Shown piece by piece: positions 1 through 64,000 of a stretch of DNA of 64,000 nt. Each line of letters starts with the position of its first letter. Position 1 is the first letter of the stretch. Both the position numbers and the translations under genes were made by a program. The notes beneath the pieces are model-generated. The model was given only the letters and a program-made list of their open reading frames with translations. It had not been told where the DNA came from and did not search any database. The DNA comes from Callorhinchus milii. Its lineage: Eukaryota. The stretch is taken from contig NW_024704742.1 in the NCBI RefSeq assembly GCF_018977255.1, forward strand, positions 119,104,001 through 119,168,000. Reading direction: 5' to 3'.

Positions 1-109
1 TGATGTTTGAAAGGTGCTATATAAATGCAATTTGTTGTTGTTGTTGTAAGAAAGATGGAAATTAAAGAAGAAAATACAATGTAATACAGAAACTTAGTGC
101 AGAAGTTTG

Positions 110-570
110 CAGGCAGTTATGATGGAGTGGTGAATGAGTGGGCAGAAGTATGACAAATGCGATATAATGTAGCCAAATGTGAGGGGTTGGAAATATAAAC
201 ATTAAATGTTGATGGGAATCTTAGATAGGGTGGACAGAGATAGATTATTTCTGGGAGTCAGGGGGTCTGGAAATACAGGGCACAGTTCCAGAATCAGAAC
301 TGGGAAGACCAGAATGGAGATAAGGAAAACCTTTTCACACAGAGAGTGATGGGAGTGTGGAATTCTCTATCCACAGTCAGTTTTTGGGGTGCGACCATGT
401 GCACTTCCAAAAGAAAACTAGACACGTGGTTAAGAGAAGGAATAAACGAAGGATATGGGAAAAAGCCAGAATGTGGGACTGGGGATAGGATCTAGGATTA
501 GCACTCGATAAACACCAGCCTGACAGGATGGGCCCAAAGGCCTGTTTCTGAGCTGTATCATTTATGAACA
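110..570 (+). mobile_element. Degraded CR1 LINE 3' fragment
   Basis: CR1-type motifs 'ttttcacacagagagtgatgggagtgtggaattctct' and 3' end 'atgggcccaaaggcctgtttctgagctgtatc'; no long ORF. Confidence 0.75.
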
Positions 571-599
571 TAAGAATCTAAAAGTTCTTGAGGGAATAG

Positions 600-1385
600 A
601 TGAACAAAAGGAACTTCAGTGTGCTAGTAAACAAATCACTAAAAACTAGCACATGGAGAGATATAGAGAGCCATCGGCAAGGAAATGGAATGCTGGGAGT
701 CCTTGCTAAAGGAATAATTTATATTAATCCCTGCATTTGATATAGCGCCTTATCATGTCATTGAGATGTTTCAAGCGTTTCACAGGATATACTATAAAGT
801 GGATTGACTGTCGAACTGTGGCAGCTAGTTTGTGCACAGCAGTGTCCCACAAACAGCCATAGAGTAAGTGACCAATTTTATTTTTGGGGATTGTTGGCCA
901 GGAGAAACTCTCTTCTTTTTCTGAATAGTACCACGGGATCTTTAACATCCACCTGAGCAGGCAATTTACAAGCAAAGAGGGATTGTTGAGGTTTTACAAG
1001 GCACTGATGAGACTGCACTAGTTCAATTTAGGGCACCTCAGTACAGAAAGGATATATTGTCTTTGGAGAGATGCAGCATAGGTTCTTTGGACTGATACCA
1101 CAGAACCAGGGAAGTGGGAGAGGCTATTTGATCAAAGTGTTTAGAATTACGAAGGGAGCAATGAGTATTTCTTCCCAAAATTGGGTCCATCAGTTACTAG
1201 AAAACATAACCTCAAAATTGGGGCAAAACAGGTTAGAAACAAGATGCAGAACATTTTTCTGCTCATTGAGTAATGAGAATCTGGAACATACTGCCCCAGA
1301 AAGCCATAGATGAGAAACAGTTGAGGGAATTAAGAGCGAGATGGATAGATACTTAGAGGTTAAAATATTAAGGAAGTATGGCATT
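600..1385 (+). mobile_element. CR1 ORF2 C-terminal remnants, interrupted by a minus-strand Deu-SINE fragment (~722-965)
   Basis: 'ggcacctcagtacagaaaggatatattgtctttggagagatgcagcataggttc' resembles CR1 W.P..RKDI..LE.VQRRF; SINE tail and Deu core at 722-965. Confidence 0.65.
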
Positions 1386-1620
1386 AACAGTAGACGTTCG
1401 TGTGCTCCAGACAGATCTGTTGATGGACCATGAGGCCAGATTTGAGCCACATGCATTCAGCAGCAAGTGGCTTGTATTTTAGAGATTGGAGGTGGCTGTT
1501 GTACCAAGGAGACTTGCAAGGGTAAGAGATGGTTTGCGATGTGTTAGAAGCGAGAGTGTGGAGCAAGGCAGCAAAAGAACGATGCAGAAGGTCCTACAGA
1601 AGAGGTAAGGTCAAGGCATG
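1385..1620 (-). mobile_element. L2 ORF2 internal remnant (region between endonuclease and RT)
   Basis: ORF track SPWYNSHLQSLK...WLKSGLMVHQQI is homologous to the L2 piece at 22030-22490. Confidence 0.65.
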
Positions 1621-2074
1621 TAATATATATATAACGAACACACTCTGACATGGAAACACAGGTATTAAAAGAAAACTCTATCCTCCAAAACAACGCATAA
1701 TAAATGCACAGAGCCATTCTCTGATGCCTGAGGGATGGGGCTTGTTTTCAAACCATTCTTCATTGCTATGCTATAGTAAAGAGCGTTCATGCTGACAAAG
1801 CAGCTGATTCTTTTCCACAGCTTGTATTTTCACAGCTCTGGCAACACAACAGTGCAAATGCAACTCTTAAAAATGATAAATTACTGTTAATATTTTGAAA
1901 GTTGCAAGAGTTCAGCATTTATATCCAACATGCTGTTGTACACAGGTGAGAGAACTGGCTGTGGCAGGCAAACTGGCTTGATGCTAGCTGAACATAGCCG
2001 GCCACAGTCATGATGACTCATGCAATGCTATGGGTTTCTTCAACGTTTGGGAAACTGACCTATGTCACCTTACA

Positions 2075-2350
2075 TTAGCTCAGTTAGTAGAGCTCTGACT
2101 CAGGGTCAGTAGGTTGTAAGTTTAAGACTTGTATATTAAGTCTTGAGTTCCTAGTCTAGACTGATACACCAATTCAGTACCAGGGAAGACTGCAATACTG
2201 GTGGTTCCGTTTTTCATTAAACAAAGCCCGTGTTCAGGTTGGTATTAAAGATTTTGTGACTGAATTTGCAAAGAGAAGGGAGTCTCTGCCAGGCCAGATG
2301 AGTTAGTCATTTACCTTATGGTTGTACAGTATGTGTGGGACCTTGCTAAT
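2075..2350 (+). mobile_element. Old Deu-domain tRNA-SINE, degraded
   Basis: Head 'tagctcagttagtagagctctgactcagggtcagtaggttgtaagtttaag' followed by Deu-like core. Confidence 0.6.
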
Positions 2351-2379
2351 GCAAGTCCCAATTATCACTGTTACCTCTT

Positions 2380-2685
2380 GCTACTGCCTCGGCCACTCCC
2401 TCTGCTTAACAAACAGCGGATGCTTCACATTCCCTGCCTGATCTGCAATGGGCAAACTTTCAGATGTTCAGCTGCTTCTCTCTGGAACTCCATTCCAGAA
2501 TTTCTCTATCTTGTCTGCTTCCATTCCACCATTTAAAACCCGCTTTAAAACTTACCTTTTCGCTGGGTTTTCGGGCACCTCCTCCCTCATTCCTCCCTCC
2601 TAGCTCAGGCTCCCGGTCAACTGTGTGAAGTGCTTTGAGTCCTCCTGATGTGAAAGGCACAATATAAATGTAAATTGTTGCTGTT
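2380..2685 (+). mobile_element. L2 3' end fragment
   Basis: 'ctctggaactccattcc' ... 'gtgaaaggcacaatataaatgtaaattgttg' L2-type tail. Confidence 0.7.
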
Positions 2686-4994
2686 TTTCCTGGCACTAGC
2701 CTTTTCAACACTAACCCTTTATTGATGCTAAACCCAATGTAGATCCCTGCTAAGCTCACCAGTCTATGAGAAGAGAAACATTACTATCTGACATTCTTTT
2801 TAAGATCTGGCATAATAGTGAATTTAAGAATTTTCCAAACGCCTGCATGATCTTAAATTTTAAGGCAATGGCCTTAAGGCAAAGTCTATGCTGAATTACT
2901 AGATTCAGACTTGTAGCACATGATTTTTCTAACTCCTTTAGTGTGTTCTCGGAACTAAAACCATAGAGCCCTACATGAAACCTACAGCACAGAAGAAAGC
3001 TATACGACCCATCGTGTCTGTACTGTCTCTTTTAAGAGCAATCCTATCAGTCCCATTTACCTGCCCTTTCCCATACCCCTCCAGTTTACTTCATTGATTG
3101 TGACCAGAGAATATGTGCACTTTGCAATTCCTCAGAACAGCGAAATGTCTTGTTTCACTGACATGAAAGACGGGAATGTTCCGCTGAAGTTCACTTCTCA
3201 GGAAAATAAAATCTTTGCTAACACGTTTCAGCTCGAGGCGAGATTTATCGCCCGCTTTTATTGGCATTGTTTGACTCAGAATAAAGAGTCATGCAGGTTC
3301 GATAAATCAGCAAGTGACTCCAGTTTACTGAATCCTAGTAATTCTCTATGTGAGCACCCCAACTCAGTCGGTGCATCATATACGAGTGAATCCTAGTGTT
3401 ACATAGTGTTGGGAATTCTAAAGTGTTTTCCTGATGAAATTAAAATTGATCTTGTGGTGAAAAATTACCATGCGACCATTGCGAATATTTTTCATTGCCA
3501 ATTATACCCTTTTGATTGATGATTTAATTTTGGTACTCGATGTTTAGTGGGTCTTCCTTTATCAGTGCTGATTTTGAGTTACTATGCATACGTGACATTT
3601 TAAAATCTGGGCCAAAAATCTAAGCAGCGAGTAACAGGAGATGTGAAGTATAATCCATATCAATACCATTAGGATGATGTAATTTCGAAAGATAGTAAAA
3701 CAAGTCATTTATCCTGTTTATTAAAATCTGCTAAGTTGCAAAATATGTAGAAACACATAAATGTTTTTAATCTGTCACCATGGCAATAAGTTTAAGAGCT
3801 AATTGATTCCATTTTGTTATCTTAAAGTGATGGAAGATTTTAATATAACGGGGTTTTGTTGTAAGATCGTGGATCACCCTCTTCATTGTTACCCGAAATT
3901 GCCAATAACATTTGCAAGGAAATTAGATACTCATTTGTCCTGTTTTAATTAAAACAAATGGCCCAGGGCAGTGGAGTTGATAGCACTTGGGTTAAGAATG
4001 AAGCAGATACGTAATCGCTGCAGGTTGAATTAATGCATTCAATGCAGTTGAATGCAGGTGTATTTGTTCCCCGTTCTGTTGGGAAATATTCAGTTCAACA
4101 CTTGAGTATGAAATCCCACAATGAGCTAAAGCACAGAGCAGCAACCTGGTGCTTGTGTGTGTTGACTGCTTTGACATCTGTTCGGAAGGTCCCTTGTTTG
4201 AGTCTTGTGCTTGTTTTCCACTCCAGTGCACTTGCCTAAGTTGGATGGCTTATGTCGGTTTCTAATCAGGCTGTTAGCTGTAATGCCATGCAATGATGAG
4301 GAATTCCTTGGAGGAGGGAGGGAATAAGATTTTGCTGGCTTGATTTAAAGCACTCCTCCTACTTGTTTGTTGATCATAAAGTTGTGTAAGAAAACCGTGG
4401 AGAAATGTGGAATGGCGAGAGGAGGAAGAAGGCAGAGGTAACAACTTGGATTAGAACCCTGAATTAGAACCCTCAATTTTCCCACTATATTCAAGATCAG
4501 ACTAGCTCAGTTCATACCTGAAGATCTTCCTCTTTACTGTGCTTGAGCCCACCCCCCTCTTTCCCGGCCTGGTGTCAAACTCCTAGACTATACTCTGCCT
4601 GAAGGGTGCTGTGTAAATGCAATTTGTTGTTGTTGCACACACAGTCACTGCACTTTACAATATATCCTGCACTTTACAATATGACCCAAAGTGTTGGGGC
4701 ATCCTTCCGACCCAAAAGGCCTTATACCAAATGCAAGGATTATTATTCATACTGACGCCAATTGTAGTGCTCACAATTGCTGACCCTGCTGACATCAGAA
4801 GGGGGAGTGGGGAGTTTCTCCCAGGGTCCTGCGCAACAATCTCTGATCTTCCAGATAAAATTGGTAATTCACTGCAAGGTTTTTTGTAGGACATTTCAAT
4901 GCATAAATTAGCTGTTACGTCTGTCTGCAAATACAGTCATTATACTTTACAGTAAATCCTGTGAAGCGCTTTAAGCTTTTTCAACAACATGATA

Positions 4995-5375
4995 ATACAA
5001 TACAAAATACAATACAAAATGACACTTGTATAGCGCCTTTCATGTTGGGAGGGTGTCCCAAGGCACTGGATAGTCAGGGATTTGGATCTGTGTTGCGGGG
5101 AGGGGGTCGAGATTGGGGACTGTGGAGGGCAGGAGGGTGATCGAAGGCACGGTCGAAGAGGAGAATCTTGAAGGAGTCAAGGGAGGGAGGGAGGCAGAGG
5201 AATTGTGGGATGGAGTTCCAGAGGGTGGGGCAGAGAGACTGAAGGCTCACCCACCAATGATGGACCAGGCAAGGTGAGGGACGCTGAGCGGAGGGAATGG
5301 ACAGGTTGGTAGGGGATTAGGAGGTCACAGAGGTAGGGAGGAGCGAGGCCGTGGAGGGCTTTGATGGGGAGGACC
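4995..5375 (-). mobile_element. L2 3' end fragment
   Basis: Translated KALHGLAPPYLCDLLIPYQPVHSLRSAS is the typical L2 ORF2 C-terminus; 3'UTR and tail follow. Confidence 0.85.
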
Positions 5376-6099
5376 AATACTAAATGCAAGTCTTCTTCTT
5401 ATTATGTTATTAGAGTTTAAATCACTCTAAGGAAGTAGCTTCTCAACGGTTTTAAGTGATGGGTCAGCCAGACCAATAACACTGGCATGCTACATATGAA
5501 TGAATGCTATTTTTCTTTGTATTTGAGCTTCTTAAAATAGCCGCTTTTTGCAGGAGATTGATGTTTTGTTCCCCAGGTATATTGTCAAGCTATTTTTAAA
5601 TAATCTTAATAACAGTCCCAGTTGCACCAATGATTAAAGGAACTATGTTTGTTTTACATTGCCACATTCATCTGCATTCAATTTGTAGATCGATATATAA
5701 TGTTATTATTATTATCTTGCCTCCCATCGTGTCCATTCTGAAACTGAAGCTTCACCAAAAGTAGCACATTATGATTTCTTGTTAAAGCTGAACTTTGGCA
5801 GTCTTATTCAAGTCATTTAGATCATTCCTGTTCTCTAGCTTAATTGGGAGATTTGACTTCCCAGGAAGTTGGTTCTTGCCTATAGTGCCAGCGTATTTGC
5901 TGGAGGAAACATAGTCATATGTAATTTGAAGAGTTCTTCCAAAGGCTGAACCAGCCTAGTGCTGTCAAAGTGGAGATTTGTTGTGGCTTTTTTCTTTGCC
6001 TTTATGGGGGTGGGGGTCATTTTAACAAATGGAAAATTTGCTAGGCTTATATAACAGTGTCAGCTTTCAATATTTCTGGGTTGTTAAGATGATTAATTT

Positions 6100-6470
6100 G
6101 CCTGGTTTAATGTGTGCTTAATATCAGACAAAAATAAGACAGTTTACACTTGTTGGTCAGTCCAAACTGAGGGGATCTAACAAGGAGGAACGTCTTCATG
6201 CAGAGGGTGGTGAGAATGTAGAAGTTACTGCTGGACGCTGTGGTTGAAGCAAAAATCATCGGAAAGTATTTAAGTGGAAACTTGATGAGGGAGAAGGGAA
6301 CAGCAGGGTATAGAAGAGGGGAATAGGAGTTGCAGGTGTTCATGTGGTGTTTAAACCTTGAGACATCTCAATGATGTGATAAGGCACTATATCAAATGCA
6401 AGGATTATTATTATTAACAACAGACTAGTTGTACCAAATGAACTGTTTTGTGCGGTATCATTCCATGTAA
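6100..6470 (+). mobile_element. CR1 3' fragment with a SINE tail inserted (~6358-6416)
   Basis: 'aggaacgtcttcatgcagagggtggtgagaatgt' and 3' end 'gactagttgtaccaaatgaactgttttgtg', both similar to 10975-11450. Confidence 0.7.
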
Positions 6471-6944
6471 CTCTTTGCAACTATGAAGCTGCCAATTCCA
6501 TGAGTTTTGTTGATACCTCAAGCAGATGTTTCCCAAACTTACCTCTAAAATTTGCCAAACACCTGCTGAAGGCTAAATCTAATTTGGTCAAAATATCTGC
6601 TTTCTAGCTCTGTGACTCACTCTAAATATTCCAGAACTATAAATATTAGCAGTAGCAATACGCAGACCTTAAATGTATTGATACTTCTGCTTAATTTAGC
6701 TTAATGTATTTTTAAAGTATTTGCAGTGTCAGTGAGTCATACGTGGCGCTAGAAAGTTAAATAAAATCTCCAAGAAGCATGAAGTAGAGAATATCAGAGC
6801 TGTGAAGAACAGTTTACTGAAAAGCATGCAGACAGTTAAAAACCCAGGGACACGATCAGAATCCAGGAAGAGTTTAAGAAAGATCTGTATTAGTCTCACC
6901 ATATTCAACATATGCATCAAAACCAAGTCATAAAACAACCTACA

Positions 6945-7200
6945 ATAATCCTTGCATTTGATAATAGCACCTTTCACTTCGGGTGTACGTCTTAAATGCT
7001 ACACAGAATACAGTGTGAAGTGTAGTGACTGTGTGTTTTATAGGCAAATGAGGCATCCAATTAGCGCACAGAATGTTCCACAAACAGCTATGAAGTGAAT
7101 AACCAGTTTTATTTGGGAGATTGTTGGCCAGGACACTGGGAGAAATTCCCTTGCTTTTTGATTAGTGCCATGGAATCTCTAACATCCACTTGAACAGGCA
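6945..7200 (-). mobile_element. Deu-SINE 3' half
   Basis: Tail 'ataatccttgcatttgat' and core 'attgttggccaggacactgggagaaa'. Confidence 0.75.
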
Positions 7201-8690
7201 GAGTCATCTCCACTGGCTCCCCTTCCCCCAGCAGTTCCAATTCAATATCCTGGTTCTCTAAATCACACTAAGACTTTCTCACAATATGAAATGTGCTTTA
7301 TCAAACACAAGGATTATTATTATATATTGTTTTCTGACATGGTTTGCTGCATATGTTGAATGTGGTAAGATTAATACAGATCTTTCTCAAAACTACGCCT
7401 GATTCTCTATTCTGCTCACATTCCTGGGTCTTTGACTATCTGCGTGTTTCTCAGTAAGCTGTTCTTCATAGCTCTGACCATTCTCCAAAGTTGTTTAAAT
7501 CACTGTACAGCCACCCCACCTCTGTGACTTCCTGGAACTCTTTCACCCGGCCGCTCTCTCTGCTTAACTGCTTCATGTCACCTATATAATCCACCCCAAT
7601 ATCTGTGGGCGAGCTTTCAGCCTCCGCTCTCTGGAAGTTTATCCCAGAATAACTCCCCACCTTTAAAGCCCAACTAAAGCTCTACCTTTTTAACTGTTCA
7701 TAAATAGATAATTATTTGGGGAGGTCAAGTTTGCAGGGCTATGGGGAGAGAGCGGGGATTGGGATTTATTTGGTAGCTCTTTTCAAAGAGCCTGCACAGC
7801 CACAATGCGCCAAATATCCTCCTGTGCTGTATAATTCTATGATTCTTTCGGTCACCTTTCTCCCCCCTCCCTTTCCCCTCCTCAACAACCATCCCCCCAG
7901 CTTGAGCTCCTAGTCAGCTGCGTGAAGGCTTTGAGATGATCTCCCGATGTGAAAGGCACTATATAAAGGTATAGTTATTGGTGTTGTCAACGTATGACGA
8001 GGTACACAGCTATGTAAAACTGGCTTGTGATTACATTTGCAAACCCATACTAGCGCAGGTTAATAGTATTTGAATAATTAAACAAAGAACAAAGAGAATA
8101 ATCACTAATGGTCAACAAATCATTGCGACACGTTAAACTTATTGCACTTGGCATGTGACTTGGAAACTGTAGGAAGTAGCAGGGTAAAAGTCATAAAAAG
8201 TAATGATGTCATCCTAAAATGATATAGGTACTTAAAACAGAATTAGTGAAGTATAATGGAATACCTGAAGGTTACAAAACTGAGCTGAATGTCTAATGAT
8301 TCTTTTGCATACATCATCTCCTGATTTAATTTTACTTTGTCTAAGTGTGTGGGTTTTCCTATCAACTTTCAAGGGAACAGTTTTAATTTTTTTTCAAAAA
8401 TTGATATTGTAACACTCCCAAATGTTTTCGCACACAAGTAGCAACTGTATTTCTGATCTTGTTGGAAGAATTTTACTAACCACTTTGAATATTTAAAGCT
8501 TCTGGGTGTAATCCAATTTGGTTCACAATCTCTTTTTTCATTTTATTCAAAAACAATGAGCACTTTTTCAAACTAATATATTTGGATACCTTGGTTATCA
8601 TGTTTAAGTGTACAGATGCATTGCCACTAAACAAGAATACAGCCAGTATGATGTGATTAAAATTTTTATAATGTAATAATATAAAATACA

Positions 8691-9120
8691 TAATAATGTA
8701 ATACTTACATTTGATATAATGCATTTCACATTGGGAGGATGTCTCAAAGTGCTTCACAGGATTTATGTAAAGTGTATTTCTGGGTGAAACAGCAGCCAAT
8801 TTGCACACAACAATATCTCACAAACAGCCAAGAGGTGAATAACCACATTTATCTGGAGGATTGATGGCCAGGACACTGGGAGAAACTCTCTTCTCGTTTT
8901 GAATAGTGCCATGGATTCTTTAACATTCACTTGAACAGGCAGATGGGACCTTGGTTTAATGTCTCATCCGAAGGACGGCATTTCCAACAATGCAACACAT
9001 CCCCAGTGATACATTGGAGTGTCAGCCTCGACTGGGCTCAAAATACCGTTGTGGGGCTTGAATCCACAACCTTCTGATTCAGTGGCGAGAGTGCCTCTAC
9101 ATCTCAAGCCAGGCTGAGCC
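8691..9120 (-). mobile_element. Near full-length Deu-domain tRNA-SINE
   Basis: tRNA-like head, Deu core ('ggtttaatgtctcatccgaaggacggca'), and L2-type tail. Confidence 0.85.
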
Positions 9121-10576
9121 CTATAATATTACTAGTATATACTGTTACACAAGCTCATCACCTTCGGTTTGCATGTGTTGAAAATTATCAGATCCTCTAT
9201 AGGGTCTAATTTTGATATCTATCACAGGGTTGCCACTAGATAGGTTGTGCCTCTGGTGAGACAGTGTAGTTAATCTTTCACAATGATTTTCCTTTCTCAA
9301 AAAAAAGGCTTTTGCCCACAAATGCAATCATTACACTTGAGAATAATTACTGTGGTGTGCTTTTAGATATTTTGACGTGATAAGGCATTATAAAATTGAA
9401 CATGAGGGAGAAAGTATTAGAGGGGAAGGAGGGGTAGCTGCGCATATAATAATAATCCTTACATTTGATATAGTGCCTTATCATGTCGTTGAGATGTCTC
9501 AAAGCACTTCACAGGATATACTGTAAAGTGAATTGACCATATACTTTGTAGGTGAATATGGAGTATAACTACCAGCATGGACTAGTTTGGGCCAAATGGT
9601 CTGGCTCTGTGCTCCACAGTCTGTGTAATCCTATGTAATGTTCCCTTTAGTTTTGTTCCCAGAAACAACATATTCTTGCTCCACTGTTTCCACACCAGCA
9701 TTGCGGTAAGCTACTACGTGCTCCCTTGCAGGAGTGAAATTGTTTGACTAAGCATTACGGAGAGGTTTCACCTGCACAAACAAGTCCTTTAGACAGTAGG
9801 ATTAGTTTGTCCTTGTCTCAGAGGAATTTTCAAGGTGCCTCTGACAAGGTGAAATCTGACAGGACTTTCAGGCTGGCGGGCTTGTCACCTGTGCTTAATA
9901 TTTGTGGTTTGCAAAGCCAGCTTTACTGTCTCAAAAGTCCTCTTATGTGGTATTTCAGTAGTGAGTTTTGTAAAACTTAAGAGACATCTGTCTTTTGATT
10001 CCTGCTGAGCTGCAATGATTTCCTTCACTCTGAGATTGTGCATTCTCACATTGAATGTAAACGAAGGAGAGTCTACGTCTCAAGGCATTGAAGCTCACTC
10101 TCTGTCAGGTTTCTCGCTAAGGTTAGATCGAACCTGCCAGCCATTTTGGCAGGGTTCTGGATAAAGGAATTAGTGTCTTGTTTATTCCTGCTCTTCAGAG
10201 ATGCGGAAGATATGTATATGGTTGTGACATCCTGGACATTCTCCAGCTGGTAGCCACATTGGCTTTCAATTCCAAAGACTTCCATTCACTTTGCTTTAGG
10301 CTACAATATCTGTGGAGCTATAACTGTGGATCTCTTCGAAAAAAAATAATTAATAAATCATCTGTCTTATAAAGTGCAGGATCATAACAAAATAACCCAA
10401 TGTCCTTCATGCAACAGAGTGTAGTAGACAAACGGAGCACCCAATCTGGGCCATCAGTGTGCTATAAACTGAAATTACATCATGGATCGAATTTAATTAG
10501 GTGAAAAATGTGGGTATGGCAAATAATGGAATAATTAAACTGTGATCTGAAATGGTCTTTAATTACTGATGAGTTT

Positions 10577-10970
10577 AATAATAATTCTTGCACATTCATT
10601 TCGCGAGGACGCCTTAAAGCGCTTCACAAGATTTTTACAGTGAAGTGTAGTGACTGTGAATTTATAGGTGAATGCGACAGCAAAGTCCCACACAGCCATA
10701 ATGTGAGTGACCAATTGTAGTTGAGGAATTGCTGGCTGGGACACTAAGAGAATCTCCCTTCTCTTTTTGAATAGTGCTATGGGATCTTTAATGCCCTGTC
10801 TGCATGTTCAGGTGGACATTGGTTTAATGTCTTGTCCAAAGGATAGCACCTCCAACAATGTAGTGCACCTTCATCACAATCAGCTAAGACTATATGACTT
10901 CCAAATCTCGTTGTGGGGCTGGAACTCATAACCTTCTGACTCAGAGGTACCAAATGAGCCAGTCTGACAC
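10577..10970 (-). mobile_element. Near full-length Deu-domain SINE
   Basis: Same modules as 8691-9120; head 'aaccttctgactcagaggtaccaaatgagcc'. Confidence 0.85.
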
Positions 10971-10972
10971 AC

Positions 10973-11450
10973 AAGGATAATCCCAGAACTGAGAGGTTAT
11001 ACCTATCAGGAAAGGCTGAACATGCTTGGACTCTTTTCTCTTGAAAAGAGGAGGGTAAGGGGTGACCTGATAGAGGTCTTTAAAATGATGAACGGTTTTG
11101 ATAGGGTAGACATAGGGAAGATGTTTCCACTTGTGGGGGAGACCAAACAGGGGCCATCAATATAAAATATTCACCAATGGATCAAATAAGGAAGTTAGAA
11201 GAAATTTCTTTACATAGAGTAGTGGGAATGTGGAACATGCTACCACAAGGAGTTGTTGAGGTAAATAGCATAGATGTATTTAAGGGAAAGCTAGATAGGT
11301 ACATGAGGGAGAAAGGAATAGAAGGTTACGCTTGAAGGCTTAGTTGAGGAAGGACAGGAGGAGGCTCATGTGGAGCATAAACACCGGCATAGACCAGTTG
11401 GACCAAATGGCCTGTTTCTGTGCTGTATATTCTAATGTATTCTAATGTAC
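10973..11450 (+). mobile_element. CR1 LINE 3' fragment, well preserved
   Basis: Translates RIIPELRGYTYQERLNMLGLFSLEKRRVRGDLIEVFKMMNGFDRVD (CR1 ORF2 C-terminus); ends in repeated tail 'tattctaatgtattctaatgt'. Confidence 0.92.
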
Positions 11451-11479
11451 TATATACTGGTGGATTAAATATATACTAG

Positions 11480-11890
11480 ACATGAAGGCAAAGGAAATGG
11501 CAAATATATTCTACACAATGATGACAATGGAACACAATTCAGCACAGCAAGCACGATGGGAAAGAGCACTAACCTTTTATAAATTGGGTAACCTTTCGTA
11601 CAACAACTCCAAGGAATCATATCAGTGACAAAACCACAAATTAAATAGAATTATTAGCCAGCATGAAAACCACAGCCCATAAATTAAACACACAGGAAGA
11701 CGTACCAGAGCCTTGCAGAAGATATACTGTAAAGGAAACCACAGCAACACTGGAAACTTGCAAGGCACGACCACACAAAACGAGCTGCAGACTGAACAAA
11801 TGGAAGGAACTTAGGTCAGCAAGATTAAAAAATATTGAGTCCGGCCAAAAGATACAAATTTCTCAAAGAAATAAAAACAACCCTTATGGG
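11480..11890 (+). mobile_element. Possible highly decayed L1/Tx1-like ORF2 C-terminal region
   Basis: A-rich strand; peptide TAHKL...PC....KET..TLETC loosely resembles the LINE C-terminal Cys/His knuckle spacing; weak. Confidence 0.3.
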
Positions 11891-12114
11891 GTCTAGTTTG
11901 TCCATTTGCCAAAGGGATGGGAAGTGCCAATTCCAGTCTCCTAAGATGTCAGCAAGTTCCAGATGTCGCCAGGGTGTAAGAGAGCAGAATGGCTGGCTGT
12001 GGGAGAGGGGAGTGCGGAGGTTGGGTTAATCTCCACCCTATTTCCTTTGGTGGCTTTTGTAAAGCACAATTGGCAACTGCCACACCTTTTGAGATTGTTC
12101 TAATGATGGAAGAA

Positions 12115-12310
12115 GCTGGACTCAATTGATAGCACTCTCACCACTAGTTTTAAAGGTTGTGGATTCAAGGCCCATAGTGTCTTGGTTTCCACTTCAATGC
12201 AGAGAGAGTGCTGCATTCATAGAAATGTCATACTTCGGATGAGACATTAAATTAATGTCCTGTCTGCTTGTTTGTTAGGTGGATGTTAAAGACACTGTTC
12301 GAAAAAAAAG
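12115..12310 (+). mobile_element. Deu-SINE 5' half
   Basis: 'gactcaattgatagcactctcacc...ggttgtggattcaag' and 'cttcggatgagacattaaa'. Confidence 0.75.
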
Positions 12311-12344
12311 GAGGGATGCATAAATATAGCTGCAGCTTACTAAC

Positions 12345-12660
12345 TAGGAGCTCACTGGTTTGAATCCCAGTCCATGTTTGCTGGTCGCAGCTGGCGCTAC
12401 CTGGAGAGGCTGAATTGGCCTTGCTCTGTCTAGGGAGGATGAAATCAGATGGGTTTTATGCTCCTTCAGCACCTTCTTCCGGTAGTGCATGTGTGTGGCA
12501 CCTGGGTGAGGGGAAGTCAAACTTGGATGTGACACCTTCTGCATTCACTGCCAAGTCTCACACACAAACAAAGGTCACTTGGGCTGGGGTCCGAGAGCAA
12601 TCTGCGACTGCATCCCAGTAGGATGATGCCAGACCAGGCAGAGAGGCATATGCCAATGCG
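12345..12660 (+). mobile_element. Ancient SINE-like repeat, third family
   Basis: B-box-like 'ggtttgaatcccag' then 'aattggccttgctctgtctagggagg'; degraded homologues on minus at ~19560-19740, ~41470-41740, ~57540-57720. Confidence 0.55.
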
Positions 12661-13689
12661 GAGAAAATTATAAAAATATTTAGACACACTAAAGTTTTTA
12701 TTAAAGAAAAAAAGAGAAATTTTCTCAAAGTCCCAGCCAACAATCCTCTAATAAATTGTTCACTACATGGCTTTTTACTGAGTGAAAAATAACTACCGCA
12801 TTTGTCTACAAATACACTATCATTACACTTGACAAACATTACCTGTGAAGCAAGCACTTTGAGACATTTCACATTATGTTTGTTAAATGCAAGGATGATT
12901 AATTAGTTCTTCCCTCCCCTTCTGCAAATATCACACATTGGACCACAATACGTTCAGAATATTCACACAATTTATCAGTGTTTCTGGTTATTCACCTCTT
13001 GGTTGTTTGTGGGACATTGCTGTATGCAAATTGGTTGCTGCACTTGTCTACAAAACACATAATCACTAACATCTTAAGTGTATATTGTGTGAAGTGCTTT
13101 GAGACATCCTCCTGACCTGAAAGAAGCTATATAAAATGGAAGGATTACTATTATTATTTTATTGAAGACTGGACTGAAACCAAATGAAACAGAAGAGTCA
13201 CAAGATTTTTTTTTAACTAGGGCGAAAGAAAAATGTGATACAATTTAAACACATGACATTATCTCAAACTTGGCAGCTGAAGAAAATGGGTTTTGCATGC
13301 ACACCAGTGAGAAACAGCAGGTTAAACTGACAAACAAGCAAGGCTGGAACAAGGCAAAACCAATGCAACTGGAACAGATGGTATGGGAACAAAGTCAATG
13401 ACATTTTGGATAAAATGGTAGAAAATGTTTTTTTCAAAATGCATTATGAACAAATTCCCCTCCAGCAACGACAAATCTATTCTGACATACAATTGTGCAG
13501 GGCATTGGCATGAGGGAAGCAACAGGACAAAAAAAAGTGGAGATGTACAATTTAAAAAAATAAATAAAAGATGGACTTAGATAAAATTAACTTTAAATAT
13601 TGGTCTGAGAGGCAAACAAAAGACCAAAACAAGAGAGGACATACAAGACATAAGAAAACAAGTGTGTGAAGGTTAGTAAAAGGGACTTT

Positions 13690-14090
13690 TGCATTAGGGT
13701 TAACACTGGCCTCTGAGTCAGAAGGTTGTGAGTTCAAACCCTGTGTTGGGACTTTGAATTCAGAGTCTTAGCTGACACTTCAGGGCAGTGCTGGGAGAGC
13801 ACTGCATTGTTAGAGGCATTAATAAGACATTAAGCTAAGCTCCTGTCTGCCTGTTTGGGTGGACATGGAACTATTCGAAAAGAGTAGGGGGTTTCTCCCA
13901 GTATCCTGGCAAATAATCCCCCAAATTAAAAATGGTCATTCATTTTATGGCTGTTTGTGGGATATTTCTAAGTCAAGTTGGATGCTGTGTTCGCTCACAA
14001 AAATACAGTTGCTACACTTTACAGTAAATCCTGTCAAGCACTTTGAGTTGTGATAAGGCATTATATCAAATGTAAGGATTGTTATAATTA
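13690..14090 (+). mobile_element. Near full-length Deu-domain SINE
   Basis: 'gcctctgagtcagaaggttgtgagttcaaacc', Deu core, tail 'tatatcaaatgtaaggattgttata'. Confidence 0.85.
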
Positions 14091-16389
14091 CCCAGTAATA
14101 ACGGAGAAAGTGTGCAAGATAAAGGAAACTAATTCTACAAAGAAAATTCATGTTTGGTTTAGTTTGGGACCAGCAGGAATCGCAAAGAAGGACAAAAAGC
14201 CTGGATTTTGCCACTTGCAAGATTTGGAATGCATTTTGGCTGTAAAACGGCAGGAACTCTGTCGATTAATGCCCCCAAATACTGATCTGGTATTTTTCAT
14301 TTTCACTCTAGCAAGGAATCTTCTGGCAGGGAGGTAAGCCACCCATTCTATTCACAGTGGTAATGCAAATTAATCAATTTAACAAGCAGGAATCGAGCCA
14401 CTTAATCTCCACAAACCAGCCCAGCAGTGTTTGAGTTGGCAATAACTATTGGAAAATGCATACTCAAGAAACTGCTCTTTGGGAGACTGAGGTCTATCTC
14501 ATTGTTCAATAAGTGCTATAATGACATCAAACTATGTTTAACACAAAGCATAAACCCCTCCCCACTACCCCGCGCAACAGAGGACCAAGGGCTGCCAGAG
14601 GGAGAGATAACAAATACTGATAAAAACTACCTCAAAGCACAAAAAGAGCCTTTAATCAGAAAACCTGTGGTGTAACAGGAGAGGATTCCAGGCTCTTCAC
14701 TGAGGCTTAGATTAAGGACCTTCGTGAACATCCTGGGATCGCCTCCTGTTAATAGTAATAATCCTTACATTTCATGTAGTAGCTTTTCCTGTTGGGAGGA
14801 CGTCTCAACAACAACAACAACTTGGATTTATATAGCGCCCTCCACGCCGGACGGCGTCTCAGAGCGCTTCACAGGTTATACTGTAAAGTGGAGTCACTGT
14901 GTGTTTTTGGTTGATTGTGGCAGCCAATTTGTGCACAGCAATGTGTTTTCTGGTTTTCTTAAGAACCAAAGTAACATTTGTTCTGAGGACGACAATACGT
15001 AAGTGATGTTGCCAAACAGCTTTATCCAAGCTGCGTAAGGGAGCCGTTCTACAGTTCCATCCACCTTGGAACAATGGCCAACAGCCCTTGACGGCAGCCC
15101 ATTATACAATAACTACAATAACTAACCATATGTTTGGCTAGAGACTTAGAGCTTCCATTGCATTGACTGATTAGTCTGTAGCCTTACGTTACTTGATATT
15201 TAGCCGATAGGAACTTGTTTAGAGGTTTACATGAGAAGACACAAATTAAGGGAATGGAAACCTTAAAGACTTTCCGTGTGCATTCCATGTAATTATTCGC
15301 TAAAACAAACAATTTGGGAGGTTTAAAATCACTATTGTAACCATGTTTACTGCATTAAAAGGAAGCCATTGACCGTGTTGAATAACCACACTGGACACAG
15401 TTGGTATGCAATTAGTGTTTTTCATGAGATTGTAGCATTTTTGTTTAATTCAAAAAATATTCTTTCAGAATGTATTATGTACATAAAAATATCATTAATT
15501 CAAACATTACCCAAATTCTGTCCCCATCTTAAATAATGACCATTATGCATAGATGTACTGTTGGGCTCAATATGAACAGTTTCTACACCTCAAAGTACCT
15601 CACCGTGGGTTATTCTGATGGTATAAGGTGGTGTAATAAATGGAAGTATATTTTTATTTTGTTTACTCTGCTGCAATCAATGGCAACTCAAATTTCAGGA
15701 GCAGTATTGATTGATCATTTACCTTATGACTGTGTGTGGGATCTTGCGCGAAAAATGGCTACTATATTTGCCTGCAAAATACAATCACTGTACTTGACAA
15801 TAATTAGTTATGACGTGTTTTGAGAGAGTCCCATTTGATAAGATCCTTTAATGATGTAAGTTCTTTCAGAAAATAGAACTGTTTCCTTCATTTTCTCTTC
15901 CCAGACCTTAAGTGTTTATTTAACCGGTTTCAACTGGACTTAACACACTTTTCTTCTGCTCTTACCCACTCCCACTATCATGCTCCTTTTTCAAAGACAA
16001 GCTGTGTATTTTTAGCCAATTAAACTCCAGCCCTACTCCAACACACACTCTGGGCTCCCTAAGCCTTGGATCTCGGTAACCTCTGCCTAATACTCGCCAT
16101 CATTAGTTAAGCGGTGCATCCCTCCATGGAGAGAAAGTGTGTTCCATTCCAGACATAGGGAAATTTCCATGTGTAGGTGGCATAAATATGTGGACTCTGT
16201 ATTGAGAGTCCGTGCGTCTGCATTGGATACTCTTATGCACTGTGATGGTTTTCCTTATGTGTCAGACACACTGTTGATCAAACAAAATCTCTTGTTTCTT
16301 TCTTCACTCTAGTAATACATAGAAATTTAAAACCATATTCCAGTATTTCACAATCCATTTATGTGTCTTTTTCGATGTAGCCAGTGGTT

Positions 16390-16762
16390 TCAAATCTTAA
16401 GTTCTTTCAGTTCTATGTGTTCTCGATCTGCTCCAACACCACCTGCCTCCACTCCTATTTAACACTAAATGCCATTGAAACCTTTAACCACATCTTTTAT
16501 ACCTCCTGCATGGAGCTTTCAAATTATTAGCTGATCTCCCTAGCTCCAACATCCATAGGCATCAACTTATCCAACCAATAACCTCTGGAACTCCCTCCCT
16601 CTATCCCCTCCATCACGTCCCTTCTCTTTCTCTTTAAGTAGTGTCTTAAAAAACTACTTCTTCAACCACACCTCCTTGCTTGGCATCCAGGCTCCTATTT
16701 GCAAAGTGTTTTGAGACATTATCCTATGTGAAAGGCTTTATATAAATGCAAGTTCTTGTTGC
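16390..16762 (+). mobile_element. Degraded L2 3' fragment
   Basis: 'ctctggaactccctccct' and tail 'gtgaaaggctttatataaatgcaagttcttgttg'. Confidence 0.65.
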
Positions 16763-18843
16763 TTTGTATTTTCCCTCTATATAAAAATATTCTCCAGCGC
16801 TACCATCCATTTATTGGCCTGTTAAAAAGCTACTTTGTTTTGAAGGGGTGATTCCAATCAGTAACATAAATATTTCTAGTTTCACTTCACCAGGTCAAGT
16901 CTTTTATACCTGCACAGCTGACCATGTTACTGATAAGAGAACACTGACGTTTCTATTGTTTGGGACTTTCATGATTCTAACCTTGCTTTCTGAGTGTACG
17001 TGACATTGTGGTGAAATTTTATTTTATCAGATTAAACTTCCTTTGAGAACACTCACATTAAGGTCAATCGAGATAAAGTTTCGGAACATATAAAAATCTA
17101 AACTAAAACTGGAAACAGATGAAGTATATCTTGTGCTTTTGCTTATCTTCTTTGACATATTGGAATAACACCTCTCGCCAATCAGCTCTTTGAGTTAATG
17201 ACTTCTTTTGTTTTACTAAGTACAATATTGAAGTTATAGTATAACCTGACACACAGCAACATGAGCCTTGGAATAGCTTCTTAATTAATTTACTGACCTT
17301 GCTGGTGAGTGCATATGACTCAATGTTTCTCAGTAGCTTTAAAGGACTGCAAATTTTGGGAACTTGCTGAGGAAAGAAGTCCTAGGGTTTCCTGTCCTAT
17401 TCACATTCTTTCACAAGATCAGTTTGTTTGATCTCATCCCTCCAGAATACCTCCTCAATTGTCTTCCCAACACAGCATCAAGCTGCTTTTTAAAATGAGC
17501 CAGCGTCCTTGCCTCAATCACCTTCCCTGAAATGCTGTACACTGTCCACGCCTTGGTACATCCTCCCGACGTGAAAGGCGCTAAACAAATGTAATCTTGT
17601 TGTTGATGTTGTTGTTGTTCCTGGCAATCTGTTCCAGCCTTAAAAATAAACGGTCGCTGTACATTACAGTAAATCCTGCAAAAGTGCTTTGAGACATCTT
17701 CCTGAAGTGAATGCAAGGATTCTTCTTATTATTAATTACCCTCTAAGTAAAGGAATATTTCTTGGAAATTTCTTTTATTCACTGCCCAACAAGAGAACAG
17801 CGGAAAATTTGCTTCCAAAAGAAGATTGAATTTAAGTTTTCACCCAATCTTATATTTTAAGAGAATGGTTTTAAGCTTAAGAACATGAGACATTTTGGGT
17901 CCATGGAATCAAATCCGTTTTGTAAAAATCTCCTATACATTTATTTTTCTCATCCAAACTATCCTCTTTTCCACTTTCAGTAATACCATCAAATTAACAA
18001 CGCGCTTGAAGGTTCCTCTGAGTCTCTTACCATATGGATAATCCTTCCAAATCCACAATCTGTAGTATCTCATTCACTCAGACAAAAAACCAATGGGGCC
18101 TGTCTTCCAAGTCCATAAACTTTTATCTTCAAGCAAAGCACTTGCCTTTTCTTTTACAAAATGTATAAGCAGGACTATCTATAATTCTAGGCCAATGAAA
18201 TAGGTGTACAATTGGATAACTTATCCTATGATTCCAAGCTCTCTGAGACTCTTAGGTTGACTAATATTTATTGCGTATGAATTTAAGCCGTGAGTTACAG
18301 ATAATCTGTTGCAAACCTAGAAGTTTAATTCTGCTCCTATCCCCAATAATATACTCCAATTGCTCCAGCTGGTTTGCTTTTTGTGCATAATCTCTAAGAA
18401 ATGCATTTTTATTGTGTTTCGCACTGTTCTGAATAGTTGCCGGAGGAGAGTTTCTGCTGTGAGAAAAATAAATTACATTTTTTTAAAAATCCTTACCATC
18501 CTCTGCATGAATGCATTAATGACAGCTTGGCTTAGAAGACTCCTGGGACATCAACAGATGTGGAAGAATATTCCAAAAACTGTGAGTCCTGCACCCTGGA
18601 GGGTGAGAGACAACCTGCTGCAGATTTCTAATTGCAGAATATTGAAAAGCAACAGAGGGGAAAGAATACAGCAAATAAGGAAGCTATAAAATGTAAATGA
18701 TTTGGAGCAAGCAATCCTCAGTCTTCTAACATTTCGATGTTTCCAACGTTAGTAAATTTACTAACCAGTGGAAAATACGCAGTATTGTTGACAATTTTCC
18801 TTTTTCTAGCCTAATATATTTTGCAGCGATGCATATAACCATA

Positions 18844-19096
18844 ATAATAATTATCCTTCCATTTGATAGAAGGCCTTATCACATCATTGAGATGTCTCAA
18901 AGCACTTCACAGAATATACTGTAAACTGAATTGACTATAGCACACAGCAGTGTCCCACAACAGTCATGGTTTGAGCAATCAAATTATTATAATTTTTAAT
19001 TTTTTGAAGGGATTATTACTCCCAAAAGGCAATCTGCCAATTGACTAATTGGGTTGCTTCTTACTGCTGGGTAAACAGAGGCGTGTGGAGTAAGGA
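18844..19096 (-). mobile_element. 5'-truncated older tRNA-Val-type SINE flanked by ~90 bp direct repeats
   Basis: (TAA)n tail at left, body to 'ggcgtgtggagtaaggaaa'; repeats 18754-18843 and 19097-19186. Confidence 0.85.
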
Positions 19097-19559
19097 AAAT
19101 TTACTAACCTGTGGAAAATAAGAAGTATTATTGACAATGTTTCTTTTTCTAGCCTAATATATTTTGCAGTGTTACATGTAAGCATAGAGTCAAAAGAAAA
19201 CCATCGGGCCATTCATGCTTGTGTTCGCTGTCTGAAACAGGGAAACGGGGCAGCCAATTGCATTTTCTGAAGACTCCGAGTCTTGCTAGTGTATAGTTCC
19301 ATGGGCAACAGCAACCCTCTGATAATATTTTTCCACGTTTGATCGTAAGAGTAGAAACATCAGCAGGATTTTATTCAATTGGGGGGAGTGAGCTAGAGAA
19401 GTTGGCAACACCAAAATCTGATTCTTGCTTGATTTTCACACGTGGGTTCATTTTTAAAAAATAGCTCGATGTTGTGATGGGAAGATTGTAGGGATGGTAT
19501 TCCTAAAGGAAAGGATTAACTGGCACATAAGGCATTCCTCACTTGAACCTCTCTTGTGA

Positions 19560-19740
19560 CTTTGCAATGTACTCTTTCCAGCAGCATTCAGTGGATACGA
19601 TCAATAGCAGGAACCTCTTCTTTCTCTAGCCCAATGACACTGAAGACAACTGTAGTGCACATCACTGAGATCATTACAGAACAAGGCTTCAAACCTGTGA
19701 TCTCCTGTGGCATAGTATTACATTTACTTACTGAACCTTT
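19560..19740 (-). mobile_element. Ancient SINE-like repeat (same family as 12345-12660)
   Basis: Minus strand reads 'caggtttgaagcc...actacagttgtcttcagtgtcattgggctagagaaag...gctggaaagagtaca'. Confidence 0.5.
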
Positions 19741-20531
19741 GGAAAATGTCAACTGAGAGAGTGAGTCACAGGAATAAACGTATACAGTATTAGTATGACA
19801 ACTTATTTTAATGAACTTGGTAGGTGATTAACATCAGAGAGTATCAGTGTAGGTTCTCAGTAGAAAGATGAAAGGCAACTCCCATTATATAATTTTTAAT
19901 TAAAGTTAATATGTCCAAATTCTATACTTTCTTTAGTGCTTACCTCAGTGCAACTGTCAAGAACAACAAGATTCTGTAAAATGTCACTGCCACAATTTTC
20001 ATTTGCTCTTCATTCTGATAATGCCCCTTTACAGAATATTGAAGAAATGATAACAGTCAGCAAAAGCTCTAGGTTTGGCTGGCTTTCAATTCCACAGGCT
20101 GATGAGGGTCATGTCACACAGATAACCCAGGTTAAGACATTTTGTGACTGCCCTTTATAGTGGTTGTCATCATTGGCGACCTTTCCCCTCCCACAATAAA
20201 CTGTCTAGCACTACAAGTTATTTTTCTTAAAATAGAGAAGATTGTTCAAAATAAATATCTAATAAAAGTTGATCTTTACTCAATCTATGACTCTCCCCTA
20301 CCACATTTCGCCCCAAAATATACAATCAATTCAATTTACAGTATATCCTGTGAAACGTTTTGAGAAGTCTCAATGATATGATACGGCACTATATCAAATG
20401 CAAGGATTATTATTATTTATTTCAGTAATGTTCTTGTGGACTTTGCTATTCTTCTGATTGATTTAGCTTTCATTTGTAGACAAATATGAGGTCATGTTTA
20501 GAGACATGACCTGAGTAAGGTTATCTAATTA

Positions 20532-20930
20532 GTAATAATCCTTGCATTTGATACAGTGCCTTATCATTTCTCAAAAGCACTTCACATATTTTATTTTAAA
20601 GTGTTAGTGATCAGCAATATCCCACAAACGGCCATGAAGTGAATGACCAATTTTATCTGGGGAATTGTTGGCCAAGGCACTGAGAAAACTCACTTCTCTT
20701 TTTGATTAGCGTCAAGGGGTCTTTAACATCTGCCCGAAGAGTCAGATGGGATCTTGGGATCTTAGTTTAACATTCATCTGTAGCACAGCTCCCGCATCAA
20801 TGCAGGACTCAACCAGCACTGGGCTGGTGTGTCAGCCTAGACTCTGACCTTAAATTCCCAAATTGTGGCCTATACCCTCAATCTCTAACTCTGAGGAAAA
20901 AGTGCTAGCAACTGAGCCAAAGTTACACCT
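20532..20930 (-). mobile_element. Deu-domain SINE
   Basis: Tail, core 'attgttggccaaggcactgaga', head 'agtgctagcaactgagcc'. Confidence 0.8.
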
Positions 20931-21014
20931 GGTTAGGCGATTAAAAGAAGGTGAGAACATATCATTGCAATATTTTAAATAATAATAAAAAAATAATCCT
21001 TACATTTGAAATGC

Positions 21015-21539
21015 AACAACAGCAATAACAAAATTACATTTGCATAGTGCCTTTCACGTTGGGAGGATGTCTCAAAGCGTTAGAAAATCAGTTTTTCGGA
21101 CCCGAGCTGCAGGCCAAGATTGGGAGGGTGGAGGGCAGGGGGAGAATCGAAGGCACAATCAAAAAGGAGGGTCTTGAGATGGATCTTGAAGGAGGCAAGG
21201 GAGTGGGTGAGGTGAAGGGAATGTGGGATGGAGTTCCAGAAGGTGGCGGCAGAGTGGCTGAAGGCCCACCCCCCAATGGTGGGGTGGGCAAGGCAGGGAT
21301 GTGAAGCAGGCCGAAGCTTGCTGAGCAGAGGGAGTGGGCAGGTTGGAGAGGACTTTGTTTGGGACTTTGACAAGCGCTGTCTCTGTGCTGTGGGCAGGGC
21401 GAAAACCAAATGGCAGGGGGTCGAGGAGTAAATGGAGGGAGAGGTGTTGACCTGCAACAATGCATTCCAGAACTTTGGCAAAGAAGGCCAGGTTGGAAAT
21501 GGGATGGTAGTGAGAGAGGTTAGAGGGATTGGTCTCCCC
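21015..21539 (-). mobile_element. L2 fragment: start of RT domain fused directly to the 3' end
   Basis: NPSNLSHYHPISNLAFFAKVLECIVA...LLDPLPFGFRPAHSTETALVKV matches L2 RT motifs YRPISNL and GFR..HSTETAL; 3'UTR and (CAA)n tail at left. Confidence 0.9.
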
Positions 21540-21541
21540 TG

Positions 21542-22030
21542 GGGATTGGTCTCCCCAACTCCACCATCTCAAAAGATCCAGCTCATTCAGAACTCTGCCC
21601 CCCCCCGGATACTGACCCGGACCAAACTTCGTACACACATCTCACCAGTTCTGGCCAGGCTCCACTGGCTCCCTATCACCGAACAGATCGACTTCAAGAT
21701 CCTCAATCTCATGTTCAAATCCATTCACTCTCTGCACCTCCCTACCTCTCCGACCTCCTCACTCCCCAATCCACCACCCGGCGCCTCCGCTCGACTGGCA
21801 CCAGCCTCCTGCTTGTCCCTCGCAGCGTCTGCTCCACCATCAGAGGTTGCACTTTCAGCCACTACACCCCAAAACTCTGGAATGCTCTCCCTCAGTTCCT
21901 CTGTCTTGTCCCCCCTCTCCTCTTTTTCAAGTCCCACCTGAAACCTTTCTCTTCGACCGTGCTCCCCCCACCACCCGCCCCCACCGGCTTGGAATCAGGT
22001 TCCGCCATTGTTAAGTGCTCTGAGATGCTA
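21542..22030 (+). mobile_element. L2 ORF2 C-terminus and 3'UTR
   Basis: KIQLIQNSA..ILTRTKLRTHISPVLARLHWLPITEQIDFKIL carries the L2 QNxAAR / LHWLP / I.FKIL motifs. Confidence 0.92.
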
Positions 22031-22490
22031 CCATGCATGGATGGGTTGGAAGGAGACATGGGGTGGGGGGAGGAAGATGCAGCCAAGCGGATGTTTTAAA
22101 TTTTTGAGACAAAGAAGCCTAGGACCTCTTTGCACTTGGCATTTGATGTGAGGATAGAGGGGGCTTGAGGGGTGCATGGAGGAGGTGATGGACAGTGGAA
22201 AACAGTGTATTTGGGTTGTTGTTTGCCACCAGGAATACTTTGGAGTAAAAGTCAGTTTTGGCCTGCGAAAGCTGGAGGCGGTAGGTGCGGAGGTCCTCAA
22301 GCCATAGCTGGCGGTGAATAGTAAGGCCGGATTTCTGCCTTCTGCCCTCGAGCATCCGGGTTTGTGTTTTGAGTGAGCGGAGATGACTGTTGTACTGGGG
22401 GAGTGGGTGGGTTTAGAAACATTTCAAATTCAGGGGAGCCAGGGAATTAAAGGTTGTGGAGAAATGGTCATTCAGCAGCTTGACTGCTGC
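22030..22490 (-). mobile_element. L2 ORF2 region between endonuclease and RT
   Basis: RQKSGLTIHRQLWLEDLRTYRLQLSQAKTDFYS...NNNPNTLFSTVHHLL (L2 AK..YY..I.....N.K.LF motif). Confidence 0.85.
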
Positions 22491-22775
22491 ATCAGAATTG
22501 CTATTTTTCATGGGAGGATGTCTCAAAGTGATTCAAAGGATTTATTGTCAAATAATAATAATAATAATCCTTGCATTTGATACAGCGCCTTATCACAGCT
22601 TCAAGAAGTCTCAAAGCGCATCACAGAATAAAATGTAAAGTCAATTGACTGTATATTTTATGGGTAAAATGCAGCAGCTAATTGCACCCAGCCGTGTCCC
22701 ACAAACAGTCGTGGATTGAGCGACCAAATTATTATTATTTTTTGAAGGAATTATTACACCTGGAAAAGTGATCCG
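22490..22775 (-). mobile_element. Double-tailed tRNA-Val-type SINE, 5' truncated
   Basis: Two consecutive SINE tails, same junction as 24258-24720. Confidence 0.75.
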
Positions 22776-24257
22776 ATAATGTAGTGACTGTACATTTATA
22801 GGCAAACTCATAGTGCAAACATAAACTGCGGAATGCGGAAAGCTGGCTTCTAATTTTAAGACCATTGTTCCTCGTAAATTGTAAAAAAATTGCGCAACCA
22901 AGTTTGGTTTGACAGGCATGTGTATTTCTGCAAAAGTTTATGTTGCAAGGTGTTTGTAACTGGTAATGTGCTGATCACTCTACTGTTATCAAGAGAAGTG
23001 CTTTTTCAACTCCATTGTTGCNTTTTTTTTAAATTCCAAGTGTCAACAGTGATAAATGTTATATCTTCTATCTGATGCTAAATTGTTACTGAATATTCAA
23101 ATCATGTCTCTCAAAGCTTAATATGCATATATTTAATGTATTGTAGGAAGTAAATCTGCTTAATTTATCTACTAATGGTCTGGTCTGATTGTGAGCGATG
23201 GCCAGTGGTGAGTTATCTAGTCAGGTCACATGTGGAGACATAAATCATATCTCTACACTCTAACACTTTCCCCTACTCCCCCTGTCATTGTACTGTTTTG
23301 TAATATTCTGTAGATTATTTGTTCAGTGGGGGAAGTTTTTTTTTGCCAAGAACAGTCTCGATCTAGTTTAAATGTTCTTTCCCAGTGGAGCAGGTATAGA
23401 TTTACCACTTATATGGGCATGTAATCCCATTTTCTAGTATTATTTTAAAATGCTTTTGATAGAAAGCAATGTGGGCAAGTAAAATAAGGAAAGATAATAC
23501 ACGGAAAAATGACATTGAAAAAGATGTGACCAATTAAGCAGATGGGCCAAGGAATGACAGATGGATTTTACAGTAGATAAGTGTGAGTTAATGCATAATT
23601 GAAATGGAAACAGTAAACATGTGGACATGATGAAGGGATGTCCATTAGTAGGGTTGGAGAAAAGGGTTTGGGTGGAATTATTGATCCATATCTGAAGATT
23701 TCCGGTTAATGCAAAACTGTTCTCAATAAGCTAATCAAAATCTAGGTTGCATTCTGACACCATATGACTGCAAGTCAAAAAGTTATTATTCACTCATATC
23801 GATCATTGTGGTCAACCTGCAATGTGCAGAAACTCATGCTTCACGAAGAAAGAACATTTAAATTAGATAGAAAGGATAAGCAGCCATTTGGGTACAGTAT
23901 TGAAGGCTTTAAAGGGATAGATGCATCCTAAAATGAGACTAGGGTTTCTGTGTCACTAAGAATATCGTCTGTGGGGGAAAGCAGATTGCGTTGAATTGGT
24001 GATGGAAACACTTCTTGTGATTTGTTTGTGAAGGTTTAGGGAATGTCTATGTCAAGCTTTTTCCCAGGAGGTAGAAAGGGTAAGGTTAAATCCCCCATGG
24101 ATTTATTTTTCATAGAATAGACATTTTTAGGCAATCATGAAAACACAAACTATTTAATCTTTTTTTATATACATTCCATTTGGTCTTTATTTGCATGGAT
24201 GTGCAGGTAGAATCAATGGGCCAAATAGCCTTTTTTTGTTCCATGCTTCCATGTGTT

Positions 24258-24720
24258 ATAATGATAATCCTTGCATCTGATATTGTATTTTTCAGGCTGG
24301 GAAGACGTCTCAAAGTGTTTCACAGGATATATTGTCATATAATAATAATGCTAATAATTCTTGCATTTGATATAGCACCTTGTCACCTCTTTGAGATGTC
24401 TCAAAGCGCTTCACAGAATATACTGTAAAGTGAATTGACTTCATATTTTGTGGGCGAAACGAAGCAATCAATTGCGCACAGCAGTGTCCCACAAACAGTC
24501 GTGGATTGAGTGACCAAATTTTTATTTTGACTTTTTTTAAAGGATTATTACCCCCAGAAAAGCGATCCACCAATTCACTAATAACCGGGTTGCTTAGTAC
24601 GAGGTAGGCAAAGGCGTGTGGAGTAAGAAAACTTTCCCAATATTTCATCCTGCCCAGGAATCGAACGCAGGGCCTCTCGCTTGTGAGGTGAGTGCTCAAA
24701 CCACTAATCTACAGGACTCC
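24258..24720 (-). mobile_element. Full-length older tRNA-Val-type SINE with doubled tail
   Basis: Minus head 'ggagtcctgtagattagtggtttgagcactcacctcacaagcgagagg...gttcgattcc' (CAC loop); two tails. Confidence 0.9.
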
Positions 24721-24779
24721 ACATACCTAGGAACTGTATATTTTGGATGCATACGTGTCAGTCGACTTGCAAATAGTTC

Positions 24780-24992
24780 TATGTCCCAGAAACAACTATG
24801 AAGTGAGTGACCAATTTTATCTGGGGAATTGTTGGCCATGACACTGGGAGAAACTCCCTTCTCTTTTTGGATAGTGATATGGGATCTTTAATTTCTACCT
24901 GAACAGACAGACAGGACCTTGTTTTAATGTCTCCTCTGAAAGATGGTATCTCCAACAATTCAGTACTTCCCCAGCGCTGCACTGAAGTGTCA
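24780..24992 (-). mobile_element. Deu-SINE core fragment
   Basis: 'attgttggccatgacactgggagaactcccttctc...gggatctttaa'. Confidence 0.8.
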
Positions 24993-25812
24993 TTTTAGAA
25001 TAGAGGTTATTCAGTGATTGTGGCGAAAATTCTGCATTAACTGTTTAACGTACCAATCCTCTGTATGCACTTGCAATATTGATTTAGTACTGTGCAAATT
25101 CGAAGTTATTCCTTAGAGATTATTTTATAATTTTGCATAAAGGAATAGCAAATATGAAGGAATTATTGTTCCTATACAGTATTTTCAAACTACAATCATT
25201 CAATATCTAAGAATTGATTGAGTATATGAGTGACCACCCTGAAGTTATAATGGTTAAAGGTTTCTTGAGGTCAGTGGAATAGATGGGAAAAACTGTGAGT
25301 TGTGAATTACTGTGTTATATGAAGTACAAGAGGCTGCCTTTAGCCTCGATAGATTACACTGGTTGACCATCTATTGATCACAAACTGGCAGGAGCCATAA
25401 TCCGATTAGAAGCAGTAAAACTGCTTTCTATATCTGGAGACTGACTCACATTTCAGTGTGTGGGAAAGAATGACATCACCCTGGCTGCATCTGTTTTTTT
25501 AACCTAATGAAATTAGAGGATGGGTTTGAATACCATAAAAGTCAATGTTGATCCTTATTACTGTTAAGAATCCGCTCAAATTTACTGCATGGAGTGACAG
25601 GCTTGAAAGCATAATTTTTCATAGATGTGTGCCTTGCATTGCTTAGCAGAAAGCAGGTCAGTGGAATCAAGATTTAATTTAACACCCATCAGATGACAGA
25701 GAATATGGCGTTTTACTGTAGTGGAGTTGCTGATTATTTCTCTGCAGCAGCAGTTCTACGATGTGCCTTTAGGAATTGAATGTCAAATGTTTTATTTTTT
25801 GGAAAAGAAAAA

Positions 25813-26037
25813 TGGGTGGAAATTCTACCTGGTCTAGATTTGCTCTATTTCAGAACACCCATAATTTGGCAAATTCATAAATTTACCAAATTGTAGATGT
25901 TATCAAATAGAGCAAATCTTTAATTTTTAAATTATTTTTTCTATAGGTTCTATTAAGAACTACAAGAAACAGGCTTTAAAATTAAATTGGAATTCAACAA
26001 TTTGCCAAATTCTGAAATGCTATGTTAATAGAGTAAG
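25813..26037. mobile_element. Palindromic MITE-like element, related to 62560-62956
   Basis: Perfect 15 bp inverted repeat agatttgctctattt/aaatagagcaaatct; 25955-26036 resembles the reverse complement of ~62587-62678. Confidence 0.65.
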
Positions 26038-27939
26038 GTGGTTTGTTAAAAAATAAATTAAACCGTTTATTTTTACATACAGAGTATTTCAAATGCATAA
26101 TGCAATTTGACATAAATCCAATAAACTTGTTCATACAGACTAGATGAAATAACCATCATCAGGAGGGACCTAGAATATGATAGACATTGGCACTATTATG
26201 TTAATAATATCATCATGTAGCAAGAGCGTTGCCACTTCCAATACTTTATTATGCTTTTATTTTGATATAGTTAGACAAAAAATATAATTTAAAAGCACTG
26301 TGTAATCTGCACATGAGATAGTCCAACATTGTTAAGTACTTAGATTTGCTTATGACACTACAATAACAACACAATTATCTTTATAAAGGCAAATGAAGGC
26401 ACAATCCATAATACAGTTCGACATAGGAAAAACTATGGTCCACAATTTACACGTGATATAATAAGACTGTTAAGTTGAGTTGTTGATGGTTAAATTTGAT
26501 GAGCTTTTCAGGTTTCAATTTCTACATATTTCCAAATAAGCAGAGTCTTTAAGTGGGATCTCATTTGGGGAATTTCTTAATAAGAATTCCAGGATAAAAA
26601 TGCAGCATGTGATGTGATATCACTGGTGATAATTATCACATTGAGTAAAATTGCAGTCAAAATACTCAACCACTGCAGCCAGTCAGATAAATATTGATTG
26701 GTATGATGGGAATTTTAGTTAATATAATTATCATTGGTGATAATTTCACACCACCCTCCGCCCGATAAAATTCCCATTGACCCATGGAAACTCTGATCTG
26801 GAACAAGATCACGCCAGAATGGAATTCCCTACCATAGATCTGGTTACTAGGAACAGTTCCCCATTTACGCAACTTAGAGTCATCCACTGGGCCACCCAAG
26901 AATGTGCAAAAGACCTATTGGGAGTAGAGCTCGGAATGACATGTTTGTACTGGAGAGTTGGAATACCAGTCCAGCTAAAGCTATCTCCTCATGGTGGCCT
27001 CAGCAGTAAGGTTTGTGTCAATCTATTCTAAATCTCACTGTTCAGTGTCAATTTATACTTTGCCTTTTGCAGCAAATTGTCCCAAAAGTCAAATCTAATC
27101 TGTATAAATAGCATTGATTCGTGAAACTCATTCCATCTACTTTGCTTTCTTTTTTGAATTAGTTACCCTTGTTAATAAAAAAAGCTGACACGTTATTCAT
27201 TGCGTATTCAACCCCAGTCGACAGAAATAATTTTTTTCTGGAATATCATGGAGAATTAGGAACAGTATTATTGATGAGAAGCAGTTTAACGTGATAACAT
27301 CTATCTACAAAAAGCATCAAGCTAAATATTATGAAGAAACCGAATGATCCAATGGCAAGAGGTAATTGAAAGTCACATGGAACATGATGGTCTCTGAGAA
27401 TTGAATCCTTGGGAATGTCATATTGAGGAAGACAACTTGTCAAGGACATATAGGACAAGATGTAAGATTGGGTAGTGCGCTTGAGATGACCTCCCGATGT
27501 GAAAGCTACTATATCAATACAAAATCATTGTTGTTTTTGTAGGCATTCTGTTTCCAAAAAAAAAGCTTTCAAATTAAAAACAATCATTACATTTCATATA
27601 TCGTCTATCATGTCAGGGGGATATACTGTTTCACAGGATATACTGTAAAGTGTAATGACTCTGTATTTTGTAGGTGAACAGACCCCACAAATTACAATTG
27701 AATTTAAGAATGTTCTAAAATTCTGCACCATTTTGAATTTAAAGACAATGGATTCTCTTAATGCTAAGACCATTGTCTCCTGCTTTTCATTCATATTATC
27801 TCTAAAAGGAGCTGTAAATTTATCTTACAAAGAAAATCTGACTCTTGGGCTCTTTCCTTTGTTTAATGCAAATAAAACTTTTCTGTGGCTAGTAGGTGCA
27901 TTTCTTACTTGTCCACCTGCAACGTCTATTGTACTCGGT

Positions 27940-28355
27940 AGTTCAAGTTTAAGATCCTCATCCTAACCTTTAAATCCCTACATGGTTTTAACGCATCGAA
28001 ACTCTAGTACCTCCTCAAACTCTACATACCCAGTTTCTCACTCTGCTCAGCTGGCACTGACCTGCTTCACATCTCCCACCTCACCCATCCCATCATCAAT
28101 GGTCAGGCTTTCAGCATATCTGCTCCCATCCTCTGGACCTGCATTCCAGAGCCTCTTTGACTTGCCCCTTCCCTCGCATCCTTCACAGTCTACCTTAAGA
28201 CCTTCCACTTCAACCCCACGTTCGGCTATCTTTTACCCCCACCTTTGCACCCCCTCCAGCCCCACCCCAGCTCAGGTGCAATCTTAGACAGTCCAGTGCC
28301 TAGGGATGTCCTCCCTATATGAAAGGCGCTATATAAATGTAAATTTGTATTGTAT
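27940..28355 (+). mobile_element. L2 3' fragment
   Basis: 'tttaagatcctcatcctaacctttaaatccctacatggttta' (FKILILTFKSLHGL) and L2 tail. Confidence 0.85.
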
Positions 28356-28597
28356 CCTATTGTACATTTGCACCATAAATGTAATCCATTGTTGTTTAGG
28401 AGATGCCCCTCTCTTGCCTCTGTATTTCAGATTTAAATTATAGTACCATATATTGAAATTGTGTTTTATCATTCAATTTGGGCATTTTCAGTAGTTTACC
28501 CCTAGACAGAGCTTCTCTGAAGTTGCTGTAGGGAAAGCAGACTTAAGATTACATGCATGGCCAGCCCTAAGGCATTACAAGGATCTCAAACTATAGA

Positions 28598-28681
28598 TAG
28601 ATGTGCTGGAAACACACAACAGGTCAACCGGCATCTGAAAGAGAAAGATAGGTTAACATTACGAATGACTCTTCATCACAA
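28598..28681 (-). mobile_element. Probable Penelope-like terminal repeat remnant
   Basis: 'tgctggaaacacacaacaggtcaaccggcatctgaaagagaaagataggttaac' resembles fish/shark Penelope-type terminal repeats as I recall them; hammerhead-like core is degenerate. Confidence 0.5.
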
Positions 28682-29466
28682 TGCCAATCTTATCTGCTCC
28701 GTGTATATTGATGATGACGGGGCTGGTAAAAGGATATTGCAACTTTTTGTTACCAGTGAGATAGTAGGTTATTCACTACTTCATATATATTAATGATGCC
28801 CAGTTAATCGGTTCACAATCAAACATTTTCATGTGGTATTGAAATCCACAGGGAGTCTGCAACAGAATAATTCCATACAACATTTTAGGTGGTAGATAAG
28901 GACACTGATGCAGTAAAACTGTATTAATGCTTACTACAATACTGTTGAAAACATGCAATAGTACAAGGTGATATTACACTTATTTTCGACATATTTTTAT
29001 GTCAGGTCCTTGTTTAATTTGCTATTAAGTTTCAGAACATATTTTCCCCTCCCCATTCGTCCACAAAACACAGTTACTACATATAGTAAATCCTGAGAAG
29101 CTCTTTGAGATGTTTCCCTGACATGAAAGTATCAAATATGATTTTTGTTCCCCTTTCATAGCTTGGGAATGAAGAAATTCTGGGCAACTATAGTTGGTGG
29201 ATTTCCTTCTCTCCTAATGAGTAAATTGAAATTTCTAAACTGAGCTACAAAGGACCTGCAGTTCCTTCATCTTATAAGCTTCTCAGTAATTGAGCTTGAG
29301 GTACAGATCAGCTATGATCTTATAGAATGGCGGAACAGGCTTGAGGGGCTGAATGGCCTGCTCCTGTTTCTATGCTTCTATGTTTCTCAGTACGGTCAAG
29401 TAAATTCTAAATTTGTAATCTAAAGAAGAGAAAGAATGAACAAGTCATTCTGCATTACTATGCAAT

Positions 29467-29712
29467 CAAAGATCCCACAGTACTATTCAAAAAGAGAAAG
29501 GAGTTTGTCCCATTGTCCTGCCCAACAATTCCCCAGATAAAATTGGTCACTCGCTTCATGGCTGTTTGTGGGACATTGCTGTGCACAAATTGACTACTGT
29601 GTTCGCCTGCAAAATACACAATCACTACACCTTACAGTAGATCATGTGAAGCACTTTAGAGATTCTCAATGACATAGAAGGCGCCATATCAAATGCAAGT
29701 ATTATTATTGTT
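29467..29712 (+). mobile_element. Deu-SINE 3' half
   Basis: 'aaagatcccacagtactattc...ggctgtttgtgggacattgctgtgcacaaattg' and tail. Confidence 0.85.
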
Positions 29713-31007
29713 AATGCTAATACTATCACCCCACTAGATGACTGCAGACCCTTCTAGTAAGTGGGCACTTCCCTTTCAGATGCTAGCATCAGACATTTTT
29801 CTATTTTGAAGCAAATGTTTTTTGTTTTGTAACTTGTAGGCCCTACAGTGGCCTTTGAGGTATTTTTCTAGTTTATATTTTATCCATAGTTCATCTGCTG
29901 AGGATAATAATAAATATAAAAAAATAAAATAAATATTTTGCCAATGGGCCTGGAGGCTTTGGCCTTCAATATGTAAAACATTATGCAGTTATTTGTTAGT
30001 TGTTAAGCACATTTATTTATAAGTTGGCAAAACTTACTAAAAAGAGACAAAATAACACTTAGCCAACATCAGGAAACTCACTACATGGAGAGCACAAACT
30101 GAATAAACCTTAGATATCTAACTGCACTGTGTTAAAATTTCAGAGACTTGTAATGTTATCTGAATCAACTAAATTCGCCCGCAAAATATACAATCAATTC
30201 ACTTTACAGTATATTCTGTGAAGCACTTGAGACGTCTCGAAGACGTGATGAGGCGCTGTATCAAATGCAAGGATTATTTTATTATTATTTTAATTCACAT
30301 CATTGGGTTTAGCATTTGATTCAACTCTTATCACTGACTGTATGCTTGCAATTTGGAGAATTTTGGAATAAGATCTTTGAATAGCCTGCTATCAAATCCC
30401 AGTTTTGGAACTGGTATAGAAAATAATAATAATTTCTTGCATTGATGTATCAAGAGGCTGTGTCAAAGTGGTTCACAGGATTTACTGTAACGTGCAATGA
30501 CTCTATTTTTGGAGGCAACTAAGTATAATATAGTAGGTAATAATAAGTATAGTATTGTATTTAATGATACATAATATTCCAATTATGTCACTGACCATCT
30601 CTGATTACAAACCTCTAAATGTGAGTACAAATCGTTTTACAAGAACATCCTTCTACCCCTTCAACATGGATGCTAATCTTTAATAATATTGTATAGACTT
30701 ACAATTTAGCGATTTAATGACTCAAAGATTTTATGCTACAGAAAGGAGGTTTCGTTTGCAACTGTTACACAAATGTAAATTTCCAATGCTCGCCTTCTGA
30801 AGTTTAGGTATTGGGTTCTATTAATTCAGTTCTGTGTACCATATGTAAATGCAACAGTCAATTATGCGAGTTGGGCAAACAATTTGTAAATGATTGTATA
30901 CAGAGGGAAATACAGAAGGAATTCCTATAATAGACTCCACTGACCACTTGTCTAACCTCATTAATGGAACCTATTTGAAGTGCTTCTGGTGGCATATACA
31001 TCTGGGT

Positions 31008-31390
31008 GTCAGCCTTGCACAGTTTGTAGCACTTTCACCTATGAGTTAAAAGGTTGTGGGTTCAAGCCCCAAGTTTGAATTCATGGTCGAGGCTGACATT
31101 CCCATGCAGTGCTTGGTTGAGACTTTAAACCAAGGTTTTGTTCAGGTGGATATTAAAAAATCCCATGGCGCTATGCAAAAAGAGAAGGGAGATTCTCCCA
31201 GAATCTTGACCAATAATCCCCCAAATAAAATTTACTTCATAGCTATTTGTGAGCCATTGCTATGTGCAAATTGGCTGCTGCGTTTGCCTACAAAACACAG
31301 TCACTACACTTCACTATACGACCCTGCAAAGCACTTTGAGACATCTCGACAGCATGATAAGACACTATGACAAAGGATCATTATAATTAT
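31008..31390 (+). mobile_element. Deu-domain SINE with internal deletion
   Basis: 'aaggttgtgggttcaagcccc', 'ggctgacattccc', core and tail. Confidence 0.8.
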
Positions 31391-31409
31391 TTTGCCCTAC
31401 AATTCTGAA

Positions 31410-32080
31410 TTCAAATTCCTGTTGGGAGCAGGAGCTGCAGGCACCTCTACAAATGCCAGATGTACATTTTGTGCAACAACACAAAGCCCTGCAACAATGT
31501 CCACTTATGTGGTTTAGATCTGTGCCAAAGTACTTGCAAAAAGTGGAGCAAATTTCTTAACTATTTCAGCTGAACTATTTCGTAACGTGCATCACCTATT
31601 TCTAATGACCATTGTCTACTGTGAAATAGGCTTCAAATGCTCCAAGGCTGTGGTAGTAAATTCAGGTTTGAAAAAATAAAATGAAATGGTACAGCTTTTT
31701 ATTTTTATATATATTTTATAGCAGGTTTCAAGCCACCGAAGAACAATTATGCGCAATATGTTCTGCCCAGGCTGCAAGGTGCTGCTACTGAGAGAACAGG
31801 GAAGAATGCGTCTCACTGTGAATGACATAATGCACTAAAAAAAGATGGTGATGTAATGCAGATCTGAAAATCCAAAGAGGCTTCCTTTTCCAAGTCAGAT
31901 GTACAGTATGTAAAGCTGTTGCCAGCTCAGCGAACATGTTAAGGACAAATGTATACCTTTATTAGCAGCCCTTTACCTTCACTATGAGAATTTCTCCTTC
32001 AGATTTCACTGGAGAAGTAGTTACTTGTTAATATGTACAAGATTCTTTGTGAGATGTGCATTTAATGGGAAGGATCAATG
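31410..32080 (+). repeat. Local duplication copy 1; near-identical core 31725-31981
   Basis: Aligns to ~35500-36210; core has 9 substitutions and no indels over ~256 bp. Confidence 0.95.
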
Positions 32081-32446
32081 ACCGCAAAGGTCTTTTCTGA
32101 GCATGTGCCTTTCTGTCTTCCTAATGATATATAAAGAACTTGCACTTTTTATAGTCTCTCATCATGTCAGAAGTTGATAAGTTGCTTTAAAACTGCTTTG
32201 CTTATACTTGCTGTCAAGTGTAATGACTCTTTTTGCTTGTAGAAGTGGCACCTATTTGCACCAGCCAAATTCTGCAAACAGTCATAAATGAGGTGAATGA
32301 CCAAATGACCAATTAATCTGCAGGATGTTTGGCTAAGGCACTTAGGGGAGGGAAGAACCTTCTCAAACGCTGAGTATCTCCTCTCTACCCCCGGCTAAGT
32401 GCCCAACTAGCAGGGTAAATGTAAATTGTATTGTAACATGTATTGT

Positions 32447-32815
32447 AATGATAATCCTTGCATTTGATACAGTGCATTATTATGTTGTGCCGTCTCAATG
32501 CTCTTCACAGGATTTTATTGTGAAGTGTAGTGCCTGTGTATTTGCAGATGAATGTAATAATCAATTTGCATACAACAATGTCCCACAAATAGCCATGAAG
32601 TGAATGAACAATTTTATTTGGGTAATTGTCGGCACAAAGAAACTCCATGGGTATTATATTGCATTGGATTACATTGCGTCATAGGGTCTTTAAAACACAA
32701 TTGAACAAGTAGACAGGACCTTGCTTTAACACCTCATCCAAAAGTTGGCATCTCCGACAATGTAGCATTGTCCCAGAACTGGACTGGAATGTTATCCCAG
32801 ACTATAAATTCAATC
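32447..32815 (-). mobile_element. Deu-SINE, degraded
   Basis: Tail 'ataatccttgcatttgat' and core. Confidence 0.75.
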
Positions 32816-32927
32816 TCTGTTACCACAAACAAGAGTTCTCTGCGACTGAAGGTTACATCTCAATGTCTCAACCTTGATCATAATGGGATTCATTCTACTC
32901 CGTTCGCCCTGTGTAGCAAATTTGTTA

Positions 32928-33350
32928 ATAGTAATAAATAACAGTTGCATTTGATACAGCACCTGTCAAGTCAGAAGGATGTCTGCTTCTCAGAATTTAC
33001 TATAAAATGCAGTAACTGCATATTATGTAGGTGAATGGGGCAGCCTCTTTTTGCATAGCAGTGTCCTACAAACAGAAATGAAGTGAATGTCGAACATTTT
33101 ATATGTGATCCTTGGTCAGGGCACTGGGAGAAATTCCTTTCTTTTTTTTGAATAGTTCCATAGAGTGTTAAGGTTAGGGTTAATCCCCCTGAACAGATAG
33201 ATTGGGCCTTGGTTCATTGTGTCATCTGAAGGCACCTCTAGCAATGCAGTGTTTCCCCATTTTGTATTGTTGTGCCTGTGAGTTTAACTCCTGTCAGGGG
33301 CTTGATTCCACAACCTTGCAAGAGAGTTACCAACTGAGCCAGACTGACTG
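32928..33350 (-). mobile_element. Deu-SINE, near full length
   Basis: Tail, core, and head 'gttaccaactgagccag'. Confidence 0.8.
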
Positions 33351-33922
33351 ATATGTGCTATTCTGCTTTCTCCTCTGTTTTGTGAATTTGTCTCTGTTCA
33401 CTCTTAAATAAGTAATGTAATTTTAGAGTTTGCCTCGTTGAATGGCACTCTTGCTGGTGGGTCAAAAGGTTGTGGATTCAAAGCCCACGTTGAGTTCATT
33501 GTCTAAGGTGACACTCCACAGCCGAACTGGGAGAACGAAGCATTATTGGAAGTGCCATTATTTTCGATAAGATGTTAAACTGGGGCCTGACTGCCTATCC
33601 TCAAGACGTGGATGGTCAAGTGGAGGTGTAAAAAGGAGCCCATAAGTGATATTTGAGCCTAAACTGGGGAGAGCTGCATTATCTTTTGGATGATATATTA
33701 AACTGAGGTTTAGTCTGCTAGTTTCTGGTTGGACTTTAAAACTCACATGCAAAAAGAGAAGAATTCCTTCTGATGTCCCCAAAATTAATTGTTCATTCTT
33801 AGTGATTTGCATTTATGTAGCGCCCACCAGGTCGGGGTTGTTTCTCAGAGCACTTAATAGTGGCGGAGCTTGAAGCTGAGCCAGGGAGAAAGGGGAGGGG
33901 ATCAAGGGTCAAAGTCTTCATG

Positions 33923-34244
33923 TAATAATAATAATAATAATAATCCTTGCATTTGATATAGCGCTTTTCACGTTGGGAGGACGTCCCAAAGCGCTTCACA
34001 GAACACACTGTAAAGTGAATTGACTGTATATTTGTGGGCGAACGCGGCAGCCAATTGCGCACAGCAATGTACCACAAACAGTCGTAGATTGAAAATGACT
34101 AATTTATTATTGTTTTTTGTTTTGGAGGGATTATTATTAGGCGTGGGAGTAAGGAAACTTGCCCAAGGTTTCGCCCTGCCTGGAATTGAACTCAGGTCTC
34201 TCACTTGCAAAGCGAGTGCTCTAACCACTGAGCTACAGGACTCC
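33923..34244 (-). mobile_element. Young tRNA-headed SINE (TGC-loop subfamily) nested in an L2
   Basis: Nearly identical to 38860-39169, 44931-45259, 46721-47037, 55405-55730; (TAA)n tail; no TSD seen. Confidence 0.95.
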
Positions 34245-34249
34245 ACGTG

Positions 34250-34700
34250 TGTGACAGAAAGGGTGGGGCAAGGCGGAGGGATTGAGACAGAGAGTTCCAG
34301 AATCTTGGAGCATAGTGGCTGAACGACCAATGGTGGAGTGGAGGGGAAGAGGGATGTCCAGGAGACCAGAGTCAGCTGAGCAAAGGGGATGGGTAGAGGA
34401 GTGGGGTGTAAGCAGGTCGGACAAATAGGGTGATGCCAGGGTATGAAGTGATTTGTACATGATTGTGAGGATCTTGAAATCGATCTGTTTTGAAATAGGG
34501 AGCCAGTGGAGCCTGGCAAGGACTGGGGTGATGTGGTATGGAGTTAAGTACAGTTGAGGATATGGGCAGCAGAGTTTTGAATTAATTGGATTTTATGAAT
34601 GGTGGAACTGGAGAGATCGGCAAAGAGGACATTGGAAAAATTAAGGTGAGAGGTGATGAATGTGTGGATAAGGGTTTCAACTGTGTTAGGTGTGAGGTAT
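34250..34700 (-). mobile_element. L2 ORF2 C-terminal fragment; its tail lies at ~33805-33920
   Basis: LFQNRSISRSS / MYKSLHTLASPYLSDLL frames and 'cactggctcc' (HWL) motif. Confidence 0.85.
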
Positions 34701-35499
34701 GGCGTGTGCTCTGGAAGAGGTGGAGGAAAGGGATCCTAGTTAGGAACCAGATTGGGAGGGATTGATGTCTAGCAGAGTGGGCACAAAGAATTTTTAGGAT
34801 GAGGAACAGATTACTTCAAGTGGCTTTTGAAGTCATGTGCATTATAATACCTAAAAAGAATTAGATAAACACATAAAGGCTAAAGGATGTGGGGAAGGGG
34901 AAGGATTACTAGTTAGCTTCAATGTGAAGCAAACACAGCACGAGCATGATAGGCCAAATGGCTTCCTTATAAGTGAATTTTCTAAATGTCCAACATGATC
35001 TATTGCTCATGACTCATGTCTTTGGCTTTAGAAGATTAAAAAAAGAATCTAATGAAGGATTCTCTTTTTGATCTGCCAATGTGTTTCTCTTTCTCAGGGA
35101 AATTTATTTCTGTCTCACCCGAAAGGATACATGTGCTGTGCACATAGAAATCCACATCAAGGGTTTCACTTATTGCCACAGATCTCAATCAGATCAGATA
35201 TGCAGCCCAATCCCGAGAAACATTTTGCTTCAATTGCTGATTCTTCACTGTAGGTCTTACTTGAGGTTATGGCTTCGATGGCTGTGCAGGCATTAGTGAC
35301 ACAGATGCACCCTGCTAGGCACCAATCCCTCCTGGCCTCTCAATATACCTTTGCTATTTCTCCATTCCGTGACCTGACTTCCAAGATCAGAGCTTTTCTA
35401 GTTGATGGCTTAAGGGGACAAAGCTTGGAATTTTACTGGACCAGTCTGTTCTCACTGACAATGTGTACGTGCAGTACTCCTGATGGTAGATGTGTCTTG

Positions 35500-36210
35500 A
35501 TACAAATTCCTATTGGGTGGCAGAAGCTGCAGGCATCTTTGCAACTGACAGGTGCATATTTCTTGCAGTAACATTAAGCCCTCCAACAACTCATCACGTG
35601 CACTTATGTGGTTAGACCTGTTAACAGTGACAATATGCTTCTAAAAAAAAGTAACTGTTTCACCTGAGTCATCTGTTCTTTATGACTATTATAAAATAGG
35701 CTTCACTTGCTCCAAGGCTGCACAAGTAATTCACGTTTCAATCCGTGAAAGGAAACATTGCAGTTTTATTTTTATTTTTTTTGGTACAGATTTCAGGCCA
35801 CCGAAGAGCATTTATGCGCAATATGTTCTGCCCAGGCTGCAAGGTGCTGCTACTGAGAGAACAGGGAAGAATGCGTCTCACTGTGAATGACATAATGCTC
35901 TAAAAAAAGATGGTGATGTAATGCAGATCTGAAAATCCAAAGAGGCATCCTTTTCCAAGTCAGATGTACAGTACGTAAAGCAGTTGCCAGCTCAGCAAAC
36001 AGGTTAAGGACAAATGTATACCTTTATTAGCAGCCCTTTACCTTCAGTAGGAGAATTTTCCCCTTAGAAAACAGCTGTTTAAATAGGAGGGAGTTTGTAG
36101 TTTTTACACACTGAGAAATAGTCATTGCTTTCTAGGTGCTTGATTTTGTAGGAGATGTGTCAGGATTTAAATTTCCTGAAATGAGTATTTATTCCTGAAG
36201 CATCAATGGT
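35500..36210 (+). repeat. Local duplication copy 2; near-identical core 35790-36046
   Basis: Core offset 4065 bp from copy 1; begins after 'ttttatttttatttttttttggtacag'. Confidence 0.95.
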
Positions 36211-36223
36211 ATTGGGCAAATGT

Positions 36224-36559
36224 GGAGTCCTGTAGCTCAGTAGTTAGAGCATTCGCCTCACAAGCGAGAGACCAGGGTTTGATTCCCGGGCAGGGTGAAA
36301 CGTTGGGCAAGTTTCCTTACTCCAAACGCCTCTGTTTACCTAGGCAGTAAGTAGGAATCCGGTCGTTAGTCGACTTTTCCAGGGGTACTAATCCCTTTTT
36401 TTAAAAGTTTCTTGTATTCTGATTTACAATGACTCTTCAATCATTTTAATAATAATTTGCTCCCAAAATATACCGTCATTCCACTTTACAGTATATTCTG
36501 TGAAACGTTTTGAGACGTTTCGACGATGTGATCAAATGCAAGGATTATTGTTATTATTA
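36224..36559 (+). mobile_element. Older tRNA-Val-type SINE (CAC loop, long body)
   Basis: 'ggagtcctgtagctcagtagttagagcattcgcctcacaagcgagagaccagggtttgattcccgggcaggg'; retains 'tctgtttacctaggcagtaag' segment. Confidence 0.9.
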
Positions 36560-38859
36560 CCCCAGGGTTATTTTGAATAATCTCATGTTCTTTAACAGTA
36601 TCTACTATTTAATTTTGCTTTTCATATTGATGCATTTTAAGATAATCTACCTGCATTTTCATTTCCCTCAATCCCTGCTCTCTCCAGAAATGGATCTTCT
36701 CAATTTCTACTGTGGTATAGAAATGCACAAGTTATAGCTTGGATTCACAAAGAATTCATAACTGTTGATTCCTGTCAGTAACCGGAATTGGGTCACAGCA
36801 ACCCATGAGGACTTCCCTCTGACACACACAGAAGGAGATTGCATTGCAGTAGATTTTCTGTGAATGCACTTCCAATTGCTGGCAGGATCCAGTATTTTGG
36901 AAAACATTGTAAATCCAGACAATGTCTCCCATGTTTTAGACTTCAATGTCTATTTCATTGGTAACATGATTGCTTATTCCATAAGTATGTGTGTAATAAT
37001 GTTTCTTCTGATTTGCTGTCTTACACTTAGCTACCATACTAAACAAATTGTGCGAATTAAATTAAATTAAATTAGCCAATTTCTGTCCAGTTGGTTTGGA
37101 TACCAGTGTATTCTTTTGAGTAAGAACCGAGGTGTAGATTGAAGAGTAACAGAAAAACATGAGGTTAACAAGCAGTTAGGTGATGCCAAATGAGGGAGTC
37201 AGAGAAGCCATAGTAATGCTAAAATAGAAAGAAACATGGAGGATTAACATGAGGGAAGAATTATCTATCAGACTAGGAGTCTCTTCTTGTATTCTAATAA
37301 TAATAATCCTTATATTTGATATAGCATCTTATCACATCATGGCAACATCTCAAAGTGCCTCACAGAATTTGTAAAAGTGTAGTGTTTTTGTAGACTCTCA
37401 CAGTAGTCCATTTGCATACAGCAATGTCCCCACACATTGCCATGAAGTGAATGACCAGCGTTATCTGGGGATTGTTGCCAAGACTCCAGGAGAATTTTTT
37501 CCTTGTCAGTAATGTCATGTGATCTTTACCATCCATATCCCGGCCACAATCCCCTAAATGACATTAGTCGTTCACTTCATGGCTGTTTGCGGGACTTGAA
37601 GTGGGCAAATTTGCTGCTGGGTTTGCCTACATTCACTACATCGTAATAGTAATTCCTATGAATCGCTTTGAAACATGGTATGGTGCTCTCAATCTATTAT
37701 CAAATACAAGAATTGTGTTATTATAAACTTGGTAAAATCTCCAACTAGTGGAGAATAAGACACACTCATCTGCCAATCTCACTATATTTACTGAGAGAGG
37801 AAGAGTCATCGTCTTTGTGACCCATCTTTGCATAAACTGCAGGACCACATCCTAACATCTGAAAATTGGTTGCAAGTAGAAAACATCTCTTGTGACTATG
37901 TGCCGAAAAATACATTCCACAAATAAATCTCTCCAGGCAAAATAGTTTTGAAAATTGACCCTGGGGTTTATTAGAATGCCAACTCTATCTCATGAGACAT
38001 AACAGACTCCTAGATAGCTGTGACTCAGAAACAGCAACATTTGGGCTGTGTTGTGACCACGTGAAGAAATAATTTCAATGAATTGATTTTACTATAAACT
38101 ATGACATAAAGAACAGGAAGGATTGACTGATCATTAGATTATTAACCCGTTCGTCAGCAAAATGAACCAAATGCCTCGGAGGTCATTGATCTCTTCTGAT
38201 ACTTAGGGTTTCACTGCTGTTCGCCTTCTCTGAGCCGTCAATAAAACAAATGAGTGTGCTGTTCTGTAAAGAAGCTATTAAACAGTCTTAGTTCAATAAT
38301 GCCTTTGCTGATTTAAAAAAAATCTTTATCATATTAACAAATTCATCAGATCCTGAGGTTGAAGTGACAAAAACAAATTGATTGTGAAGAATGGGCTACT
38401 GATTACTGGAGGACAATAAGTTTGTGGGAAAGGAGGCGGAGGACATGTCACAAAACCTTTGCAACTATTGTACTCGCACTAACTTCTCCGTCCTCTGTTG
38501 CGCCTCTGAGTAAATACATTTTAAAATGCTGTATAACATGGCTTCACCCCCCAACTCAGAACGTAAGAGTTGATTCTCAGTTAAGACAAAAGTGGCCCTT
38601 CAGGGGCTTATGTCAAAATTTGTGATAATAATTCCATTCAAAACAGCAAATAATTTAACAGCTGTTGACAAGATTGATCAAACCAAATGTCACCTCCACG
38701 AATGATTGTGGCCATTGAATAAAATGATTTTAACCTCTGAAAGAAAGGTCTTTTGTTTAACACAATATGTGTCTTTATGCCGAATGTCAGATTCCTGTCA
38801 GTGCTAGCGCAAACAGAGGCCTGAAATTTCTCATGGTCTTAGCCTTAAGGCCTTAACTT

Positions 38860-39169
38860 ATAATAATCCTTGCATTTGATATAGCGCTTTTCACGTTGGG
38901 AGGACGTCCCAAAGCGCTTCACAGAACACACCATAAAGTGAATTGACTGTATATTTGTGGGCGAACGCGGCAGCCAATTGCGCACAGCAATGTCCCACAA
39001 AGAGTCGTAGATTGAAAATGACCAATTTATTATTGTTTTGGGGTTTTGGAGGGATTATTATTAGGCGTGTGGAGTAAGAAAACTTGCCCAAGGTTTGGCC
39101 CTGCCTGGAATTGAACTCAGGTCTCTTGCTTGCAAAGCGAGTGCTCTAACCACTGAGCTACAGGACTCC
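38860..39169 (-). mobile_element. Young tRNA-headed SINE (TGC-loop subfamily)
   Basis: Near-identical to the other four young copies. Confidence 0.95.
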
Positions 39170-40424
39170 ACATTTTAAAACAATTGAAAACATCCACTGC
39201 AAAGATCTCCTTGGATGGGAAGAATGGTGTACCTGATGAACCAAGATCTCCATCATCTGAAGCAAGGATAATGCAAAGCTCCCCAGAAGCATGTCAGCCT
39301 GGACTCTGAACTCAAATTGACAACAGGGAGCATGAACCCACTAAAAGGTGCTCTAACCACTTAGCTACAGGACTCCACTTGTCTTAAAATTCAAGATTTT
39401 AAGATGTGCAGATTTTTGAAATTTTTTTAAATTTGTTCTCAATTTGGAGAATCTTTGCATTTGAAAGAGAACTTTCTGCCGTTCTTTTTAAGGCCAAAAT
39501 AAAGTTTATTCTAATTGAGAAACCAACACCAGGAGAGGCTTTTGTTTTTGAAATCCACTTTGGGAAAATATAGGTAAATATTACTCAAAGAAAAAAAAGA
39601 AACAGTATAAGGAAAAGAGACTTATTTTATATTTAATATATACAGTGTTCAAGTAAATTGCAGTTCTGCATTCAGATATGAAACATAACCAAATAATGGC
39701 TTTCTGAAGATCTTTGGTGGTATTGTTTGAGGCAGAGGAATGCTCAAAAGGCTTCCTGTGTATGACTGATACTCGTGTTTTTGGCGAATGGGACAAATAC
39801 TGGGGAGTTTCTACCACAGACTATGTAAAGACAGTTCAGTTAAACCCAGGGAAAGTGCAGAGCAGTATGACGATTGTGCTGAGTCAGAAGGCTGAAACCA
39901 CTGTGACCCTGATCTGGCAGTTGTACGATTGAATCATTCTGTGTTTTATACTGCAGGAAATATTTTTAAGAATAGAAATAATCCTTACAATTGACATAAC
40001 ACCTTATCAAGACTTTTCACAGGATTTACTGGAGGGTTTATTTGTAGGAGAACACATTAGCCAATTTGTGCACAGCAATATCCAACAAGACGTGAAGCTG
40101 TGACGTGAGTGACAAATTTGGAGGATGAAATTTAATTTGCTTTAGAATGGAACTTGCATTATTCCATGACTCTTGATTTGCAATATTCACAAAAGAACAG
40201 GATTTATAAACAGCAAATCTTGGATGTGTCACAAGTGATACTTCGAACTCAGCCTACAAAATGCACAATCATGCTACTTTTCAATGTATTCCATGAAGCA
40301 CTCTGAGGCATCTTGGCGATGTGATATGCCGCTATATATAATGCAAAGATTATATTATGGCAAGTCTCCGATCAGCATCTGAGTGGAGTGGATAGGCCAC
40401 AGCATTTCTGGGATTTGGTGTTTA

Positions 40425-40860
40425 TAATAATAATCCTCACTTTTATTATAGTGGTTTCCATATCTCAAAAACATCTCCGAGTTAAGTTACAAGATATACT
40501 ATAAAGTGGAGTGATTGTGTACCTTATGGGCAAATCCACAGCTAAAAAATTGCATACAGTGATGGCTCGCAAACAGCCCTGAAATGAATGACTAATTTTA
40601 TTTGGGGAATTATTGGCCAGGACACTGGGAGAAAATCTTCACTTTTCAAAGAGTACCATGAGATCTTTTGAAATGGCAGAGGGCACATTGGTTTAATGTC
40701 TCATCCAAATGATGGCACCTTCAACAATGCAGCGCTTACTCTATCACTGCATTGAAGTGTCAGCTGAGACTATTTGAGTTTCAAGTGCCAATGTGAGGCT
40801 CAAACCCACAGCCTTCTAACTCAGAGCTCAGAGTACTTCTGACTGATCCAAGCTAACACT
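40425..40860 (-). mobile_element. Near full-length Deu-domain SINE
   Basis: Tail, core 'ggtttaatgtctcatccaaatgatggcacc', and head. Confidence 0.85.
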
Positions 40861-41837
40861 TAGGAGTTGATACTAAGTCATTCCTGCTTTTTTTATATAA
40901 CAAAATGTGAAAAACAGTTTCCAAATTAAAATTGAATTGAAGAATTTTCCAAAATTCTGCACCACCATACATGTTAAGACAGTAGTCTTAAGACTAAGAC
41001 CATAAGAAATTTGGAACATCGGAAATGTTCATGCTTTTGTTGCCCAGTTGACTACCCCTGGCTTATCTGAATGCAGTGCTACTCGTAAACTGAGAATTGA
41101 ATTAGAATACATTAGGGGTCATCATTGAACTCAAACACTTCCTGTCCTTAGCTTCACTATTAACATACCTTAGAAATTTGGCTTTCTGCCATTCAGACAG
41201 GATAGAGGCAATCAGTCAATGAATAAAATATGATTTCCTTTAGAAATCTATGACTTCATATCTAAATCAAATTAATTTGCAAAGCCTATTTCAATGCAAT
41301 GACTGGATACCAAGGTACCTTTGTATCTGTCACTGCACTGATTATGCCTACAAGATACACAGTCACTACACTTTACAGTAAATCCTGTGAAGTGCTTTGA
41401 GATGTCCTCCCATCGTAAAAGGCCATATAACGAATGTTGCTCCAAGTGTGCTGATTGACCTTCGCTACTCTGCCCAAGTGTCCAGTGTTCATGTGTGAGA
41501 AACTCTTAGCAGGGTTCTCACCATTTCTCAAATGCTCTTGTTATGATTCTGGTAAAGACTAATGAGGGACCAGAAGCAATAACCCCAATTGATTTTAGCC
41601 TTCTTAACCATGGAATGGCTGGAACCAATTTAGCCTCCCCATGCAGAGCTGGCTGAGATCAGTAAACTTAGCATTCGAACCAGTGAGCTCCAAGTCCGTA
41701 AATTACAGTGCTACCCTTTACACCATCAGGGCTGCCAATTGCAATGTTTTTTTTACAAATTCGATACCACATTTCAACACCACATTAAATCTATGAGGAA
41801 ACATTACATTTCACCTGTTTTTTTTTGATTCCCTGGC

Positions 41838-42096
41838 AGGTGAAATCTTACTCCACACTCCTCTGTTTACTTAGCAGTAAGCAGGAACCCTAGTTGTTAG
41901 TCGATTGGTGGATTGCTTTATGGGGGTAATAATCCCTTAAAAAAATACTAATTTGGACACTCAATGACTGTTTGTGGCTGCCACATTTCGCCCACAAAAT
42001 ATACAGTTAATTCACTTTACAGTATATTCTATGAAACTTTGAGACGTCTCAACAATGTGATAAGGCGCTATGTCAAATGCAAGGATTATTATTATT
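41838..42096 (+). mobile_element. Older tRNA-Val-type SINE, head largely lost
   Basis: 'ttactccacactcctctgtttacttagcagtaagcaggaacc' and tail. Confidence 0.85.
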
Positions 42097-42872
42097 TGGA
42101 GAGGGGGAGAATTGAGATGTGATTGTTGGAATATAAATTGAGCAATAAACGAATAATATTTAATTGCATCAACACTGTGTGTCTTTCTAACAGTTTTCCA
42201 TGATATCTCCTGAGTCTATTTCTATTTGTTACAACCAGAAGTTGCTTTGATACAGAAATGTGTAACTGGTTTGTTCCTGCTGAAACAGCTTTAATCTAAA
42301 GTGCTGTGGATATTGCATCTGTGTGTGAAACGGGATTGGCAGGTCAGTCTGGTTTGCTCCATTGACATGTGGAAAGCAGCCAATTTTAATGCTATTATTA
42401 AGCAACTGACACTTCAGGACATCTGCCATTCATAGGCTTTGCATATCTCACAGATATGATGCATATGCTACCCTCAGGGTTACACATTTTGCCTTTGCAG
42501 TCCATTTGTACATTACATACATTTTGGTAAAGGTACATAGAAAGTCCAGGATGCTCTGTTACAGTGATGTAAGCCTTACAGAGAAAATAGCCATCCTATT
42601 CTGTCTCTTCTTAAACAGTGAAGTATGTCATCTCAACATAGCGACTCACACGTATATTGTGACTTTCACCTAAAAAATGTCACAAAGCATTTCACGTAGA
42701 TGGAGTGGAGTCCTGAATAGGTTGGGAGATGGGGGTTGGGGGTGGGGGGAGGAAGCAGGTGCTCGAAAGCACAGTCAAAGAAAGAGATAAATGTCTTTGG
42801 GGGAGGGGGTGTTGAAAGCAAAAGAGAGGGAGTGAGGCGAAGGGATGAAGGAGACAGTTCAAGAGAGGGACA

Positions 42873-43101
42873 AATAATAATAATAATCCTTGCATTTGAT
42901 ATAGTACTTTTCACGTCTTCTAGACGTCTCAAAGCGCTTCACAGAATATACTATAAAGTGAATTGACCGTATATTTGTGGGTGAAACGCGACAGCTAATT
43001 GCGCACAGCAGTGTCCCACAAACAGTCGTGGATTGAAAATGACCAATTTATTATTGTTTTGGAGGGATTATTATTGTGGAGTAAGGAAACTTGCTCAAGG
43101 T
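42873..43101 (-). mobile_element. 5'-truncated tRNA-headed SINE, short-body intermediate type
   Basis: Lacks the internal segment like the young copies but keeps older diagnostics ('agaatatact', 'gtggattg'). Confidence 0.9.
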
Positions 43102-43459
43102 TAAAAACTTGTCCATGATTCTAGAAGCAGAAGGGACCTCGGTTTAATGTGTTATCTGAAGGACGGCATCGCCAACAATGCAGCACTGACCTATCACTGC
43201 ATTGGAGTGTCAGCCTCGATTATGAGCTCAAGTTCCAATGTAGGAGTTGAACCCACTAACCTTCTGACTCAAGAGGCAAGAGTACTACCAACTGAGCCAG
43301 ACTGTACCATTCTGCAGATGAATATTGAGAGTGAAATTTCACCCTGCCTGTCAGGAGGATGTTAAGGGCCCTATTTGTAAAGAGATGGAAGTTTCTTCTG
43401 ATAGACTGAACATCAATCCCTCAAATAAAATTGATCATTGATTTCATAGCTGTTTGTGG

Positions 43460-43692
43460 GATTCGGAGTTCCTCTGCCTCGGCCCTCTCCTCCCCTTCTT
43501 CAAGGTTCATCTCCAGACCTTCCTCTTTGACCGTGCCTTCTGTCAGGTTTCCCCCCACACGCCTCTACACCCTCTGCCCTCCAACCCTCTTGATTCGAAT
43601 CCCCAGCTCGGGGGCAAATCCTTGACTGTCCAGTGCTTCGGGGCGCGCTAGCAACATGAATGGCGTTATATAAATGCAATGTGTTATTGCTG
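43460..43692 (+). mobile_element. L2 3'UTR and tail
   Basis: 'ttcctctttgaccgtgccttc' ... 'ggcgttatataaatgcaatgtgttattg'. Confidence 0.8.
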
Positions 43693-44930
43693 TTTTGTAA
43701 AAGACAATTAAACAAAGGATATTTTCAAAATATTTTTCAGGCATTCGGGGAGAATACATTTAATGCATTTTTAAGTGCTGAAAAATAATTTTCTGGTAAA
43801 GAAATGTAAGGTTTGTTTTAATTTCTATTTGTAGAATAGTGCCTTGGGATAGCCTCCCGACGTGAAAGGGGCTATACAATTGTAATTTTGTTGTTGTTGG
43901 ACAGTAATTGCTTGTGAAATATTTTAATATGACAATTATTGTATTAGGTACTGCATTGGTCTATTATTTATTTTAATAGACTGGGTATCAATTACTTAAA
44001 TTCCTAATATTACACATGTATTTTGCTACTCAATGCTTTCAAGCTTAACATTTTTATAATTCTGTTTCCCTTTAAAATGCCTTGATTCTAATAGTATTCC
44101 CAAAAAGCATGAAGTGTGGAAAGAGGTTTTGTGCTACCTATTTGCACCTAGAACTGTAATAGATAGCTTGGTGAGGTCATTAAGAGGAAGAAGCACAGGC
44201 AATGATGTCAGTAAATCAGGAATAACACCTTTATCAGAGAACTGTATGGGGTTGGAGCGACCGTTACTGCAGGAAGAGAAAACATGTGTGACGGGCCACT
44301 GAGGGAAAGGTTGTGTGATGATGTAGTATTGGTTGGCCTCACAGTGAGAGTGCTGGTCACATTAATAGGAACCGCAGAGAAATGGAGGGGCACTGTCAGG
44401 ACTGCTGGGAAATGGACAAATGAACTGCAGTAGCTTTTCTGTGTGAACTTCAGCAGAGACTGGAGATAGTGTGACAGATGTAACTAGGGCAAAAGTGAGT
44501 GTTAGGGAACTGTTGACAACAACAGCGAAGTATGGCGACAGCTTTGATAGCTGGATGATAGAATACCAGCAACAAAAGAGATCATCGGGACAGGGGAAAC
44601 AGTGAGACACTAACATCTCAACTTTCTGGGCCAGATGTAATATCTAGTATTGTCATTTCCTGTCCTCTGGATCAGATGTTAACCAAGGCCACATCAGCCT
44701 GTCCCGGTGGACGTTAAAGATCCCATCGCATCATTCGAAAAGAGAAGGGAGTTTCTCCCAGTCCCTGGCTAACAATTCCCCAGGTGAAATTGGTCATTCA
44801 CTTCGTTACTGTGTGCAAATTGCCTGTTGCGTTCACCTATACGATACACAGTCACTACACTTTACAGTAAATGCTGTGCAGGCTAACACAGACCTGCTGT
44901 ATGACTCCTGACCCCTCCGAGCCACCACTG

Positions 44931-45259
44931 ATAATAATAATAATAAAAATAATAATAATAATCCTTGCATTTGATATAGCGCTTTTCACGTCGGGAGGAC
45001 GTCCCAAAGCGCTTCACAGAACACACTGTAAAGTGAATTGACTGTATATTTGTGGGCGAACGCGGCAGCCAATTGCGCACAGCAATGTCCCACAAACAGT
45101 CGTAGATTGAAAATGACCAATTTATTATTGTTTTTGGAGGGATTATTATTAGGCGTGTGGAGTAAGGAAACTTGCCCAAGGTTTCGCCCTCTGCCTGGAA
45201 TTGTACTCAGGTCTCTCGCTTGCAAAGCGAGTGCTCTAACCACTGAGCTACAGGACTCC
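44931..45259 (-). mobile_element. Young tRNA-headed SINE (TGC-loop subfamily)
   Basis: Near-identical to the other young copies; long (TAA)n tail. Confidence 0.95.
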
Positions 45260-46329
45260 CCTGAGCTCCTCCAGTTCCTACCCCGTTAATCTCTGCAAAT
45301 CCCTGCCTCAATCCTTCTATCTCACCCTTCTTTACCTATCTTTAAATCACCTACCTCTTCGAGATCTCCCCTCATCCTTCTCCCATTGCTTGGCATCTAA
45401 TCCCACCACTGCGCATTGCTCTGAGATGGTATCCTGTGTGAAGGGCATTATATAAATTCAAGTAGTTTTGGCGGAGTATTTTTTTGAGACTTCGTCCCAA
45501 TGTGAAAGGTGCTATAAAAAACACAATGATTATTACTTTCATTGATGTTCCATCTCCAAGCTCCACCTTAAAGGTAATTTGCCCCGTCCCAATCCCCTTC
45601 ACAGCCACATAATGTGAAAGTGCCGTGGATCCCATCTGCTGAATTAAACAACAATAACTTGCTTTGTGTCCTGCTATAGAGCAGCTCCAGTTATGCCACA
45701 CAATTTGGCAATAAAATCATTTAGTGGAGGCTCTATTACTGTACCTGGGTCTCATTTAGTGTGAGACAGCTTTGATTATGTTTGTGCTGCAAATTTGGCA
45801 CAGGTATTCTTATGTTGAAACCAATATATTTAGTGCTGGCATCGAGGCTCTGCATTCTGACAGTTTGAGGGCGGGAAAATTCCTGAGGGTGTCAATCCAA
45901 AAGCCTATTCAAGATCATAATCTTTGTGCTGTAGTAACGTTTTCTACATACAAAGTTTTAATTTGCAGGGAAAGAAAGGCAGATGGGTAGATGCACACCG
46001 AACCAGCACCAAGCAACCTCGCAATAGTCTCCACTTCAGCAATCAAACTGTTCCCCGGCAACCTGGCCAAATTGTCCCATCTCAAGATTGGGAGTTGGGC
46101 TATTATGGGTCTCTTTCTGTCAATCATTGATCTTTTAGGTTTCCATTAATGTAAAGAGGTCTATAAAGCCATTTTGCCGCCCAAACACAAACACTTTTAC
46201 AGATGTTCACTCCCTCCTTTTAAAATATTGACAAGTGGGCTGAAGAACAAAGCATACCATAGTGTGCCACCTGCCATTGAATTAAGCCCAATCATTGTAA
46301 ATAGCAGGTGTGATTGAGCTCCTGAGGAT

Positions 46330-46545
46330 GGAAATTTGTCATGGTCTTTGCCTTAAGATCAATGTCTTGAAATGGCATCTGAATGTGGTGCAGAATTTTG
46401 GAAAATTCTCAAATGTAATTTTAACTTGGAAGCAGGTTCTTAATACACCATGAAAAAAAATAGCTTCCAAATTAAGATGGATCTTAACAATTTTCCAAAC
46501 TTTTGAGACAATGGTCTTAAAGCTAAGATCCTGAGAAATTATGGT
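46330..46545. mobile_element. Palindromic MITE-like element with long imperfect inverted arms
   Basis: Left 'aaatttgtcatggtctttgccttaagatcaatgtctt...ttggaaaattctc...aacttggaagc' mirrors right 'gcttccaaattaag...aattttccaa...agacaatggtcttaaagctaagatcctgagaaatt'; half copies at ~2815-2890, 27695-27775, 40915-41012, 38820-38852 plus 39379-39450. Confidence 0.75.
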
Positions 46546-46720
46546 CCCCAGATTTCAATTGAGTTTCCCAATTTGCAAATGGTTTCTGGCTGTTAAGGAT
46601 GAATTATCTGAACATTGAAATATCCGCCTCAGAGCCAAAAGTTTGTGAATTTAAGACCCACATTAGCCGAGGATGATACTCCAGTGAAATGATGGAGATG
46701 CCAAATGAGATCTGATTGTT

Positions 46721-47037
46721 GGAGTCCTGTAGCTCAGTGGTTAGAGCACTCGCTTTGCAAGCGAGAGACCTGAGTTCAATTCCAGGCAGATCAGGGCGAA
46801 ACCTAGGGCAAGTTTCCTTACTCCACACGCCTAATAATAATCCCTCCAAAACCAAAAACAATAATACATTGGTCATTTTCAATCTACGACTGTTTGTGGG
46901 ACATTGCTGTGCGCAATTGGCTGCCGCGTTCGCCCACAAATATACAGTCAATTCACTTTACAGTGTGTTCTGTGAAGCGCTTTGGGACGTCCTCCCGACG
47001 TGAAAAGCGCTATATCAAATGCAAGGATTATTATTAA
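46721..47037 (+). mobile_element. Young tRNA-headed SINE (TGC-loop subfamily)
   Basis: A box 'tagctcagtgg', B box 'agttcaattcc', stem ctcgc/gcgag with loop tttgcaa, L2-type tail. Confidence 0.95.
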
Positions 47038-47290
47038 GGTGGCTGTAAGCACAGTTGAAGAGGAAGGTTTTCAGGTGGGACTTGAAAAAGGGGAGAGAGG
47101 CTGCAAGGCAGAAGGATTGAGGGAGAGTTTTCCAGAGTTTCGGGGTATAGTGGCTGAAACCACAACCTCTGATGGTGGGGCGGAGGGTATAAGGGATGAG
47201 CAGGAGGTCAGTGCCAGCCGAGCGGAGGCACCGGGTGGTGGATTGGGGAACGAGGAGGTCGGAGAGTTAGGGAGGTGCCAGAGAGTGAAG
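47038..47290 (-). mobile_element. L2 fragment, same subfamily as 21542-22030
   Basis: Shares out-of-frame peptide SPTSS.PNPPPGASARLA with the 21432-21941 ORF. Confidence 0.9.
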
Positions 47291-47291
47291 G

Positions 47292-47410
47292 CTAGGTAAA
47301 CAGAGGCGTGTGGAGAATGAAATTTGCCCAACATTTCGCTCTACCAGGAATCGAACCCAGTTCCTCTCACTTGCGAGGCGAGTGCTGTAACCACTAAGTT
47401 ACAGGACTTC
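47292..47410 (-). mobile_element. Head of older tRNA-type SINE with CGC loop
   Basis: Minus reads 'gaagtcctgtaacttagtggttacagcactcgcctcgcaagtgagaggaactgggttcgattcctgg'. Confidence 0.85.
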
Positions 47411-49869
47411 AAACAGGCCAATATTTACCACCAACCTAGTTTGAGAGAAAAGCCTTAGAGTTGGCAGTTATTGGGGTGGGTGTATGGGGTGGAAAGTAAG
47501 TGATATTTATCATCCACTTCACATACTGTACCCCAGACTTCCAGAGATTGGAATCTCCCCACCAAACCCAGGGAAATGGATGATCGCTGACCAATGAACC
47601 AGGAATGTGATGTTCCCTTCTCACTGTGGAAATAGATTCTACTATTTCAAAGATTGCAAAGATTACTCTCCTCCATCAAGGAAGATGGATATGCTCGATT
47701 GACAATGAAAATCAACAGATCACTAGGTAGGGCTCCTCCCACAGCAGATTGACTTGCAGAAGAGATACTGTACATATTTGCCATTGGACTGGCAGGGATC
47801 ATATCTTCTTTCCCTGCTCTTCACTTTGATAACAACAGCATAAAAGTAATTTAAAGAAAACACCAGCATCTGCTTTTGTTACTGTGAATCAATTGTACCT
47901 GCCATGCACTGTGACTAACATAGTTTATATAATGGTGCAATTTGTTGCTTGAGCAGGATGGTTTAAAGGGACAGACCAACCTGTATACCACAGTATTTGC
48001 TGTAACGTGTAGTGATTATTTTGTAAGCTAATGGCCATTTGCCTGTTCTTTAGATGGATGCTATAGATTCCATAGGATTAGTGGATACATATTCATGATG
48101 CTCATATTGAAAAAGGGAAGAGAGTTTCTTCTGTTGTCCGTTCACCTCATGGTTGTTTGTGGTTCACTGCTGTTTGTGAAAAGCCTGCCACAGTGTCCTA
48201 CAAAAACAATAACTACACTGGACCTTGGGATGTCCCCCCGACATGAAAGGCACTGTAAAATGTAATTTTATTGTTGTTGTTGTGAAATGTTTTAATATGA
48301 CAAACTACCATAAAGATGTAAGTTTTTTTATTTTTATCTAATATTCCTAAATGGTTTGGGGTAGTGCTATTTAAAAATTATACCTAAAACAATAACAATA
48401 AATACCAGCATAAATAGAAATTTCCATACATACGTGAAACATTTAAGAGTCTGGTTTGGATACTCTTAAGCATGGTAATGGGTTCCCCTGTGTGCCAGGC
48501 ACCCAGCTGACAAACATTCCTCCTCCCCAGTATATGTCAGCAATTTTGCTAACTTTTGTTTAGTCAGCTATGTGACTGATATATGCGGAAACCCATCACC
48601 ATGCTTCAGAGTCTCAAACCACTCTGAGAATTCCACATATGCATACCACATAATCATGAAAATTTCCCTCTATGTGGAATGGAATGCACACTCTCCAGAG
48701 GGATGCCCCCTGCTTAACCTAATTTTGGAAAATATTAGGTGCAGGTCAGCAAGATCCAAGACATAGAGACTCTAGAATGTGGGTTAGGATACTGTTGAAG
48801 TTTAGCCAACTAAAACTGCATAGCTTGACATTGAGAGCGCTGTCTGGCCAGCTTCCTGCTAGGACCACCCATCCATTATGGCTTTAGTTTGCAGGGTTAA
48901 CAGTAGTTGAGTGGCAAGAATCCCTGGCCCTAGTACTAATGTATTGTGGTGATCATTCTCTTCTCATTCTACAATCTTTGAAATCTTCTAGGATAGTCTT
49001 CATCAGATGTTCACCATGGTAATTATTTGTTCTCGTCCAAGTTGATCCTGTCCACTAGTCTAGAGATTCTGAATTGGGAAGGTCTGTTCAGAGATGCCTT
49101 CCAGTATGATACGAGCCTCTTCACTTTCAGACAGCTCTGATGGGTTAGCTATCAAATATGACAATTTAGACAGATTGATTTTATTCTATTCCCCCACCAC
49201 AATCCAGTGCCCCTAATATGAATTTTGGATCTCTACTTTAAATCCAAGTTTGATGAAGACTTTGAAGAACTGGTTCTTTTATGATGTAGCCATAAAAAAC
49301 TAACCTTGTCAATTTTGCACCTTAATTCCCAAGTGTAAAAAGTCTGCTTCAATATTGTAGGGCCCAGGCTATGGTTTTCATAAGTTGTCATATCAGATTA
49401 CAAAAGACAAAAACATTGTGGTACAAGATTGATAATTAAAGCCTCACAATTAGTTAACAAATAACAACTCTCATAGCTAAAATGATGAAGTGGCTGATCA
49501 ACATGAATCCACAATGCACTGGTGTGTGAAATATGCCCAGAAACAATTATTGTGTATAAAAGAATTAAAAACAAGAGTACAATAAGGGTGCAAATCTTAC
49601 TAGTCAGCAAACCAGAACCAAAAACAAAAACAGTGCACAATGGAAATGTGGTACAAACTATGGCCCTTATGTGCATGTATATTTTTAGATACAAATGGGA
49701 TACACTTGCCAGAAAAAAACATGTGCAAAACAGTTTTGGTAGTGTGGGGTAGGAGAGTTTTGAAGCACAACTACCGTGTGCTCAAAGTGGACCTGTGTGA
49801 AGTGTTTTCACAACATTGAAGCAAAACAAGTACAGTCTATTGCTTCGAGCTAGTAAAGATAAAAGTTAC

Positions 49870-50260
49870 AAAGCTATTAAGTTGCATTAGGATAAGAGTA
49901 TAGATCTAAAATAGTTTGTACTGTTGCTGTATTATACATTGGTCAAACTCCATCTGGAATACAGTGTGACATTTTGGTTACTTAATCTTAGGAATGATAT
50001 TGTAGGGCAAGCAACCAAGATGAGGCTGGTCATAAGAATCTAAGTAATGATAAAAGATTGAGAATGTTTGGTTTGTCTCTTTATAAGAGAAGAAACTACA
50101 AGCTGATCTTCAGGATGTTTTCAAACCTAAGATTAACAGGATTGTGGGGATATGGGGAATGAAGACAGAAAATACAAGTTATAAATTGGGAATTTAGGAG
50201 GAAGGAAAAAGGGTAACATACTTCTGTAATAAATTACTAGAAAAGACCTGGAATAAATTA
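49870..50260 (+). mobile_element. Very degraded CR1 ORF2 C-terminal remnant
   Basis: 'tattatacattggtcaaactccatctggaatacagtgtgacattttggtta' resembles CR1 LY..LVRPHLEY....W. Confidence 0.6.
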
Positions 50261-53200
50261 AAATAAATTAAAAGAGAGGGCCATTCAAAGAGAGTATAAA
50301 TGGCTTCTAGAGGCAACACGTGAAGCTATTTACAGCACTCCAAGATACTATCACGCATGAAGGGCATTACATAAATGATAGTTGTTGGTGAAGAAGAGTA
50401 CTATGTAATTGCAAGTTGTTGTTGTTTATCCTGCATGTTTATTGCTCCCTTGACTCCACCATGAGGGGCTGTGCATTCAGTCACTGTGCCCAGAAACTCA
50501 ATCCCTCCACATTGCCTTCCCTCCCCCTTTTCCGGTCTTCAGCTAACACCTGAAGACCTTCCTTTTTGACCATGGCCTCTCTCCCCGCTCAGTGTTAAGC
50601 TCCACCACTGTTAAGTGCTCCAAGACGTGACTTCCCGTGAAGGGCACTATATATATGCAAGTTGCTGTTGAAAAGCTAAAAGGGCCAATTGAACCTGTAA
50701 AAGGTCATTTTTAAGCCTTAAAGAGAAACTTGGGAGATTTGTGTGGATCAGTGGAGGCCCTTTGATAGCTGCGATGTTTGCTCTAGGGCAGACCTGGTGT
50801 GAGGGAACTTAGGGAAGGCAAGATCTGGGAAGTTGCTGTCAGATTCGTGAATTGAGTTTCTTTTAAGAAAATAAATTTTGAACTTATTTGTTAAAGAGTT
50901 TCAATTTTTTTGGACAGACTTCACTTGTGTTAAAGCTGAAGTTCAGTCTGTGCTGCCAGTTGCCTTTCATGAAATCAAAGTTACAATCTGGGGAAAGTTG
51001 AGTAAAATAACTGTTGTTCAACCAAAAATTATCATATCATCACAGTCTGCATTTTAATAGCAGCAAAGCTATTAGGATATGCAATAGCTGCAGAGACAAA
51101 GGAAGAGCACACAAACAGTATAACCTATCTCGAGAAGAATGATCCTAGTCCAATTTCACAATGGGCTTCAGAAAGCTTTTTTCGGGAAAACGGTAGTGTC
51201 ACTGGTGCCTTGCCAATGGAAAAGGCATATTGTGATGTAAACTGAGTCTTCAGCAAGGAACTGCATGCAAGGCATAGCACGCTAACTTGGGAGAACTCAG
51301 GCTAACAAGTTTATATTTCTCCACATGCATAATTGAGGGAAACTGGTTGCAAATTTGTGGATCCATAAAATTTACAGCACAGAAAGAGGTTCTTTGGCTA
51401 ATCATGTCCTTGCTAGTACCAGCTTTTTCACTAGAGTTCCTCTGCTCAGAAGGGGCAAAATCATCTCTCTCCCGAGCCAAAAAAATCAATTTCTTACTTA
51501 TGTGGAGGCTTTGAAGCAAAGATGCCCAACCGGTTAAAAAAAAATTGTCCAGGGAGATGGACGAATCAATTGGACAAATTGTTTTGCTCCCCAGCAGATC
51601 AACTGGAAGTAAATATTCAACAAGATATACTCCAGGGCTGACATTTTACATAATACATGCCCTCAATTCAAGTTGAAAAAAAGTGTGGCACTGGATCTGA
51701 CAACAGATCAGGAGAGAGGGTGTGACCCCACTCAGTGAACATGAATTAACATTGGTTATAGTTTCAAATTGTACAAATTTGGGGATGGAGGAGTCATATT
51801 CACATTTTTACAAACATATCAACATGTCCCATAAACACGTTTCCGGTGAGAGAAAGGATTGAAGAGCAGGTAGTTGGGTGAAGAACCGTTAAAAGGAATT
51901 GGATGTTGGACCCAATGGCTTTATGTTTCCCTAAAAGTTCTTTGTTCTCTCATGTTAAAAATAATGCGGAAATATGACCTTTGTTTTCTTCCTGACCTCT
52001 TTGCTCACTCTACGTAGGTCATTTTTATTCATGTTGCTTCAGGTCAGTAGCTTTGACCAATGGAAGGCTACACACAGAAAGTTGCACTGTGATTGAATAA
52101 AAGCAGGTGTGGTTCAGGCAGGCTGAGCTGGATGACTCCAGTCTTTTCTCCCTTCGGCTACATTTCCCTATTGCCATTAGTGATTACGCAGATTGAAGTC
52201 TAGGCCAGAATTAATGTTACACCACAATAATGATTAACAGAAACTGAGGTCATGTTAGGATGCAGAATTGAGGAACAATACATGGAGAATATTTCAAAAA
52301 ACATTGTTAATTCCTGTTGGTATTGGATCAAGAAAATCAAGTTGGAGTTGTCCCTATTAATAGTAATCCTTGCATCTAGCACCTTGTCACATCATCGAGA
52401 TGTTTCAAAGCATTTCACATGATTTTGTTTGCTAAGTCACTGTATTTGCAAGCAATGCAGCAGTCAATTTGTGCAAGGCAATGTCCCACAAACAGCCATG
52501 AGGTGAGTGCTGAAATAAGGCCATCAATAATGCACTCAAACTGTAAAGATATCCTGAGAAACAAATCTCTATCAGGTAAAATGAGCCTCACATCAGAGGG
52601 AGGAGAAGAAAGGGAAAAGAGGAGAGAAAAGAGGAAAAAAAGAGGGAAAATAATCCTTGTGTTTGACAAAGCGTCTTTCACATCGAGATGTCTAAAAGCG
52701 CTTCACAGCATTTACAGAAAAATGTGCCACTATCAGCCATGAATTGGATGATCAATTGTATCTGGGGATTGGTGGCTAGCATACCAAGAAGAGTAATCCA
52801 ATTGGACCTTCAAGGTTGATCTGAGCAGGCAGACAAGACCTCGATTTAATGTCTCATCTGATGGACAGGACCTCCAACAATACAGGCCTCTCCCTGCACT
52901 GTATTCTAGTGTCAGCCTATGTGTGTGTTCAAAGTCCCGACATGAGGCTTGAACCCACACATTCTGACTCAGCAATCTAGCCTGGCTAATGCAGGTAGAA
53001 AAAGCAAGATTTTTAAAAATATATACAAAGCCACAAAGGCAATGACTAAGGCCTGCCCTTAAATTAGACAATCATGAAATGTCTAATGTTAAGATTTGTA
53101 AAATGAGTGGCAAGTTTATTATCATTCATGCTGTATTAGCAATCATTTTTCAAATGACAGTGGTCACAAAGTTCAAACCTAGGGGTTTCCTCCAGGATCT

Positions 53201-53574
53201 TTTGCTGACTAAGCAAATAATCAGTCAGTGATTCCAATATTCATGATATGACAACATCTCCAATATTTCCACTCAGTAGGGAAATTCCTAGCCTCTTCCC
53301 AGATCCATAACTTCAGCTCAATTGGGAAAAGTCCCATGGGACATTCCATGTGAGTAATAGTGGATGCAATTCTGCAGAATTCCTTGCATCAGTATATTAA
53401 TGCACCAACACCCTGAAACACAAGACAGCTTACACCACTGAAACAGGAACAAGCTATCTCAAGTCCCAATAATATGAATTTTTCAAAAGTAAGTAATTGA
53501 AGCTAACTAAACAATTACATTTTCAAGCCTTTCACCCATTTAGTTGATGGGTTGTGCCTCCACTGAAATAGTTG

Positions 53575-54230
53575 TCAGCTTGGCTCAATTGGCACTTTCC
53601 CATTTGGGTCAGAAGTTTGTGTGTTCAAGCCTCACATTGGATTGTGGGTTCAACAACAACAAAATTAAATTTATAGAGCGCCTTTCATGTTGGGAGGACG
53701 TCCCAAAGCACTGAACAGTCAGGTATCGGGGGCCGAGCATGGGGGAAGGGTGGTGTAGGGGTGAGGGAAGGCAGAGAGGTGGGAGGGAGACCAAAGGCAT
53801 GATCGAAGAGAAGGATCTTGAGAACGACCTTGAAGGAGGCAAGGGAGGAAGCGAGGGGAAGTGTCCGTGGGATGGAGTTCCAGAGTGTGGGGGCAGAGAG
53901 GCTAAAAGCCCTACATTGAGACATTAGTACAGAATCGGGTATAAAACTCCAATACAGTACTAGGGGACTGTTGCATTATCAGAGGAGACATTCTTTGGAT
54001 GAAATATTAATCTGATGTCCTGCATGCTATTTTTCAAGTAGATGTTTAAGATCACAGGCCACTTTTTGAGAAGTGTGTCCTGGCCAACAATCCTCCAGAT
54101 AAATTCATTATTTGTCATGTAGCTGTTTATAGGACAATGGTGCTATGTTTATCTGCATGAAACTACTATAATAATAATTAACCTACAGGGCTCTTAGATC
54201 TTTCAATATAAGGTGCTATAAAAATGTTCA
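53575..54230 (+). mobile_element. Deu-SINE split by a minus-strand L2 3' fragment (~53651-53925)
   Basis: SINE head 53575-53650, L2 tail and 3'UTR (RAFSLSAPTLWNSIP), then Deu core resumes ~53950. Confidence 0.75.
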
Positions 54231-54512
54231 TTTCATACTATTTTTGGCGAGCTTTCATTTCCTATATTTTTGACTTAGAGCTCAATAAATAAAAATAAGA
54301 ACAACTTGCATGTATGTGATGCCCTTTACTGACAGTAGCTCTCAGAGATGCTATCCATGTTGTTACATAGGATAACTTCTGGGAATGCTTCACAAGGATA
54401 GGGTTGGATGTTGTGCAAGGATAAGAGGGCTGTGGCTGTAAGTGATTGAAGAGTTAGATTTTTAGTTTGGATTTAAAGACCGATGGAGAGAACGTGAGAC
54501 AGAGGGTTAGAG

Positions 54513-54681
54513 CAGTGGTGGCCAACCCATGACCCACAGGCCGGAAGTGGCCTGACGAACATTCGCACTAGTCTAAGTGAGTCTATTTTGTTTCCAGTAG
54601 TTACTGAGTGGCAAAGTTTATGGTGGGGCCAAAATTCAAGAATTATTTAATCACGAATAATTATTTGGTTCGTCACCGCTG
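54513..54681. mobile_element. hAT (Charlie-like) non-autonomous MITE, 169 bp
   Basis: 15 bp imperfect TIRs cagtggtggccaacc / ggttcgtcaccgctg (12/15); perfect 8 bp TSD ggttagag at 54505-54512 and 54682-54689. Confidence 0.9.
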
Positions 54682-55404
54682 GGTTAGAGGGAGGGAGTTC
54701 CAGACCTTAGGGGTATAGAGGCTCACGAAGTCTCAAACACCAATGGTGACACAAAGGGCATCGAAAATCAGATAAATCCAAATTCTTCCAAACGTCACAT
54801 TTACAAGATTCGAAATGTAGACTGTGTTTCTCTTGGTCCATTCAAGTGTCTCAGATGAAATTTGAGTAACCTCTTCAACTGTATTATTTAAACAGTTCAG
54901 CTGCTGTGACTCATAGGTGTTCAGCTGTGTTACCATAGCGCTGATAATAAGCGCGTACTAAGTCACCTATGCAAATGTTCATTTATTTATAGTAACACTT
55001 AATATTATGCCATCCCTGCTGTACTCCTTACACCAGTTCAGCTTTGTACCAGCAGCATTCAATTTAGCCTCAGGAGCACTCATTGTAATTGAAGTGTCAT
55101 TAAGCCACCCTGGTAAGTGAAAGCTACACCTCATAAAAAGCCCCTGAAATAACCAGCTAAGTACATGCCGAACTATTTCAGGAAGTTTTGAACATTTGTC
55201 CTGATTCAGCTGTTTAGTTGATTCCAGAGGGAGGTTAGAAATGTATCCAAATGATCAATTTAGCACCTGTTTTATAATACTCTATTGATTGCACTATGAT
55301 AGGTTTTCGAGCGGTGGTGGTGACAGTTGGATATCTCAGTGTTTTTACATGAAAAATCCAATGTTTCCACTGTTTAATTCCTTAGCACTGTTTAATTCCT
55401 TAGT

Positions 55405-55730
55405 GGAGTCCTGCAGCTCAGTGGTTAGAGCACTCGCTTTGCAAGCGAGAGACCTGAGTTCAATTCCAGGCAGGGCGAAACCTTGGGCAAGTTTCCTTAC
55501 TCCACACAGAGCCTAATAATAATCCCTCCAAAAAAAACAAAAAACAATAATAAATTGGTCATTTTCAATCTACGACTGTTTGTGGGACATTGCTGTGCGC
55601 AATTGGCTGCCGCGTTCGCCCACAAATATACAGTCAATTCACTTTACAGTGTGTTCTGTGAAGCGCTTTGGGACGTTCTCCCGACGTGAAAAGCGCTATA
55701 TCAAATGCAAGGAATATTATTAATATTATT
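55405..55730 (+). mobile_element. Young tRNA-headed SINE (TGC-loop subfamily)
   Basis: Near-identical to the other young copies; preceded by an 18 bp tandem duplication. Confidence 0.95.
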
Positions 55731-55789
55731 TAGCAAGTGCAGGACCTTTGGAACAATCTTTTCCTCAATTGGCATTGAGAGATAATAAC

Positions 55790-56130
55790 ATAGCATTTCT
55801 TGCATTTGATATAGCGCCTTATCACGTCATCAAAATTTCTCAATTCACAGTGTGAAGTGTAGTGACTATATACGTACAGGTGAATGTGCCAGCCAATTTG
55901 CACACAGCAATATCCCATAAACAGCCATGAAGTGACTGCCCAGTATTATTTGGGGGATTGTTGGCTAGTATACCAGGAGAAACTCCCTTTACTTTCCAAA
56001 TAGTGCCATGGGGTCTTTAATGTCCACCTGAGCAGACAAATAGGACTTCAGTTTAATATATTATGCAAAAGATGCCACCTCGCACAATGCATTATACCCC
56101 CAGCACCACGTTGGAGCATCAGCCTAGACT
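55790..56130 (-). mobile_element. Deu-SINE lacking head
   Basis: Tail and core 'aatagtgccatggggtctttaatgtccacctgagcagac'. Confidence 0.8.
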
Positions 56131-58021
56131 GAGATACGTCGGAATATCAGGTCGCTTTTCTCTTTGCTTTTTTCTCTAGTTCCTCTATCATTATTTAAGC
56201 AATGGTGATCAGAGAGAGAAAAGAATATTTCCAAGGTTCCGTACAATTGAGATTAACATGTCACGTCACATTCCTACCACCACTGAATGATGATCCCACC
56301 AGTTGGAAGTGCAGAGCTTCAGCAACAGCTGATCACCTTCTGCAAACCAATCAATGTAGATATCAATCAATGTAAATATCAATCAAGGTAGGTATCACTC
56401 GCTGGATGTACAAATGTGCATCATAGCATGTTGAGATGCCACTGATAAACATTTGGTGCCTGGCTCCCATGGTTGAAGACACAGTCTCAACTGCTTTGCA
56501 ACACACAGCAAGTGGTGTGTTACCTAATACCTTTTCAGTTTTCATTGTAATATTATCTTCACTATATCCAGTTTCATTCAGCATAAGATTAGGTGGTCAA
56601 TCTTAACTCATGAACAGTGTGTAAAATACTCACAATTCAACTCAGTCCATCACATAGGGAACACTAACAGTCTCCTCTGAATTATCTTGCTGTTTCTGCT
56701 GCCACTGATCCTATCGTTTGCTCTAGTTTAAAACATCACTAAGCTCCTAGCTGCTAAAAGAGAAACTATTTTCAGCAAATTTTCTCCTTACAATTATAAT
56801 ATTATTGCCTTATTTTTTTAAAAGGCAGATCCTAATAAACCTGCCCATAATCTGAGTTCGAGATCTGCTTTGGCAGTCACATCACCTCATGAAAATCGAT
56901 GGTACTGTAAAACCTGGATACTGTACAATCATGTATTTGTGGTTACTATTGTCTGATCATATTTTACACGGCTGCTCAAGGTGAAATTTAAGTCATTTGT
57001 CTTTAAGGAAGCGTTGGTTATAGTTCCTCTATAGTAGTTCCTTTGGTTTTAGTATCTGCTGGGGGTTTCAGTAATGAGATTAGAATAATAATCCTCACAT
57101 TTGAAGAGGCGCCTATAATATCAAAATATCTCAAAATGTTTCACAGCTTTCAAAGTTTACTGATTGTGTTTGTTGGCAGACGCAGCAGTCAATTTGTGTA
57201 CAGGATTGCCCCACTGAAAATTCCATTGAAATTTGATTCTATGAAAAGTTCCAGAGGGTGGGGGGCAGAGAAGCTGAAGGCACGACTGCTGATGGTGGGG
57301 CTGGCCAGGTGGGGGAAGTGGAGCAGACCGGAGCCTATCGAGTGGAGGGAGAGGACAGGTTGATAGGGAGTTAGCAGGTCACAGAGGTAGGAAGAGCAAG
57401 ACTATGGAGGAACGCTGCACAAGATGTTGCAGGGGCTTGAGGAGACGCTGTTTGTGGAGACAAAGTCAAGACGATGCGAAAGGTATGATTTGAACCGGTC
57501 AAGGACCAGTCAAAGGCAGACAATGGATATCATCAGGCAATGTGCTAGTGCTGAGCATGACACCCAAGCCTGAACTTGTCTTTTGCTGTTGTCTACATAC
57601 ATGTACTGTCTAGCAGAAGTCACAGCATAGCAATCAGGGTGTGCTGTGAGCCCTCCCTAGGCCTAATGATTTGAAACACTTGTAATGCTCCAACTATGGC
57701 CTTAGCAGAGATCTCTGGTCAAGCTGTCCCTAGAGAACCATGTACAGTTCTACTCACCATGGCATAAGGGGATTGCTGTAGGGATAGTGCAGAGGAGAAT
57801 AATGAGGATGATCCCCAGCGTTAAAGGAATAACCCATGAACAGTAATTAGACAAGGGAGGGCTCTTCAGTCTTGCAAAGAGATATCTCGAGAGTACGTTC
57901 TAGAGGTATATATTATTTGAAATGGGATTGAAAAAGTGACCTAGATCAGGACTCATTCTAGAAAAAACAGCTTGGTGCTGAAATGAGAAAACAGTAGGGT
58001 GGATATTCCACCCAATATTCC

Positions 58022-58220
58022 ACTCCAAAAAACAAAACAATACTAAATTTGTCACTTTCAATCCACGACTGTTTGTGGGACACTGCTGTGTGCAATTGGC
58101 TGCCGCGTTTCGCCCACAAATATACAGTCAATTCACTTTACAGTATATTCTGTGAAGCACTTTGAGACATCCAGAAGACGTGAAAAGCGCTATACCAAAT
58201 GCAAGGATTATTATTATTAT
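58022..58220 (+). mobile_element. tRNA-headed SINE family 3' half within CR1 remnants (~57780-58278)
   Basis: 'aatccacgactgtttgtgggacactgctgtgtgcaattggctgccgcgtttcgcccacaaatatacagtc' and tail. Confidence 0.9.
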
Positions 58221-58279
58221 GGTAGGATGAGCTCAATGGGCCGAAGCACCATTTCCAGCTGAACCATTCTTGTGATTGT

Positions 58280-58645
58280 GAAGTCCTGTAGTGTATTGGT
58301 TAGAACTTGCGTCACAAGCGAAGGGACCCGGGTTTGATTCTCGGCCAGGACAAAATCTTAGGCAAGTTCCCTTTCCCCACACCCCTCTGTTTATCTAGCA
58401 GTAAGCAGGAATCCGGTTGTTCCACGATTGGTGGATCGCTTTCCAAGGGGTAATAATACCTTCAAAAAATAAAATAAATAAAAATAATAATTTGGTCACT
58501 CAATTCATGACTGTTTGTGCGCATTTGGCTTCTGCGGTTCACGAAAAAAAATACAGTAAATTCACTTTACAGTGGATTCTGTGACGTGCTTTGAGACATG
58601 AAAGCCTTCACCAATGCTATATCAAATGCAAGGATTATTATTATT
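58280..58645 (+). mobile_element. Oldest-looking tRNA-Val-type SINE copy
   Basis: Head 'gtcctgtagtgtattggtta...gcgtcacaagcgaagggacccgggtttgattctcgg' is closest to vertebrate tRNA-Val(CAC). Confidence 0.85.
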
Positions 58646-59619
58646 GGGTGATCAGTTACCTGCGCAAACAAGGGATTGAATCTAGGACCTTCCTGACTCG
58701 CCTGGTTCAGTTCCACATTGGATCATGCTTTTACCAACTCAGTATTGTAGCAGTGAATGATTCATGAAGCACCTTTTCCTCACTCCAGCAAACAGTGCAA
58801 ACATTGTTAATCTTTGTTTGGGTTGAAAATGCACCACTTCGCAAAGCCATATGCACTCAAATTAACATTTTAATTTCACTTTGTACAGTTACTGTTTTTA
58901 TTCTGGAAAACTTAATGCACTTTTGTGGCAAATTTTTCACTTCATAAAATTCGACAGTGTTACTAAGTGACTGAGAACATTGCCAAAAAACCTCCTGAAG
59001 TATTTCACAAAATGTACAATTTTAAATTGTTTTTTAATACCAGGTTAATCAGTAATTTAGCAACACAGTGACCATTGAACTTTTTTTACTCTAATCTGAC
59101 CATCAGTATGGATAATAAGTGAAGCTTTGCAGAGGGAGCCAATGTGTGAGGTATTTTTGGGAACTGTGTTAAGGCCAAGGTCAGAACCAATTAGAAACAA
59201 ACAAAAACGTGAATAGAGATACGAGGGCGATGGGGACATGATATCCAATACATTAGGGTCATCAACTCTCAGCCCTCAGCTCTTCTTAAAAGAACATTTT
59301 TTATAGCAACTTATAATGCCTCCATGTCTCAAGGTGCTTTGGAGTAATTACTCTCAAGCGTGGCGATTGCTTTTGTAAGCAAACACAACAGCCGTTTTGC
59401 ACAGAGCAAGGTCCCACTGACAGCCATGAGGTGAATGACCAATTTATCTAGGTAATTGTTGGCTAGGACACCAGGCGAAACTCCATTTTCTTTTCTATGG
59501 AATAGTTCCAAGGGACATTTAATATTTATCTGCAGAACAGGCATTCACGACCTTGGTTTGATATCTTATGGATGGTTTGGATCTTCATAAATGCACTCTA
59601 CACTTCACTGAGCCAATAC

Positions 59620-60361
59620 AGAACCTTGGCGTCCTGTTCGACCTTCAACTATCCTTTATCCCCCACATCCGTGCCATGACCTGCTCCACCTTTCTCTACC
59701 TCCGCAACATTGCCCGACTCCACCACTGAAACACTGCAGGCCACCGAGATCCTCATCCACGTGTTCATTACATTCAGGCTCGACTATGCAAACTCACTGC
59801 TTGTCGGCCTCCTCAACTCCTCCCTCCACAGGCTGCAAATCATCCAGAATTCTGCAGCCCTGTCCTCTCCAGCACCAGGCTCCGTGACCCTATCACCCCC
59901 ATCCTCAGCCAGCTCCAATGACTCCCCATCACTCAGAGGATACAATTCAAGAACCTGGTCCTCACCTTCAAAGCCCTCCACGACCTTGCTCTTCCCTACC
60001 TCTGTGACTTCCTAACCCCCTACCAACCTGCCTGCTCTTTAAGCTCAGCAGGCTCTGGGCTGTTTCACGTCCCTCGCCCTGCCTGCCCCACCATCGGTCA
60101 ATGGCCCTTCAGCCTCTCTGTCCACGCCCTCTGGAATTCCATCCCACAGCTCCACCCCACCCTTGCCATCTTCAAAACCCATCTCAAGGACCTCCTCTTC
60201 GACCGTGCTTTCGGTCACCCTCCTACCCATACCCTCCCCGCCCTCCACCCTCCTGATCCCAATCACCAGCTCGGGTGCGGATCCCTGACTGTCCAGCGCC
60301 TTGGGACGTCCGCATGACGTGAAAGGTGCTATTCAAATGTAATTTGTTGTTGTTGTTGTTG
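59620..60361 (+). mobile_element. Longest L2 3' fragment in the window (ORF2 C-terminus, 3'UTR, (TTG)n tail)
   Basis: ATEILIHVFITFRLDYANSLLVGLLNSSLHRLQIIQNSAA matches L2 L.HA..TSRLDYCNSLL.GLP....LQ.IQN.AAR; frameshifted. Confidence 0.93.
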
Positions 60362-60814
60362 AACCTACAACCTTATAAGCCAGTGGTGAGTGTGCAACTA
60401 ACAAACTGTCGATCCCAACTGTAATGAAAATGCTCGAAGTTACTTGACAATGGATGCAAAGGATACAATTATTTATATTACCACCCATAGGGACAATGCT
60501 AACAGCAAATACAGAATACGGATTTTCAGGTAAAATCCCAATTGGTGTTATGCATAGAGACTGGAGATGTGTGATTATAATGGGGGAAACTCCATTAATG
60601 GCTAACCTTGTCAATGATGCTATGCATATTGCTGACTGGAATTTCAGTCTGCGTATCCATAACATTTCTGCTACTGGGGAAAAATCTTATCGCCTCTATT
60701 AGTGTGAAAAGTTTCCACTTGCACCACTGCTTGATTGACACCTACCTATTACCACTGAGTCACCACATCTGACATTCAATCCTGAGCAAATTGTCATAGC
60801 CGCAAGATCATGAG

Positions 60815-61195
60815 AGAATTACAGAGAATCTAGAGCACAGAAACAAGCCATTTGGCCCAGCTAAACCGTGCCAGTGTTTATCCTCCCCTATCCTAGCTTC
60901 CCACTTCTCCATAAACTCTGTTCCTTTCTCCCTCATTTATGCATTGTTTTTTCTTAAAGCATTAATGCTTTCTGATTCAACCACAGCTTCTGACAGTGAG
61001 TTCCACAGTATCTGTGTAAAGTTGTTCCTCTTAAATTATCTGTGATATCTGCTGTTGACTACCTTATATTTATTCCCCCTTGTTATGGACTCACCAACAA
61101 GTGGAAACAGTCTATTTATGTTCTATAATTGACCCTCTTCAGAATTTTAAACACCTCTGTCAGCTTCCCTCGCAATTGTCTCATTGCCAGGGAAA
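60815..61195 (-). mobile_element. CR1 3' fragment
   Basis: MRQLRGKLTEVFKILKRVN; 3' end 'agcacagaaacaagccatttggcccagc'. Confidence 0.85.
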
Positions 61196-61349
61196 CATTA
61201 TCACCTGGAGTGATGATGCTAACAGTAAATATAGCATTGAACTTTAGAGGTGAAATTCCAGTTAGTTTTATGTGTAGCAGCTTTGGAGATGTGTGATTAT
61301 ACACACATATAAACGCTTGTATGTATGTGTAAATAGATATAATATTTGT

Positions 61350-62003
61350 GGTTCATCTGGTAGTACTCTCGCCTCTGAGTCAGAAGGTTGCGGGTTTAAG
61401 CCCCACATCATCAGTTTGAATTCACAGTTTAGGCTGACACTCCAGGGCAGTGCTGGGAGGGTGCTGCATTTCTGGCAATTCTGGATCGCTTTTTCAGGGG
61501 TAATAATCACTTCAAAATAAATAAATAAAATAGTAATAATTTGGTCTCTCAAATCACGACTGTTTGCTGTGCACAAGTGGCTGTCACATTTCGCCGACAA
61601 AATATACAGTCAATTACTATATTTTGTGAAGCATTTTGAGATGCTTTGAAAACGTGATAAGGTACTATCCAATGCAAAAATTATTATTATTATTACTTTC
61701 AGAAGTACTGTCCTTTGGATGAAATGTTAGCCTAAGTCTCGATTGCTTGTTCAAGAGAATATTAAAGGTTCCATGGTACTACTCGAAAAGTGAAGAGAGT
61801 TTTTCCTGGTGTCATGTCGAACAACCCCTCAAATAAAATTAATCATTCACTTCACGGTGGATTGTGTGACATTGCTGCATGCAAATTGGCTGCCACTTTC
61901 ACTTACAAAGTACACAGTCACAACACTTAACAGTTAATCCCATGAAGCACTTTGAGATGTCCTCCCAATGTGAAAGCGCTATATCAAATTCAAGGATTAT
62001 TAA
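61350..62003 (+). mobile_element. Deu-SINE split by the 3' part of a tRNA-Val-type SINE (~61480-61696)
   Basis: Head 'ctctcgcctctgagtcagaaggttgcgggtttaagcccc'; Deu core resumes after the inserted tail. Confidence 0.8.
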
Positions 62004-62004
62004 A

Positions 62005-62278
62005 AAGTCCTAACCTGTACAATCTTTCTTGATAGTTCTATCCCCTCATCCCTGTTAACATCCTAGCAAATCTATATTGTATTCTCTCCATTGCCACAAT
62101 ATCCTTTGTGTAGAATGGTGACCAGAATTGTATACAGTACAGTACATACAGTTCTCCAAATGTGGTCTAACCAAGGCTATTAAACAAATTTAACATTACT
62201 TCCCTACTTTTGTATTTTATTCCCCTGGATGTAAAACACAAGACTCCATTTACATTCTTTACAGGCTTATCCACATGA
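62005..62278 (-). mobile_element. CR1 ORF2 remnant
   Basis: 'tacagttctccaaatgtggtctaaccaaggc' reads ALVRPHLENC on the minus strand. Confidence 0.75.
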
Positions 62279-62559
62279 AAGGTTCAGAACATTTGGGATG
62301 AAATAAAGTGAGGCCAGCAGGTTCCTCTCTTATCAGATGGTCAGTGCTTAAAAAAAACATGCAAATGATAGTCAGAAGCCCTTGTGGGGGTTATACACCA
62401 GACAGCTTGCAGGGAAATTTCACACATACAGGAGACTAATATGAAAATGAACCCTAACCATACAAGGTGGATTCAAGTAGAAGGAAACAAACAACATTTA
62501 TTATTGATAAGAATGTTTGCTAGAAAACTAATTTTATCGGCCAGAGATTGCAATTATTT

Positions 62560-62956
62560 GGAGAGAACTTCCACCTGGGTTCAGATTTACTTTATTTATG
62601 TGGCATTTTAGAGCACCCAGAATTCGGCAAATTGTTGAATTTAGTCTTAACTTTGTAATCTGTTTGCTGTAGTTCTTAAAAGAAAAACGGCTTGAAAATT
62701 AAGGCTGAATTTAAGAATCTGCCAAATTCTTGACACTCTGAAATGTTACAGTAAACTCCTCATAACTCGACCCTATCAATAAAGTCTCAAGCTGTCAATT
62801 TCTCAGCCACATTTATTTATGTATTTATACATATTCCTAACTTGCCACTCCGGATAACTCATTATTGAACCCTTTTCCTTTAGAGTGATGAGTTTTAGGA
62901 GTTTACTGTATATATACCTAGAGTAAATCTAGATTCAAATTGGGGAATTTCTCCCC
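62560..62956. mobile_element. Palindromic MITE-like host element
   Basis: Outer inverted ends and long inner inverted arms; related to 25813-26037. Confidence 0.65.
62749..62908. mobile_element. Tc1/mariner-pogo (Tigger-like) MITE, 160 bp
   Basis: TIRs cagtaaactcctcataactc / gagttttaggagtttactg, flanked by TA on both sides. Confidence 0.85.
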
Positions 62957-63571
62957 AATAATGTATTTCCTGCTGGATATCAGTATCCTTTGGGTTTGTC
63001 CTGCATTCTCTCAAATATCTTCGCAAGGTTTTCTCATTGTTCCATTTCTGGACTCCACAGCTCCAGCTTCTTCACTACAGACAGCGTAACTGTCTGGATT
63101 GAATTTTTCCGATCTGGATATAAATCTCACCACATATACATGAGCGAGGAGCAAACCTTGAACTCTCAACCTAGGAGCCACTCTGTGAGCTGTTGACTGT
63201 CAAACCGCCTCATTTATAAGTTTATTTTATGAATCGCTGTTAAAAAAATGTAATCAGGGAAATTAACCCTTGAAAGGTTATTACTCAGGTTTCTTTAGAT
63301 GTAGCTATCTGAATGATAACCCACCAATGTTAAGAGTTCTTTCTAATGAAAAATACGTTAAAGTGATTAGACCTGATGTACAGCTATCTTGCAGAACTTT
63401 GACAGCTTAATTAAAACAGCATTATCGCTATCTCAACCGTTGTTACTTTATATTCTGTTATGCTGAGATTTGTATCCTTACTAACCACTCCTCAAAGATG
63501 AAATATAATTATAATCTTGTCGGACTGTTCCTGATGACAGCAGACTTGTCAGTAAATACTATTAGTAAATA

Positions 63572-63944
63572 CAGCAGATATCCCATTATAATGTGGTGGT
63601 TGGAAAGTGGGTGGATGGAGGGTCCATAAAATCCTAAGCAGCCGTGTAAAAGGGCTTAATTGCTGGTCAACACTTCTGTGTTGCCATGTCACTGACCACT
63701 TGTCCGCTGACATCAAAGAAAGCTGACTGGCTTCTCATACTGAAAAATGTCCAATATTTGGGTTATCAGGTCACTATCAATGTCACTTTCTGTACACAGC
63801 GCTTGTGTAGCAAGCATGCTGGAAGTGACATCGGCGGTAACCTGAGGCCTGGAAGTCAGATATTTTGTCAGCCCATGGGAAGCTGTCTGCAAGTCCATTG
63901 GTCACATCTTATAAGCAAATCTGCATTATAACAGGGTTTTACTT
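63572..63944. mobile_element. Probable old Tigger-like MITE
   Basis: Left 'ta-cagcagatatcccattataatgtgg', right 'ctgcattataacagggttttact' form degenerate TIRs. Confidence 0.5.
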
Positions 63945-64000
63945 TCACCATTGCCCCTATTGCCAGTCTCCCTAGCTCCACCATTCACAAAGTCCCATTG

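What the first reader, a model, noticed from the sequence alone, without database searches (positions are those of the whole stretch)
31410..36210. Old local duplication with a near-identical, sharply bounded, exon-like core
Seen: ~31410-32080 aligns to ~35500-36210. The flanks are indel-rich (roughly 65-70% identical by eye). The core 31726-31981 vs 35791-36046 has 9 substitutions and no indels in ~256 bp, including an invariant run of ~85 bp. In both copies the high identity starts right after a polypyrimidine tract plus AG (ttttatagcag|G, a NAGNAG site; tttttggtacag|A). I match it to no repeat family in the window. In one frame it reads FQATEE(Q/H)LCAICSAQAARCCY* (stops at 31789 and 35854), where 2 of 3 differences are synonymous; in the other two frames all 3 are non-synonymous. 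Inference: duplicated alternative terminal exons with a Cys-rich tail, duplicated ncRNA exons, a duplicated enhancer, or recent gene conversion. Three sites are far too few to prove coding selection.
Basis: partly seen in the sequence, partly recalled or inferred. Interest (0 to 1): 0.72.

Follow-up and report, generated by a model that had tools for sequence, protein, structure and literature searches.

The report
Non-coding twins kept alike by conversion
Two old neighbouring copies of a short DNA stretch with no protein match in a chimaera fish share a nearly identical 256-base middle, likely because the copies have kept overwriting each other (gene conversion) separately in several related species; this is a known process, and no function for the stretch is shown.

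Summary
31409-31993 and 35500-36058 are homologous. The core has 9 differences in 256 bp with no indel, while the 5' flank differs at 23% of aligned columns. Contigs of three related organisms decide between selection and conversion (40 of 74 difference rows shown). Organisms B and D hold both copies. At 31905 and 31934 (B) and 31954 (D), both of their copies carry a letter that neither window copy has. In the core's 3' part, other species differ about as much as in the flanks (9-10%), yet the window's two copies differ at only 5 of 107 sites. That is concerted evolution by interlocus gene conversion. The coding-exon idea is not supported: no protein match, no + strand poly(A) signal, the first AG of the NAGNAG is lost in B and C, and the window appears intergenic (SLC30A5 to PIK3R1, from earlier notes). 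The 5' part of the core may be mildly constrained (3.5-4.3% against 9-11%; p 0.06-0.09). The scan found this pattern before on other DNA of this genome (e1-9080229, e1-8165910). Ordinary mechanism; function open.

The parts
31409..31725 (+). Copy A, 5' flank: old paralogous sequence that no longer tracks copy B
   Evidence: 23% mismatches and 12 gap events against 35500-35790; only 8-11% different from its orthologues in organisms B, C, D
31696..31725 (+). T-rich tract ending in TAGCAG at the left edge of core A: acceptor-like, or a slippage barrier
   Evidence: 18 T in 30 nt; crude acceptor scores 5.9 and 4.2; first AG lost in organisms B and C (31720 A>G, G inserted after 31718)
31726..31981 (.). 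Core A: homogenised tract
   Evidence: 9 of 256 differences to core B, no indel; species-specific letters shared by both copies in relatives
31726..31870 (.). 5' part of core A: possibly under mild constraint (candidate anchor)
   Evidence: 4 of 114 different in organism B over 31757-31870 vs 15 of 164 in the flank, p 0.09; 4 of 92 in D over 31813-31904 vs 17 of 149, p 0.064
31875..31981 (.). 3' part of core A: diverges between species like the flanks but stays alike between copies
   Evidence: window paralogues 5 of 107; D's B-type contig 11 of 107 against copy A; C 14 of 153 plus a 4-bp insertion
31982..32003 (+). Right edge of core A: short decayed tail, then a 34-nt indel relative to copy B (candidate barrier)
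   Evidence: alignment; B-type contigs of B, C, D stop aligning to copy A at 31981-31993 (tables 7 and 8)
35500..35790 (+). Copy B, 5' flank, ending in a T tract plus CAG
   Evidence: crude acceptor score 11.4
35791..36046 (.). Core B: homogenised tract, 4065 bp downstream of core A, same orientation
36047..36058 (+). Copy B, short decayed tail
   Evidence: BLAST end at 36058; B-type 3' flank seen as loose ends in 4 of 4 runs laid (table 7)

Best explanation
Two same-strand copies of a roughly 600-base stretch lie 4065 bases apart, likely from an old tandem duplication in intergenic DNA, and their shared 256-base middle is likely kept alike by repeated two-way gene conversion while the ends have escaped. 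Shown: the copies, the sharp identity step, both copies in organisms B and D, and letters shared by both copies within a species but not between species. Inferred: the duplication is at least about three times older than the split from these relatives (paralogue flank distance 0.27-0.35 vs orthologue flank 0.08-0.11). Conversion tracts stop at the indel-rich T tract on the left and near the 34-nt indel on the right. A net conversion rate of about 15-60 times the mutation rate, or 1-2 overwrites per site per lineage since the split, is enough to hold 3.5% divergence. Whether a constrained element in the 5' part of the core anchors the process is open (my odds about 0.35-0.4).
For: One search showed 40 of 74 difference rows; 8 fall in the core. 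(a) Both organism-B contigs carry T at 31905 and G at 31934, where both window copies have A. Both organism-D contigs carry C at 31954, where both window copies have T. These are type-C sites in the sense of Osada and Innan (PMC2588116, passages). (b) Organism B has one contig over 31841-31898 at depth 75.4, against 36-41 for single-copy contigs, with 3 differences to copy A. The window copies differ there only at 31882, so at least 2 more type-C sites are inferred. Parallel mutation predicts 0.09-0.36 such sites: P(>=2) 0.004-0.05, P(>=4) <=5e-4. (c) None of the 8 core rows shown is a copy difference shared by the window and organism B. The window's copy differences at 31917 and 31937 are not copy differences in B or D, whereas 63-76% should be shared without conversion. 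(d) Over 31875-31981, D's B-type contig differs from copy A at 11 of 107 sites (6-12 from copy B by my arithmetic), like D's flank (17 of 149, p 0.84). C's 3' core is 14 of 153 vs 14 of 179 in its flank (p 0.70). The window's paralogues differ at 5 of 107, against about 24 expected at the flank rate (P 3e-7; P 0.006 at half that rate). (e) Even the strongest constraint the counts allow predicts about 20 paralogue differences in the core without conversion, against 9 seen (P 0.004). (f) Comparing B with D, letters appear to have crossed in both directions: 31905 is B-type only in D and in both copies in B; 31934 is A-type only in D and in both in B; 31954 is B-type only in B and in both in D. 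(g) Length and edges fit the literature: minimal efficient segment about 200 bp (PMC3924818, passages); conversion lasts until substitutions or indels break pairing (PMC3924837, passages); decay starts from the edges (PMC2588116).
Against: Only 40 of 74 difference rows were printed and no full orthologue sequences were obtained, so no tree was built and 31909 and 31932 could not be classed. D's contigs have depth 2.4-5 (their letters do match the deep B and C contigs). 31931 and 31960 are copy differences shared by B and D, and the contig end at 31776 suggests that 31746 is a copy difference in B too, so homogenisation is patchy. Organism C is ambiguous: one contig with the A 5' flank, one with the B 3' flank at 2.3 times its depth. 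In my toy model a purely neutral island with decayed flanks arose in only 0-13% of 60 runs per setting, against up to 48% with a constrained 145-bp anchor (a first set at lower rates gave 0%). Conversion alone may therefore not explain the persistence; the parameters are arbitrary.
Confidence: 0.85

Rival explanations
1. Conversion plus a functional anchor: the 5' part of the core (about 31726-31870) is a duplicated enhancer of PIK3R1/SLC30A5, or an acceptor-led exon of an unannotated + strand non-coding transcript. Selection there keeps identity high enough for conversion to continue and spill into a neutral 3' part. This is a sub-case of the best explanation.
For: 5' part diverges 3.5-4.3% between species vs 9-11% in the flanks. 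A T tract plus CAG sits at the left edge of both copies. The right edge lies at 31981-31993 in the window, B and D. The toy model gives such islands more often with an anchor. The human PIK3R1-SLC30A5 interval holds a cartilage-thickness variant, and the paper places linked variants of nearly all its loci in chondroblast or osteoblast regulatory regions (PMC5049763, passages); no homology to this element was tested.
Against: Neither test is significant (p 0.09 and 0.064) and they share the window's branch. Whole-core constraint is undetermined (core/flank ratio 0.3-1.3 over the possible placements of unprinted rows). The acceptor region changed in B and C. Boundary-like motifs also occur on the - strand (donor score 8.3 at 31977/36042; AATAAA at 31698 and 35765-35776), so a motif at an edge is weak evidence.
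Confidence: 0.35
2. Duplicated coding alternative terminal exons encoding the Cys-rich tail FQATEE(Q/H)LCAICSAQAARCCY, with the rest of the core as 3' UTR.
For: Acceptor-like site at the edge of both copies; 2 of 3 copy differences synonymous in this frame and none in the others; lower between-species divergence in the 5' part.
Against: Three sites share one codon phase by chance 1 time in 9 (my arithmetic). No Pfam family at cut-off for 10 of 10 core frames. No PDB match. The single hit among 1.84 billion proteins is a repeat of a bacterial-type secreted protein that does not match the cysteines. No AATAAA/ATTAAA on + within 31726-32700 or 35791-36800. No second duplicated unique piece was found upstream or downstream. 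No Pfam hit at cut-off in 333 of 333 ORFs tested. The neighbours placed by earlier notes imply that SLC30A5 reads away on the - strand, which leaves no + strand host. D has a 1-bp insertion after 31735 (depth 2.4, may be an error).
Confidence: 0.06
3. Purifying selection alone: two copies of an ultraconserved-type element evolve independently and slowly.
For: Sharp edges and no indel between the copies; 5' part slower than flanks.
Against: Type-C sites; no shared copy difference among the 8 core rows shown; 3' part diverging at the flank rate between species; a 4-bp insertion in C.
Confidence: 0.05
4. Unrecognised transposable element or assembly homogenisation.
For: The genome-wide copy number in the window's own species was not counted (no genome held).
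Against: At 80% likeness only 8, 2 and 4 contigs were laid in B, C and D, at single or double depth in B and C. Flanks are homologous and orthologous. Both junction types occur in independent runs.
Confidence: 0.04

Closest known systems
Conversion-degeneration of duplicated blocks in Drosophila (Osada and Innan 2008, PMC2588116; passages read)
   Same: Pre-speciation local duplicates with type-C sites, a high-identity middle and raised paralogue divergence at the edges.
   Different: Their blocks carry genes and span a few million years (recalled). Here no gene was found, the tract is only 256 bp, and it has probably lasted since the Jurassic if B-D are other holocephalan families (crown age 173 Ma, 95% 148-214; PMC11521621, passages).
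Concerted evolution by non-allelic gene conversion (Fawcett and Innan 2011, PMC3924837, passages; Mansai et al. 2011, PMC3924818, passages; author names recalled)
   Same: Equilibrium paralogue divergence set by mutation and conversion; needs a few hundred similar bases (about 200 bp); favoured by short distance; ended by indels or insertions.
   Different: Usually described for coding genes; here apparently intergenic, with no selective reason shown.
Other non-coding converted pairs noted by this scan in the same genome (e1-9080229 near FRAS1; e1-8165910 between an endothelin and a PHACTR gene; AI notes, unchecked)
   Same: 250-430 bp non-coding cores near-identical within species, decayed flanks, no function shown.
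   Different: Those are inverted pairs (one 45 kb apart); this is a direct pair 4 kb apart with an acceptor-like left edge.
Duplicated mutually exclusive or alternative terminal exons (general class, recalled)
   Same: Tandem same-strand copies, each behind a pyrimidine tract plus AG.
   Different: No host gene, no protein homologue, no + strand poly(A) signal, only a weak shared donor, and identity runs about 190 bp past the stop.

Membership tests
Concerted evolution by interlocus gene conversion | Duplication older than the species split | tested here: met
   A-type and B-type 3' flanks both present in organisms B and D; paralogue flanks 23-28% different vs orthologue flanks 8-11%
Concerted evolution by interlocus gene conversion | Sites shared by both copies within a species but not between species (type-C), beyond parallel mutation | tested here: met
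   31905 and 31934 (B), 31954 (D) shown; at least 2 more inferred from a double-depth contig; expected 0.09-0.36
Concerted evolution by interlocus gene conversion | Tract clusters by species, flanks by copy, on a tree | tested here: inconclusive
   Site counts point that way, but only 40 of 74 rows were printed and no sequences could be taken out for a tree
Concerted evolution by interlocus gene conversion | Shared polymorphism between copies within a population | not tested
Coding alternative terminal exon | Spliced reads joining an upstream exon to the acceptor | tested here: inconclusive
   One search was swamped by repeat contigs; 15 of about 2605 joints were printed, none at these sites
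Coding alternative terminal exon | Host gene on the same strand and homologous protein | tested here: not met
   short exons under 45-50 codons were not scanned
Coding alternative terminal exon | Poly(A) signal downstream | tested here: not met
   No AATAAA/ATTAAA on + within about 1 kb of either core start; variant signals not searched
Coding alternative terminal exon | Acceptor conserved across species | tested here: inconclusive
   First AG lost and purines added in B and C; no change printed at the CAG (partial table)
Structured ncRNA | Rfam match or unusual folding | tested here: not met
   No gathering-level hit in either copy; best E 1.5 around copy A; z -0.06 (+) and 0.57 (-)
Conserved non-coding element / enhancer | Substitution rate well below neutral flanks | tested here: inconclusive
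   3' part not met (p 0.84, 0.70); 5' part borderline (p 0.09, 0.064)
Conserved non-coding element / enhancer | Enhancer activity or open chromatin | not testable with these tools
   No chromatin or reporter data
Transposable element | Many dispersed copies | tested here: not met
   2 copies in the window; 8, 2 and 4 contigs laid in B, C, D; the own genome could not be searched

The most novel reading that the evidence does not exclude
The first ~145 bp of the core is a functional element duplicated long before living chimaera families split: an enhancer in the PIK3R1-SLC30A5 interval, or an acceptor-led exon of a divergent non-coding transcript (a 54-nt AG-to-GT unit, 31725-31778 and 35790-35843, exists in both copies, with a weak donor). 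Selection on it has acted as an anchor that kept two-way gene conversion running for more than 150 million years in parallel lineages and dragged 110 bp of neutral DNA along. With the similar pairs noted elsewhere in this genome, long-lived non-coding conversion islands would then be markers of hidden regulatory elements in slow-evolving genomes.
Probability: 0.3. Interest if true: 0.55.

Novelty: new member of a known kind. Interest (0 to 1): 0.27.

Why it matters
As it stands this is a clean example of a known process. It warns that a near-identical, exon-looking duplicate core need not mean coding selection. Its modest value is the time depth and the lack of a gene: a short tract close to the minimal length for conversion seems to have stayed in concerted evolution in at least three lineages. 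If such islands need a selected anchor, they would point to unannotated regulatory elements. If they do not, they give a direct estimate of how long neutral conversion can last in a vertebrate.

Tried and rejected
No whole genome is held for this window, so there is no genome-wide copy count and no upstream-exon search outside the window.

Expression: no RNA holder was listed for 31560-32000. Four RNA-guess contig sets of the window's species laid on 24000-43900 were swamped by SINE contigs. The bin 35288-35951 had depth 0, 0.29, 0, 0, and none of the 15 printed joints (about 2590 not shown) touched the candidate acceptors. This is a hole in contig data and is not used as evidence. Run X14 turned out to hold a genomic-type copy B contig, not a spliced one. 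No run labelled beyond organisms A-D was listed; few words make this a weak search.

Protein searches: the MRNMF frame and the FRPPK frame against longer proteins gave no hit at E <= 0.1 (weak evidence by the tool's own note). The FQATEE frame gave one spurious hit. Pfam on ORFs in non-repeat DNA: 150 of the 178 listed for 18-50 kb at >=45 aa, then 150 and 33 at >=50 aa for the rest; none reached a curated cut-off. Six recalled zinc-transporter motifs were absent from the six frames. A crude exon scan found no convincing internal exon.

RNA families and folding were negative. No look-alike was found among earlier findings by sequence. Toy simulations have arbitrary parameters and are used only as a plausibility check.

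Paper searches for this locus or for non-coding conversion in elephant shark (listings and abstract starts only) showed no description of this element; the library lacks most subscription papers. No supplements were opened.
Full report
1. Observation. The window holds two same-strand copies, 31409-31993 and 35500-36058 (79% over 593 columns, E 4e-142), with no third copy in the window. The core 31726-31981 / 35791-36046 has 9 substitutions and no indel, and its longest identical run is 87 bp. The 5' flank has 63 mismatches in 276 aligned columns and 12 gap events (JC 0.27). The 3' side decays within about 12 bp and then needs a 34-nt gap. The step from flank to core is far beyond chance (p 1.5e-11). 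Independent runs hold copy A (0.97-1.00 of 40 words in four runs of one study) and copy B's core-to-flank junction (record 7), so this is not an assembly artefact.

2. Setting. About a third of the window is repeats, including tRNA-headed SINEs. Earlier scan notes, unchecked, name the genome as elephant shark. They place the SLC30A5 promoter 7 kb before the window, a cyclin B1 gene 57 kb before it, and a PIK3R1 internal exon 39 kb after it. I found no Pfam family at cut-off in 333 of 333 ORFs tested and none of six recalled SLC30A5-type motifs. I infer that the window is the intergenic stretch between PIK3R1 and SLC30A5, with SLC30A5 reading away on the - strand; the two genes are neighbours in human too (PMC5049763, passages). 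That PIK3R1 is on the same strand as SLC30A5 is recalled. No + strand protein-coding host for the proposed exons is evident. Short exons were below my ORF limits.

3. Relatives. Three other coded organisms (B, C, D) hold the locus; one run of each was laid on 31400-32200 at 80% likeness. Their copy-A flanks differ from the window by 8-11%. I take them to be other holocephalans (inference; crown age 173 Ma, 95% 148-214, PMC11521621, passages). B and D each have an A-type and a B-type 3' junction, so the duplication predates the split. By flank distances (0.27-0.35 vs 0.08-0.11) it is at least about three times older.

4. Conversion test. Of 74 difference rows 40 were printed, 8 of them in the core. 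At 31905 and 31934 both B copies share a letter absent from both window copies, and at 31954 both D copies do. A double-depth B contig over 31841-31898 carries 3 differences where the window's copies differ only once, which implies at least 2 more such sites. Parallel mutation would give 0.09-0.36. The window's own copy differences at 31917 and 31937 are not copy differences in B or D, and 31882 lies in B's collapsed contig. Without conversion 63-76% of them should be shared (P of 0 of 3: 0.014-0.05). In 31875-31981 D's B-type contig differs from copy A at 11 of 107 sites, the same as D's flank (p 0.84), and C's 3' core is 14 of 153 plus a 4-bp insertion (p 0.70 against its flank). The window's paralogues differ at only 5 of 107 there. 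This part is therefore not conserved across species, yet it is alike between copies. Comparing B and D suggests transfers in both directions (31905, 31934, 31954). Against a clean picture: 31931 and 31960 are copy differences shared by B and D; a contig end at 31776 suggests 31746 is an old copy difference; D's depth is under about 5; 31909 and 31932 could not be classed; and C is ambiguous (A 5' flank on one contig, B 3' flank on another at 2.3 times the depth, A 3' flank uncovered).

5. Mechanism. After a tandem duplication the copies, 4 kb apart, pair ectopically and overwrite each other. Pairing needs a few hundred similar bases (about 200 bp; PMC3924818). It is lost where substitutions and indels pile up (PMC3924837), first at the edges (PMC2588116). 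Here the left edge is an indel-rich T tract and the right edge lies about 20 bp before a 34-nt indel; I infer that these act as barriers. A divergence of 9 in 256 implies a net conversion rate about 28 times the mutation rate (95% 15-62), or 1-2 overwrites per site per lineage since the split. These steps are inferred; the site patterns are shown.

6. Is there a function? The 5' part of the core is slower between species (4 of 114 in B, 4 of 92 in D) than the flanks (15 of 164, 17 of 149), but neither test is significant (p 0.09, 0.064) and they are not independent. The T tract at the left edge is unusual (18 T in 30 nt in both copies; 0.25% of positions), and copy B's acceptor scores high on my crude matrix (11.4) while copy A's is middling (5.9, 4.2). 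B and C have lost the first AG of the NAGNAG. No + strand poly(A) signal follows. The - strand offers equally neat edge motifs, a donor at the right edge and AATAAA beyond the left edge, so edge motifs are weak evidence. None of the reading frames has a credible homologue. There is no Rfam match or unusual fold. In a toy model a neutral island with decayed flanks appeared in 0-13% of 60 runs per setting, and in up to 48% with a constrained 145-bp anchor (0% in the first, lower-rate set). This mildly favours an anchor but rests on arbitrary parameters. RNA contig data were uninformative (see Tried and rejected).

7. Comparison and verdict. It works like, and by the tests I could run belongs to, concerted evolution of pre-speciation duplicates by interlocus gene conversion. 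It fails the tests for a coding terminal exon, a structured RNA and a transposon, and is undecided as an enhancer or non-coding exon. Earlier notes of this scan describe two similar non-coding pairs in the same genome (unchecked), so the pattern is not unique. Searches (listings only) showed no paper on this element. New member of a known kind; interest 0.27.

Noticed in passing
window 31537-31581 (copy A 5' flank): In organisms B and C this spot is an inverted repeat: C's contig turns strand at 31538/31582, and B has a double-depth 38-bp contig whose loose end is the reverse complement of window letters near 31557-31566. The window keeps only one arm; copy B lacks part of the region. Possibly the relic of a small palindromic insertion.
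   Followed up: partly
organism C contigs laid on window 31582-31993 (records 1 and 2): A-type 5' flank and B-type 3' flank are seen, but no A-type 3' flank and no B-type 5' piece; depths 45.3 and 104.7. Could be a hybrid single copy from unequal crossover, conversion run on into the 3' flank, or filtered contigs.
   Followed up: no
window 33923-34246, 38860-39171, 44941-45259, 46720-47037, 55403-55730: Young tRNA-headed SINE family, about 320 bp, 93-96% identical between copies. One lies between the two duplicate copies; a more diverged tRNA-like head sits at 36226-36298, just past copy B.
   Followed up: partly
window 11645-11893 (+): Weak Pfam MH1 (SMAD) match, E 0.0006, below cut-off; no PDB match. 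Probably chance among 333 ORFs.
   Followed up: yes
window 31977 and 36042 (- strand); 31698-31703 and 35765-35776: A good 5' splice-site-like motif on the - strand lies 4-5 bp inside the right edge of both cores, and AATAAA on the - strand lies just beyond the left edge.
   Followed up: partly
window about 21000-22400, 34250-34620, 47000-47340, 59600-60360: Decayed LINE-like fragments whose translations share a LARLHWLPI-type motif; the LINE assignment is recalled, not tested.
   Followed up: no
window 23022: Single N in the sequence.
   Followed up: no
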